Shown piece after piece: positions 1 through 64,000 of a stretch of 64,000 bases of DNA (position 1 is its first letter; the number at the start of each line of letters is the position of its first letter). The notes beneath the pieces were generated by a model that made no database searches, was not told where the DNA came from, and worked only from the letters and a program-made list of their open reading frames with translations. The DNA comes from Macrostomum lignano (lineage: Eukaryota): NCBI GenBank assembly GCA_002269645.1, contig NIVC01000851.1, forward strand, positions 126,846 through 190,845. The letters are read 5' to 3'. The translations under genes were made by a program, and so were the position numbers.

Positions 1-106
1 ACTAGCTATGGATATATAGATAATATATTAAGATGATAAATAGCTAAAAAAAAGACAACCTAGGGCCTAGACTAGGTAGGTATGATTGTATAAGGCATAT
101 TATTAG

Positions 107-500
107 AGGTTGGATAGGATCCTGGTCCCAAAATCCTGGGATCCCGAGGAAAATTGTATTCCTACAGGACGAGGATCCTGACCTTAAAAAACATAAGAAT
201 TGGGAACAGGTCTTTTGATCAAAAGTTTATAGAATTAGTGATTACTTAAATATATTTTGTTTTAACTTGTATTCATTAATTATTACTTTGTTTGTTGCAA
301 GACTTTGCATCAATTTTGTTGTGTTTTGATCTTGATCTTTTGATCTTGACATTTTTAGCTAAATTTTGTTTAACTTTATATGGACCTACAAACTACAATA
401 CACTAAAAGACCTGATCCCAATTCCCAATCCTGATCCTGATCCCAAGAAAAAAATATTCCCAATCCCAATCCTGCCGAAGCTGTTAATCCCATCCGACCT
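107..500. mobile_element. Degenerate MITE-like element with GATCCC/AATCCC subterminal repeats
   Basis: Imperfect terminal inverted repeats AGGTTGGATAGGAT (107-120) and ATCCCATCCGACCT (487-500), 12/14 match. There is also an internal inverted pair GAATTGGGAACAGGTC / GACCTGATCCCAATTC. No clear TSD. Confidence 0.45.
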
Positions 501-613
501 TTACATATTATCTATATTAACTTTTATATTAGAAATATTCTTTAACTCCCAATTATAACTAAGGCAAATAGTAAAATTTGTCAAAAAGCTTTTAAAATAT
601 TCTAGACAAGTAC

Positions 614-975
614 GCACGCGAAGGTGTATTCAGCATGCCAGTGAAGTATGAGACAGACTAGGCCCATGGGCTAAGGTCTGCGATGCTTCACGCCTGCCCC
701 TATCTTCAGCAGGTCAAGGCTGGTGGGAGGTCTGCACCCTCTATTTGCCTCTGGCAGCCGCAGACCCCCCCCCCCCCACGCTGTCTCGCAAGTCGACCCA
801 GGGTACTCGTCCCCGCATGTGTTCAAGGCAGTCCCTAGGGCTGCTGGACAGACTGGGCTCCGGCGCTGGCGACCCTATCCAGTGGCTTCGGCCAAATTTG
901 GGTATGCGGGTCTGGCTCGCCAACCTGCAGGCTGTGGTACTGCTCAACGTACTCTCTAATGCCTAAGGTGTTGAC
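614..975 (+). ncRNA. Candidate HDV-like self-cleaving ribozyme at the LINE 5' end
   Basis: Manual fold: P1 GCACGCG (614-620) with CGCATGT (814-820), P3 GGG/CCC (801-803/811-813), L3 TACTCGT, P1.1 AC (805-806) with GT (821-822), candidate J4/2 C963-TAA. The predicted cleavage site lies 3 nt inside the TSD-defined 5' end. Confidence 0.55.
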
Positions 976-1135
976 CGTGCCGATGGGCTGGAAGGCCGGG
1001 GAGTAGTCCAGTCGCAAGCGGTCCCCCTCCTGGTGTCGGGCCAGCCTTGAGGGTGCTATTGGCCTACTGCCCGGTCAGGTGGAGCGGCCGGGTGGGTACC
1101 GCGCCCCTTTGAGGGTAGCCCACCAACCTTTTATC

Positions 1136-2641
1136 ATGGCCTTCGAGCCGTCTATGGATAATCAAGCTAACTCTAGGGACGGGGACCCTTCTAAACCCCA
1201 ACCTCAGTCCGAAGGACCGGCCGGCCCTGCTGGCAGATCCCAACCGACTGATTCAACTGTGGCAAAGGAAGGACCGGCTGGCTCTACTGGCAGATCCGAC
1301 CAGAGCTACCAAACTCAAAATACCCAAAGACCTGCCAGCTCCGCTGGTGGATCTAAGGGAACCACGAGCTCTGAGCCTAAAGGACCGGCCAAATCTGGCA
1401 GATCCGATGAAGCTCAGCGGGCTCGGCTTGAGCGCAAACGCGCTAAACAACGCGCCAAAAGGCAGGCCAAGAAGGGAGCTGCGGGGGCCAAAGCGGCGGC
1501 GTCCACCATGGATGCTGAAGCAACTGGAGTCCCAAGGCAACCAGGCGGGCCGGCCGGTGGAAGCTCCAGTAGTTCAGCGGCGGCGCTCCCTGGAGCTGCT
1601 GCCGCGGCTGCTGAGGCCGAAACCACGGCGCAACAAATGGCCACTGCCAACAAGGAGGTTCCTTCGGGAGCTACCTTTGCGGCGAAGGCCAAGGCCAAAA
1701 TCCCGGGAGTGATCATCCAAGGTCGCGACCAGGACTGGACCACTGATCAGCTTCAAAAAGTGTGGAGTGCTGTTGACTCCTATCTGATTGAGCTGACTGT
1801 CGAGGAGGGAATCTCCATCGGCATTGAGCGGATGGTGCTGCGAAGCACATTCGTTCTTATTGCTCCTAGCAGCGAGGAGGACGCTCGGCGGCTGCTCCAG
1901 CGGCTACCGACGGTCTCCTTGGATGCTGACCTTGGCGGAGCTCTTTTTCTTCGCGAGGGCCAGCGTCCAAAGACGATACCCTATGTGGTTTTCGTCCCTG
2001 CTAAGAGCACGGCAGCTGGACCAGACGTTATTTGCCGGGTCCTACTGCGTCTGAACCCCGACCTCCCTGCTAGTGGACTGGTGTATCACCGTAAAGTCCG
2101 CAGGGGGGAGACGGGCAACTCAATTGTCCTCGGCCTTTCCAGCACTTGGGCAAGTCGGTACCCTAATGGATCCTCTTTCCAGCTGGGTGCCCTCAAGCTC
2201 AAGATGCGCCGAGGAAAGTCTGCCAAAGGGAAGGCTACTGCCAACCCCGGCATCTCCGGCAAGAGCAGGGCGCAGTCTAAGGCCCAAGGAAAGGCGCAAG
2301 CCAATCCCAAAGCCAAAGCTGCATCTTGCCCCTCTGCTAGCAGCAGTTTGGCGACCGCGGTAACGGCTCCGGCCAAGCCCCGGGAACCAAACCTGCCAGT
2401 CGGAGAAGGAGTTGAGGACGAGGCCGGGTCTTCGGAATCCGAGCTCTCCTCGGCCACCTTGGTGGGGTCTGAAGGTAAAGATGCAGGTGAGGAAGCTTCC
2501 TCCATCCTGTCATTGGAGCCTGAGGACTCTGCTGGGGGGGCTGGTGGGGGTGAGGAGGCCATGGACGTCGACCAACTCCCATCTCCCAGTCAAGCCCCAG
2601 CGGCCTGGGACGAGGACGATCTATTGTCCAAGTCTCCTTGA
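1136..2641 (+). CDS. LINE ORF1 (gag-like nucleic-acid chaperone)
   Basis: Open frame 1079-2641 with first ATG at 1136. Low-complexity basic N-terminus and acidic C-terminus. The central region (RLNPDLP...IVLGLS...FQLGALKLKMR) resembles the DUF4780-type region recalled from LOA-clade ORF1s. No CCHC knuckle is visible. Confidence 0.85.
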   Translation: MAFEPSMDNQANSRDGDPSKPQPQSEGPAGPAGRSQPTDSTVAKEGPAGSTGRSDQSYQTQNTQRPASSAGGSKGTTSSEPKGPAKSGRSDEAQRARLERKRAKQRAKRQAKKGAAGAKAAASTMDAEATGVPRQPGGPAGGSSSSSAAALPGAAAAAAEAETTAQQMATANKEVPSGATFAAKAKAKIPGVIIQGRDQDWTTDQLQKVWSAVDSYLIELTVEEGISIGIERMVLRSTFVLIAPSSEEDARRLLQRLPTVSLDADLGGALFLREGQRPKTIPYVVFVPAKSTAAGPDVICRVLLRLNPDLPASGLVYHRKVRRGETGNSIVLGLSSTWASRYPNGSSFQLGALKLKMRRGKSAKGKATANPGISGKSRAQSKAQGKAQANPKAKAASCPSASSSLATAVTAPAKPREPNLPVGEGVEDEAGSSESELSSATLVGSEGKDAGEEASSILSLEPEDSAGGAGGGEEAMDVDQLPSPSQAPAAWDEDDLLSKSP

Positions 2642-2680
2642 TGGCCCTGGGCTCTAGCCAGAAATTGCATTTAATACAGT

Positions 2681-5600
2681 ATGACTAAGCTCCACGCTGC
2701 CAAAGGAGCGACATTCTGTCTGCAAATTAATTTACAGCATTGCGTATCTGCGTCAGTAAATCTGATGAAGATTGCTAAGCTGTACAGGCCAGGCCTCATC
2801 CTGATCCAGGAACCCTGGATGCGCAACGGTAAGTTGCCCAACATTCCCTCTGGCTACTCTGATTTTTATGTGTGTGGCCCGGGGAACAGCCGCCCTAGAG
2901 CGGCTATCCTCGCTGCTAGCCATCTCCAGGCTTGGCTGAGGACTGATCTCTCTGATGGAGACCTTTGCGTCATCCAATCTAATCATTTCTCTCCGCGTAC
3001 GTGTCTTGTTGCCTCGGTTTATATCCCAGGCGACAGAGACCCTGCTCCTGAGAGTTTACTGCGCCTCGCGCAGTACTGCGAGTCCCAGAACACTGAGCTG
3101 TGCTTAGGGGGTGACCTCAACGCGCACCACAAGCACTGGGGCAGCAAAGATACCAACACTAGAGGAGAGGAGCTTCTGGCCCTCATCTCTAACACAAACC
3201 TCATGCTCTGCAACCGCGGCAGCACTCCTACCTTTAATAATGGCAGATGGACCGAGGTCCTTGACGCCACACTCGTTACCCCAAGACTCTTTGACAGAGT
3301 TGAGGAGTGGAGAGTCTGGTCTGAGGAGCCCTCCCTGTCTGACCACTGCTTTATCGCCTTTAACATCGCGGACACTAAAACCCAGTCTCCGATCACTTGG
3401 AGACGCAATATCCGCAACACTGATTGGGCGGCCTACAAGGCTGCCCTTGATCTGCACCTGCAGGAACTCACGGACTTACGTCCGATTAAGACCTGCGAGG
3501 ATGTGGATCATATGGCTGAGACGCTGACAGGTTGCATTATTGAAGCCTACGAAGCGGCTTGTCCTGCTCGCGCCTACAAAGGCAAGACCTCGGTGCCGTG
3601 GTGGAACCCGGAGCTGGGGAAACTCCGTGCCGTCATCGCCGTGCCATGAAGACCGGAAACCCGGAGGACATGGAGCTTTTCCGGCAAGCCTCCCGCAATT
3701 TCAAATCTGAAGTGCGCAAGGCCAAGGAATGTAAGTGGCGCCAATTCTGCAATGAATTGGATCAAGACAGACCTACTTCTAGGCTTGTCAAGGCCCTTAC
3801 AATGGACAAAATGTCCAAATTAGCCATGATCAAAAAAGATGATGGCTCTCTTACTAAAGACCCTGAAGAAGTGCTTCAGCATATGCTTAGCACATTCTTC
3901 CCGAGGGTACCTACTGCTAGACCGGAGCCCAACCATTCGATGGATGGAGCCACCCTAGCGGCGGGCATTGTCACTGAAGACCTAATCGCTCATGCGGTCA
4001 GAACCTTCAAACCCTTCAAATCTCCTGGACCTGATGGTATCTACCCTGTTCTCCTTCGTGAAGCAGTCAAGATACCCTCGTTCCTGAGACTCACCCGCAA
4101 TCTCATGCGGGCCTCTATCCAGCTGGGATACGTTCCCAAATGCTGGACTGAAGCTCGGGTAGTCTTTATTCCCAAACCTGGGAAGGGTGACTACCAAAGC
4201 GTCAAGGCCTTCCGGCCTATTAGCTTAACGTCAGCAATGCTTAAGCTCACTGAGAGGCTTATTCTCTGGCGGCTGCTGTCCTGCGAGCTGACAGCGATGC
4301 CCCTCAGCAATAATCAGCACGCCTTCCGCACCGGGAGGTCGACTGACAGCGCCTTGCATGCGATTGTTGAGAAGATTGAAAGGGCGGTACTGGGTGACGG
4401 TTACGCTCTGGCTCTCTTTCTTGACATTGTTGGCGCCTTCGACAACGTTATCTTTGAAGCGTTTCAGAGGGCCCTTCAAAATCGCAAAGCTCATGCTACC
4501 CTCATATGGTGGATCATGTACATGATCTCCAACCGTACGGTCACTGCCCAACTTCTTGGGCAAACTGCCTCCACCAGAGTCTGTAAGGGTGGACCCCAAG
4601 GCGGAGTCCTCACCCCGACGCTCTGGAACCTGGTCATGGACGCTCTTTTGAGTGACTCCCGACCCGACCCCGTCTTCAAAGTCGGGTATGCTGATGACGT
4701 CACGGCCATTGTGGCAGGACCGTCTCCCAGCACGCTCAGGGATCTGATGCAGAGCTTTATCCGCAAAGCAGAATCCTGGGCCAATGACAATGGTCTGGAA
4801 CTCTCTGAGCCCAAAACCGTTGCCATTATGTTTACCAGCAGACTACGCTGGAACATACATCCTCTGCAGCTCTACGGCAGAGATATTGCCTTCGCGTACC
4901 AGACCAGATGTCTCGGGGTCACACTTGACCACTGGCTCAACTGGTCCTTCCACGTGAAAGCAAAAGCCAAGCGTGCCTCAGCCATCCTGGCCCAGCTCCA
5001 ACGAGCACTTGGCACTTCTTGGGGTCTATCCCCTAAGCGGCTTTGGTGGATCTATACTTCCGTAGTTAGACCTGCCATTACGTATGCCTCTGTTGTCTGG
5101 GTTAGCGCTACCCAGGTCAAAAGCCATGCAGACCTGCTCAACACGATCCAAGGCAGAGCGTGTAGGCTCATCTGCAACGCCACCAGGTCCACGCCCTTTG
5201 CTGGCATGGGGGCCTTCCTTAATCTTCCGCCTCTTGACCTCTTCATCAGGGGTGAGGCGGCTAGAACGACGCGGCGTCTAATTGATGCCGGCGTCAAATT
5301 CATTTACATGAGAGCACCTGCTAAGCGGAACCTTGTCCCGCATAGCGATCTGTGCCTCAACGTTCTCAACGAGTGTCAGGCCAATCGCGTCTTCACCGAT
5401 GGCATTGCCTCAACGCTCAACCTGAGACAGCGCTACTCCGTAGCTATCGACTCGCGCGATAACATCAATGACCATTGGAACCCTGGTGAGCTTCATTGCT
5501 ACACCGACGGTTCTAAGCAGTCAGCCAACACCGGTTTTGGTGTTGGAATCTTTCTGAATGGGAGGGTCATCGCTACCCACGCTCAATACACTGGGGTCAA

Positions 5601-6408
5601 CTCCAGTGTTTTCTAAAATGAAGTTCTGGCCATCAGCTCCTGCACTGCAGAGCTTCTCGCCACTGGTGTTACTGATAAGAACATCATTTTCCATTCGGAC
5701 AGCCAAGCTGCCTTGCACGCCATCAGTGGCTGCAGCACCAACTCTGCTACAGTCCTTGACTGTATCAAACTCCTCAATGTGTTGGGTTCCGCCAACAAAA
5801 TTACCCTTAAGTGGGTTCCGGGGCATGTGGGGATCCGAGGAAATGAGTTGGCTGACACCCTTGCAAAAGTTGGTGCCTCTGGCTCCTCTCTCGGCCCCGA
5901 ACCTCTTGTCCCGATTCCTGGCTGTGTCATCGACTCACGCATCAAAGCGTGGATCAGGACTCAGCACCGCTCGACTTGGGCGAACCGCACGAACTGTAGG
6001 CAATCCAGAGGCGCTGTCCCTCAGCCCTCTCACCAGCTCCGGAAGCTCCTCTTGCACCTCTCGCGCAGAGACATCCGGGCTGCCACCATGACCCTCTCTG
6101 GTCACGGCTGCTTCTCCAGGCACCAGTACCTGCAGGGCAACGCCACCAACGCCACCTGTAGTTTCTGCAACTCAGGTGATGAAACCGCTGAGCATTTTGT
6201 CAGCATCTGTCCCGCCTTCACGCGGGCTAGACTCACTTACCTCGGGCCACACACATCTATTACTGAAGCGTGCAAACCCGAAAACTTTAATCAGCTCATG
6301 CGCTACCTTCGGGCCACCCGCAGGGCTGAACTCTCCTTTCCAGAGAGCACCATAGCTGCTGGCGACACTGGGGGACCTCCCTGGGCGGCGCCAACCCTCC
6401 GTCCATAG
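2681..6408 (+). pseudogene. LINE ORF2 (APE endonuclease, reverse transcriptase, RNase H, CCHC), interrupted in this copy
   Basis: APE motifs QINLQH, IQEPW, GGDLNAHH, PTF, SDH. RT motifs SPGPDG, FRPISL, QHAFR, LDIVGAFD, PQGGVLTP, YADD. RNase H motifs YTDGS, E, HSDSQAAL, WVPGH..GNELAD. C-terminal CSFC...H...C. There is a frameshift near 3630 and an in-frame TAA at 5614-5616 (VF*NE). Confidence 0.92.
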
Positions 6409-6574
6409 CAACGCGTCGGCCGTTCAAGGACTAGCGGAATGGGCGCCCGCGCCTTCCTGCTGTGTCCCCTCCGGGACAGCCCTGCAGCTAAGTCAAGTAA
6501 GTCAAAGTCTAGACAAGATATAAATATTCCTCCAAAAATCTATTTCTTGCTTTCTGTCTTATTAACTTGATATT

Positions 6575-7200
6575 ATTAAAAAGGAAGTGTTTATCCTCAC
6601 AGTCCTATGCCAATAATTCCAATTTTATTGACATGGATCCATGTCGATAATTTCCAGCTTATCCCCACAACAGCTTATTGAAATAGCTGCCACTATTCAA
6701 GTCCATAGGATATGTCAATAATTTGTATTTTATCCACATGGATCCATGTTGATAATTTCCAGCTTATCCCTAGGGCAGCTTATTGAAATAGAGAATCTTA
6801 AAATGAATCTGTTCAAAAACCGTCTATTTCTTTCACTGTTTTACAAATCTTCCATATAAACTACTGAATACTAAATAGTATCTAGTATTTTGTTAAAACT
6901 TTTTCATCCTTAAAAGGGTTAATTTAATATTTGCTTAGCTGCCGGCTTCACTTAGAATGACCGAACAACCCTAATATTGAGGCAAATAAGATTTGCAAAA
7001 TTCAAAATGTAATATATTTGAATTTGAATAATAATATTAATAATAATAATATCAATTTAACATCAGTACACAAAACTAAACACAAACAACTGCACAATCT
7101 TAGCCATGGGGATAAGCTGAAAATTATTGACATGGATCCATATGAATAAAATTGGAATTATTGACATAGCCTATAGACTTAAATGTTAGCAGCTATTTCT
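6575..7200. mobile_element. MITE with ~100-bp TIRs, copy 1
   Basis: The unit AATTCCAATTTTAT...GGATCCATG..ATAATTTCCAGCTTATCCC (partly duplicated, 6575-6790) recurs inverted at ~7100-7200 around a ~310-bp core. Confidence 0.55.
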
Positions 7201-7479
7201 ATGCATTGGATATGGCCTAGATTATGAATATCAAAGCTCCTTTCGTCCGTACATACATCGTGGTTGTCTACATCTGTAGTCTGTTCTGTAGTATGTAGCT
7301 AGGCCTATAGCTTTAGCCAGTTAGCCTTTAGGTAGCAGGTAGGTACAGTCATAGGAGTAGGGCCTATTACTATTAGTAGGGGCCTACAATAGCTGTTGCA
7401 TTTAGCTTTAAGGTCTTATTTATTAAATATTATTGTTATTCCATGGTATAGTTGTAGACCTAGTACATGATATTATGGC

Positions 7480-9108
7480 ATGTGAGGGTTTCACGACAGA
7501 TATTCAGACAGACATTCAAAACGATCGTCTGTAACTTTAAACAAAATTGACCCGCTTCAACCATCTTTTTGGCAAATATTTACGCAAGTGTTGGGCGTCG
7601 AATAAGCTTTAATTTATTAACTGAAGTAAAAATCCTTCTGACATACATTGATTTAAAAATTGCTTAGCAACACTCTGATTAGACATTGCTTTACCATTGA
7701 CTGAAATTGTTTTGATCGTAGCAGCCTAAAAGCAGATACTGGATTAAAAAATGCTTTGATTTACTCTTTACGCATGTCTCAGCTTTAAAATGACATGTCA
7801 GGCGTCGCAAAAGACAGCTTTGATGCTGAGATATTCGACACTAAATCTCAACATTTGAAACCGTCCTTGAACTATTTCAGAGTTAAGTGAGCTAATGGTA
7901 TCAAATGGAAGGCTAGTGCTCGTACTCGTAAGCAAAGCAGGTTCACAATTGAAATGGTTGTATTCATGGCCATGGGATCTAAACTGATCTGTTTCACTGT
8001 CACTTGCTTCGGTCTCAGAAGGAGCAGCAGTTGATGGACTGAGGTGAGAAGAAGATGCGTCACGACTTGAGCTGTTTTTAGAAAACATCTTTATCCAATT
8101 AAATATTTTCATGCGGTTCCTTAGGTTGTTCCGTATTCCAAGTCTAGAAGTCAAGACAGAAATAAAGTTGAGAACTGCTACAATAGTCCGTAGGGATTGG
8201 AAAGCTTAGCAGTACATTAGAAATCGCCTGTTCAATCTAAAAAGTATGAAGTACATAGCTATTGGGTTGCAACAAGAGTCAAAAAAATTCTTCCTTTTTA
8301 TTCCCACCACTTACCTCATTCCAATTTGGATAGCAGAAGCCAAGCAAAAAAAGTAAAAACATAACAAATAAACTATTTGCTTCATATTAATTGCCATTGA
8401 CTGTTAATAAAAGCGACATCAATTTCTCTCAATAACAGTTGGAACATGTTTCTCGTACGCTCGTATACATATTTGAACTGCAAAGCAGTAAAAAAGTCAT
8501 GATTGGTCTCCATATGTATGAATGTACTCTCACTGACTCACTGACTCAGGTAGAATCTATGCAAGATAAAGGCAGGAATCTTTAAAAATCAAAAACTGAA
8601 GACAGTTTAAGAGAAGTCCAGGTTTAAACTGGACATGACTAGAATTTGACGAGATTCTGATGAAAAACAAGGACATGGCAGCTGCACAAATATCGATAAA
8701 AAATCAGTGAAATTTCTGAATATGAGTTCGCGCAAAGCAATGTTTAGTGTTGAATATCTCAGCATCAAAGCTGTCTTTTGCGACGCCTGACGTGTCATTT
8801 TAAAGCTGAGACATGCGTAAAGAGTAAATCAAAGCATTTTTTAATCCAGTATCTGCTTTTAGGCTGCTACGATCAAAACAATTTCAGTCAATGGTAAAGC
8901 AATGTCTAATCAGAGTGTTGCTAAGCAATTTTTAAATCAATGTCTGTCAGAAGGTTTTTTACTTCAGTTAATAAATTAAAGCTTATTCGACGCCCAACAC
9001 TTGCGTAAATATTTGCCAAAAAGATGATTGAAGCGGGTCAATTTTGTTTAAAGTTACAGACAATCGTTTTGAATGTTTGTCTGAATATCTGTGGTGAAAC
9101 CCTCACAT
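7480..9108. mobile_element. Non-autonomous Mutator-like (MULE) element with long TIRs
   Basis: Near-identical 366-bp TIRs at 7480-7845 and 8743-9108. Perfect 9-bp TSD TATTATGGC at 7471-7479 and 9109-9117. No transposase in the ~900-bp interior. Confidence 0.88.
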
Positions 9109-9722
9109 TATTATGGCAAACATAGTGGCAAATAGCCTTGCCCTTGGGAAATGACTATCTTAAAAACTTAAAAACATATTTTTAAGAGACTTTGTGTCTT
9201 GAATTAACTTAATAATAATAACAAGCCTTAGCCATTAGGCTTAGGGCCTATAAATATGAAATAAGAGATTTAGCAATAGCATTAAGTACATTTAGATTTA
9301 GCTAAAATACAAGCTTGCCTTTCTTTTTTCCCTATTTCTAAAAAGAAGTGCTTATCCCCATTCCCATAGTCCCGTGCTAACAATTCCAATTTTATCCATA
9401 TTCCATATGGATCTGTGTCAATAATTTCCAGCTTATCCCATGGCTAAGCCGCTAAGATTATGCAGATTGTTTGTGTTTAGTTTTGTGTACTGACATTAAA
9501 TTAATATTGTCATTATTATTTTTAATATTATCATTAGGCCTATTAATATATATTAAATTTCAAATTTTGCAAGTCTCATTCACCCTAATCTTTGGGTTGT
9601 TTGTTTATTCTAAACAAATCCAGCAGCTAAGCAAATATTAAAAATTAGGCCCCTAACCCTTTTTAATGTCAAAAGGTTTTTAACAAAGACTGACAAAGTA
9701 TGCAATATCATTCAGTATTCAA

Positions 9723-10402
9723 CAATGATGGGCATGGCCACTAGCGCTGCTAAATTTGAATTCTGCTAAGCCTAAAGCACTGCTAACATTTTGTTAGTGC
9801 CACTAATTTTGCTAAATTGAAATTCCAATTAGCGCGCTTGGCGCTTTCAAAGCACCACTAATATTTTTTGAAAATTGCTAATTGTGCTAAAGTCATTTTT
9901 TGTTATAAAACTAAATGGTTAGGCCTAATGACTGTTTAATACTTAAAATGAGACCCTATTTAAGTAATAAGTTAAAGATTACATAAATCTACCTATATTA
10001 AATCTAATGTTTCTAATTTTCTTAGAAATGCTAAACAAAATTTGAATTTCTTTTTTTGCTTTCATTATCAACAATTGATCTTGTTTTTGTTATTGACTTT
10101 TAAAAGTTTTCTTACTACTTTTAATTTCTTAGCAAAAAGTTATTGATTAATTTAATTTAATTTAAAAACTTAATCAAAGAATTCAACGTTTAACTCAGTT
10201 GATATTCTAAGCAATGATGCAAAGCAACAGGCTATATCAACAGGGTGATAGTGGGGTTAATAAATCCTATACCACCATTTCAAGCTAATAATCTCGCTAT
10301 CCTTCTTGAGTATAAGAAGGTATTGCTAATTCTTTTCTTCTATCAGTTAGTGACAGTGCTAATTAGTGGCATTCAAAATAATTTTAATGGTGCCCATCAC
10401 TG
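9723..10402. mobile_element. hAT-type MITE
   Basis: TIR CA(A/G)TGATGGGCA at both ends. 8-bp TSD GTATTCAA (9715-9722) / GTATTCAG (10403-10410). Confidence 0.8.
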
Positions 10403-10508
10403 GTATTCAGTACATGTAGTTTATTTGGAAGATTTATAAAACAGTGAAAACAAAAAGATGGTTTTTGAACCAATTCATTTTAATGTTATTTATTCCAATA
10501 AGCTGCCA

Positions 10509-10782
10509 CATACATGCGCAACTGCTGGCCAACCTGGCCGATCTGGCCATCGTAAATTGTTGTGGACCAGGGGTAAGTCGCAAAAATGCCCAGCCTAAAA
10601 AAATACGGAGGTAGTACTAATTAAATGATGAGGCATTTAGCCCTTATAAGACAGTCATAGTTACTCCTGCCGTTTACCCAAAATTGCGTTAGGTTTCTTT
10701 TACAGGTAACTTGGTAAGTCGCATTTTTGGTCAAAAAGTAAGTCGCATGGCCAGTGTAAATCAGGGGGGTTGCGCATGTATG
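10509..10782. mobile_element. hAT-type MITE (274 bp)
   Basis: 14-bp TIR CATACATGCGCAAC and perfect 8-bp TSD AGCTGCCA (10501-10508, 10783-10790). A diverged inverted copy of its interior lies at ~11090-11255. Confidence 0.85.
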
Positions 10783-12342
10783 AGCTGCCATGGGGATAAG
10801 CTAAAAATTATCAACATGGATCTGTATGGATAAAATTGAAATTATTGGCATGGGACTGTGGGGATAAGCATTTCTTTTCTAGAAATCCTTGAATCCCCTT
10901 GATTCAATATTAGGCTTAAGCTAAATAGCCAAGTAGCATTTCAAGCATGCTTAGGCTTAGGCACAAACAACCATAGACCTAGATACCATAATAACTAGGA
11001 TATTATAGTATCTATAAGCACAATTTTAGGAATCACTTGAGCATTTTATTGGCAACACATATGCCCTATTGGAATATATGGACAAAATGTGTCTAACCAT
11101 TTGTCGCAATTTTGGAATTTTCTAGTAGTCGCATTGTGGCTAGAGTCATAGCAGGTGGTATTGTAGCATGGTACAGTTTTTGGGTAAATGGCAAGCATAA
11201 TTATAACTATCTTATTAAGGCTAAATGCCTTATTATCTAATTAGTATTACACTTGCATTTAGTATGAAAGTTAATATGTTTTGTGTTATATTGTATTTTA
11301 GAACTACAATTTAGACCCTATGTTGTGTTTATAGGTTTTTTATACTTATTTGAATAGGGCATGACATGTAAATCACTATTAAACTTGAACAAAATAGTAG
11401 TCACACAACTACTCTTAACCAATAGTTACATACATATGTTTGTTGCAAATAGAAACAGCTGGCTGATTTCCAAGGTTGCTTATGTATGATTTTAAGCAAG
11501 TAGTTCTAATAAGCACAATCATAAAAATGTTTAAAGTTCTTAGGCCAAATTTAAATTAAAAAATCCAAAAAATCTATATTGTTTAAAATTTAAAAAAGAA
11601 AAGCTTTTTTATAACTTAAAATAAAAATGACTCTAAAGTTTGGTCAACTATGACAATGTATTCTTATGATCTTATATATTGTAACTTTATACTTATCATT
11701 ACCTTAGGATCAAACTTTATTTAGGCATTACATAAGGCCCTATATGATTTACCATTTTTAGAGTATCTATATGGTTTTTAGATTAGTTTTAATAAGGAAA
11801 TTTCTAGCATATCTACAAATTTATATATTTTATTCAAATTAGTGCCATGGTACAAGGGGTGTCTCAGAAGTAGTGTTACTTTTACTTGTTTCCACAGGCA
11901 CAAGTATTAATGCGTGTTAAAAAAATCATATGCCTTAAAAGTTAGCAGCTTATTTTAGCTTTAATGCCACAAAAGTCCAATTTCTATAAGTGCTTCCTGC
12001 TGTAAGCAGCATGCATTTGTTTGCATACCCTCAGCCATAGAAATACACACTGCATAGTGCTTCTATTCTCACTCAAAAAAAAGCCACAAGTATAGCTGAT
12101 CAAGCACATAGTACTCTTATGGACAGTCAGGGCTAAGAGGAATTTGTCTATCTTTAGCTCTACTGCAGTGAAGCAGTCCAACAACCTGTTTCACTCTTTT
12201 GAAAGCATTTTAAAGTGCCTTTAAGTAAAACTTTGTTTAAATATCAATGGTATGACTAATTTAGTAGAGTTGTATTGCACCTCTTTTTCATATTTTTCCC
12301 TTTTAAAAACTATGCCGCATTGCCAGTCTTATTGACTGCCAT

Positions 12343-12488
12343 GGGAGCACAAGAATTTCCCGCAGGAATTTTTCCCACCAAGCTTTCCCCGCACGAGTTT
12401 TTCCCAAAAATTTTTCCCAAAACTCGGGGAAAACTCATGTGGGGAAAGCTCGGTGGGAAAAATTCCTGCAAGAAATTCTCATAGACCC
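12343..12488. mobile_element. Small palindromic MITE (GGG...CCC termini)
   Basis: ~50-bp imperfect inverted arms (12352-12479). Flanked by the direct repeat ACTGCCAT (12335-12342, 12490-12497). Confidence 0.6.
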
Positions 12489-12530
12489 AACTGCCATCTC
12501 CCTTATCCACTGGTAAACTGCAGAGTAAAA

Positions 12531-13320
12531 TAGTGATAGATCAAAATTATTTTTCAAATCAAAATTGAAATCAAAATTTTTGGTTCCTTAGAATCAAAAT
12601 CGAAATTGAAATCAAAATCAAAATTTTTGAGCTTAACAAATTTTTACTTTTTCGCTAATCATGCAAAAAGGTTAACACCTTGCCTCTGCATGTATGAGCT
12701 TACATGTTTTATAAAAAGTATCTTTGATATGTTTAAACCAGAATACTTAAGATTTAACTTACTTTAAAAATACAAAATAGAAAATGCTGGTGTATTATGT
12801 ATTATACACTTGTACATAGAAATATAGTAGAAGTTGTATTATACTTCACTGCTGTTTAAGCTGAAGATCTAGATACGAGTAGCCTAAATCCATTTCATTA
12901 AGGCTTTAAGTCTTTAGCCAATTAAAATCCATGCCAATGAGTTCAGCCAGTAGGCTTGTGGAGGTTGAGGTGGGTGCAGCACAAGGCCTGGAACAGTGTG
13001 TGCCCCGCACAATCTTTCTTGTAGAAAAGGCGATTCTCACCTCCCCACTGAGTCTTTGAACCGCACTTCCTTTCACTTCCTATAGATTTTCTTTCTCGTG
13101 TAGCATGATCATCAATGTCAAAATTGTTAAAATATAACCAAAATTTCGAAATGATTTTCGATGAATGGTGTCGAAATTCGAAATCGAAATCGAAATTATT
13201 TTGATGCAAAATTAGTTTCAAAATTCGGAATATCGAAATCAAAATCGAAATTATTTTGATGCAAAATTAGTTTCAAAATTCGGAATATCGAAATCAAAAT
13301 CGAATTTCGATCCATCACTA
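12531..13320. mobile_element. hAT-type non-autonomous element with GAAATCAAAATC subterminal repeats
   Basis: TIR TAGTGAT(A/G)GATC and perfect 8-bp TSD GAGTAAAA (12523-12530, 13321-13328). Confidence 0.85.
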
Positions 13321-13879
13321 GAGTAAAAGTTATTCCAAAATACTCTGCAATGTATGTACTCTGCAGGTATGTATACTCTGCCCTATTGGCTGACCCTTGG
13401 TCTGGGGAAATGAGTAGGGTGAGCGGTGCAAACAACAGAAAAAGCAGACAAGCTTCACATGCTTACAGTTTATGTTCTCATTGGGTTATAGAGTTGAGAC
13501 TTTACAATAATTAGACTGAGAATAAGTCAATAAATAATTGTGTCAAGTTTGAAGTCAATTGCTTTACGTGGAGCAAACTTATGGCAGCCAAAAGTTAGTC
13601 AATTTTAAAACCCCTTTTCCACATCTTGCCAGATAAGGGAAGGAAAGAGAGGCGGAGTTTGGGTTAGCTAGCTGCCTTGCTTACAAAAACAGCCTAACTT
13701 TAAAAGTGCACAGTGCCGTTCAGGATTAACTCTGAGACTCGAAATTTTATATGATTGTGTCAAAGTGGTTGAAGATTGTTTTTGTCATATTTGAAGAGAA
13801 TTAGTAAAAGTGGAGCGACGCTATAAAGAATTTAGTGAAAAGAATCGTGCTTAGCATTTTTTAAGTAGGAAGAGCTTCG

Positions 13880-14890
13880 GAGAGAAGGACTGAAGGCAGA
13901 GGCCTTGGTGCTCCTCTAACCAATGATGTTTACCATGGTCCATTTGTTGGCCTCCTTGCCAAAAGCATGCAATTTATCACTGGTGACATTATTGGTCACA
14001 CAGTGTATGCGCTATGCCTGAATGACCCAAATGCTTTCCCACCCACTGACTGTTGGGTGAGCCTCACTGGTGCAACGCTGAAACTCTCCTGTTCTGGCAA
14101 TGGCATCTGTGGGGGCAGCGTCATATTGTCTAGCAGCGGGGGTGGTGACACGTTGCTATGGTGGTGAAAAACTTATGCAGCTCATTCCTGTGCTTGTCCA
14201 CAGAGTTGCCTGCCAGGTTTAGCAGAAAGCGCCACTTTTGCCCTAGATCAGAGCGTTGATGGTGGACTATGCCTGCAATCCCTGGCATCACATAGTGGCA
14301 GCAATGGTCCAAATGGCATTGTCAAAAGCAGCCTACTCGCGCTACAGATAGACAGCTGCCAAGGCTTTCTCTGCTTTGTGGGTTGGTTGCCTGCTTTAGT
14401 GTAGCCTCTTGAGTTCTTCTCTCGCTTGTTGAATTGCGGGGTTATTCTGCTATATCAATTGCCCACATTGGGTTGTCGCATCAGTGGGACTGTCCATTCT
14501 GTGGTAGCTCCACACTCAGTATCCTCAGGCACCTCCACACTTACCACCAAGTGCATTGATGAAAGCATTAGCAAAGAAGCTTGTGTATGTGTTAGCATTC
14601 CTGAGCACGTGGTAGTGGCGCCCCAGTGGTCACTGCTGGATGGTAGATCAGATTGCAAAGACAGATTGAAGACAAGGAGTCGATGATTGGACCATAGAGC
14701 CAGCGGCGTGATGTCGTGGCGTTGGCGGCACTCATGAAGGTGCACAAGCAAATGATTAAGTTGCACTTGCCTCCGTGTTGTGCTCCAGCCATGTGCGTTC
14801 TTCCATCTGCGCTTGCAGCCCACAAAAGTTACAATGGTTGAATGAAGGTTATAATGTGCTTTGACCGTGACCACAATAGGGCACATGGAT
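13880..14890 (-). pseudogene. Decayed RTE-like LINE ORF2 fragment (APE C-terminus to RT start)
   Basis: Across several frames: TFVGCKRR...QLNHLLV...WSNHRLLVFNLSL (APE end, SDH-like), IQQAREELKR, NLAGNSVDKHRNELHKFF, PPPLLDNMTLPP...GGKAFG (pre-RT). Many frameshifts and stops. Confidence 0.65.
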
Positions 14891-15230
14891 AGTAATAGTG
14901 TAGAGTAAGCACTCTAATTATATATTATCTGTGAATTAGATGAAATCAATATTTTTTAGATTAAAGAAGGTTGAGATTTTAGCTATTCTTTTATCTTAAT
15001 TTCTAGAATTTCAAGATAATAAGATTGAAATCAAGATATTGGGTTTATAGAAATGAACATCCATCGAAGTGCAAAAGAATGTTTCATTCATCTGTAAAAT
15101 CCTGTATTAGTGTACAAATTTTCTTTGTACTAGTTACTTGTGTCATAATTCAATTTTACTGCATTAACTTGTTAATAACATTGCAGAGCTACACCTGTTC
15201 TGTAGAGCCATACAATAAAAGGCCTCGTCT

Positions 15231-15701
15231 ATGACAGAGAAATCGGAACAGTTAGAAGCAGCTCAAAGCAGACGCAGACAAGAGGCAATTGATGCCATCT
15301 CCAAAGAGTCAGAGCGTCGAAAATGTTGCGCAGAAGTTTCTGGAGTGTCCGGTTGGATTCGACCGCGCCTGACTGTCAATCAGACTTTTCTGAGGCGCAC
15401 CCTGGGCTCTGCAATTGTTTCAAACTGCCGAAGTTCTCAAACAGGACCAGGTAGGCTTGAAAAACGGCCAGGTCACCCAGAGACACGTGAAAGATCTACA
15501 AAACGCGTGAGAACGTCGGATTACCCGGATCAAAGGTGCAAAATCTCCTCGGATAAGCTTTACAGAAAGCGAGAGGATACGTTGAATGAGGAAGCAGTAC
15601 TTTCAAAACATACAAGATTGTCATCTGCTGGGCTCCAATCAGACTCAGATACAGTCAAGGATACTAGACCCACTGGTCATCGGAAGTTACCTAACATGTA
15701 A
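15231..15701 (+). CDS. POLR1D-isoform-2-like uncharacterised protein (156 aa, single coding exon)
   Basis: RRQEAIDAISKESERRKCCAEVSGVSGWIRPRLTVNQTFLRRTL aligns by eye with the recalled N-terminus of human POLR1D isoform 2 (ERKAIEELLKEAKRGKTRAETMGPMGWMKCPLASTNKRFLINTI). A basic, disordered tail follows. Confidence 0.6.
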   Translation: MTEKSEQLEAAQSRRRQEAIDAISKESERRKCCAEVSGVSGWIRPRLTVNQTFLRRTLGSAIVSNCRSSQTGPGRLEKRPGHPETRERSTKRVRTSDYPDQRCKISSDKLYRKREDTLNEEAVLSKHTRLSSAGLQSDSDTVKDTRPTGHRKLPNM

Positions 15702-16019
15702 CATGCTAATACAAAACTAAGATATCGTGATAGTCTATAAATGTCTGTGTTCGGGTTTTTCATTTCCATTGTAAATTTCTAATGTGCCCTGTGAATGAAT
15801 ACTTGGGAAATTGTGCTTTATTTGTGTAACAAATATACTGCTGTTACTACTTTCAGTGTCTTTACTACGTTTAGCAATACAAAAACGAAGATTCAAGTTT
15901 TGATAATCTGATTTTTTGTGTCAGTCACAGTGCTGTTTTGGATCCTTCGTCTCAAATAGAATGTCAAATGGAAAACCAGAATTGCCAGCTGCCAGGATTT
16001 TAGCACGAATTTTCGCGTA

Positions 16020-16560
16020 GAAATTAAGTATGTCGCCCATCTCCGGCCAGAGCATCGGCCAGGTGCCAACGGAGCCGCCATCAGGCCTGATAGCGCGGCG
16101 CAACCAGGCTGGCGACTTACAGGGGACGAAGTAGTCAGGAGGCCTCTTTAATGCGCGTTGCAAAAAGCTCCGCGCCAGTGCTGGTCGGACCCACCAGGAC
16201 TCGCGGCCTTCCAAGCCGGAGCCTCGAGGGCCAGTGATTTCTCACAACTCGGCTTCCCGCAATGCACGCACAATGGGCACGCACCCAAGGAGACAAGTCG
16301 GCCGCATCTTCAAAACAATTGCAGATTCGGGTCGCCACCTTCAATGCCCGCACTCTCAGTCAGACATGGAGACTGCAGGAGCTGACAAGGCAACATCTCC
16401 ATCCTGGCAGGTCAAGAACATCGGCGGCAGAACCCTGACGAGACTGTGGATCTGGCCTAAGCTGGCAATTCAAGGCTGCCCCAGCCACTCCACAGGAAAC
16501 TGGAGGTATCGGCTTCCTGCTGTCGCCCGCCGCATCCAGAGCGCTGCTGGACATCAGGTA
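16020..16560 (+). pseudogene. 5' fragment of an RTE-like LINE (APE N-terminus)
   Basis: From ~16313, across frameshifts: IRVATFNARTLSQTWRLQEL, NISILAGQEHRR, WQFKAAPATPQETGGIGFLLSPAASRALLDI. These are the WNVR/QE/GVG motifs of APE domains. Confidence 0.7.
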
Positions 16561-17183
16561 TTTATCTACGTGCCAATAAACTCTAAAGAATGTTACGTTT
16601 AAAGTATGCTAATACGGGTGGTTGAAGTAGATGGAATGTTTAATATTGATGTGTTATAGAAAAATGAAGATGATGGGAGAAGTTATGAAAAAATAATTTT
16701 GTTGATTTAGTTACACAATAAATGGACTTAATAAGCAGAGGTCAAATGTAGTCATAGGCAATATACATAATTTGAAGCGAATGGTAGATAAAAAGTAATG
16801 TACAGATAATTCGTGTGTTGGTAACGTTATCACTATCAGTGCGTAATTATTGGGAACCACTGCAGTCCGGAGTCTGTGACTGCTTTGTTAGTGATTGTTG
16901 GAGCTTATCAGAAATTTTATAAAAAAAACAATCGACTGTAGTGCGACGCAAAATATTTGTTAAAAATAAAATACCAAAAACATTTGCGCCCATGGAACAG
17001 CTTTGGAGCAGGTCACAGCCGGCCGCGAGGGCCGCGAACACCAGAAATGAGACCTCTTAAAGCTTCCGATTCACTGAACAATAAAAAGAAACAATAAGTA
17101 TTGGTAATTCACAGTCGCTTGTGCTGCAACCTTTATTTCGCTCCTAATCTGTGTTTTAGTCTTTTAAGATTATGTCCCCATCT

Positions 17184-20100
17184 TCAAGCCTGCACTAGAT
17201 TTTCGGGTTGATCCACGCGACTCTCACCGTCTTGAATGAAGAAAGTCACTGCGGACGTTGAAGAAGTTGACGCCCAGTTAGTGCTGTTGCTACATGCAAC
17301 TGTTAGGCGGTCGCTGTCTCGGCGGCGACTTCTATGCGTCTTAGCCGTCTTTGGTGTGGGACCCCAGAATCGGCTGCCGAGGCTCAACGAACCGCCCGGA
17401 TTTCCATGCTCCTTGATGCGCCTATGAAGCAACCCTGAGCCTGTTGCAGCTGTGGTGCTGGCATTTCTTGTCACAGATGGTGAAGAGGCCATGTGGCCTC
17501 TCCGCCGGTGAAATGACAGCTCCGATAAGCGAACGCCGTTGCTGTCCCCGTTGGGTCTGTCTGTTTTCTTTGCTGAAGTTCGCGACCAGCAGCATTGGCA
17601 GCATCCAGCACGATAGTCCTCGTCTCTTTCGCCATTATTTTCTTCTTCAGCGCCAGTGGACGTGGAGTTCTCTATTGCGACAGTGGAGACGGGTTCAAAG
17701 CCTGGTGGGCGCCATCGCTGACGGCGGCGCTGACGCTGGCTGCTGCGCTTCTTCATCAACTGACCGAGGCTGCGCGTGTTGGCGCCACGAAACTCGCCAA
17801 CGGCTGCTGCTGCCGTAGCAGCCGCCGCCATCGCCGCTGCCACCGATTCCTCGCGTGGCGGCACCAGCGACTGAGTGCGCTTGTCGAACATCAGGCTGGC
17901 GCCGATGTCGTGTTCAACCAGATCAGCTCCGAGCTCTTCGTGCTCAATGGACACGCGCAGGCCCATGATGAGGTCGATAGCCTTTAAAAGTAGGAATGAT
18001 GTCACAGCCGTCCAGCCAACTATGGCGAGTACGGCGACAGTCTGGATGCCTAGCAATTTGAAGCCGCCACCCTAAATTTTTAAGAGATGAACATTTTTCA
18101 ACGCTGTACTTCTCTTAATTGTACAATAGTTTAACTCACATAAAAGAGTCCGTCGTGTCTAGTGGTGATTCGAAGCACAGACCAATCTGGATCCTGGTGC
18201 GCCATCAGGCCAGGTGTGAGCAAGCTCCACACCGCCGCAGAGAAGTGTACCGCAATCACTCCTGAAAGGTTTGTTTGCTTAGTACGAGTTATTTTGTCCG
18301 ACATCAGATGTACGATCGCAATGCATAGCATTCATTAGCAATACCTAACCTACCAACTGGATCGTCGATCTGCAGCTTGAGGACCACATTCTCGGTTAGG
18401 CATGCCAGAAGGGCGCCCACCACACCAATGAGGAAGCCCTGCCAGGGCTCTGCCAGCGCACACATCGCTGCATTTTGATGAAATTCGGGTAAAACAGCTA
18501 TGGATAACCTTGCCATTTTTATACACTGGTTGTCAAACTATACAGTAGCAAAAAAGCATGTGAATCGCACCTGTGATGGCCACCAGACTAGCCAAGATGC
18601 TATTCACGATTAGGCTGATGTGAAACTTCCGTCGGCGAGTCAGGTAACTGAATATCATGCCAACCATGCCGCCGCCCATTGAAGCAATGATTGTGGAGAC
18701 TGCAGATCTACATACGGTTGAGATACGGTGATGGTTTACACTTAATGTTTCTCACTGAACTTGTTGACCTGTGATTACGGGGGTGTTTTTATAGCCCCAG
18801 ACTTTACAATTCCAAAAGTGGTCATTTGACTTCAGAACTTGATTTTTGATGGGACAATTGAAAAGTGTCGTATCACTGTGCCATACAATAGCGTGCAAAA
18901 ATAGGGAATATGAAGTTGCTTTGTCTTGCATGCCTTAAAAATATCTGGATACAGATGTAGGTGTCATAGGGAAGTAAATTTTCAGAAGTATGAAATTAAG
19001 GGACATGTAGTTTTTAAGTCGGATGTCATTGCAAGATATGAAATTAGAGTAGAAAACGCTCCCGTGCTAAACGTATTTTCAGATTCCCAAATTTCGACAA
19101 ATAAAGGCTATACAAGCATACTTGTACGAGTATCAGAAGTCGCTTAGGTTAACCAGTTTCTGTCTTGTATTTGGTATTCAGAAGGAAATTACAGTAAAAA
19201 AATATAAAGCCGCAAACCTTGCCGCAAGTTTCCACTTTTCGCCACTGATGCCGAAGGTTGAGCCGCAGTTGAAGCCCAACCAGCCCCACCTGCACGGATG
19301 AAAAATTGAACCAATGCATATATTAAGTATTCTGTTTCGCGTATTAGAGTTTTGACTCTAAGCTAAATCATTTATGCACTATTATAAGTTGACTTTTAAA
19401 AGTCATTCGCGGCCTTGAAACTGTGCTGTTGGCATGTGCTTTACCCGGGTTCATAGAAACTTTAAATCGATTCATTTATGGTGCATTATTGTCACAGGTT
19501 TAATATCCACTCCTACTGACAAGGGCACGCTTCGACCAAAGACTAAGGCTGCCCATATATTTCTAAGTACAAGCAATTGTATATCCGATCACTATAGAAC
19601 AGCATGTTAAAAACGAGCAACTCAGCCAGCTCCCTCATTACAGGTACATGGCAGAAAGGCAAAAGCAAGCAGCAAGTGAACACAAACGCCAGCTAGAGGC
19701 TGAACTAGCCAAAATGCAAATGAAAAGGGCCGACAGGCGCTGCCAGAGCCTAGACTCACCAGAGCATGAACATTCCCAACAGAGCGTTGGTCGGGCTGCC
19801 CATCTGTGGAAAACTATCGGAGAATCTGTGCCGCCTCGGCTTCAGCATTAGAGTCGCTACCATGCCGGTTGTGCCGCCCACCAAGTGCACCGGTCCGGCG
19901 CCGGCTATGTCCATGCAGCTCATCTCGTACAGGAAGCCTTCCTCGGCCCACATCCAGTGCGCCGGGAAGCAAAAGATGAAGGTGTTAAAAAAGCTGAATA
20001 GCATGTAGGACTCGAGTTTTGTCCGCTCAGCCATCGCTCCGGACACAATCGTTGTCGAGGTTGTCGCAAACGACGCCTGAAAGAAGAATTTGGAGTACAG

Positions 20101-22621
20101 CCAGCCCGTGTCGTTCCTGTGCGCCATCACCATGAAGTTGCCCCAGCCGCAGAACTGGTTGGCCATGTCGTCGTTGCCGAAAGAGAATGAATAGCCGGCT
20201 AGCCAATAGGAGAAGCCACCGAACACCACGTCCGCAACGTTCTTCACCATAATGTTGACCTCGTTTTTGGCCGTGCACGAGCCGGACTCAAGCAGACCAA
20301 ATCCTAGTGGAGTTCATAGGGTACAGGTTGTAGTTCGATGCACGTTGAACATGCATGGTCAAGTCGTGCATGATGGTAATTTGTACAAATTGGTTGGCCG
20401 CATTACTGTACTCGTAACTCTGCGTTCTACGCTTCCCAACAGCCAACACTAAACGTTTGAGAGATCAATACGTCTCACCGCTTTGCATCGTGAAAATGCT
20501 GAATGTTGACGATAATATCCATATAGCGTCACTTTGCAGCTCCCGAACAAGTGGCGCCTGAGTTGCTGTCGAGGACATGTTTTCACGGAGCCTTTGCTTC
20601 GTCTTTCTTGGCTGCTCTAGAAAATTTCTCGCTAGACTGGGCAACAAACCCCTACACCTGTATATTTCCGTTTCCTTCTTTCTTGTTTTGTTTCCAGGCT
20701 GATTGGCTCGGAGTGATCAACAAACGTCTCATCTTACACTATCACCTGTTGCCAGGTGCAGTCTTGGGTATAGTCTTTTGCATCATCCCCTTTCATCCCA
20801 CTTTGGTGCAGTCGAAATCTTTCTCTTCATACTTCACAATGACAAAATTATTCATTTCCCCAGAGGTATCTCGCTCTTAGCTCTCGATCTTATCCCTTTG
20901 CTGATGCAGTTGTTATTTGTGGTGCTTTTGAAGACTTTCATTTTGGGCAAAGGTTTAAAACCAAAAGTAAACCACAGATTACTACTAAGTCAAAATGAAA
21001 AAGGAAAGATTTGGGAGTATTTGGGAGTAGGATCGTAGCTATTGGATATTTGATGAGAATTTCACAGCTTAATGAATCCTAGTTATCAGGTCTGCAGAAG
21101 TTATTTCTTTAAATATCGATCGTTATGGGTAGGGTATTTGTTTTGAAACGCGATTGAAACCGCAGATTCATCTATATTAGTTAGATGTCAATCCAGCATT
21201 CCAGGTTAGGGCCACTGACACCAGCCGTCGCTGGTAGTGCTTGAGAGGAGCAGAAGCTATAGGACCATGGTCTGAACCCCTGGGTTTTCGCGCTGCAACC
21301 AGGAATATAAAATCTGTGATTGAATCGCTCTAAATTTATCCGCCGTCACTATAGACACTCGTGCGCTTGATGCAGAATTCTTGGAAAGACCATGACCACT
21401 CTCATTGAGCTCTTGGCGTAGATATTTGACTGTTAAGGCAAGAAGACGTCGAAAAAAGACAGAATTAGAGGAAGCTATATACTGTAGATGACTGTGCAGC
21501 AAGTCCTAATAGGGGTTGGGTTGGGAATTATTAATAACACAAGTTAGAGCAGTATACTGAAGCGTCTTATCAGTATTGGATACTGATGTGTCCTATGCAC
21601 TGATTATAACATTTTTGTATGCGTGTAGTATGAAATAATGGCAAGAGGAAATTTGACAGACAGAGTGTAAAATCTCCATCGTGAATAATCACACTCGGGA
21701 AGTTTGTCTTATGAAAATAGCTAGCTGCGTGATTGTGATATGATGTCATGATATCCGGGGCTTTTTGTGTTTTTATATAGCAGAACATATTCATGTCTTT
21801 ATACTCTCGCAAATTAAGTAATTTTAGTATGCGTTAAGATTATCGTAAATAACAAAACGAAACAAAAATACACCTCTAAAAAGTCTTACCCCTCTATCAA
21901 TAGGGTTTTTTGGTAAGTGGACGAAAGTAAGAATACCACAAAATGAAAAGATCCTATATATTATCCATATTTCAGAAGTTGGTGTTTAGTATATTCTGAC
22001 TAGCAATCTGCGCCCCCCCCCCCCAACGAGGGGGCAACAAAGAAAGGGATAATAAATTTTAATTAAAAATTCTGAATTTCCATTAGGCTTTTAAATATCC
22101 AAAATTTCCCTTAGTAATATTGTTCATTTTCAACTTCCAGCTTTACTTTTGCTTGCGTTAGTGCCTATAAAAATAATTAGACACGAACCGCTCTGCATTG
22201 TGAAGATGATGAAGGCCGAGGTCAGCACCCAGATTGCGTCAGCTTCGCCGCTAATTCCAGCCTTGTACATTGGCGAATAATAGTGCAGATTGTGGGGGTC
22301 GCTTTCATCGTTTCCGGCTTCTGTTAAGGCACCGGCGGCTGCGCCTTGAAGTGACATATCGAGCTGGGAAGAGTGGTTGTTGCTGTTGTCGTTGTTGTAC
22401 ACTGCTGTCACGACGATGCTAGACCAGTTCCGACCGGCTGGGCTCTTGTCTGAATGCGCGCAAAATGAAGCTATGCGGTCGACTTTTTCCAGACCCGTCT
22501 CTCTTCCCCTCAAGCCTCCCGCATCATCATTTCTTCCCAATCTGACTGCCCGGTAAAGCGGATTCGTGCAAAAAATTGAGCTGGAGAGGCAGACAGTAAA
22601 AGGAACTGCAGAAGCCGCCAA
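17184..22621 (-). CDS. amt: Ammonium transporter (Amt family) with two alternative first coding exons
   Basis: Exon 1a is 22621-22189 and exon 1b is 20578-20479. Common exons are 20303-19760, 19289-19218, 18707-18571, 18467-18354, 18261-18140 and 18071-17184. All junctions are GT-AG and in phase (769 or 658 aa). Motifs: TMQSGFGLLESG, KNEVNIMVKN, GAMAER, DIAGAGPVH, WLGFNCGS, IDDPVG, AVH. Confidence 0.95.
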
Positions 22622-23004
22622 ATCAGCTTTGAATGCTTATTTTAGGATGGCCGCGGTGCAAGACGCTCCAAGACAGCCAGTGGATTAGCGAGTTCGCATT
22701 TGGAAAGTATGAGTAGTCCAATTTGAACTGTCCGAGTCTGAGTTGAACCGTGTATACTACCTATGAAAAAGTTTTTACTGTTTTTTTATTATTTTTTAGT
22801 ATTTTGAGTTTTATTGTATATACACTCACTGCATCTGCAGCTTCTTTTCAAATTAGCTAACTAGCCCACTTGGACCCTTTGACCTATTTTCTGTTAGAGT
22901 TAAATGCTTCAGGCTGGGGCAGGTACACTTTTCTGAAAACTGCACACTTAGGACCTTGCAAATTTGAACCCCTTAACCTGATTTCTTTGAATCTGTAATA
23001 TGGG

Positions 23005-23005
23005 C

Positions 23006-23060
<55 letters not shown>

Positions 23061-23063
23061 GTC

Positions 23064-23116
<53 letters not shown>

Positions 23117-23119
23117 CTA

Positions 23120-23160
<41 letters not shown>

Positions 23161-23203
23161 CTAAGACAGACAGACAGACAGACAGACAGACACTAAGACA
23201 CTA

Positions 23204-23240
<37 letters not shown>

Positions 23241-23255
23241 CTAAGAAAGACAGGC

Positions 23256-23318
<63 letters not shown>

Positions 23319-23399
23319 TACTAAGACAGACAGACAGACAGACAGACAGACACTAAGACAGACTGACAGACAGACAGACAGACACTAAGACAGACAGGC

Positions 23400-23458
<59 letters not shown>

Positions 23459-23488
23459 TACTAAGACAGACAGACAGACAGACAGACA
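23005..23488. repeat. (GACA)n microsatellite with interspersed GACACTAA variants
   Basis: Direct reading of the array. Confidence 0.95.
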
Positions 23489-24905
23489 AACAGCACTGCA
23501 GATGACGCAAGGTAGGTTTTCCAACTCTTGCTCAGGCGCACTGGGTCTGAAATTGCGGTTTTCGCTCAATGTTGCTGCTTTAAATATAAAAGGAGTTCGC
23601 GCGTATCCTTCACAAACCGCTGACACCGCTATCGATTAAATTGTGCGTTCAACTTTTGAGACAAGTTGCATATTTGCAATGTCCGTTAAGAACTGTAGTT
23701 AATGCATTTGTTCTGAATTTTTGCCTCTGAAACCAACGCTAAAAAAAGATTTCCGTGCCTTGTTTAGACATTATTTGCATGTCTACCGAAGAGGACTTCC
23801 GGCCAAGAAGATTTGGATGACTGCTCAGATTTGATTGTTTCTTTAGACTTGACATTCGTCTCAGATTTTGTTATAAATTCATTTGACATTTAGACAGTTT
23901 TAGCTTGTCTTCTTCCATGCGTTTGTTTTCTGATTGAACCGCGCAATCAACTTTCACTGCTGATGAAGTGACTCCAAAATTAGGAAAATGCCCTTAAAAA
24001 TCTCTGAATTATAGCATTATAGCAGCGAACAATGTCCCGAAAACAGTGGCAACACAATAAAAAAGCTAGCAGGCGGTTGAAAAATGTCTAGTAAATGACG
24101 TAGCTGGAGTCACCGACGGTGCAACAGGTCGCTTTGGACGAACCAGGCCGGCGCAGCGATTCAGAGACGCGTTGGTGACTCGCCGAAAGTCAAAGCGGTG
24201 AGAGGTTAGTCTCGATACCTTCGTACCATTGATAGCCTAGCGTCACCTCTCCGCGAAATTGAGAAAGTTTGAAGCGCAAACACTTGCATTCTCAAATGGT
24301 AGCAATTTTTTCAATGCTGCTGAATAGCTCGTATGTTTGAGCTCCGAAGTCTTTTTTAACAGCCTGCTGCAAAATAGCTAGAAAGCAAGTGAATTTGGAA
24401 GGCGGGATTCGATATTGTTTTTAGCAAAAGTAGAAGTCCCGAGCACTTTCGCCAGAGCACTAATCAGTAATCAGCCCACATGGCACAAATCTGTCAAACA
24501 ATATTATATTTGAAATTGGTGGTGGATTTAATTATTGTTAATACAAAGAGAGACATTTTAAGATAAGTAAGTTTTACATAAGTAAAAGTACGTTGAGTCT
24601 AATTTTATAATTTTTGTAACATTTGCTCTTTAAAGAAACTTTGGAGAACGGATTCAAAATCAATCTGACCGCATCGTAAAAGATGTCTATTGGTTGTAGG
24701 TAAATGTTTTACCTTTCTAGTATTTTTGCAAGCAATAAAAAGTTGTTAAGACCGCGGCATATGAGTTGATAGAAATTGAGTTATGACAAAGTATACATCT
24801 CCTCAACAGGTTACTTGCAAAAGTAGTTTAGTTGGATTTTTGCATCTAGTTTATATATTAAAAACAGACAGTTCAGCATGTACGAGCTAACAGGGGAAGG
24901 GGGAT

Positions 24906-27900
24906 TTATTCAACAATTTCCACTGATCGGCTGGTGGTCTGGCCGCCGGCAGTTCCGCCGCCTCTAGGGTAGTTTGTCATCCAGGATGTCAGTCGCTCCT
25001 TCACATTCATGTGGCCTCCGAGAATGTCGGCGGGAGTGGACTGCAGCTTCACGGACGTGTTGCAGAACACCTGTGCAGAAGGATGGTTTTGGAGTTGAAA
25101 CAGTTATTAGCATGAAGATGCAGCATGAAGCACCGCGAGCAAGCAGCGGTCACTATGAAGTTCGGCGAAGTCATTGGCTCTGAACTCAATGAGAGTAACA
25201 ATAAGATACACCCAGGTACAAAGCTTTAGGCTTTATCGACCCATAAATCAGCGCTGAATCCTAAGCAAATACAAGCGCTCCAATACCGTACGCAAGGGGG
25301 GCCGTAGCCCAGCGGTAGCGCAGCTGCTCTGGTGTGCCAGCGACCCAGGCTCGATTCCAAGTGCAGTCACATTAATTTGGGGCTGAATTGGAATCTCGGC
25401 TTGGCTCTGCTCGTGCAATTAACGGCCTTGAGAGCCAACCCCCAAGGCGCAGTGAAGTGTACATGCCTAACGATAATATAAAGTTAGGGCCGCTGTACAC
25501 TCCTGCGTGAGTGTGTGCCTGCGTACGTATCCGCGCGCTTGTATGCCTGCTCAGGGGAGTCGGCGGAATGGGCAGTAATGCCTCTCGCCGGTTGTGTGCC
25601 TATGTCGCTTAAAGTGCGCTAGGGTGCACACAGCCCCCCTGCCTCTAATAAAAAAAATACTGTACGCAGGCACGAGCTCACACAGGGTGTACAGCGGCCA
25701 TGACTTTCCAATCGTCAGGCATGTACTCTCTCTGTGCCTTGTGGGTTGGGCCTCATGACTGTGAATCGCACTTACGATCGCACCCCAATTACGTGCACAC
25801 AGGCCCCAAATTAATCTTGAGAGGGGGTGAAAATAATCCAAATCTATCCAGAGGGAATCGTAAATCAAATAAGTAATTAAAAATATAGATGTTTTAACGC
25901 TAGGAATGCTGAGTTAGTGCTTAAAAACTATCACTTTCCATCTCGCTATTGAATTCTGTAGCGAAAATCGCACGATTGTCACGACCTTCTTTCTACCTTT
26001 GTTGTCGATGGTTATTCTATTAAGTTCACAGTTTAAGTTTTAACTGCTATACTGCTATGCCTTCCAACTTACCGTAGCCTGCAGGTTGACCAGCTCGGTG
26101 CTGTGGAAGGCTGCCCCGTCCTGCTGTAGCGGCACAATGCGAGACGCTTCAATCGATGCTAGCTGGCGTGTTTTTGCCTCGCGCAGCTTTGAGTAGTCCG
26201 AGGTTCGCGCTACAAAATCGCTGAAGTCATTAATCGCCTTCTCCTTCTGGCGGTGGTCCTCGCGAAGCTCCGAGTACAGCGCCTGCTCTTCCGAGACTTC
26301 CTGATCCCGCTTGGCGTCCATGAGCTCCGACTGGGTCTTGGCAACCAGAAGTGTCTCCTGCTCCGTGCACTTGTTGATCCAGTCCAGTGCCTCCCGGTCT
26401 GGTGTGACAGGCCGCACCTGCTCCAGCTCCAGCTCCCGCTGCACCTCGTCCCACACCTCGCCAAGCTTGTAGTCCAGGTAGCGCTCGATCAGCGTCAGAG
26501 TCACGTGATCTTCAGCATTGATGCCCGGCAGGTCGACAAAGCCGATCCGGTAGAACAGAGCATAGATCTTGGCGCGCACGTTCTCGGCGACTTCAACGAT
26601 CGATCGGCTTGGCCAGTTGGCCGGCTGCGGCGTCACCGGCTGCTTGCGCTGGTCGTCGCCCATCAGTGGAGACAGCAGGTCACCGATGGAGCCGTCTGGC
26701 CGGCGCGGACAACCAATGCTGGCTTCGGTGTCGCGCCACAACGCGCAGAACAGATGCGGAGCCGTCACCTCGCAGCCGCCTTTCCAGGTCTTCAAGTGCG
26801 GCAGAGTTTTCTCGTTCTCGCTGAGATCGAGAAGCACGCCAAGAATGAGGCTGTGCAAATCCGACGGGCAACGTTCCAGCAAGTCCAGCAGCAGATACAC
26901 GCCCTCTCGTTCAAGGAAGCAGTCCTCCGTGGTGTAAGAGCCGACCACGCAGCACCATACAGCGTCGATGGCACCAATAACGAGCTGGTAGTGACCAAGA
27001 CCAGAGCTCAGAAGCCCCGGGTCCGTGCGCAGGAACTGCACTAGGGTAGCTACACCAGACGGGCCGAACAGGTCTTTATTGTGCAGACTGTTCTCGCAGA
27101 GACCGCTGAGGATGCCCAGCATCTCGCGCTTCATCTCCAAGTCGATGGTGTCGTCGTCATTCACTGCGGCTGTTGCAGCTTGTCCGGTTCGGTTCCCGGC
27201 CGACACAGAAGAGGCCAGAATCTCGCTTAGGGCACCGATAGCATCTTGGTCAACAAAGTCGGCCAGGATGTCCGGGTTGTTGGTGGTCACCATCGCCGAG
27301 ATCGCTCGCAAGGTGCGCCGCATCTGGGCCCGCTTGCTGCCGCGGCCACCTGCGCCGTGGAAGGCGTTGCCGTAGCCGAGATAGTCGTCGCTGGCCTCCG
27401 TGCACCAGAAGAGCAATTCCAGGAGCCGGTTGCAGCCGTTGCAGCTGACGAAGTCAGCTTGCATCTTCGGTCCCACGGTAGCAAGGGCGGACAAAGCCAG
27501 CAGCTGCAGCTCCTCAACGTAGGCCGGCGGCAGCTCTCTCGGTTTGCTTGTTGGCTCATTCGGCTTCACATAGGAGAGCAGAGCCAGCATGAAGTGGCCT
27601 TCAGACAGAACAGGCAGGGCACAGGGATCGCTGGATAGGCTGACGAGCGTGCTTATGAGCAGCTTCTTGAGTTCAAAATCCTCGTGGTTCTTCGACAGTT
27701 TCAGGTTCCTGACCAGTGGGCTGTGACTCTTGACCTCCTCGAAGGTTGCGAACAGAGTCAACTGCTTGAGAAAGCCGACCTCGATGAACGGCGCCCTACA
27801 GTCGGTAGCGGCCAGGAGTTGCACCAACACCAGAACGTCGTTCCTTAACTGACGGTCGAACACGGAAAATGTCCTTGGCAGCAGATAGACAAAAGCCTCG

Positions 27901-28916
27901 CGCAGTTGAGCGACGCACTCCTGACAGGCAAGCTGCTTGGCAACTTGCTCAGAATCGCCATGCTGCATCAGGTTCCAGAGGATCTCAACCGAGCGGAACA
28001 GCAGTTCACCGGACGGATCCGGGTCTGTCATACGGCTGCACAGAGTGTAGGCGGCGTTGACGCTGAGCATCTGGATGCAGCAGCGGGTAGAGTTACCCGA
28101 CAGCTTCTGTAGCAAACTGATGACCGCCAGGCGAACTGTCAGGTCTTTGTCCAAAAGCTTAAGGGTTCGAACCAGCGTCTCAGAGATGTCGCTCTCCTCA
28201 CAGATGGCCTGGTTGTATCTGGGGAGTTAGAAAGAATAGGAACAGGTATATAAACTATTACTTACGCTCGTACAATCATACTAGTAGCCATACCGCTCAA
28301 TAAAGCATTCCCAAACTACTCACTTTCTCCCAGCTGGTTTGTGATCCCTGACGTCTTGTGGCGGCGGCTCGCCGTCGTAGATCTGCGCCAGCGTCCGACA
28401 AATCTGCAGTCGGACTCGGCTGACGTCGACGCGCATGAGAAAAGCGAGCTGAGATGCCGTCTCTACGCTGATCTGACGGTAAGCGAGCTCGTCTGATGCC
28501 TTCTCCATGAGGAAGGGCAGCGCGCAGACGCACAGACAGTCAACCAGGGGCTCCACGTAGCAGACCAGACCCTCCTCGATGCGATCTGCGCAGATGTTAA
28601 GAATTCGTCGCACCTGCACAAGGTCCTTCATAAGGAAGCCCTGCTTGTAGTGGCGCAGAAGACGTTCAATTGCCATCACGTGCCGGTCATACAGACCTGC
28701 GTAGTGCGGATCCGTGAGCACCTTGAGCACGCGTTCCAGGTCAACTGTTTGCAGCTTCTCACCGACAACATTGCCAATGTCCTCGTCACTGATGATGTGC
28801 GTAACTATGGGGATTTTCTGGTTCTCCAGCTTCTGTGAGATTTCAGTCAGAGAAAGGCCACCAGGAGGCAGAGACGATGACCCTCCACCAGCGAAGGCTT
28901 GGGTCTTTGTTGCCAT
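24906..28916 (-). CDS. CFAP69: Cilia- and flagella-associated protein 69
   Basis: Exons 28916-28324, 28218-26073 and 25070-24906, GT-AG and in phase, 967 aa. Motifs match recalled CFAP69: DPDPSGELLFRSVEILWNL, DRQLRND, EDFELKKLL, GNAFHGAGGRG, ENVRAKIY, RYLDYKLGEVW, QSTPA. Confidence 0.93.
25296..25657 (+). mobile_element. tRNA-derived SINE, copy 1 (in CFAP69 intron 2, antisense)
   Basis: A box TAGCCCAGCGG and B box GGCTCGATTCC in a tRNA-like head, with an A-rich tail. TSD TAC(C/T)GTACGCA at 25284-25294 and 25658-25668. Nearly identical to the copy at 38802-39158. Confidence 0.9.
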
Positions 28917-30707
28917 ATCAGGAACAGTCAAAGCATTAAAAAATATTAGTTTGTCAGTATTTTTAGAAACTGCATTTTAGTGAGCAAAAATAACATGTTT
29001 AGATATTTATTGGTAAGATACATGTTGCATAAGACCTAAAGCTCTTAAAATTTAATTATATATACTTTATAATACATAGTTATTTTTATTACATGGTCAC
29101 TGTATGCCAAGGAACTATTGTATAAAAAGAAGCTTCTCTGTTTAACAAAAGTCTTTTTAATCATGCATATTTATTTTGATAAATGGATGCTTTGTATAGA
29201 TGGACTTCTAACTATAAATAAAGTATTTTAATCTGAATGAAAATCTTTATCTGAATAAAAAAAGCTGAAAATTTTATAAACACTAATTGTTTATGTTAAG
29301 AACAAATATAAAAATGTGCATTAAGTAAACATTGTTGTGGAATGAATCATAAATAAAATAAACATATTTCCTTATCTGGTAACGAGCTATAAATAAAAAT
29401 AAAAATACTGCGGTGCATATTTCTGCTTTGAACATCTTCGGCTTCTTATTTATTGCTAAATATTTCAATGCGTTGCTTGACTCGTGCTAGTATGAATCAT
29501 TGTGTTAGCAACACAATAAATTTATATTAATTTGGTGCTATTTCAGTTTTTTTATCTTTATGAACACTAAAAAACAGCATTTCAACACTGTGTTTAGATA
29601 TATATAAAGTAGTTTCTTTTAATCCATAGAATACGGAAAAAATATCCAAGTAACAATTACTTCTACTGCACAAGCTGTTCAAACTAACTGTTCGATATAT
29701 TTAATCCAACAGAATAAAATCGGGTTTTAAGCTATAATTAGAAATAACTAGACATAAAACAACTTATTGGAGTGAGACTAAAAGATTACAATATCAACAA
29801 ACAAACTTAGAAAAAGCATCGTGAAGCTAAAGTATTTTTACTGTTTTATAAAAAGACAGTATTTTACAAGTTAAATTTTTGTTTAGCGACAGATAATATT
29901 AAAAACCTATTTAACAGAAAAGTATAAAAATGCAACATTTTCATTTTGCATAACTAAAAAAAGTTTAAATGTTTTGTATCTTTCTCCAGTTTCAATTGTT
30001 CCTACTTTTGCCCAATAGTTTTGTTATAATGTTACTAACTTTTTAAAATCGTCATGCTAGTTGGGCCAAGCGTGAACTCTCAGCTACAGTAGAAAGGGAG
30101 TGAATCCTACATAATACTAAAAATGATTTGTCTCTCATTGAGGTAGGTATGTGTATGATCTGCAGCCTCACTGATTCTGTCCTGGAATGAAAAAGGCACA
30201 TATGAAAGCCAAATTTACTGGGTTCATCGTACCTTATTCGATGCGTTTGTTCTTAGCAATTTGTCTAAATGACGACGAAAAACTTCGTAGAGTATTTTAT
30301 TCGTTTTATAGATTTAAATAAAATCTAAATGCATCAAATAAGTAGCTTTATTGTACTAATGAGTTAACTTCATAAAACCTGAATGATTCGTAGCGTTTGT
30401 CTTACAGCCATTAAACGATACATCATGATGCACGTTAAACCAAGCGCTTCGGTTTAATTTCGAAAGTTCCTCAGCTTAAAAAAGGTTTAAGCTGAGGTCT
30501 TAGTGTGACGAATAAGGCGAATAAGACGAATTTGTGTAGCGGTTAATTTAGATAGTTCACGATTAGTTAGCAGATCGGCAAGCCGCTTCAACCCTTAGAC
30601 TTTTGCTAGTGTTACTTAAAATTGCTGGATCAGTTATAATTAACTAATTGGTGGGCCAAGGTAGACGGCGGAAGAGTTGGTGTAAGGAGGCCAGACAGCG
30701 TCACAGC

Positions 30708-31635
30708 TAGGGATTCCAATCCCGGGATCCCGGGATCCCGGGATCCCGGGATTGGGGCCAAAAATCCGGGATTTGAATCCCGGGATTTTTTTGGGAATCG
30801 AATCCCGGGATTTTTAATCCCGGGATTGCAAAAGTCCGGGATCGGGATCCCGGGATTTCAAGGCCTTAATCCCGGGATTGGTCCGGGATTAGAACAACCT
30901 TTCAATGCCTAAATTAGATAATTTAAAGTCTAAACGTTTATTTGAATAATAAAACATTTATTTGTTTTTGCTGTTTCTCAATGAAAAGTTACACATTTGC
31001 AAAGCTCCTGTCCTAATTGAGCTAAAAATTGTTAATGTGAACTGTAAATGATAGATAATTTTAACTTTTTTTCGTTTTCCACCACGAGACGAGACTGAGG
31101 GCCTTTTCATATTGCTTGCTCTGGTTCCAGAACCAGAACCAATTTGTGAAGTATAACTTTTTGTCTCCATAACTAGAGGGAGATACGTGCTATAAAGTTT
31201 TTATTATTGAATGGCAATCGCCAAAAAGAAAGTGAAAAATCGTGCAAAGTGAGGCTGTTAAGGCAGTCAAATATTAACAGAGTTTAATAGTTATACTGCT
31301 GTTTTTCTTGGAATTCCGAACCGATTCTGGTTCTGGAATTGGTAATATGAAAAGGCCCTGAGACTCTGAGAGTCGCGAGACCATGACTACTGCACGCGGC
31401 ACGCCGCACAGTCCGTCTAGCTTAGGGATTCCAATCCCGGGATCCCGGGATTGGGGCCAAAAATCCGGGATTTGAATCCCGGGATTTTTTTGGGAATCGA
31501 ATCCCGGGATTTTTAATCCCGGGATTGCAAAAGCACCGGGATTCCGGGATTTTGAATCCCGGGATTTCAACAGCATCGGGATTTCGGGACTATTCAATCC
31601 CGGGATTGTAAAATGTCGGGATTTTGGAATCCCTA
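30708..31635. mobile_element. hAT-type element with ATCCCGGGAT palindromic subterminal repeats and an internally duplicated terminus
   Basis: TIR TAGGGATTCC / GGAATCCCTA and perfect 8-bp TSD GTCACAGC (30700-30707, 31636-31643). A second copy of the left terminus starts at 31423. Confidence 0.88.
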
Positions 31636-32924
31636 GTCACAGCTAAGGGTTAGCAAGCCTAGGTCTAGAGAAGCGAAGCAAGGGGAAGGGCGAGAGCGGC
31701 TGCTGACTGCAGTGTAAGCATATATTTAAAGGTAAACAGATAACAACAACACCCTTAATCCAAAACCCAGACAAACAACCCCCAACGCGGCGCGCAATGT
31801 ACATGTACAAATTAATCGATAAATATATCAAGCAAGAATAACATATGTCAGTACAAGTACATAGGTAGAACTACTTTACGAGAAATAACGATATGAATGA
31901 AATACAAATAATAGGATAAATACATACGAGGCTACAAAAACAAAGCAATTAACAGTAAAAATAGCGCGATAATAATACGTACGAATATTGTTAAAATAAA
32001 TGAAAGAATACAGTAGTACGAGCTAGTACGGTTTGCATATGAAACTAAAGAAATAAGAATAAGAAATACACGCTTCTACGAATCACACTGTCACATTAGG
32101 TTTAAGCCTAAGACAATAAGTGGTTTTTTGTAGATCTGTTACAATGAACTGCGGCACTATAGGATGAGATTTCGCCTAGCTAATGCAGTAGTTTCTGTAA
32201 TCGAATTGATATCCAACGAGAGCGCCTTACCAATTTATTTATGCCGAATGAACTTTGAATAAAAAATTCTGAAATTAGTCAGATTATATTCAATTTCCGA
32301 GCTGCTACACATTTGTTAAGCATTTCTGGGCGGTTTGCCTGTTGTAGATGGGGCCTGCTATTGCATCACTACCGCACGTTAAACTACATGTAATCATCAC
32401 TGAGTTTTCTGACCTCCCATTCCTGTCGCATATTCAGCCCCAATATGCAGCATGATCGTAATAGGGACTTATAGATATAACATGTAGTGTCAATAGTAGC
32501 TGCCGTAAAGTATAGTATAGCATGAGAAATATGTCACAGCTTGCAGAACAGCGTGAATACTGGCGGGCGTCAAACTTCTGGGTTTGGTTACCGGGGGGGG
32601 GGGCAGATCTGAAGCTGCATGTATTTTGTATAGAATCCAGTAGCGATTTGTTTTAACTAGTGCCAAAATTTCTAATGTCTCGAAACATCACCCTCATCGA
32701 GACCTGACATGTACAGGTTTTACCATAGACAAATTCGGTGGAAAAAATCCTTTTTCTTGAGAGTATATTAAATGCACTAGCAATATGACAAATTGCTTCG
32801 ATTTAGGTTTGTCAAGGAGCCGCAAGGAGGCCCTCCTTACCGGCCTCCAGCTCAATTCTAAGAAAATCAAGTGCAGCGTCCTACTTCTTACAGGCGGAAA
32901 GGTTCGTTCTCGACACTAAGTCAC

Positions 32925-33487
<563 letters not shown>

Positions 33488-34190
33488 ACACGCAGACACT
33501 GGGCCTTGAATAATTGAAAAAAACTTTCAAATTACACTGCAAGTAGTCCTTGGACATCCGCATGCATTAAGATTTAATTGTCTGGCAATCAGTTGGGACG
33601 AAAAATATTAGAATTTTCTGGGAGAAGCGGAGGAAAGCAACCGATTAACCAATCCAAATGTGACGAAGCAGCCTCGGGGAAGAATAAGTTTTTCGAGCAG
33701 GACAAAAATAGCCGCTTGAGCTTGGGTGCCGCAACGATTTGCTGAGGTGGAGCGGTTTATCTCCAGAGAAAAATGCTTTTCTGCTAGACACGGTGGGACA
33801 GAAGCCAGCTCAAAGGCGCGCAGTAAACTGGTGCCTACTTGGCAAGCAATTTCCCCAATTTGTCGGAATTCTTTCAATACGTCGCTCAGAAAATTGTTTT
33901 TCTGACGAGCAAACTCGCTGCAGCTGTCGAAAGGCAGAAAAACAAAAACGCTTTTTCAGTTTTATGTTAAAGAAAAATGAATAGCCGATTCCAGACTTGA
34001 ACAGCTGCTGCAGTCTCTAAGTGCCCAAAATTCTGCCGAACCGAAAGAAAAATAGATGAAAAACACTTACGAGTATTGCATGCAAGACTGGGCGAGTTCT
34101 AACGTTGCTTTACTTCTCGGGCATACTAGACCGACCACATTGATGTCAGTCAATCAAGTGGTTCGTTTAGGGTAGCAGTGAATCATCTTG

Positions 34191-34757
34191 ATTGGCGCCC
34201 TAATCTCCTTGGTTGGCGCCCCAATCTCCTTGGTTGGCGCCCCAATCTCCTTGGTTGGCGCCCCAATCTCCTTGGTTGGCGCCCCAATCTCCTTGGTTGG
34301 CGCCCCAATCTCCTTGGTTGGCGCCCCAATCTCCTTGGTTGGCGCCCCAATCTCCTTGGTTGGCGCCCCAATCTCCTTGGTTGGCGCCCCAATCTCCTTG
34401 GTTGGCGCCCCAATCTCCTTGGTTGGCGCCCCAGTCTCCTTGGTTGGCGCCCCAATCTCCTTGGTTGGCGCCCCAATCTCCTTGGTTGGCGCCCCAATCT
34501 CCTTGGTTGGCGCCCCAGTCTCCTTGGTTGGCGCCCCAATCTCCTTGGTTGGCGCCCCAATCTCCTTGGTTGGCGCCCCAATCTCCTTGGTTGGCGCCCC
34601 AGTCTCCTTGGTTGGCGCCCCAATCTCCTTGGTTGGCGCCCCAATCTCCTTGGTTGGCGCCCCAATCTCCTAGATTGGCGCCCTAATCTCCTTGGTTGGC
34701 GCCCCAATCTCCTTGGTTGGCGCCCCAATCTCCTTGGTTGGCGCCCCAATCTCCTTG
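34191..34757. repeat. 21-bp minisatellite (TTGGCGCCCCAATCTCCTTGG), ~27 copies
   Basis: Near-identical head-to-tail units with no spacers. Confidence 0.95.
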
Positions 34758-34881
34758 GTGGGCACCCCTGTCTCTTGTTGGGCACAAAGCTGGGCACATC
34801 TCACTAGAAACCTTGTATAACCTTAGCCAAACTTGACCACCAGAAAGCACCGATGTGATTAAATTCTTCACAAACTCTTAA

Positions 34882-35529
34882 GCAAACTCCGGCCTGAGGG
34901 TCACATGCGGCCCGCAAAGATTATCTATCCGGCCCTCGGGTCCTTTGAAATTTCACAATAGCAATCCGGCCCGCTCAGGGTTTGTGTCTTCTCTTCTCAC
35001 TTTTCCTCTCCCTTCATCTCTCCTCTCCTCTCTCCTCTCTTATCTCATCTCCTCTCTTATCTCCTCTCCTCTCTTATCTTCTCTCTCATCGCATTTTTCA
35101 CCTCTCCTCCCACCCTTCATCTCTCCTCTCATCTCTTCTTTCCTCTCTCCTCTCCTCTCTCCTCTCCTCTCTCATCTCTTCTCTCATCGCATTTCTCATC
35201 TCGCCTCCCACCTCTCCTCTCTCCTCTCCTCTCTCCTGTCCTCTCTCCTCTCCTCTCTCTCCTCTCTCATCTCATCCCTCTCTTCTCTTCTCTTATCTCT
35301 CTCCTCTCTTTTCTCTCCTCTCCTCTCCATCCTATCCTTTCCTCTGGCCTCTCATCTCTTTCCTCTCCTCTCCTCTTTTATCTCTTTTTATTTTCGCTCT
35401 CATCTCTTCTCATCTCTTATATCCTCTCTCCTCTTCTCTCCTTTTCCCTCTTCCTCTCCGGCCACAGCAATGATCTAGCTCGTAGATTCTCTATCTGGTC
35501 TCTGAGGTGAAAAAGTTTGCCGACCCCTG
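34882..35529. mobile_element. hAT/Charlie-type MITE with an expanded CT-rich interior (left TIR truncated)
   Basis: Right end AGTTTGCCGACCCCTG is the reverse complement of a CAGGGGTCGGCAAACT Charlie-type TIR, and the left end begins GCAAACTCCGGCC. CT-rich simple sequence spans ~34990-35455. A second family member lies at 49086. Confidence 0.7.
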
Positions 35530-35975
35530 TCTTAAAATTAAATCAACAGTCTTACAAACTTGAGTGTGAGTCAAAATATAAAAAATATAAAATATAAAAT
35601 ACGAGTCAAAATAGTACTCTGCAGTGTAGATTGCAAACAACAAACAACAACAGCAAACATCAAAACAGAGATAGAAGTTTGGTCTACTTAATCGGACAGT
35701 TTTTCGAGTCGGCCAGCCTCGGTGGCACAATTGAGCAGCAGGGAAACGTTTCTCTGATTTTGTTGATTCTCAATCGCCGTATTTTCTGCATCTGCAGCAA
35801 GAGAATTGCCGCCTGTAAGCCAATTTTGTCCATAATTGAGCTTCATCGAGAGCAAATTAGCAAAATGATTGCAGCTGGAAAATTTGGCACTCTTCTCCAT
35901 CCTCGTGCTTCCCACCCCCCTACTAATTAAGCAATTTAGCGCCAGCTGGTGCCAAGCCTGTCTGGCTGTCGAGTC

Positions 35976-35982
35976 TATAAAA
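35976..35982 (+). promoter_or_regulatory. TATA box upstream of the secreted-peptide gene
   Basis: TATAAAA about 80 nt upstream of the ATG at 36058. Confidence 0.5.
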
Positions 35983-36057
35983 GCCGGCTTCGAGCGGCAG
36001 AGTCAGGACCGCAACCAGAGCTGACTGCAGAAACAATTTGGAAAACAGAAGAAGAGC

Positions 36058-36453
36058 ATGGCAGCCAAGCAAAAACTGAGCATTGCGCAGCTTCTGCTGC
36101 TATTCCTGACTGTCGCTGCTGCTGTCTATGCCGCTTCGGCCCATCCTTGCCGCGGCAGAAGCCCCGTTGAAGACCCCGACGAGACAGACTTGAAGCATCC
36201 TGCCAACAAAGGTAAGCTGAATCCACTTTCTCACGCTATCAGTTCATTAATGCAGCCAGTAAGCAGCTTATTAATGAACTCCAACCCGGTTGAATATCCC
36301 GCAGACTCCGACGTCGAGGCCGGAGACGAACTGGTGAAGAAGCGCTCCTACATTCCACTGTTCAACTATCTGAAGTTTGCCCTCAAGCACGAGCGATCTG
36401 GCCGCTCGCCGGACCCGCCCCGGCGCTGGCACTGGCTCTGGCAGAGGCGTTAA
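36058..36453 (+). CDS. Secreted prepropeptide (neuropeptide/peptide-hormone precursor-like), 131 aa
   Basis: Hydrophobic signal peptide (~residues 1-28), acidic spacer, KKR, an 18-mer followed by G-R (amidation signal), and an RR-flanked WHWLWQ. Upstream TATA box and downstream AATAAA. Confidence 0.75.
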   Translation: MAAKQKLSIAQLLLLFLTVAAAVYAASAHPCRGRSPVEDPDETDLKHPANKGKLNPLSHAISSLMQPVSSLLMNSNPVEYPADSDVEAGDELVKKRSYIPLFNYLKFALKHERSGRSPDPPRRWHWLWQRR

Positions 36454-37349
36454 TTCAGCAACATCTGCCAGCAAATTCAGCAAATTCAGCGTTAATTTAG
36501 CATGAAGCAACAACAACAACATCTACTGATGACAAAAAATAAACGCAAACCTTTAATATTACTGGCTGCGCGCTCAATTTCAACTGAGGATTTTGCTGCC
36601 TCTGTAGTCGCGCAAGGACAACAACCTATTAGAATAAATATACTACGAGCTAATATGCTAAATCTTCATGTCATAAGCTTGAAAACATTGCATTGCTTTT
36701 CTCTTATTCATTTGACTGCTAAGGTTACTTAATATAGCTTTTTGCAAGCCATTTGATATTATGAGCAAGCAATTTAATAATCAGTGAGAAAACCTAGTGC
36801 TAAAAGATAGATTTTTCAGTACTTTATGGTCCAAACCATGGGCTTTGGAGCATCCAATTTAATAATCCGAGCACTCAGTTAGTCATTTCCAGTGTCACTA
36901 ATATCGCATTTTAACACTGTATTAGGGGAGACAGCAATAATGCACAAACAGTTTGAAAAGGAAAACAGAGCAACTGAATCTACAGCTGATATGGCAGAAA
37001 ATTAGCAAACGCAGGTCTCAAGCAGGCAAGTGAAATGTCATTTGAAATAGCTAAGTATCAGTAATGAGTTTTAGAATTGCTTCACCTGTGATGCAGCGGG
37101 AACGAAGCGAAGCATAGTGGCTAAACCATTCACAATTTTGCCTATACAGTTTTGCAGCTTCACCTTCATCCATCGTGAAATGTGGACAGTGCTGTCTCCC
37201 CTTTCAATTGCACTCACAATCAGCTTGTACTTTTCGTTGCACATTCTTCTATCATGTTGAATGCGCGCATCTATTTGCAGCAAATGCGAAACCGTTCCTT
37301 CTCGTTCACTCGTGCGTGAAGGACATCGTGCACTGCATTTCTCAAGTAT

Positions 37350-37466
37350 GGATGCTTCAGTGCTTGAGTCGGATGCTTCAGTGCTTGAGTCGGATGCTTC
37401 ATTGCCTGAGTCGGATGTTTCAGTGCTTGAGTCGGATGCACCAGTGTCTGAGTTGGATCAGTGGCT
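37350..37466 (-). repeat. Short array of 21-bp monomers, inverted relative to the 37727-38675 array
   Basis: GGATGCTTCAGTGCTTGAGTC-like units, ~5 copies. Confidence 0.85.
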
Positions 37467-37726
37467 CAGTATTTCGGCATAATCCTCACGTGGCTATGTA
37501 AAATAATTTCTGCGGCGTAAGAAAAGAAAATTGTCGTTCTTTTGGTAATTTTAATGAGCATTTGTAGCTCAATCCACTGATTGCTGCGGCCGGGGCCCCC
37601 TATATAGCTCAATATAGCTAATATTACATTCCTTGATTTCGTACATAGAAAAAAATTTAGGTAGCGTTATTTTGGGATTTCTTACCGGTAGGAGTACTGA
37701 ATTTCATGGCTTTAGGAGACCTTCGG

Positions 37727-38675
37727 TCCAACTCAAGCATCCGACTCAGGCACTGATGCATCCGAATCAGACACTAGTGAATCCGACTCAGGCACTGATG
37801 CATCCGAATCAGACACTAGTGTATCCGACTCAGGCACTGATGCATCCGAATCAGACACTAGTGTATCCGACTCAGGCACTGATGCATCCGAATCAGACAC
37901 TAGTGTATCCGACTCAGGCACTGATGCATCCGAATCAGACACTAGTGTATCCGACTCAGGCACTGATGCATCCGAATCAGACACTAGTGTATCCGACTCA
38001 GGCACTGATGCATCCGAATCAGACACTAGTGTATCCGACTCAGGCACTGATGCATCCGAATCAGACACTAGTGTATCCGACTCAGGCACTGATGCATCCG
38101 AATCAGACACTAGTGTATCCGACTCAGGCACTGATGCATCCGAATCAGACACTAGTGTATCCGACTCAGGCACTGATGCATCCGAATCAGACACTAGTGT
38201 ATCCGACTCAGGCACTGATGCATCCGAATCAGACACTAGTGTATCCGACTCAGGCACTGATGCATCCGAATCAGACACTAGTGTATCCGACTCAGGCACT
38301 GATGCATCCGAATCAGACACTAGTGTATCCGACTCAGGCACTGATGCATCCGAATCAGACACTAGTGTATCCGACTCAGGCACTGATGCATCCGAATCAG
38401 ACACTAGTGTATCCGACTCAGGCACTGATGCATCCGAATCAGACACTAGTGTATCCGACTCAGGCACTGATGCATCCGAATCAGACACTAGTGTATCCGA
38501 CTCAGGCACTGATGCATCCGAATCAGACACTAGTGTATCCGACTCAGGCACTGATGCATCCGAATCAGACACTAGTGTATCCGACTCAGGCACTGATGCA
38601 TCCGAATCAGACACTAGTGTATCCGACTCAGGCACTGATGCATCCAACTCAAGCACTGAAGCATCCGACTCAGAC
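37727..38675 (+). repeat. 42-bp minisatellite (dimer of two related 21-mers), ~22 copies
   Basis: Unit ATCCGACTCAGGCACTGATGC + ATCCGAATCAGACACTAGTGT. Confidence 0.95.
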
Positions 38676-38801
38676 ATAAAGGCACTGAGGCACAGATTTT
38701 GCCCCATTCCTTTCGGTACGAATATGGTACTAAAAAAGTGGAAAATAATATAAAAATTAAATAGATACGCCACAGATAACTAGAGGATAAATACGAGCGT
38801 A

Positions 38802-39158
38802 GGGGGGCCGTAGCCCAGCGGTAGCGCAGCTGCTCTGGTGTGCCAGCGACCCAGGCTCGATTCCAAGTGCAGTCACATTAATTTGGGGCTGAATTGGAAT
38901 CTCGGCTTGGCTCTGCTCGTGCAATTAACGGCCTTGAGAGCCAACCCCCAAGGCACAGTGAAGTGTACATGCCTAACGATAATATAAAGTTAGGGCCGCT
39001 GTACACTCCTGTGTGAGTGTGTGCCTGCGTACGTATCCGCGCGCTTGTATGCCTGCTCAGGGGAGTCGGCGGAATGGGCAGCAATGCCTCTCGCCGGTTG
39101 TGTGCCTATGTCGCTTAAAGTGCGCCAGGGTGCACACAACCCCCCTGCCTCTAATAAT
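38802..39158 (+). mobile_element. tRNA-derived SINE, copy 2
   Basis: Same head and body as 25296-25657. Perfect 11-bp TSD ATACGAGCGTA at 38791-38801 and 39159-39169. Confidence 0.9.
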
Positions 39159-39214
39159 ATACGAGCGTATACCCACAATTTTTTTCTACTTACAGTCTTA
39201 AGTGCAGACGCATC

Positions 39215-41244
39215 TCACATTTTTGAACCTGACAGCTTAGCAATTTTGCGCTTCTGTCGCCCAGAATTCGACTGCACTGTGTTGGTCATCTCCTTGACGA
39301 ATTTCTTCGCAAAGAAGTGGAAAAGCCGACGAACGATGTGGCTCCGCAGATCGTGGCCGGATGTGCACATGCTGATGCCAAACACCAGGTGCATGTGCTC
39401 CTCGTTGAAAGTGCAGCGATCAATGATCTTGCTGAACAGGGAGCGCTGGCAAGACGATCGCAAAAACTGCTTCTTAAGATTACAGTCGGCCCAAATCTCC
39501 TGAAAGACTTTCCAACAATGAGCTGCCAGATTAAAAACAAACTCCGATGGCTTCACCAGGCCGCCCCTGTCAATGCTGTCCTGGAACGTTGATGAACACA
39601 AGCTGGAATCGTCAGTCGCCGATTGAACGTTTTCAAAGTCAGTGAGAAATTCAGAGCAAGATTTGCACCTCGTAGATCAAATAGTTGATCGAGCGGCATA
39701 ACCACTTACGAAAAAAGATGATGTTTTTTTTCATAAACTGATGGCTCATGATCAAGCTTCAGTGCAGCTGCAATGGCATCGGCGGTCGAATTCAGCTCGG
39801 ACAGCGCTTTCTATATCTGTCAGGCTGATGTTTGAGTACTTAAAGAGGGAGACGGCCCGATTTTTTTTATCGCTTTCTAAAATCTGCCGCATCGATACAT
39901 AATAGTTTGCACCAGAGAGTTGACGCAACCACCCGAATCTAGACTCCAGGGCGTCGGATTGGAGATGACCAAGAAGTACGAAGTTGAATCCGGCGTGATC
40001 GAGCAGATATGAAGCACAATCGGAAAGAGACAAACACGCTTGGCGTAAAGCTAGAAATGTTTCTTTTGACAGTCCCAAGCGACCATTGGCTTCCCAGCGT
40101 TGAAGGAAATCCGCGAATTTTCTCAGATGTTTCAGCTTCCAATCTTGCGTTGATGTAATAGGATCCATGGCGCAATCACGCTGGGAAGTTGGAATCAATG
40201 CTTCCCTTTTGTAGATGATTTCACGTTAAAAATTTTCCACAACTCCTCTATCATAGAAATGAAAAGCGCAGTTTCATGCACGTTCGATATTCTTTGGATT
40301 AAGAACAGAAGGCGATAACTTATGAGCTTTTTTGAGTGGAGCGGACGCTTCTAACTGATATAGTTGCGTGATGTGATGAAAACTGGCTCGGCAACCATTC
40401 GGTAAATCTGGTTCAAAACTTGGGCAATGAAGCTTTGCGCGTTTGAAAATTGTTGTATACATTTTTTAAGTCGTGCACGGGATCAAAATTAGAAATATTG
40501 GCTGTTCCGTAATGGAGTCGTAAATTTTTGTCGTCAGAGTTCCACCGCAAAGGCTGTTCACAAAAAATTCTGTTAACGGACGCATTATCTACGGAAATTC
40601 CTATGCATTCCAAACCAACTTTTCGAACAGTTGTCGTGACGTCATTGTAACAAAGATACTGCTTCTCAACTGTCAGAGTAGCTACTGGGAAAATAGCAAC
40701 CAGGTCTTTGAATCTATTGACTAATGATTTAACCATGAAACAGAGTAGAGTTGATGCCACTGACCCTGCGGCTGTCAGCCCATGCACTTCACCATTGCTA
40801 TATTCGACGCGTTTTGCAATATCATCAATGATAAGTAGACATTTCCTTTCGAAGGCATTTAGCTTTGAGACACGAAGACTACGCAGTGTTGTCTAACCCA
40901 GTGTTGCTTTGAACCTGTCATGTGACCTGAAGTGTCTTAATTGATGGTAGGCACAAAACATTCTCTTGAAGTAAAACTTTGTAGGCAGCGGAACTGGATG
41001 CGTGAATTAGATATGCAAATATTATTAGCTCGGGTGAATAGTTTCTGCTGTATTTCTTCTTCGCAGCTAGCCTTGGTAGGATTGAAAAACATTTCTCAAT
41101 AGGAGGGGTCCGAGGACAAAATGAGAGGAAAACGCGTTTGTTTCTTAGGCCACCTCTGGTACAGCCAGCTGCCTTTTTCAACACAGCCTTCCCGTCCAGT
41201 TTATTATCTAGAAGTCCTTGGTTAGAGTCAGATACCTGCCTCAA
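39215..41244 (-). pseudogene. Decayed P-element/THAP9-type transposase
   Basis: Fragments in order: YKVLLQENVLCLPSIKTL, GISVDNASVN, FDPVHDLKNVYNNF, ASFHHITQLY...AHKL...LNPKNIE, LQSDALESRFGWLRQLSGAN, C..GH...KRKIAKL. These match recalled P-element transposase motifs. Multiple frameshifts and deletions. Confidence 0.85.
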
Positions 41245-41931
41245 ACTGACGTAGCAATTTTCTTCAGTGTCAAAGTTCCCGTCTTTACTGATTGTGTATC
41301 ATCCCTTCTCTCTCTTATCTCTCCTCTACTTTTTCTCTCTCCATCTCCTTACCTTTTCCCTCTCCCCCTTTCGCCCCATTTCTGCGCGCTATCCAGATAT
41401 TCATAATAATATTGTAATATTAGTAGTATTATTCATAATATCGCAATCGGCAAGGCCGTCTGTCCTTATGCTTTTCATTATTTCATTAAATTAATAAAAC
41501 TATCGCAGTCTATCTCTGCAGTGGAAAACAGTGAAAGTTTTTTCGCTGATGCAGCACTCGATCGATTAGCCGTGTTTGAAGAACCGTAGGCGACAGCAGC
41601 AGCTGGAGAGGCGTGAAAAGCTTGAAAAGCGCCCAGCCCACTCTGGCAATTAAATAGTAAAGACTAAATTGAAAATTGCCGCACCTGCAGCTCGGCAGAA
41701 TCAAATTCTAGCCAATTTCAACTCTATTCGAAATTATTCACTAAGAACTGCAATTATTACTTTGTAATTGGTAATTACTTGCAGTGGCTACTGCAATTGT
41801 ATTTTAATTTTTTATTCAATTTTTATTCAACGATAGTAAGTCGCAATTTCTGGAAACAATATTCCATATTTTACGTCGAAAATTTCAAGCCAAGTCTGCA
41901 GCAGCGGACTTGTTGCAGGCCTCATGAAGGC

Positions 41932-44900
41932 TCAGGTTGGCTTGCCGAATTTCAGGTACCTCTGGGCGTCCGTAGGTTCGCTGATCATCGCCCCTACAGC
42001 TCCGGTGTGACCCGTGATGAGGTAGTGGACATTCAGTGATTGCTGCGGGTGAGCAACGGCTCCGTGGGGTGTGCGGCATCCACCAAGTCCTCTCCTGGCC
42101 CCATCTCCCGACACCCACCTCAGCCCTCTCCTGGCCCCACCTCCCCGACACCCACCTCAGCCCTCTCCTGGCCCCACCTCCCCGACATCCACCTCAGCCC
42201 TCCTCTGGCCCCACCTCCCCGACATCACCTCAGCCCTCTCCTGGCCTCACTTTCCCGTCACCCTCCCAGTCCTCTCCTGGCCCCACCTCGCCGACACCCA
42301 CCCCAGTCATCTTCTGGCCTCACCTCCCCGACACCTTTCCCAGTCCTCTCCTGGCCCCACCTCCTCGACACCCACCCAGTCCTCTCCTGGCCAGCATGCA
42401 GACCCCAACTCCCAGACACCCATCTCAATCCTGGCCAGCACACAGAACCCACCATCTGAAAGAAGTGCTGCTGCCTAAGCATCTCCTGCCGCATGAACGG
42501 ATCCCGAAAGAAGTTGCCGCCCAAGAAGATGCTGCGAGTGTCGGTCATCTTGGCGGATGTTGACAGCAGGTTGATCAGGTTGGTGACGAAAGCTGCAACC
42601 ATGGAAGCGGCGAGATCCTCCTTGCTGCACTTGTTTCCTGCGATTCGGGGCGTTTAAGCAAAGTTGATGAAGCCACCAGAAAAGTTTAACTACATAATTG
42701 TAAAACTATTTGGAAGAGTAGCTGAATACCCTGGGTGAGTGTTGGCCTGCGTACCTATTCGCGTACCTGTTGGTGCTCAGGAATCAGAAGAATTGGCATG
42801 ACCATCTTGGCATGACCATCTAAACAACTAGCGTGTAAATTGGGGGCAGTGTTTGATTACTTCCAGTCATCTGATTGCATTTCTTAGAAGTCCCTGCTAT
42901 AACTAGTTCCGAAAAGCAAGATCCTAAACCTAGACTCGCGAACAAAGACTCGCGAATTAAGACTCCCAAACAAAAACTCTCGAATAAGGACTCGCGAACA
43001 AAGACTCCCGAAAAAGACTCTTGAACAAAGACTCTCGAGCAAAGACACTCAAGCAAAAAACTCTTGTATATGGACTCACAAACAAAGACTCACAAATAAA
43101 TACTCTAAAACAAAGACTCGTAAATAGACTCCACAACAAAGACTCAAGAACAAAGCCTCTCGAGCAGACTCTGGAATAAGGACTATTAAGCAAATACCTC
43201 AAACAGACTCTCGAACAAAGACTCTCGAACAAAGAGACTCTAAAACAAAGACTCATGCGCTCGCTCACTCTCCAGCTCCAGGTCCACAGCTTTGCCAAAC
43301 GGGAAGATCGGCAGGCTGGCGGGCATCCGGCCGTAGGGCCCGTCCACCCCGGTCTGCACCAGGTCTCTGCCCTCGTTGTCGATGTTGCCTCGGCGACCGC
43401 GCTCGGCCAGCCGCATTATCTCGTCGTAGCTGCTGGTGCCCAGCAGCATCTTGCCGAAGCCGAGGAACGACTTGCCGGCCATCCAGAGACTCGTGACCAG
43501 GTAGGATTCGCCGTTCTCTTTCAGCTGGGATTTCAGTTGTGGGAAGGGAATTTCACCGCAAAATTACAACGATATTTGACATAAGCGCGAACAGGCAGAC
43601 GCGCGCAGAAAATTTTGACGGCAGTCACCTCACAGATAATTCGACGACTTGCGGTACAGAAATCCTTGATACCAAAAAGGCACGAGCCTCCTCTGTTGCC
43701 CTCGACTGGCTCCCTTCTTAAACTATTCAGATGAGTGACATCGGATAAGAGTAGTGGGCTTTTATACGATAAACAGGCATATGCACTAACAGCCACACAC
43801 AATCCCTCTTCGTGGTTGCAGTTATTCATCTTAAATTTAGGACCACAAATGATTTACGAGTTTGTGTACATCACCTGACTGACTAGCGCCCCTCTTTATC
43901 TAGCCTCATATGTCCGTAGCGTCCCAAAATAAGGAACCTAAACTAAGTGGCATTCAGCTTGAAAAAAGTAAGTGCTAATTTAGCATCCGGGGCTCCAAAT
44001 TAAGGATGCCAAAATGAAAGTTGATAAGGCAAGACCAGATTCATCAGAATGCATGGCAACTGTTCCCGAGCCCTGCCAGCCCGCTCACAAAGATGACGCC
44101 ACCGGCGGAACCAATGAAACAGAATAGGCAGGGCAGGGAGGGGGTCGCGCTGGCGACATCCTCGCTGCTCAGCTGAAACTGCTGGTTCATGTTGGCCTGC
44201 AGCGGGTTCTCAGCCCTGCCAGTGATTTGGCCGAGGTCGGCCTCCGTCTCCGGATAGCAGAGCTCCTCAATGGGCAGGTTCTTGATCAGCCAGTGGGCGC
44301 CGCGAGTCTGCGACAGGAACTCGTCGATGAATTCCAACCTGAGAGCAGGCAGACAGGGGAGCACAAACAGTTTCATCTCACCGTCCTGTTCTCGCTTCAA
44401 AAGTTGGTCTTCAAGATTTTTTTATCGTTGTGAAAGCCAGTTCTGCTATTTTGTTTTTGAAAGTAATAATTGTCCGCGTACTACTTCTATGCTACTCATC
44501 TGCTAGTCAGTAGTATTGTGTGAAAGCAGTATTACTATCTAATTGTTCCTGTAAGATTTAAATTAAGAATTCAGTTGAAGCCAGGATAATTTTATCCTGG
44601 ATTAATAATTAAAGACGGTGAACCGTGCAAGAACCGACTGATAAGACTGATATCCCATTACCTGATTGGCTACTAAAGCTACGCTTGTATTTATTAGTTG
44701 AGAATCCCAGTTTTACCTATTGTTTGCAACTAATTTTTCGATACCGTCATTTGACGGGCAGCAATTCGACTGCCAGTAATAGCAACCAGAATAGCAAATC
44801 CTTCAATGAAGTTCTGCTAGCCAACGACCCGAGGTACAACCAACCGTGATTTAATGGCTGTGGGAGGAGAGACATAACCAACCGAGAGGGTGGGGTGGGT

Positions 44901-45692
44901 GTTTTAATGGCTGTGAGAGGAGAGACATAACCAACCGAGAGAGTGGGGTGGGTGTTTTAATGGCTGTGGAGGAGAGACATAACCAACCGAGAGGGTGGGG
45001 TGGGTGTTTTAATGGCTGTGAGAGGAGAGACATAACCAACCGAGAGGGTGGGTGGGTGTTTTAATGGCTGTGAGAGGAGAGGCAAAACCAACCGAGAGAG
45101 TGGGGTGGGTGTTTTAATGGCTGTGGGAGGAGAGACATAACCAACCGAGAAGGTAGGGTGGGTGTTTTAATGGCTGTGGGAGGAGAGACATAACCAACCG
45201 AGAAGGTAGGGTGGGTGTTTCAATGTCAACCGCTGATTAGCAGCCCCAATAATTCTTACTCCAGTCCCAATTTCTCCTGAATTAGCTCTCGATATCTGTC
45301 GCATCCGACGCCAGTCACGTGCAGTTTGCCACCCTCTCCCCGCTGCAGGATGGCCTTGCTAGCCAGATAGTCTAGTCCGGCCTCAAAGTGCGTGTTGTTG
45401 AAGAGTGCAAGGTGTAGTTTGAAAGTGTCGTCAGAGTTTCCGGCAGTGACGAAGAGGACCTTGGTGAGGGAACAGCCTGCATGCAACAAGGTGGGTCGGA
45501 CGGTTAATGCATATAATATAATGGATTCCTAAACCCAGCCAGTATACCGTAAAAGTAAAATAGTGGCTAATAATTGAATTAATCGAGCCTGAGCCGCTTG
45601 CCTCTGTCGATGCCAGCCATGACGGTGACATTTTCCATCGCAGATTTCTGCAACGTCACAATCTTCTCTTCAATGAGAAAGTTGTCCGCCAT
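41932..45692 (-). CDS. Divergent type II pantothenate kinase-like protein (fumble/PANK family), 369 aa
   Basis: Exons 45692-45602, 45476-45260, 44338-44089, 43524-43269, 42637-42453 and 42042-41932, all in phase (intron 1 is GC-AG). Motifs: GIDRGCSLTK (cf. GxDIGGTLxK), VTGVG, IDE, FIGSAG, FLGFGKML, KEDLAAS, FLGGNFFR, GAVGAM. Confidence 0.85.
42075..42420. repeat. Degenerate ~29-bp C-rich tandem repeat in PanK-like intron 5
   Basis: Recurring CTCTCCTGGCCCCACCTCCCCGACA units. Confidence 0.85.
42930..43255. repeat. Degenerate ~18-20-bp tandem repeat in PanK-like intron 4
   Basis: Recurring AACAAAGACTC units. Confidence 0.8.
44848..45222. repeat. ~47-bp tandem repeat in PanK-like intron 2, ~8 copies
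   Basis: Unit TTTTAATGGCTGTG(A/G)GAGGAGAGACATAACCAACCGAGAGGGTGGGGTGGGTG. Confidence 0.9.
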
Positions 45693-46210
45693 GGCTTGTC
45701 TCTGTGGGCTCTGTTGACTACTTTGTTGAATAAATTTTGAGTTAGAATGAGAGGCGAGTGGCACCACAGGCTCTGTACCTTATAGGGTTCAGCTTGGCAA
45801 CCTTATCAGCTACCTTTACTGACTGATCAGCCATGAAACTGGCTAGATAAGGCTGTGATTTCTACTGCCAATTTTCATAGCCTACAGAGAAAAAGTGAAG
45901 AAAGGTGAACTGGTCGAGAGCCAGATAAAAGGCTGCCATGTGGACTAACAATTTAGTCTGTTTCATGCAAATTGGGGCCAAGCGGAATGGCTAAATTATG
46001 CACTATAGTTAAGGGCACAGTGAGTTATCTGTGTAGCTGAGATTTGGAACTTGCGATACACTAATTTTGCAAGAGGGTAACCCTAGAATCTTTGGATCAA
46101 ATCGGGAGGAAAATCCCCATAATCGAAACAGTTATTTTTAAGAAGATACAGTGCAGACAACCATGGATTTGAGAGGTTAGTAGTAAAATGAAAACCACAG
46201 GATCTGGGAG

Positions 46211-47155
46211 AGAGGGACAGTAAATAACAGAATCAGGGAGACAGTGACAGTAAGTTACAGAATCAGGGAGACAGTGACAGTAAGTTACAGAATCAGGGAG
46301 ACAGTGACAGTAAGTTACAGAATCAGGGAGACAGTGACAGTAAGTTACAGAATCAGGGAGACAGTGACAGTAAGTTACAGAATCAGGGAGACAGTGACAG
46401 TAAGTTACAGAATCAGGGAGACAGTGACAGTAAGTTACAGAATCAGGGAGACGGTGACAGTAAGTTACAGAATCAGGGAGACAGTGACAGAAAGTTACAG
46501 AATCAGGGAGACAGTGACAGTAAGTTACAGAATCAGGGAGACAGTGACAGTAAGTTACAGAATCAGGGAGACAGTGACAGTAAGTTACAGAATCAGGGAG
46601 ACAGTGACAGTAAGTTACAGAATCAGGGAGACAGTGACAGTAAGTTACAGAATCAGGGAGACAGTGACAGTAAGTTACAGAATCAGGGAGACAGTGACAG
46701 TAAGTTACAGAATCAGGGAGACAGTGACAGTAAGTTACAGAATCAGGGAGACAGTGACAGTAAGTTACAGAATCAGGGAGACAGTGACAGTAAGTTACAG
46801 AATCAGGGAGACAGTGACAGTAAGTTACAGAATCAGGGAGGGTGGCAGTAAGTTACAGAATCAGGGAGACAGTGACAGTAAGTTACAGAATCAGGGAGAC
46901 AGTGACAGTAAGTTACAGAATCAGGGAGACAGTGACAGTAAGTTACAGAATCAGGGAGACAGTGACAGTAAGTTACAGAATCAGGGAGACAGTGACAGTA
47001 AGTTACGGAATCAGGGAGACAGTGACAGTAAGTTACAGAATCAGGGAGACAGTGACAGTAAGTTACAGAATCAGGGAGACAGTGACAGTAAGTTACAGAA
47101 TCAGGGAGACAGTGACAGTAAGTTACAGAATCAGGGAGAGGATGACAGTAAACTA
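46211..47155. repeat. 30-bp minisatellite, ~31 copies, between the divergent PanK-like and iGluR genes
   Basis: Unit AATCAGGGAGACAGTGACAGTAAGTTACAG, with a one-base register slip near 46841. Confidence 0.95.
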
Positions 47156-47580
47156 CATGATTTAAGAGAGGCTGGACAGCATTTCAAAACATTTGCTTGA
47201 GCACATAAAAATCCGAATCAGCTCGGTGAATGTCAGGTTTACAACCCGAGTTGAGTGTCCGGAAGCGGCGGCTTGCTTTTGCAACTGCACTGAGACTCTG
47301 AGAAACACTGTAGACCCAATTTTTAATGACTTCTCCTTTAAGGGATAAAAATTGCGTGCCAAATGGGCGCAAAATCTCTCCCCTTACTCGTTCTATTGGA
47401 TGACTCAAGCGCCCTGGCAACACTCTCGGGATCAGGGAGGCAAAAAGAGGCCCGGAGGCGACAGGAAACTGGCTTTAAACCAAGAAAATGCTCAAAATTT
47501 TGTCCCAACCTCAGTTGGTGAGCTCATAGTCTCCATTGGGGTTCCCAGTTCCCCAGATTTCAACAGAAGTTTTTCACCCG

Positions 47581-50500
47581 ATGCAACAGCTGACCCTTGC
47601 CTTGATAGTTTCTGTCGCCACCGCAGCAGCAGGAGCAGCAGTGGCGGCGCCAGCAGGTTCCAGATTTCCGATCTACTTCTTCTACGACAGCTCGGCTCCG
47701 CCAGGCACCGAGATTGTCTTCAGGCGCGTCGCTGCCGACGTCGCATCGAGCGTCGGAGTCGTCGAAGTCGTCCCGTTGGAGCCTAACATCAGTCAAAGCG
47801 GCTACAGCATGCTCTCCAGGCTCTGCTCAGCCACCAGAGCCGGTGCCGCGGCCCTGTTTGCCTCAGTATGTCCGGAGGCTGACCGCCTCATCGCCAGCTG
47901 GGCCAGAGCGCACGACATGCTCTACATCGCCTGGCGGCAGGCTTTTCCCGACTTGCCGGGCACCAGGCTCAGCCCGCTACCCGAATTGGCGCCGGCGTTT
48001 GAGAGCCTCCTGGCCTACCTCAACTGGACGGATTTCTCCTACGTCTACGCTGACGACGCCGGCTTCCGTCGGGGTGTTCGCCTCGCTGAGGCGCTACGGC
48101 GTCGGAAGCGACAGGACGAGGCCGACAGCGCCGGATTTGGCAGCGCCGGGGAGAGTATCGATTTTCGACGGGTGGCGCCGGCCGCCGGGCCATCGCTTAC
48201 GTTCTCGGCCACGGCCGGCCGGATCTCAACCCGCCGTCGCACGATGTTCTGGCGATGCAATCAGCTCTGACCGCCCTGGCGGAGGCCGCTAATTCGGTCG
48301 GCTTGGCAACAAGCGACGATCATGTCGTCAGCAGAACAACTGTCCTGACCTGGCCAGACCTGTCCTGCCCCGGAGGCGACGTCGGTTTAGTAGTTGGTCG
48401 GCGAAAAATCCGGGGCGACGGCAGCCAGCGACGTCACAGTCTTGAACGTCGAGAGCTTCGCCACCGCCTGCACCAAGCCGTTGCCTCGAGGCTTTCAAGC
48501 AGCGGCTCCGATACCATCCGCGTGATGGACCTGATGGGCGCGCCGCACCGCTCCCAACCAATTGGAGTCTGGACCCCTGCCGGCGGCCTCAACATCACCA
48601 ACGACCGGCACCGAAGGCGGTCCGGCGCTAGCGGCGCAAACGACACAGCAGATGCGAGCCTCAGGCTCGGCAATGGCACCGTGATCCGGGTGGTCAGCAT
48701 CCTCAACGAGCCGTTTGTCATGTTGCGCGAGGGCAGCGAGAACGCCTCGGATTTCAGGCAGCGCTATCACGGATTCTGCATTGACTTGGCCGAGATGGTC
48801 TTCGCCAAGCTGGGTGTCGACTGGCAGCTGCACCTGGTTGAGGACGGAAAGTACGGCGCCCAGGAGCCCAGCCCCGATGGCAGCGGGGAGCTCGAGTGGA
48901 ACGGAATGATGGGTGAGGCGGTGAGATCGCTATGATTGGGAGATCTGGAATCATCACAATGACAGTACGAACTCTGGAACTGCATTCAAAGTGGGAGTAC
49001 CTGAAGTCTGAGGAATAGCTAAATACTTACCTGAGATTTAAGACACCTGAAGACTGAAGTTGTACAGCGGGGATACGTCGTAGGACAGGAGTCGGCAAAC
49101 TCCGGCCTGCGGAGCCTCTCTATCCGGCTCCCGGGTCCTTTGAAACTTTACAACAGCAACCCGGCCCGCTCAAGGTTTGCGTCTCTTCTTAACTTTCTCT
49201 CTTCTCTCCTCTCTCTTTTCTCTCATCTGGCCTGCAGCCATGAGCTGGATTCACTATGTCGGAGGATAACTGAAGATGGAGGAGAGGAATATTTTTGAAA
49301 CTTAAGGTCGGAGTAAGCATACGAGAGATCTCTACTCTCGTATATATCTAGGACTGCTGGGTTCGGAGTAAAGGGATATCTGAGGTGAGAGTAGAGAATT
49401 CAGGAAGTCAGGGTGCAAAGTTGACGAGGCCAGTTACTTGTCAAAAAGCTATTCTACGCATTATAAAATTTTAATTTCTTTTCTGCTCAATCTGAAGCTT
49501 CAGGTGTTTGAAATTCAATCGGGAACAGTAATAACTGCAGTTAAATCAGCGGCCCCAGATTCAGACAGCTGGGCTGATGAGGCCAATCAGAAAAATGTCA
49601 ACTGTTTTTCTTTCAATCAAAGCCAAGAAATACGATTGGGAGTTACAATCGGTCGGTGCAAAAAGCGGGGATGATCAAACGGAGATGCTGGGGGTGGAGG
49701 AAACTGTTGGATCAGTTCAGAATAGGGGAGTAAATTCGCCAGGCAGTGGAAACCCTCCCTGATTTCTCATGGGGCCTGGAAAGGCAAGGTCAGGTTGGGG
49801 GTGAATGAGTTGGCTTAAGCAAATTTTGTGACGAGGAGTCCACGCACGTACGTCGTACAGAAGAAGCCTGGCAAGTCATATGGGACTGGCCGGGGACCAC
49901 TGAAACGGAGCATTCCGGACTGGAAGAATCGGGCATGGAAGTACCCCTTCTATCCAATGTTACACTCAAGAGCTGAGCTCTACACAATCTTTTTTCCCTC
50001 TACTGAAAATCCCTCTGTATTTGACGCCTTTCAAATATTTCGAATGCTCGCAATTTCCAGTTTTGCTTCCAGTCTATCTGGCTCTATCTCCCGGGAGTCC
50101 ACGGACTGGGGAAATGGCGTGCCCTCCCCCCCCGCGAGCAATATTCGAATTGCTACTTGAGAGCGCACAATTTCATAAGTGGACAGAAAAGTGCAGACGA
50201 CGTTTGACTGGAAATTTTTTCTTTTTTCTCCTTTAAAAGGCCGCCTCCAACAACGACATGTGACAGCCAATATGACAGCGTCAGATGGCGATGGAGTGCG
50301 TTGAGTTGAAGAGAAGAATTTCTGGGGAAGAAAAACAGGGAGAGAGACCATCGAGAAAGCCTCGAATCATTCGGTTTTTGCAATATACGAACTAGTTTCT
50401 ATCAGGGGTATTACTGCAGCCAGAATCCTTCTAGGTATCCAATCCACAAAAGAACGAGGTGACAGATGGCATGTCAATCAGTAATGTATCGAAGACTCAC

Positions 50501-53399
50501 ACGTACGATTTTGGATGCTCGGGTACTGCTTGGGGTTTGAAGTGAATTGCTACCTACATTTCGATATCCGCTACCTCGTCGGAGTAGAGCTACCTTAGGT
50601 CGAGGATGAGATACCTCAGGTCGGGGTTGAGATACCTCAGGTCGGGTTGAAATACCTCAGGTTGGGGTGGAGATACCACAGGTCGGAGTGGAGATACCTT
50701 AGGTTGAAGAGGAAATACCTCAGGTCGGAGTGAAGATACCTCAGGTCGGAGAGGAGATACCTCAGGTCGGAGAGGAGATACCTTAGTTCGGAGAGGAGGT
50801 ACCTCAGGTCGGTGTGAAGATACCTCAGGTCGGAGAGGAGATACCTCAGGTCGGAGAGGAGATACCTCAGGTCGAGGTGGAGATACCTCAGGTCGGGGTG
50901 GAGATACCTGAGGCACCTATAACTCAAAAACTAAAAAATACATATTTACGACCCACTTATAAACAGCATAAATTGATTAATTTGTCTAATCCAAATTGAA
51001 TCAACACTCCCATCACCAGGTGAGGTGATTCGCGGCAAAGCGGACGTCGCGATCGCCTCCCTGACAATCACCTCTGAGCGCAGCGAATACGTGCTGTTCT
51101 CTGAGCCCTTCATGAACTTCGGCCTGTCTGTGATCATTAAAAAGCCACAGAAGACCAAGCCCGGCATGTTCAGCTTTATGCAGCCATTGGAGCATCAGCT
51201 GTGGGTGGCCATCCTAATGGCAACGATGATCCTGGCCGCAGTCATGGCACTGCTGGCCCGTGTCAGCCCGCTTGAGTGGAATCTGCAGGACCAGCCGCCA
51301 CCAGATCAACAGCGGCAGCGCGCCTCTGGTCCGGGGTGAGTGTCAGTTTCTATTCCTGTTGGACGCTTTCTTAAGGCCCGATGGATCTGAATGTCGAGAA
51401 AATAAAACTAAACTAGAGACTATTTAATTGAATACTAAGAGAAGGAGCAGTAAGTGGGCGCAGGGCCCAAACCAGTGTTATATATGACACTAACTTAGAG
51501 GGGGGTCGACTCCCTTATAATAAAAGGAGGGGTCGAGTGCGCGACTAAAGAGAGAGGCGAGAATGGAGAGCCAATCAGAAGGCAACAAGGGAGAGAGATA
51601 AGAATAACAAGATTGAGCTAGACAGAGAGAGAAAACAGAGTAAACAGAGACAAGTGAAGGTGAACTAAAGAAATCACTAGGAAAGTCGCGACTTTCCTAA
51701 ATGCTAGTTACTGACGGATTTTGCAATGAAACGTCAGATCTGTCGATTTTTTCCATAAACGAAAGCTCGGAACCAAATCAAAAAGGCAGATTTCGCTTGA
51801 CTGTGCAAATTTATGGGTAAAATTCTGAACAGACGCCTAAAGTAGTGTCATTGACCAAGGAAGTGGCCAATCACATCAAGTGTTTAATACATGTGGATAG
51901 GACAAGACGAGGAGTTGGCAAGACGCCTTTCTTCAGAAATTTTTGTTTACGCTCGTACGAGCGGATGTTACATTTAAAACGAGACCGTGACATTCTGGAA
52001 AGCAGATTTGGCGAAAAGTTGGATTTTTAATTCAATTTCGTTCGTCGACGCATTTAGCAGGTGTTCCGTGGAGGTCGACCGCTACGGCAGGTCGCAGCCG
52101 ACGCAGAGACCGCTACTGCGACACCAACCTGTGCAGACAGCGGAAAGAAACTTCAGTTTAGTGAATAGTCTCTGGTTTAGTTTCGCCTCGTTTGTACAGC
52201 AAGGCATCGACATCTCGCCCAGGTCGGCGTCAACAAGAATAATTGGTTCCTGCTGGTGGGCCTTCTCGCTCATCATCATGGCCTATTACACCGCTAACCT
52301 GACTGCCTGCCTTACAATCGAGAGGCTGATCGCGCCAATTGAAAGCGTCAGCGATTTGGCTAACGACGCCAAGGGTGTCAAATTTGGCACCCTTAACTCA
52401 GGTGAGGGCATTGGAGGAGCAACTTTTTTGCGCTTGAAGTAGTAACTTAGCCACTTGAGTAGACAGTGATTTAGCATCCGTTCATTGGCATCTGTTGATT
52501 TGGTCCATGGCCATCCGGAGGTTTGTCCATGGACATCGGTGGGTTTGGTCCATGGCCATCCGGAGGTTTGTCCATGGACATCGGTGGGTTTGGTCCATGG
52601 ACATCGGTGGGTTTGTTGCATGGTTCGTGGATCTTGATAGAATTCAGAAGGGTGGTGGGTGCCTTCGGATACTGAAACGAATCCTGGCGGCAGCATAGGC
52701 CCACAGCTTGTTAGCAGACAGTTTGCTGAGGCAGAAATCAAAAAGGTAAAAGCCTACCAAATATTTGAATATGAGTTCAATCTGAGGTGCTTGCTGTGCC
52801 CCTGAGACCACAACAGTGAGCAGTGTTTATGTGCCTTAAATAAGAAGCTCGAAAAACTTTTCTTCGCAGGCTCGACTAAGGAGTTCTTTCGTCGCTCCGA
52901 GGAGCCCACCTACAAAAAGATGTTCGAACTGATGGAACGCGACAAATCCGTGTACACCAACTCTCTAGCCGAAGGCATCGACCGGGTAATCCGATCCGAC
53001 GGCAAATATGCCTTTATCCTGGAGTCCAAGACCAACATCTACACCAACAACAGGAAGCCCTGCGTCACCATGATGGTCGGACAGGAGTTTAGCTTGAAAG
53101 GCTACGGAATCGCCATCAGCCAGGAGCGGCATGAACTCCGAGAGAGAATCAACGAAGCCGTTTTGCAGTTGCGCGAGAGCCAGGACCTCGACCGCAAGTA
53201 CAAGGAGTGGTGGATAGAGAAGGGCGAGTGCCCAGAGGACGGCAGCCCAAAGCTGCAGCCGCTGGCGATTGGCAACCTGCTCGGCGTGTTCGGGATTCTC
53301 ATCGCCGGCTTGCTGCTGGCGATGCTCACAGCGCTACTTGAGTTCTGCTGCAGCAGCCGCGGTGGCTTCGGCGTCGGCGACGGAGGCAGCCGTCTGTGA
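47581..53399 (+). CDS. Ionotropic glutamate receptor, AMPA/kainate-type (frameshift in the ATD-encoding exon)
   Basis: Exons 47581-48912, 51020-51335, 52061-52401 and 52870-53399. Signal peptide; S1 [26 protein letters not shown]; M1; pore loop [13 protein letters not shown]; M3 YYTANLTAC; S2 [27 protein letters not shown]; M4. The reading frame changes between ~48170 and 48255. Confidence 0.9.
49086..49245. mobile_element. Truncated hAT/Charlie-type MITE (same family as 34882-35529)
   Basis: Starts CAGGAGTCGGCAAACTCCGGCC and shares the CCGGCCCGCTCA(A/G)GGTTTG segment and the CT-rich stretch. Confidence 0.7.
50590..50912. repeat. 21-bp minisatellite in iGluR intron 1, ~15 copies
   Basis: Unit AGATACCTCAGGTCGGAGAGG with variants. 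Confidence 0.9.
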
Positions 53400-54802
53400 T
53401 GGTCGAGTCGGCATCAAGGATATAGAAACATGCTGAACTAGGAAATCTTTGGTCAAATTTTTGTCAAAGTCATACGGAGACACATTTTTTGATGAAAGAG
53501 TTGATGGCTTTGTAAAAGTGGAACTGAGCCAAATGATTGATGAGTAGTTAGTTGTCCTGCGACTTATTGTTTATGCTCGTGTTCGAAATGATTCAAACAG
53601 TTCTGTGGCAATCAATTCATCTCTGAATGCTCAGATCAACCATTTTACCGCGCAATTTTTAAAAAATATGAATCGATATTCGGACGAGTAGAACTACTTA
53701 ACGCAATTCTTATGCAATCATTTTCTGAATACTGGATTCTTCGAACCTGTATCCTTGTGACCAAAATGACAACTGAAGCTACAATCGACTCAATTTTTAC
53801 GAAGAATTTTTTGAGCATACTTACTCTACTATGAGCCTACGCTTCATAGAAAATTCTTCAGGGAAACTGTCGGGAATATAGGCCGCGTTAGGCGTATAGG
53901 CCGCGTTAGGCGGGCCCTAGCGTAGTTTGATTGATTTATTACCTTCTAAACCCTCCATGGTGATTTCAGTTTTCAGATCCTTGTTCATCCAGGTTGTTCG
54001 TTTCTCTGTATTTACTTGATGTGTAGCCTCAATGCTTAAGGTGCAAGCATTAGCCGCGCTGACGACGGAATCCGGGATGTCACTTTCGACCATCAGGCAG
54101 TCGACAAAGCGCCGAGAAAGCGCCAATCTTTGCGGTTAGGGTGTTTGATGCATCTGCAGCAGCAACTCTCCTGCATCAGCTGTGAGCAGTGTGTACTTAT
54201 ATTACAGCTCAGAGTGGATAAAGTGGCGTGCCAGCTGGAGTCGCTGACCACCCAGCAGGTTAATTCAAATAGCTAAGTTAATCAAATCAAATTATATTCC
54301 AGGCAGTGCCAAACACACAGACAACAATGCTAATGTTTTATCCAATCCAGTATCAATAAATACGGTAGTACTATTTGTTAGTGACTCATTGAATTTTGAT
54401 TACAACTTGAAACCGAACAATTTTGGATCTCTTAGTGCTTGCTGCCTTTTGCATTTTATTCACTCTGTGTATTTGCAAGAAGCAAATGACATGCAGAACG
54501 GGTGCCATCTGCAGCCAAGGATTGTTAGTACAAAGTATACTGAAAAGTATAGTAGACCAAAATAGCAAATAATATTTTCAGACAGAATGTTAGCGCAAAT
54601 GCAAACCAACAGTCGCTTCCAGGTGGCTAATCGTTACCTGGAAACAATAAAAATATATCAGCTGGTCTCAAGTAGGGACTCCACCTGACGCATAGCACAA
54701 ATTTCACTTGATAATCTTTTCAATAAACTTTTCCTCTCGAAATATTCCAGAGACCAAACATAGGCTTTAGAACAAGTGATTTCTTTCTCGAGCACGCAAG
54801 CC

Positions 54803-57298
54803 TCACGACCTCCCACCGTCACGCCGAGTCCCCCGCTGCTCGAGCATCCGCCGGAGTGACTCAAGCCTGGCTTGAGCAGCGGCACCGGAGCATAGTCTCC
54901 AGTCACCGGCCGCAACGTCTGCCTCCACCGGCACCACGTAGTACTTACTTGAGCCCTTCTCCACCGCGAACTCGCGAGACAGATCCTCCGGCTGCAGCTG
55001 GCAGCCGAGCTTCTGCAGTCGGAGCACCTTCTCAACGCTGAGCCCTTCGAAGGCTACAGTCGAGTCGACGTCCAGAAAAGCCAGACCATCGCCGCAGTCC
55101 TTCTCCAGCAGCAGCAGGTCCTCGCCGCAGACACGGAAGAAATGCACGCACAGGTGCAGGCGCCGAACAGATTTTGCGCAGATCAGCTCAGCCTGTCTGG
55201 AGGCGTAGCGACGTCGAACTGGATCGAACCACAGGAACCGAATGACATTAGACTGCTGTTGGGCTTCTTGACTGCGAACCTCTGGGCCTGGGTCCTTCCT
55301 ATCAGATGATTAATGGTCTATCAAACTATCAAAGAGACTATTGGTTGGACTGCTAAAACTACTAAGGTTAGCTGAACAGCAACAAGTCTTTAACAGCCTC
55401 GTGTACACGCAATAGCTACTCGTCGTACGCTCGTATTAGGTCATCTGCTCCGACTGCTCGATACTATAGTTCGTATTGTTTGGATGCGAGTTAATACGAG
55501 CTAAAAACTGTTAAGCGCTCACCCACCATGGTCAGACAGTCAGAAATTTACAGCGGTGAAGTTGGTTAACCGAAATCGTAAAATAAGGGTGTTGTGGCTT
55601 GCGGGGCTGACTTTAAAATCGATAAGTCCCCCGACATCCACCCCACTGTCGAAGGCAGCCTAAAAATTTAAGCAATTAGAGGGAGAACGGGGATAGAAAA
55701 TGGGGGTTGTGGGTTAAACGATTGGCCAAAAAATCGATAACCCGCACCCACAACCCCATACACACAGGCAGGCGGCTAAAATTTACTGTAGAAGGACTAA
55801 CAGAGAAAGAAACCGGGGATTGTCCATCTATAAAATCGATCAACTTCACCAGGCTAGGCTCGCGGAGATAAAGCGATAAAGTACGTTCTTATGCTCATAC
55901 ATCATGCACTTTTGAATGACCTATCACATAGCTCGTAAGTGGTAGGATAGTAGTTCTTTATAGAGTCAAAAATATTTGTCTTTTGAGGTTTTAATTTTAA
56001 TTTTAATTTTGAACATAACTTTGTGTAGCTTCAGTCTACCTTAAAACCTATACATCGGGGGGCTTAGATTTTGGGTGTCGATGGTTTTTAAACAGAGGAT
56101 GAATTTGCTAACCACCTCAATTCCTCAATAGAGACCTAGGGAACTATTAGCAGATTAGGCTAGTAAAAGTTTCATAAAAATTTTGGCTTTTTCAAGTCCC
56201 CTAACATTCGGCCCTTTATTGTGAAATCAGCACTAGCAAATACCGGTAGTAAAAAAGCATCAGATTTTGATTCAATGAAATAAAAATCATTAGTAATTAT
56301 AATAAAAACTTACTAACAGCAAAGGTCAAAGGTATAAGCATAAAATATAGATAGGCATGTACGAAGGCTGTCCGCTGTCCGAACTGTAGGTTTGGATACA
56401 GACTTTTCCATGAAACCAACTTTATATGCTTCATTGAAATAATTTGTAAAAACCTAACGGTACTGTACAGTTTGATATGGTCGAATCATTCAGGTTTTAC
56501 TAAATTTCCTTTTTGAATTTTCAATGCTTATGAAAAATCGAAAAATATCGAAAAGTATTTTGCTGGCCTAATTTTCAAAAAGTCCCAATGCGCGTTCTCA
56601 ATATACATACAGAAAATAAAAATGCGTTTCGATTTTAATGGTACGTCACTTTCCAGTTCGATTAAAACAACATTTAACTACTGAAAATCAACAACGGCTA
56701 AGATCTACGAATTAACAGTACCAGAATAGCAGAGTCAGTACAGTTACCTTATTAAAGACGCCGCCTGCTGCTGCTGCTGCTGCTTCTGTGTGGCGTTCCG
56801 ACTAGCCAGCTGAGCATTAGCCTGCCTTAATGGCAGCGACTTCACCGTCTCCGAAGTTGTCGCCGCGTCGTCCATCTGGCAGGCACCCGCGGCGGCGGAT
56901 TCTCCGTGGCATCGACAGACACAGCAGGGCGGAGTACCGGTTTCCACCGGCTTCGTTGGAGGCGGCTGCTGCGTCAGCGAGTCCCCGCGGTTGCTGCTGT
57001 TGCAGGGGACTTGACGACGTCGTCTGCCTCCGGTGTTGGTCGCGGTGTCGGCGGCAGGTCCGGTCGCCACTTCGCTGCCGGACAGCAGAGCTGCCAGGCC
57101 GGCCAGCTGCTGGATTGTGCTGTCCAGCCGGTCTTTGAACTCCTTCAGGCTCTCCTCATTCGGTTCAGTGGTCAACTGAGTCCTGGTGGGCTCCCTCGAG
57201 CTGCTCATTGAGGTGTTCGTGGAGCTGGATTGCTGGCCATAGCTCATGGCCGACTTCACTGGCCGGTCTTTGTTCCCAGAGTCAGCTGTCTTGTGCAT
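54803..57298 (-). CDS. Orphan two-exon gene (~348 aa); disordered N-terminus and possible ubiquitin-like C-terminal domain
   Basis: Exon 57298-56748 (donor AG|GTAACT, phase 2) joins exon 55298-54803 (acceptor TAG|G) in frame. The exons are GC-rich and coding-like. A further 3' exon cannot be excluded. Confidence 0.6.
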
Positions 57299-58525
57299 CC
57301 TGTGATTTGCGGGTGATTGGTTATTATAAATGAGAGCCGCGCCTTCAGCAAGTTAATTGAATCTGAGACCCTGGGTCCCCAGATCCAGAGGAAGTTTGGC
57401 ACATAGATAGAAAAGAGAAACAACGTCGCATGAGAAATGAAGTCTTCACGAATGTCATTGAATCAATTACACAGAAATTCCTGACTACTGAGAGTAGCAG
57501 AATTCGGATTTTGGCCATGCATTTTTGAGCCATTTGGTAGAAGGTAAGTAAACTGAAAAACTGACGCCAATTGAAACCGACAGTAAATTAGTGTCCTTTT
57601 ATTGTTTAGTTTCAATTGCTGCACTGGAAAATCTTTCCCTATAAGCTCGTAATCAGTTATTATAGAGGAGACACCGCAAAAATACAATTTTGTACGAAGG
57701 CGAACTTTTGTAGCATCGCCTTCGAAAAAATTCTCCTACTCAAAGCTAAGAGCCACACGAAAGCAATTAAAAAAATCCCTCTTCAACCTGGCGGTCGGTC
57801 TCCCACGCCTCTATCGGCTGTACTGTAGGAACAAGTGCCAACCCAGTCCAGGGGGTACCCCATTCACTATACAGTGCCATGGCGCTAGACCCCCAGATCC
57901 TCCAGGAAGTGTAGCCGCCCCCCTATACTCAGCCCACTGGTAAAGAGAAAGACGAAGCATAGCTGGGACTGCACTAGCTGAAGGAGCTCATATTATCATC
58001 CATCCTGCAGTGCTGGGCAATTGGGAAGATAATGATGTCCACCTCCCCAGCTCCCTCCTCCCGGGGCATGAGGATGCGAGTTGTCAGGGGGGGGAGGGGA
58101 GATCTAGTGCTAACTGAATAACGGGCTCCGCAACGGGCGCGAGGAGCTTAATCCGGCACCAGTCCGAATGCGGTTTAGGCTAATTGTAATCCGCCCAGCA
58201 GTCGCAGTTATCTGCTCCGTTTCCCCTTGCCCCATCCTCGCGAATTCCACAAAATTGGACCAAACCGAATTTTCCTACTTAAAGGGCGTGCGCGGCGCAT
58301 GGACAAGAACTGCCGGCTGGGGATGGGAGGGGAGCAATGGGAGAGCGAGGGGAAAAATTTCATTTCCCGCTGGATTCGTTTGCGAAGCAGTCCAGCCCAG
58401 CGTCTCCGTGACAGTCTGCCCAGGGGCTGAGGGCCGGGAGGGCTGCCCAATGGTGGCGGCCCGGCAGGTGGCCCGATCTGGTGCTTGATTGAACTGCCCT
58501 CTGTGCGAAATAATGAGCCAGAGTA

Positions 58526-59111
58526 ATGAAATGGATTGCTAATCTAGCCAACACCATGGATGAAGGAATAGAATGGATTGCTAATCTAGCCAGCATCATG
58601 AATGCATGAAGGAATAGAATAAATTGCTAATCTAGCCAACATCATTGATGAAGGAACAGAATGGATTGCTAATCTAGCCAACATCATGGATGAAGGAATA
58701 GAATGGATTGCTAATCTAGCCAACATCACCAATGAAGGAATAGAATGGATTGCTAATCTAGCCAACATGATTTAGAAATAGAATGGATTGCTAATCTAGC
58801 CAACATCATTGATGAAGGAACAGAATGGATTGCTAATCTAGCCAACATCACGGATGAAGGAACAGAATGGATTGCTAATCTAGCCAACATCATGAATGCA
58901 TGAAGGAATAGAATGGATTGCTAATCTAGCCAACATCATTGATGAAGGAATAGAATGGATTGCTAATCTAGCCAACATCATTGATGAAGGAATAGAATGG
59001 ATTGCTAATCTAGCCAACATCATTGATGAAGGAATAGAATGAATTGCTAGTCTAGTCAACATCATAAATGAAGGAATAGAATGGGTTGCCAACCCATTCC
59101 ATGAAGGAACA
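58526..59111 (+). repeat. 42-bp minisatellite, left array (~13 copies)
   Basis: Unit GATGAAGGAATAGAATGGATTGCTAATCTAGCCAACATCATT. Confidence 0.93.
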
Positions 59112-59510
59112 TTCTTCAAAAGGACTCTTCAAAATTTTGTTCGATTGAGTAGTCAACTCAATCTCAAACAACTCCGACTTTGTTTGAAGCCATAGCACAG
59201 GGTTCGAATCTTTCCTGAAACTCGAATAATCAAAAGTGGGTCTGCCGAGGAAAGTGCTAAGGTGAGACATGTCACAGTGCTATAGAGTATTCCCTTTAAG
59301 ATCCTGCAGCTTACTTTGTACCCCTCTCCCTCTCTCTCTCTCTCTCTCTCTCTGTTCTAGCTTTAACAGGGCAAATTAAATTAGAACTAACAAATAGGAA
59401 AGTTTGTCACAAAAAAGATAAGTAGAGCTGTGTCGGCTTCCTTGCACCAGAAAGCCGCCATTTCCATCTTCCTATCGATACTTTTAGACTGTTTGAAGTT
59501 AGGGAACTGT

Positions 59511-59816
<306 letters not shown>

Positions 59817-60292
59817 TCGTTGACTGTCTTTGAGTTCTGCCATCGCTGCTGGATGCTGCGGCTGCTCGGGCAGGTCAGGCCAATCAGTCTACATAATTAT
59901 TAGAGGCAAAATTATAATTATTTTGCTTTTTATTCTCACCATTATAGACCCGTGTTTGCTCGGGCAAGACTGACCCCTGGGCCGCTCTAAAGAGCTTCAT
60001 CATCCAGCATCCGCATCTTTCTTTGAACAGGAGCATACTCTCCTGAGTCTAGTGTACTAGTCGCGATGCTCTTGACTTTCGCGGAGAGATTATTTTTGCA
60101 CGTGTCATCTTCTAATTCTGAGGGTGAGAAGAGGCATCGCTCATTAACTCGTGGCTTGCAACTCCTGCATCGAGGGCCCTGGCCTGGCTCTCGATCTCTG
60201 CTTCTTTCGCAAAGAAAATTATTATTCTGAACAAATGCTTTGTGATCTATACGATTCCTTTGTCAATAATGACTTGAATCACCGGGCCATGC

Positions 60293-61304
60293 TGTTCCTT
60301 CATCCGTGATGTTGGCTAGATTAGCAATCCATTCTGTTTCTTCATCAATGATGTTGGGTAGATTAGCAATCCATTCTGTTCCTTCATTGGTGATGTTGGG
60401 TAGATTAGCAATCCATTCTGTTCCTTCATTGGTGATGTTGGCTAGATTAGCAATCCATTCTTTTTCTTCATCAATGATATTGGCTAGATTAGCAATCCAT
60501 TCTATTTCTTCATCAATGATATTGGCTAGATTAGCAATCCATTCTATTTCTTCATCAATGATATTGGCTAGATTAGCAATCCATTCTATTCCTTCATCAA
60601 TGATGTTGGCTAGATTAGCAATCCATTCTATTCTTCATCAATGATGTTGGCTAGATTAGCAATCCATTCTATTCCTTCATCCATGATGTTGGGTAGATTA
60701 GCAATCCATTCTATTCCTTCATCAATGATGTTGGGTAGATTAGCAATCCATTCTGTTCCTTCATTGGTGATGTTGGCTAGATTAGCAATCCATTCTGTTC
60801 CTTCATCAATGATGTTGGGTAGATTAGCAATCCATTCTGTTCCTTCATTGGTGATGTTGGCTAGATTAGCAATCCATTCTGTTCCTTCATTGGTGATGTT
60901 GGCTAGATTAGCAATCCAATCTATTCCTTGGTGATGTTGGCTAGATTAGCAATCCATTCTATTCCTTCATCCATGATGCTGGCTAGATTAGCAATCCATT
61001 CTATTCCTTCATGCATTCATGATGTTGGCTAGATTAGCAATCCATTCTATTCCTTCATGCATTAATGATGTTGGCTAGATTAGCAATCCATTCTATTCCT
61101 TTATCAATGATATTGGCTAGATTAGCAATCCATTCTATTCCTTCATCAATGATGTTGGCTAGATTAGCAATCCATTCTATTTCTGCATCAATGATATTGG
61201 CTAGATTAGCAATCCATTCTATTCTTCATCAATTATGTTGGCTAGATTAGCAATCCATTCTATTCTTCATCAATTATGTTGGCTAGATTAGCAATCCATT
61301 CTAT
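60293..61304 (-). repeat. 42-bp minisatellite, right array (~24 copies), inverted relative to 58526-59111
   Basis: Reverse complement of the same unit. Confidence 0.93.
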
Positions 61305-61689
61305 TTTATTTATAAAATTCCAAAAAGCTAATTGGCAAACAAAGTCACGTTCACTTTATCCTCAAAGTTGTTTTTAGAAGACAGGCTGATTGGAGCGCAG
61401 TGCAGCCTTAATTTCTCTATTTTCTTTCTTAAAAAATGCAAATTTCCCTATTCCAGGAGTCGGGAATGGCTGGGCCAACTGAATAATTGATTTGACGTGG
61501 CCTGAGAGTGAAAGAAAAGTTTGTTAAGCCAAATCTCACGCGCAAGGATCCACAATGCTTTTTTAAACACCCAACTTTGCGACTGAATTGAATTATGGCA
61601 GCAACTTTGTCCCTAGATGCTGAAACACAAGAAAAAACACATGATGAGCAGTTCCAGAACTGCGCCAATAGCCTCATAGGTAGTCACAG

Positions 61690-62390
61690 AGATAGCCCCA
61701 TAGGTAGGCCCATAGATAGCAGCCCCATAGATAGACCCATAGATATTCCCATAGATAGCCCATAGATAGACCCATAGATAGCCTCATAGATAGGCCCATA
61801 GATAGCCCCATAGATAGACCCATAGATAGCCTCATAGATAGACCCATAGATAGACCCATAGATAGCAGCCCATAGATAGCCCCATAGATAGCAGCCCCAT
61901 AGATAGACCCATAGATAGCGGCCCCATAGATAGCCCCATAGATAGACCCATAGATAGACCCATAGATAGCAGCCCCATAGATAGCCCCATAGATAGCCCC
62001 ATAGATAGACCCATAGATAGACCCATAGATAGCAGCCCCATAGATAGACCCATAGATAGCCCCATAGATAGCCCCATAGATAGACCCATAGATAGCAGCC
62101 CCATAGATAGCCCCATAGATAGCCCCATAGATAGACTCATAGATAGACCCATGGATAGCAGCCCCATAGATAGCCCCATGGATAGCAGCCCCATAGATAG
62201 CCCCATAGATAGACCCATGGATAGCAGCCCCATAGATAGCCCCATAGATAGACCCATGGATAGCAGCCCCATAGATAGACCCATAGATAGACCCATAGAT
62301 AGCCCCATAGATAGACCCATAGATAGCCCATAGATAGCCCCATAGATAGACCCATAGATAGCAGCCCCATAGATAAACCCATAGATAGCC
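61690..62390. repeat. 12/15-bp variant minisatellite (CCCATAGATAG core)
   Basis: Interspersed AGCCCCATAGAT, AGACCCATAGAT and AGCAGCCCCATAGAT units. Confidence 0.93.
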
Positions 62391-63845
62391 TCGTGGACAG
62401 CCCAATGATAGACCCACCCTTCAACTCCTGAGCTCCCCCCCCCCCTACAGGGCTACATGCATCGCATGCCAACCCGCTAAGAATATGCGCAACTACCAGT
62501 CCCACATCCACCATGACCGCACACAGCGACAAGACTAAAACAGTGTCGGATCAGACACTAGGACAGTCTATCGGGCACCATCGACAAGATATGACAATGG
62601 GATAATCATTGTGAGCTTAGCACGTATGCCGCGCGTTGCTCTCCCTCTGCGAGAATTTCAGCATGGATTATTAGCCGCTCAACTGGACTGGGCGCTTGTG
62701 TGGCAGCTAAATGATTGGCGCCAACCAGTCTGACATGTCTCAGAGCCGCGTGAGGTGGGCTGGGGAAGGGGTGCAAGAATGCCTAGCAGATGCAGCTGCT
62801 GCTTATAGTTTTGGAGGCTGGTGTTGAGCGGCGCGCTTTGACGGCCCTGGCTTAACACGTATTATTGGCATACAAAAAGCCAGGGCAGGGGAGGAGGCTT
62901 GGGGGCAGGATGGCAGTAGAAGGAGGGGCTTTACAATGCGGGCCCCCACCTTTACATCGCTCTCCCTCTTTTCCTCAGCTCTAGACAGAGGTGAGCTAAT
63001 CCTGTGTCTTCATTCAATCGTGTCTGCCTGCCGGCTGTATTTAATCTAATGGATCGAAGCACCGACTCCAGCTATTGTCTTCTGCCGATGGTAGACAGTG
63101 CCAGTCTCTCATGGTCGAGCTAAATGGCACTGCAAATGCATTTCATTGTATGGTAGTACAAATCGCTGGTGGGAAACTGTAAAAGGGAGTTGACAACTTG
63201 GTCCGGGTAGTGCAATAAGTGTGGAATCATAGAAAATCCCATCTCTGGGGAGGCAGTCAAAGTCGACAGTGCTCATCATCACAAAGTAATTCGATTATTC
63301 GATCCGTTGACGCAGCAAGGCGTCTTCTTTGAAGATAAATTGACGTCTCAATTTCAAATCCAAAACGATGGCTAACAGAGCTGCATACTGCGGACCGCTC
63401 GCCATCGAAAGAGGAGACCAAATCTTGCTTTGGTCAACACGGCTTGAGCTTCAGCTTTCGTCAATTTATACATCAGCCATGCAATTTAATGGCGGTCTAA
63501 CTAGTTGTGCAAACTAAGGAATCATTTTTCTTAATTCTTGCATAAATGGCATAAACGGCATAAATGTTACAATTAGTCAAGTTTAGAGGCACATGAAACT
63601 GGGCTAAAGAAAACTGTTTATTATCAATCAGATTAAAAGATGATAATACAATTAATTCTCTCTCAAATTGCGCCGAGACCTTGAAGCCCATTGGTCCTTG
63701 CCGGCCAACCAATGGCGAGCGGCCTCTGGCCGGATCAAAAAGCGTCCCTGAAGCGAGGCGGCGCTTTGTCATCCCAGAAAAACTGACAGAGCAGCCGCGC
63801 GCGTCAACTACTCGAACCCAGCCAGCCACCGCCCTGCTCTGCTGG

Positions 63846-64000
63846 ATGCGCTGTCAACTCCTCGTGCTGCAGCTGCCGTTGCTGCTACTTTTAACATCAG
63901 CTTGTACCGCGGCTACCTTCACCAATGCTGAGCCGCCGAGTTCCAGACGGACGAAGAGGTCCCGCCGGGCACTCGGATCGGCAGTCTCAGCCAGCGCCTC
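63846..64000 (+). CDS. 5' end of a probable (proto)cadherin gene, running off the window
   Basis: ATG 63846 opens the signal peptide MRCQLLVLQLPLLLLLTSACTAA. From 63938, in the -1 frame, EFQTDEEVPPGTRIGSLSQRL matches the EE.P.GT.(I/V)G.L start of a protocadherin EC1. Confidence 0.55.
   Translation, partial: MRCQLLVLQLPLLLLLTSACTAATFTNAEPPSSRRTKRSRRALGSAVSASA

What the first reader, a model, noticed from the sequence alone, without database searches (positions are those of the whole stretch)
36058..36453. Unassigned neuropeptide-like precursor: an amidated 18-mer plus a Trp-rich hexapeptide
The architecture is signal peptide, spacer, KKR, SYIPLFNYLKFALKHERS-G-R (36346-36405, predicted 18-aa amide), SPDPP, RR, WHWLWQ, RR, stop. 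The TATA box and poly(A) signal support a real compact gene. I cannot place either peptide in a known family. The 18-mer has the length of PDF and a weak L.N.L...K pattern, but lacks other PDF residues. A dibasic-flanked WHWLWQ with three tryptophans is unusual. Inference: this is a novel signalling peptide (neuropeptide or pheromone) precursor.
Basis: partly seen in the sequence, partly recalled or inferred. Interest (0 to 1): 0.7.

Follow-up and report, generated by a model that had tools for sequence, protein, structure and literature searches.

The report
Orphan flatworm secreted-peptide precursor gene
A tiny two-exon gene of the flatworm Macrostomum lignano encodes a 100-residue secreted protein built like a peptide-hormone precursor, but it has no detectable relatives and no expression or peptide data, so it remains an unproven candidate.

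Summary
The ORF, its motifs, the TATA box and the poly(A) signal are all at the stated coordinates. The window is not from an insect. It is the last 64 kb of Macrostomum lignano scaffold NIVC01000851.1. A UniProt model (A0A1I8HCB4, truncated at 74 aa) uses exactly this splice. Codon and GC3 statistics support coding exons and a non-coding intron. All three subgenome copies keep the ORF, splice sites, TATA box, AATAAA and every basic site. Exon 2, which encodes both peptides, is identical in all three, but the copies are only 1.8-2.4% diverged, so this test has little power. No homologue was found in 1.84 billion representative proteins, Pfam (including PDH), PDB chains, metagenomes or the searchable literature. 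The gene meets the operational prohormone criteria used for planarians, apart from cDNA verification. The number of dibasic sites is not above chance (P=0.29), the 18-mer is not amphipathic, and a competing KHER site could prevent amidation. The best reading is an unassigned prohormone-like precursor (about 0.45). Rivals are a host-defence peptide, a seminal-fluid peptide, or a young ORF that is never processed. Interest is modest.

The parts
35976..35983 (+). TATA box TATAAAAG, 82 nt upstream of the ATG
   Evidence: Unchanged in all three subgenome copies.
36058..36211 (+). Exon 1 coding part: start codon, signal peptide and the first part of the acidic propiece (...HPANK plus the first base of the Asp codon)
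   Evidence: L002 differs at 36127 (Y24H) and 36168 (synonymous).
36058..36132 (+). Predicted signal peptide MAAKQKLSIAQLLLLFLTVAAAVYA. The n-region carries +2 and the h-region Kyte-Doolittle mean reaches 3.0. Cleavage is possible after A25, S27 or A28.
   Evidence: Hydropathy; helix 9-28 in the AF2 model. This is a heuristic; SignalP was not available.
36212..36304 (+). 93-nt GT-AG intron, in frame and stop-free. It contains an 11-bp inverted repeat (36241-36251 / 36270-36280).
   Evidence: The splice is used by UniProt model P0001. GC 0.44, GC3 0.45, negative coding score. Chance of being open and a multiple of three is about 0.07.
36305..36453 (+). Exon 2 coding part: the rest of the acidic propiece, all predicted peptides and the stop codon
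   Evidence: Identical (0 of 149 differences) in all three subgenome copies.
36337..36345 (+). KKR tribasic cleavage site
36346..36399 (+). 18-mer SYIPLFNYLKFALKHERS. Predicted [M+H]+ is 2225.223 if amidated.
   Evidence: AF2 helix 70-81. Not amphipathic: muH 0.26, P=0.39.
36400..36405 (+). Gly-Arg: amide donor plus a monobasic site in an R-S-G-R (RxxR) context. It overlaps a competing K-H-E-R site.
   Evidence: The processing rules come from established knowledge and were not computed.
36406..36426 (+). Linker SPDPP followed by the RR dibasic site
36427..36444 (+). Trp-rich hexapeptide WHWLWQ ([M+H]+ 955.457)
   Evidence: Trp clustering P=0.006. AF2 helix 92-98.
36445..36453 (+). C-terminal RR and the TAA stop
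36538..36543 (+). Poly(A) signal AATAAA, 85 nt after the stop
   Evidence: Unchanged in the three copies.

Best explanation
A two-exon, TATA-driven gene of Macrostomum lignano, present once in each of the three subgenomes, encodes a 100-aa preproprotein that works as a prohormone-type precursor.

Shown by the sequence: an N-terminal signal peptide (about residues 1-25); a disordered, strongly acidic propiece (residues 26-62, net -6); and a basic C-terminal third holding KKR, an 18-mer, G-R, SPDPP, RR, WHWLWQ and RR-stop.

Inferred mechanism: ER import and signal-peptide removal, then sorting to regulated secretory granules. A PC2/PC1-type convertase would cleave after KKR65 and after R85 (R-S-G-R), and possibly after RR92. 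A carboxypeptidase would trim the basic residues. Peptidylglycine alpha-amidating monooxygenase would convert Gly84 into a C-terminal amide. The products would be SYIPLFNYLKFALKHERS-NH2 and either WHWLWQ or the uncleaved SPDPPRRWHWLWQ. The peptides would act on a receptor, probably a GPCR, as a neuropeptide or peptide hormone.

The family is unassigned and, as far as can be searched, restricted to this lineage.
For: Gene reality. TATA box, start context and AATAAA are present. The canonical 93-nt intron is used by an independent UniProt model. The spliced CDS scores best of six frames and has GC3 0.69 against 0.75 in neighbouring genes, whereas the intron has GC3 0.45. All three subgenome copies keep the ORF, splice sites, TATA box, AATAAA and all basic sites. 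There are 2 differences in 303 CDS nt against L002, where CFAP69 exons show 0.8% and intergenic DNA 3.1%; exon 2 is identical in all copies.

Precursor architecture. The signal-like N-terminus is rare among ORFs in this window (4 of 154). AF2 predicts no globular fold, only a signal helix and two short helices lying exactly over the two predicted peptides. Charges are segregated (P=0.018).

Published criteria. The gene meets the operational criteria used for planarian prohormones: a signal sequence, basic sites flanking the peptides, fewer than 200 aa, and no similarity to genes annotated otherwise (PMC2953531).
Against: There is no expression, peptidomic or receptor evidence, and the GenBank annotation of this scaffold calls no gene here. 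That annotation also misses the obvious ammonium-transporter gene, so the absence is weak evidence.

The number of dibasic pairs (P=0.29) and of G[KR] (P=0.10) is what the composition predicts. Only a single peptide copy is encoded, with no repeated motif. K-H-E-R|S competes with R-S-G-R|S, and cleavage there gives a non-amidated 16-mer. Trp at P1' of RR|W is, as I recall the classical surveys of dibasic sites, disfavoured.

The CDS coding score is only in the top 9% of stop-free stretches of 100 codons drawn from the non-genic parts of the window. Lower divergence in the CDS than in the flanks is not significant (about P=0.1, my arithmetic). No ortholog could be examined.
Confidence: 0.45

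Rival explanations
1. Exocrine host-defence (antimicrobial) or toxin-like peptide precursor. An acidic propiece neutralises a cationic C-terminal peptide that is released after KKR. The Trp/Arg-rich tail RRWHWLWQRR inserts into microbial membranes in the way Trp/Arg-rich antimicrobial peptides do.
For: The layout is signal peptide, anionic propiece (net -6), KKR, then a cationic 35-mer (net +6), with charge segregation at P=0.018. The tail PPRRWHWLWQR has the highest hydrophobic moment in the protein (0.60). [quoted passage not shown] The Trp cluster is non-random (P=0.006). Orphan status and a lineage-restricted distribution are typical of effector peptides.
Against: The 18-mer is not an amphipathic helix (muH 0.26, P=0.39). 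If the terminal RR is trimmed, the tail has a net charge of only about +1. There is no Pfam or PDB similarity to any antimicrobial peptide family. There is no multigene family or tandem array, which effector peptides often form.
Confidence: 0.18
2. Reproductive secreted peptide: a seminal-fluid (prostate) or other copulatory-gland product that acts on the mating partner. This is the 'pheromone/allohormone' half of the reader's inference, but exocrine rather than neuronal.
For: M. lignano has a documented pool of such genes: 76 prostate-limited transcripts, of which 31 had no BLAST hit and 38 of 65 carry a signal peptide (PMC5977470). Planarian prohormone genes are also expressed in copulatory organs and glands (PMC2953531). 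The small, orphan, secreted profile fits.
Against: Neither peptide strings nor coding DNA strings of this gene occur in the supplementary files held for the prostate screen. Nothing in the sequence points specifically to reproduction.
Confidence: 0.12
3. A young, lineage-specific ORF or transcript with no processed bioactive peptide. It may be translated but functionless, or not translated at all, and the prohormone look is a by-product of a basic-rich composition and a CTG/GCT-rich 5' end that happens to encode a hydrophobic leader.
For: No homologue exists anywhere. The basic-site count is at chance level. The coding score is positive but modest (0.13 against 0.28-0.46 for neighbouring exons; 9% of stop-free stretches from the non-genic parts of the window score as high). 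Lower CDS divergence between subgenome copies is not significant, and the intron is equally conserved. The only protein model on record is truncated, and GenBank calls no gene here.
Against: A TATA box, a good start context, a canonical intron with an exon/intron GC3 contrast, and a poly(A) signal at the right distances are together unlikely for noise. The ORF is intact in three copies, with only one conservative change in the signal peptide. A gene predictor independently spliced it.
Confidence: 0.2

Closest known systems
Flatworm neuropeptide/peptide-hormone prohormones (Schmidtea mediterranea spp/npp genes, Collins et al. 2010, PMC2953531; the npp families of McVeigh 2009 and Koziol 2016)
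   Same: A small (under 200 aa) secreted precursor with a signal peptide, an acidic spacer, basic cleavage sites flanking short peptides and a Gly amide donor. Like many of these families it is taxon-restricted, with no homologue outside the lineage.
   Different: No sequence similarity to any of them was detectable. It carries a single copy of each peptide. There is no cDNA, mass-spectrometry or in situ evidence. The two catalogues that included M. lignano (McVeigh 2009, Koziol 2016) could not be read, so prior description under an npp number is not fully excluded.
Pigment-dispersing factor/hormone (PDF/PDH, Pfam PF06324) and the protostome cerebrin/PDF group
   Same: An 18-residue amidated peptide near the C-terminus of a small precursor, preceded by a spacer and a basic site. 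There is a loose L-[FI]-N-x-L...K spacing.
   Different: No Pfam hit even at E<=10. The register is shifted by one residue. The conserved N-terminal NSE/L and C-terminal residues are missing. A C-terminal extension with a second peptide is not part of PDF precursors.
Trp/Arg-rich antimicrobial peptides (lactoferricin core RRWQWR; also indolicidin and tritrpticin, named from memory)
   Same: RRWHWLWQRR alternates Trp with other residues and is flanked by Arg pairs. The precursor has an anionic propiece ahead of a cationic C-terminus.
   Different: There is no homology. The flanking Arg pairs are also standard convertase sites whose use would strip the charge. The activity is untested.
M. lignano prostate-limited secreted transcripts (Mlig-pro1-76, PMC5977470)
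   Same: Same species, and many of them are small, signal-peptide-bearing and without BLAST hits.
   Different: No link to any Mlig-pro transcript was found. The expression site of this gene is unknown.

Membership tests
Prohormone (operational definition of Collins et al. 2010, PMC2953531) | N-terminal secretory signal sequence | tested here: met
   The n-region MAAKQK carries +2. The 17-residue h-region has a Kyte-Doolittle mean up to 3.0. Small residues sit at -3/-1 (AVYA|A, AAS|A, ASA|H). AF2 predicts a helix at 9-28. Only 4 of 154 ORFs pass the same crude filter. This is a heuristic; SignalP was not run.
Prohormone (operational definition of Collins et al. 2010, PMC2953531) | Basic cleavage sites flanking predicted or mass-spectrometry-confirmed peptides | tested here: met
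   KKR, R-S-G-R, RR and RR-stop flank the two peptides. However, the number of basic pairs is at chance level for this composition (P=0.29).
Prohormone (operational definition of Collins et al. 2010, PMC2953531) | Fewer than 200 aa and no similarity to genes annotated as something else | tested here: met
   The product is 100 aa. There are no hits in 1.84e9 representative proteins, Pfam or PDB.
Prohormone (operational definition of Collins et al. 2010, PMC2953531) | Gene model verified by cDNA; peptides detected or dependent on pc2 | not testable with these tools
   Only a computational UniProt model with the same splice exists. No M. lignano transcript data are in the searchable collections: the CFAP69 control shows no Macrostomum hits from run assemblies.
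PDF/PDH (Pfam PF06324) | Match to the PDH profile, that is, the conserved 18-residue NSELINSxLGxPKxxxxA-amide core | tested here: not met
   No Pfam family was reported for the precursor, the proprotein or the 38-aa C-terminus at E<=10.
MIP/allatostatin-B (W-x6-W-amide) and WWamide peptides | C-terminal Trp followed by a Gly amide donor; W-x6-W spacing | tested here: not met
   WHWLWQ is followed by RR-stop with no Gly, and the Trp spacing is W-x-W-x-W.
Trp/Arg-rich cationic antimicrobial peptides | Short, cationic, Trp- and Arg-rich segment | tested here: met
   RRWHWLWQRR has 3 Trp and 4 Arg in 10 residues. The muH of PPRRWHWLWQR is 0.60. Compare RRWQWR in PMC2937036. This is a resemblance in composition only.
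Trp/Arg-rich cationic antimicrobial peptides | Antimicrobial or membrane activity; expression in a barrier or immune tissue | not testable with these tools
   This needs synthesis and assay, and expression data.
Alpha-helical amphipathic antimicrobial peptides (dermaseptin-type precursors) | The mature peptide forms a strongly amphipathic helix | tested here: not met
   The 18-mer has muH 0.26, and 39% of shuffles score as high.

The most novel reading that the evidence does not exclude
A Macrostomum-restricted, possibly de novo-born signalling-peptide family. A single small gene per subgenome would yield an 18-residue ...KHERS-amide and an unusual Trp-rich hexapeptide (WHWLWQ), acting as a new neuropeptide or mating allohormone with its own receptor.
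Probability: 0.3. Interest if true: 0.5.

Novelty: new member of a known kind. Interest (0 to 1): 0.3.

Why it matters
If the peptides are real, this would add an unassigned signalling-peptide family to a transgenic flatworm model whose neuropeptidome is poorly charted. It would also give a concrete ligand for GPCR deorphanisation and an example of a lineage-restricted prohormone. Orphan candidate prohormones are common in flatworms, though, so a specialist would not be surprised. The practical results here are that this small gene is not called in the GenBank annotation of the scaffold as held here, that the UniProt model is truncated, and that exact masses and the splice junction are now available for testing.

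Tried and rejected
1. Insect origin. My first impression from the sequence was wrong. P0001 and the CFAP69 control show M. lignano scaffold NIVC01000851.1.

2. Homology. All of the following were negative apart from the truncated self-hit:
- word-indexed search of 5.8e9 proteins
- full phmmer against 1.84e9 representatives
- Pfam at E<=10 on three versions of the protein
- PDB sequences
- metagenome loci

3. Exact look-ups of the 131-aa, 100-aa and 74-aa products found no contigs.

4. Literature. Peptide strings, hexamer fragments and the UniProt accession gave 0 papers. A table of S. mansoni npp peptides held nothing similar. McVeigh 2009, Koziol 2016 and McVeigh 2012 are not held. The supplements of the prostate screen held no match.

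5. No second copy or paralogue lies in the window. The locus has no repeat or TE structure beyond the flanking minisatellites. There is no Rfam family on either strand in 33-40 kb.

6. The bacterial promoter/terminator scan is irrelevant for a eukaryote.

7. The amphipathic-helix reading of the 18-mer was rejected.

8. Purifying selection could not be shown across the subgenome copies. The direction is right but the test is underpowered: 2 differences observed against about 5.3 expected.

9. Fold search was not run, because the single-sequence model (pLDDT 63, mostly disordered) would give meaningless matches.

Full report
**What is there.** TATAAAAG sits at 35976, 82 nt before the ATG. The start context is AAGAGCATGG, and an in-frame TGA at 36022 closes the frame upstream. 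AATAAA follows at 36538, 85 nt after the stop.

**Organism and locus.** The only database hit is UniProt A0A1I8HCB4 of the flatworm Macrostomum lignano: 74 aa, 100% identical, uncharacterised. As a control, the neighbouring large ORF 26055-28154(-) is CFAP69. It is 100% identical to GenBank PAA75987.1 (BOX15_Mlig017060g2). The fetched slice of scaffold NIVC01000851.1 (assembly GCA_002269645.1, Mlig_3_7) is base-for-base identical to window 14906-38904. The window is therefore the last 64 kb of that 190,845-bp scaffold.

The gene lies in unique sequence between minisatellites, about 7 kb upstream of CFAP69. An ammonium-transporter gene lies at 17-22 kb, an ionotropic glutamate receptor gene at 47.5-53.4 kb and a LINE element at 1-6.4 kb. 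The GenBank annotation, as held in the collection, calls no gene at the peptide locus. It does not call the obvious ammonium-transporter gene either, so that absence says little.

**Correction to the anatomy.** 36212-36304 begins GTAAG and ends CGCAG, is 93 nt long, and is in frame and free of stops. That is why the unspliced reading survived; the chance of this is about 0.07. The UniProt model joins ...HPANK|DSDVEAGDELVKKR... at exactly this junction.

Composition agrees with a real intron. Exon GC is 0.57 and 0.62 against 0.44 for the intron. CDS GC3 is 0.69, close to the 0.75 of neighbouring genes, against 0.45 for the intron read in frame. The codon log-likelihood is +0.13 for the spliced CDS, the best of six frames, against -0.24 for the intron. 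The product is therefore 100 aa:

MAAKQKLSIAQLLLLFLTVAAAVYA / ASAHPCRGRSPVEDPDETDLKHPANKDSDVEAGDELV / KKR / SYIPLFNYLKFALKHERS / GR / SPDPP / RR / WHWLWQ / RR

**Is it a real gene?** Beyond these signals, M. lignano is a neopolyploid with three subgenomes. SNP divergence in this assembly is 1.91% between L1 and L2 and 2.41% between L and S (PMC10733133). The two other CFAP69 copies (PAA57176.1 and PAA80538.1) led to two paralogous loci, L002 and L003. Both carry the peptide gene at the same relative position. Overall divergence from the window is 2.4% for L002 and 1.8% for L003, as expected for subgenome copies.

All three copies keep the ATG, the ORF, both splice sites, the TATA box, AATAAA and every basic site. 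L003 is identical throughout the CDS. L002 has one change in the signal peptide (Y24H), one synonymous change and one intron change. Exon 2, which encodes all the predicted peptides, is identical in all three.

Against L002 the CDS differs at 2 of 303 positions (0.66%). CFAP69 exons differ at 0.8%, the immediate flanks at 1.2-2.6% and intergenic DNA at 3.1%. The direction fits constraint. With about 5.3 differences expected, however, the deficit is not significant (P about 0.1, my arithmetic), and the intron is just as conserved. I conclude that the gene is very probably real, but selection on the peptides has not been demonstrated.

**Is the architecture more than chance?** The evidence is mixed:
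- A crude signal-peptide filter passes only 4 of 154 ATG ORFs of at least 50 aa in the window.
- The Trp cluster is non-random (P=0.006).
- Separation of an acidic propiece (net -6) from a basic C-terminal 35-mer (net +6) is unusual (P=0.018).
- The post-signal protein is 20% Lys/Arg. Four adjacent basic pairs (P=0.29) and two G[KR] (P=0.10) are what shuffling gives.
- A single-sequence AlphaFold model (pLDDT 63) shows no globular fold. It has a signal helix (9-28), a long disordered region and two short helices (70-81 and 92-98) lying on the two predicted peptides.

**Processing, inferred from established convertase rules, not computed.** KKR65 is a strong site. R85 has Arg at P4 (R-S-G-R), so cleavage there, followed by carboxypeptidase trimming and amidation, would give SYIPLFNYLKFALKHERS-NH2.

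R82 has Lys at P4 (K-H-E-R). It is a competing site that would give a non-amidated 16-mer. RR92 is followed by Trp, which as I recall is a disfavoured P1' residue, so SPDPPRRWHWLWQ may stay intact. R-G-R34 in the propiece fits no classical motif. Expected masses are listed.

**Comparison with what is known.** No relative was found:
- the word-indexed 5.8-billion protein set
- a full phmmer scan of 1.84 billion representatives
- Pfam at E<=10 for the precursor, the proprotein and the C-terminal 38-mer, which tests and fails the PDH/PDF suggestion
- PDB chains
- JGI metagenomes
- full-text literature, for the peptide strings or the accession

A table of Schistosoma npp peptides shows nothing similar.

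Two caveats apply. The CFAP69 control returned no Macrostomum sequence other than the M. lignano entries from GenBank and UniProt. Congeners are therefore simply not in the searchable data, and "orphan" means "no relative outside the genus". The two catalogues that mined M. lignano for neuropeptides (McVeigh 2009, Koziol 2016) are not held.

The gene does meet the operational prohormone definition used for planarians: a signal sequence, basic sites flanking the peptides, fewer than 200 aa, and no other annotation. cDNA verification is the exception (PMC2953531). The same paper shows that such genes are also expressed in the pharynx, glands, intestine, testes and copulatory organs.

**Rivals.**
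- (a) Host-defence peptide. The anionic propiece and cationic C-terminus, together with the tail RRWHWLWQRR, recall the lactoferricin core RRWQWR (PMC2937036). Against this, the 18-mer is not amphipathic (muH 0.26, P=0.39), and trimming would remove most of the tail's charge.
- (b) Seminal-fluid or copulatory-gland peptide. M. lignano has 76 prostate-limited transcripts, of which 31 have no BLAST hit and 38 of 65 carry signal peptides (PMC5977470). No link to this gene was found.
- (c) A young ORF that is never processed. This is supported by the chance-level site counts, the modest coding score (9% of stop-free stretches from the non-genic parts of the window score as high) and the lack of any ortholog. 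It is opposed by the full set of gene signals and three intact copies.

**Verdict.** This is a plausible, unassigned prohormone-like precursor (about 0.45), but neuropeptide function, amidation and release of WHWLWQ are all inferences. It would be a new member of a known kind, a taxon-restricted flatworm peptide precursor. Interest is modest (0.3) until expression, orthologs or peptidomics are checked.

Noticed in passing
window 1-64000 (= NIVC01000851.1 positions 126846-190845): The window is the terminal 64 kb of Macrostomum lignano Mlig_3_7 scaffold NIVC01000851.1.
   Followed up: yes
L002 2233-2625(-) and L003 3578-3970(-): Two further copies of the peptide gene lie about 7 kb upstream of the other two CFAP69 copies (scaffolds NIVC01002522.1 and NIVC01000575.1). 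They match the three-subgenome (S/L1/L2) organisation. Around the peptide gene (35480-37350) L003 is nearly identical to the window (4 substitutions), although the two loci differ by 1.8% overall. This mosaic pattern could reflect gene conversion or assembly chimerism.
   Followed up: partly
window 36212-36304: The 93-nt intron is in frame and stop-free in all three copies, so a retained-intron mRNA would still encode both peptides, with 31 extra residues in the propiece. It contains an 11-bp perfect inverted repeat: AGTTCATTAAT (36241-36251) and ATTAATGAACT (36270-36280).
   Followed up: partly
window 36142-36165 and 36388-36411: The motif H-x-x-x-G-R-S-P occurs twice in the protein (HPCRGRSP just after the signal peptide, HERSGRSP after the 18-mer), with no similarity at the DNA level. 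If the first G-R were also used it would give a short Cys-containing amide (ASAHPCR-NH2, [M+H]+ 740.36), but it fits no classical cleavage motif.
   Followed up: no
window 63846-64000 (+): A second signal-peptide-like ORF with clustered basic sites (MRCQLLVLQLPLLLLLTSACTAATFTNAEPPSSRRTKRSRRALGS...) runs off the end of the scaffold. It may be another secreted or prohormone-like gene.
   Followed up: no
window 17184-22621 (-): Ammonium-transporter exons (Pfam PF00909, E=1.6e-41) are not among the genes called for this stretch of the GenBank record as held in the collection. The deposited annotation is therefore incomplete here.
   Followed up: partly
window 24906-28931 (-): This is the CFAP69 gene (PF21049, E=4.8e-251), present in three copies at 90% identity or more in the genome. 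UniProt entry A0A1I8FUL0 (94% identical) is named 'Protein kinase domain-containing protein', probably a fused or mis-named model.
   Followed up: no
window 1079-6408 (+): A LINE-type retrotransposon with an apurinic-type endonuclease (2681-3649), a reverse transcriptase (3559-5616) and an RNase H (5713-6408), split over frames.
   Followed up: partly
window 47536-53399 (+): Exons of an ionotropic glutamate receptor gene (Lig_chan-Glu_bd, Lig_chan and a weak ANF_receptor match).
   Followed up: partly
window 32940-33563, 34178-34807, 34945-35478, 37350-37458, 37633-38773, 46244-47200, 59430-59903, 61674-62417: There are many long minisatellite arrays (for example 21-nt units at 34.2-34.8 kb and 37.35-37.46 kb). 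They produce long spurious ORFs in several frames, and two of them bracket the peptide gene.
   Followed up: no
window 39215-40198 (-): Two adjacent ORFs on the minus strand have no significant Pfam match. From memory they look like the C-terminal part of a THAP9/P-element-type transposase, which would make this a probable degraded DNA transposon 3 kb downstream of the peptide gene.
   Followed up: no
P0001 (UniProt A0A1I8HCB4): The only protein model on record for this gene stops at ...PLFNYL (74 aa), in the middle of the 18-mer. All three Mlig_3_7 copies read through, so the truncation probably reflects the older ML2 assembly (a contig end or an indel error) rather than biology.
   Followed up: partly
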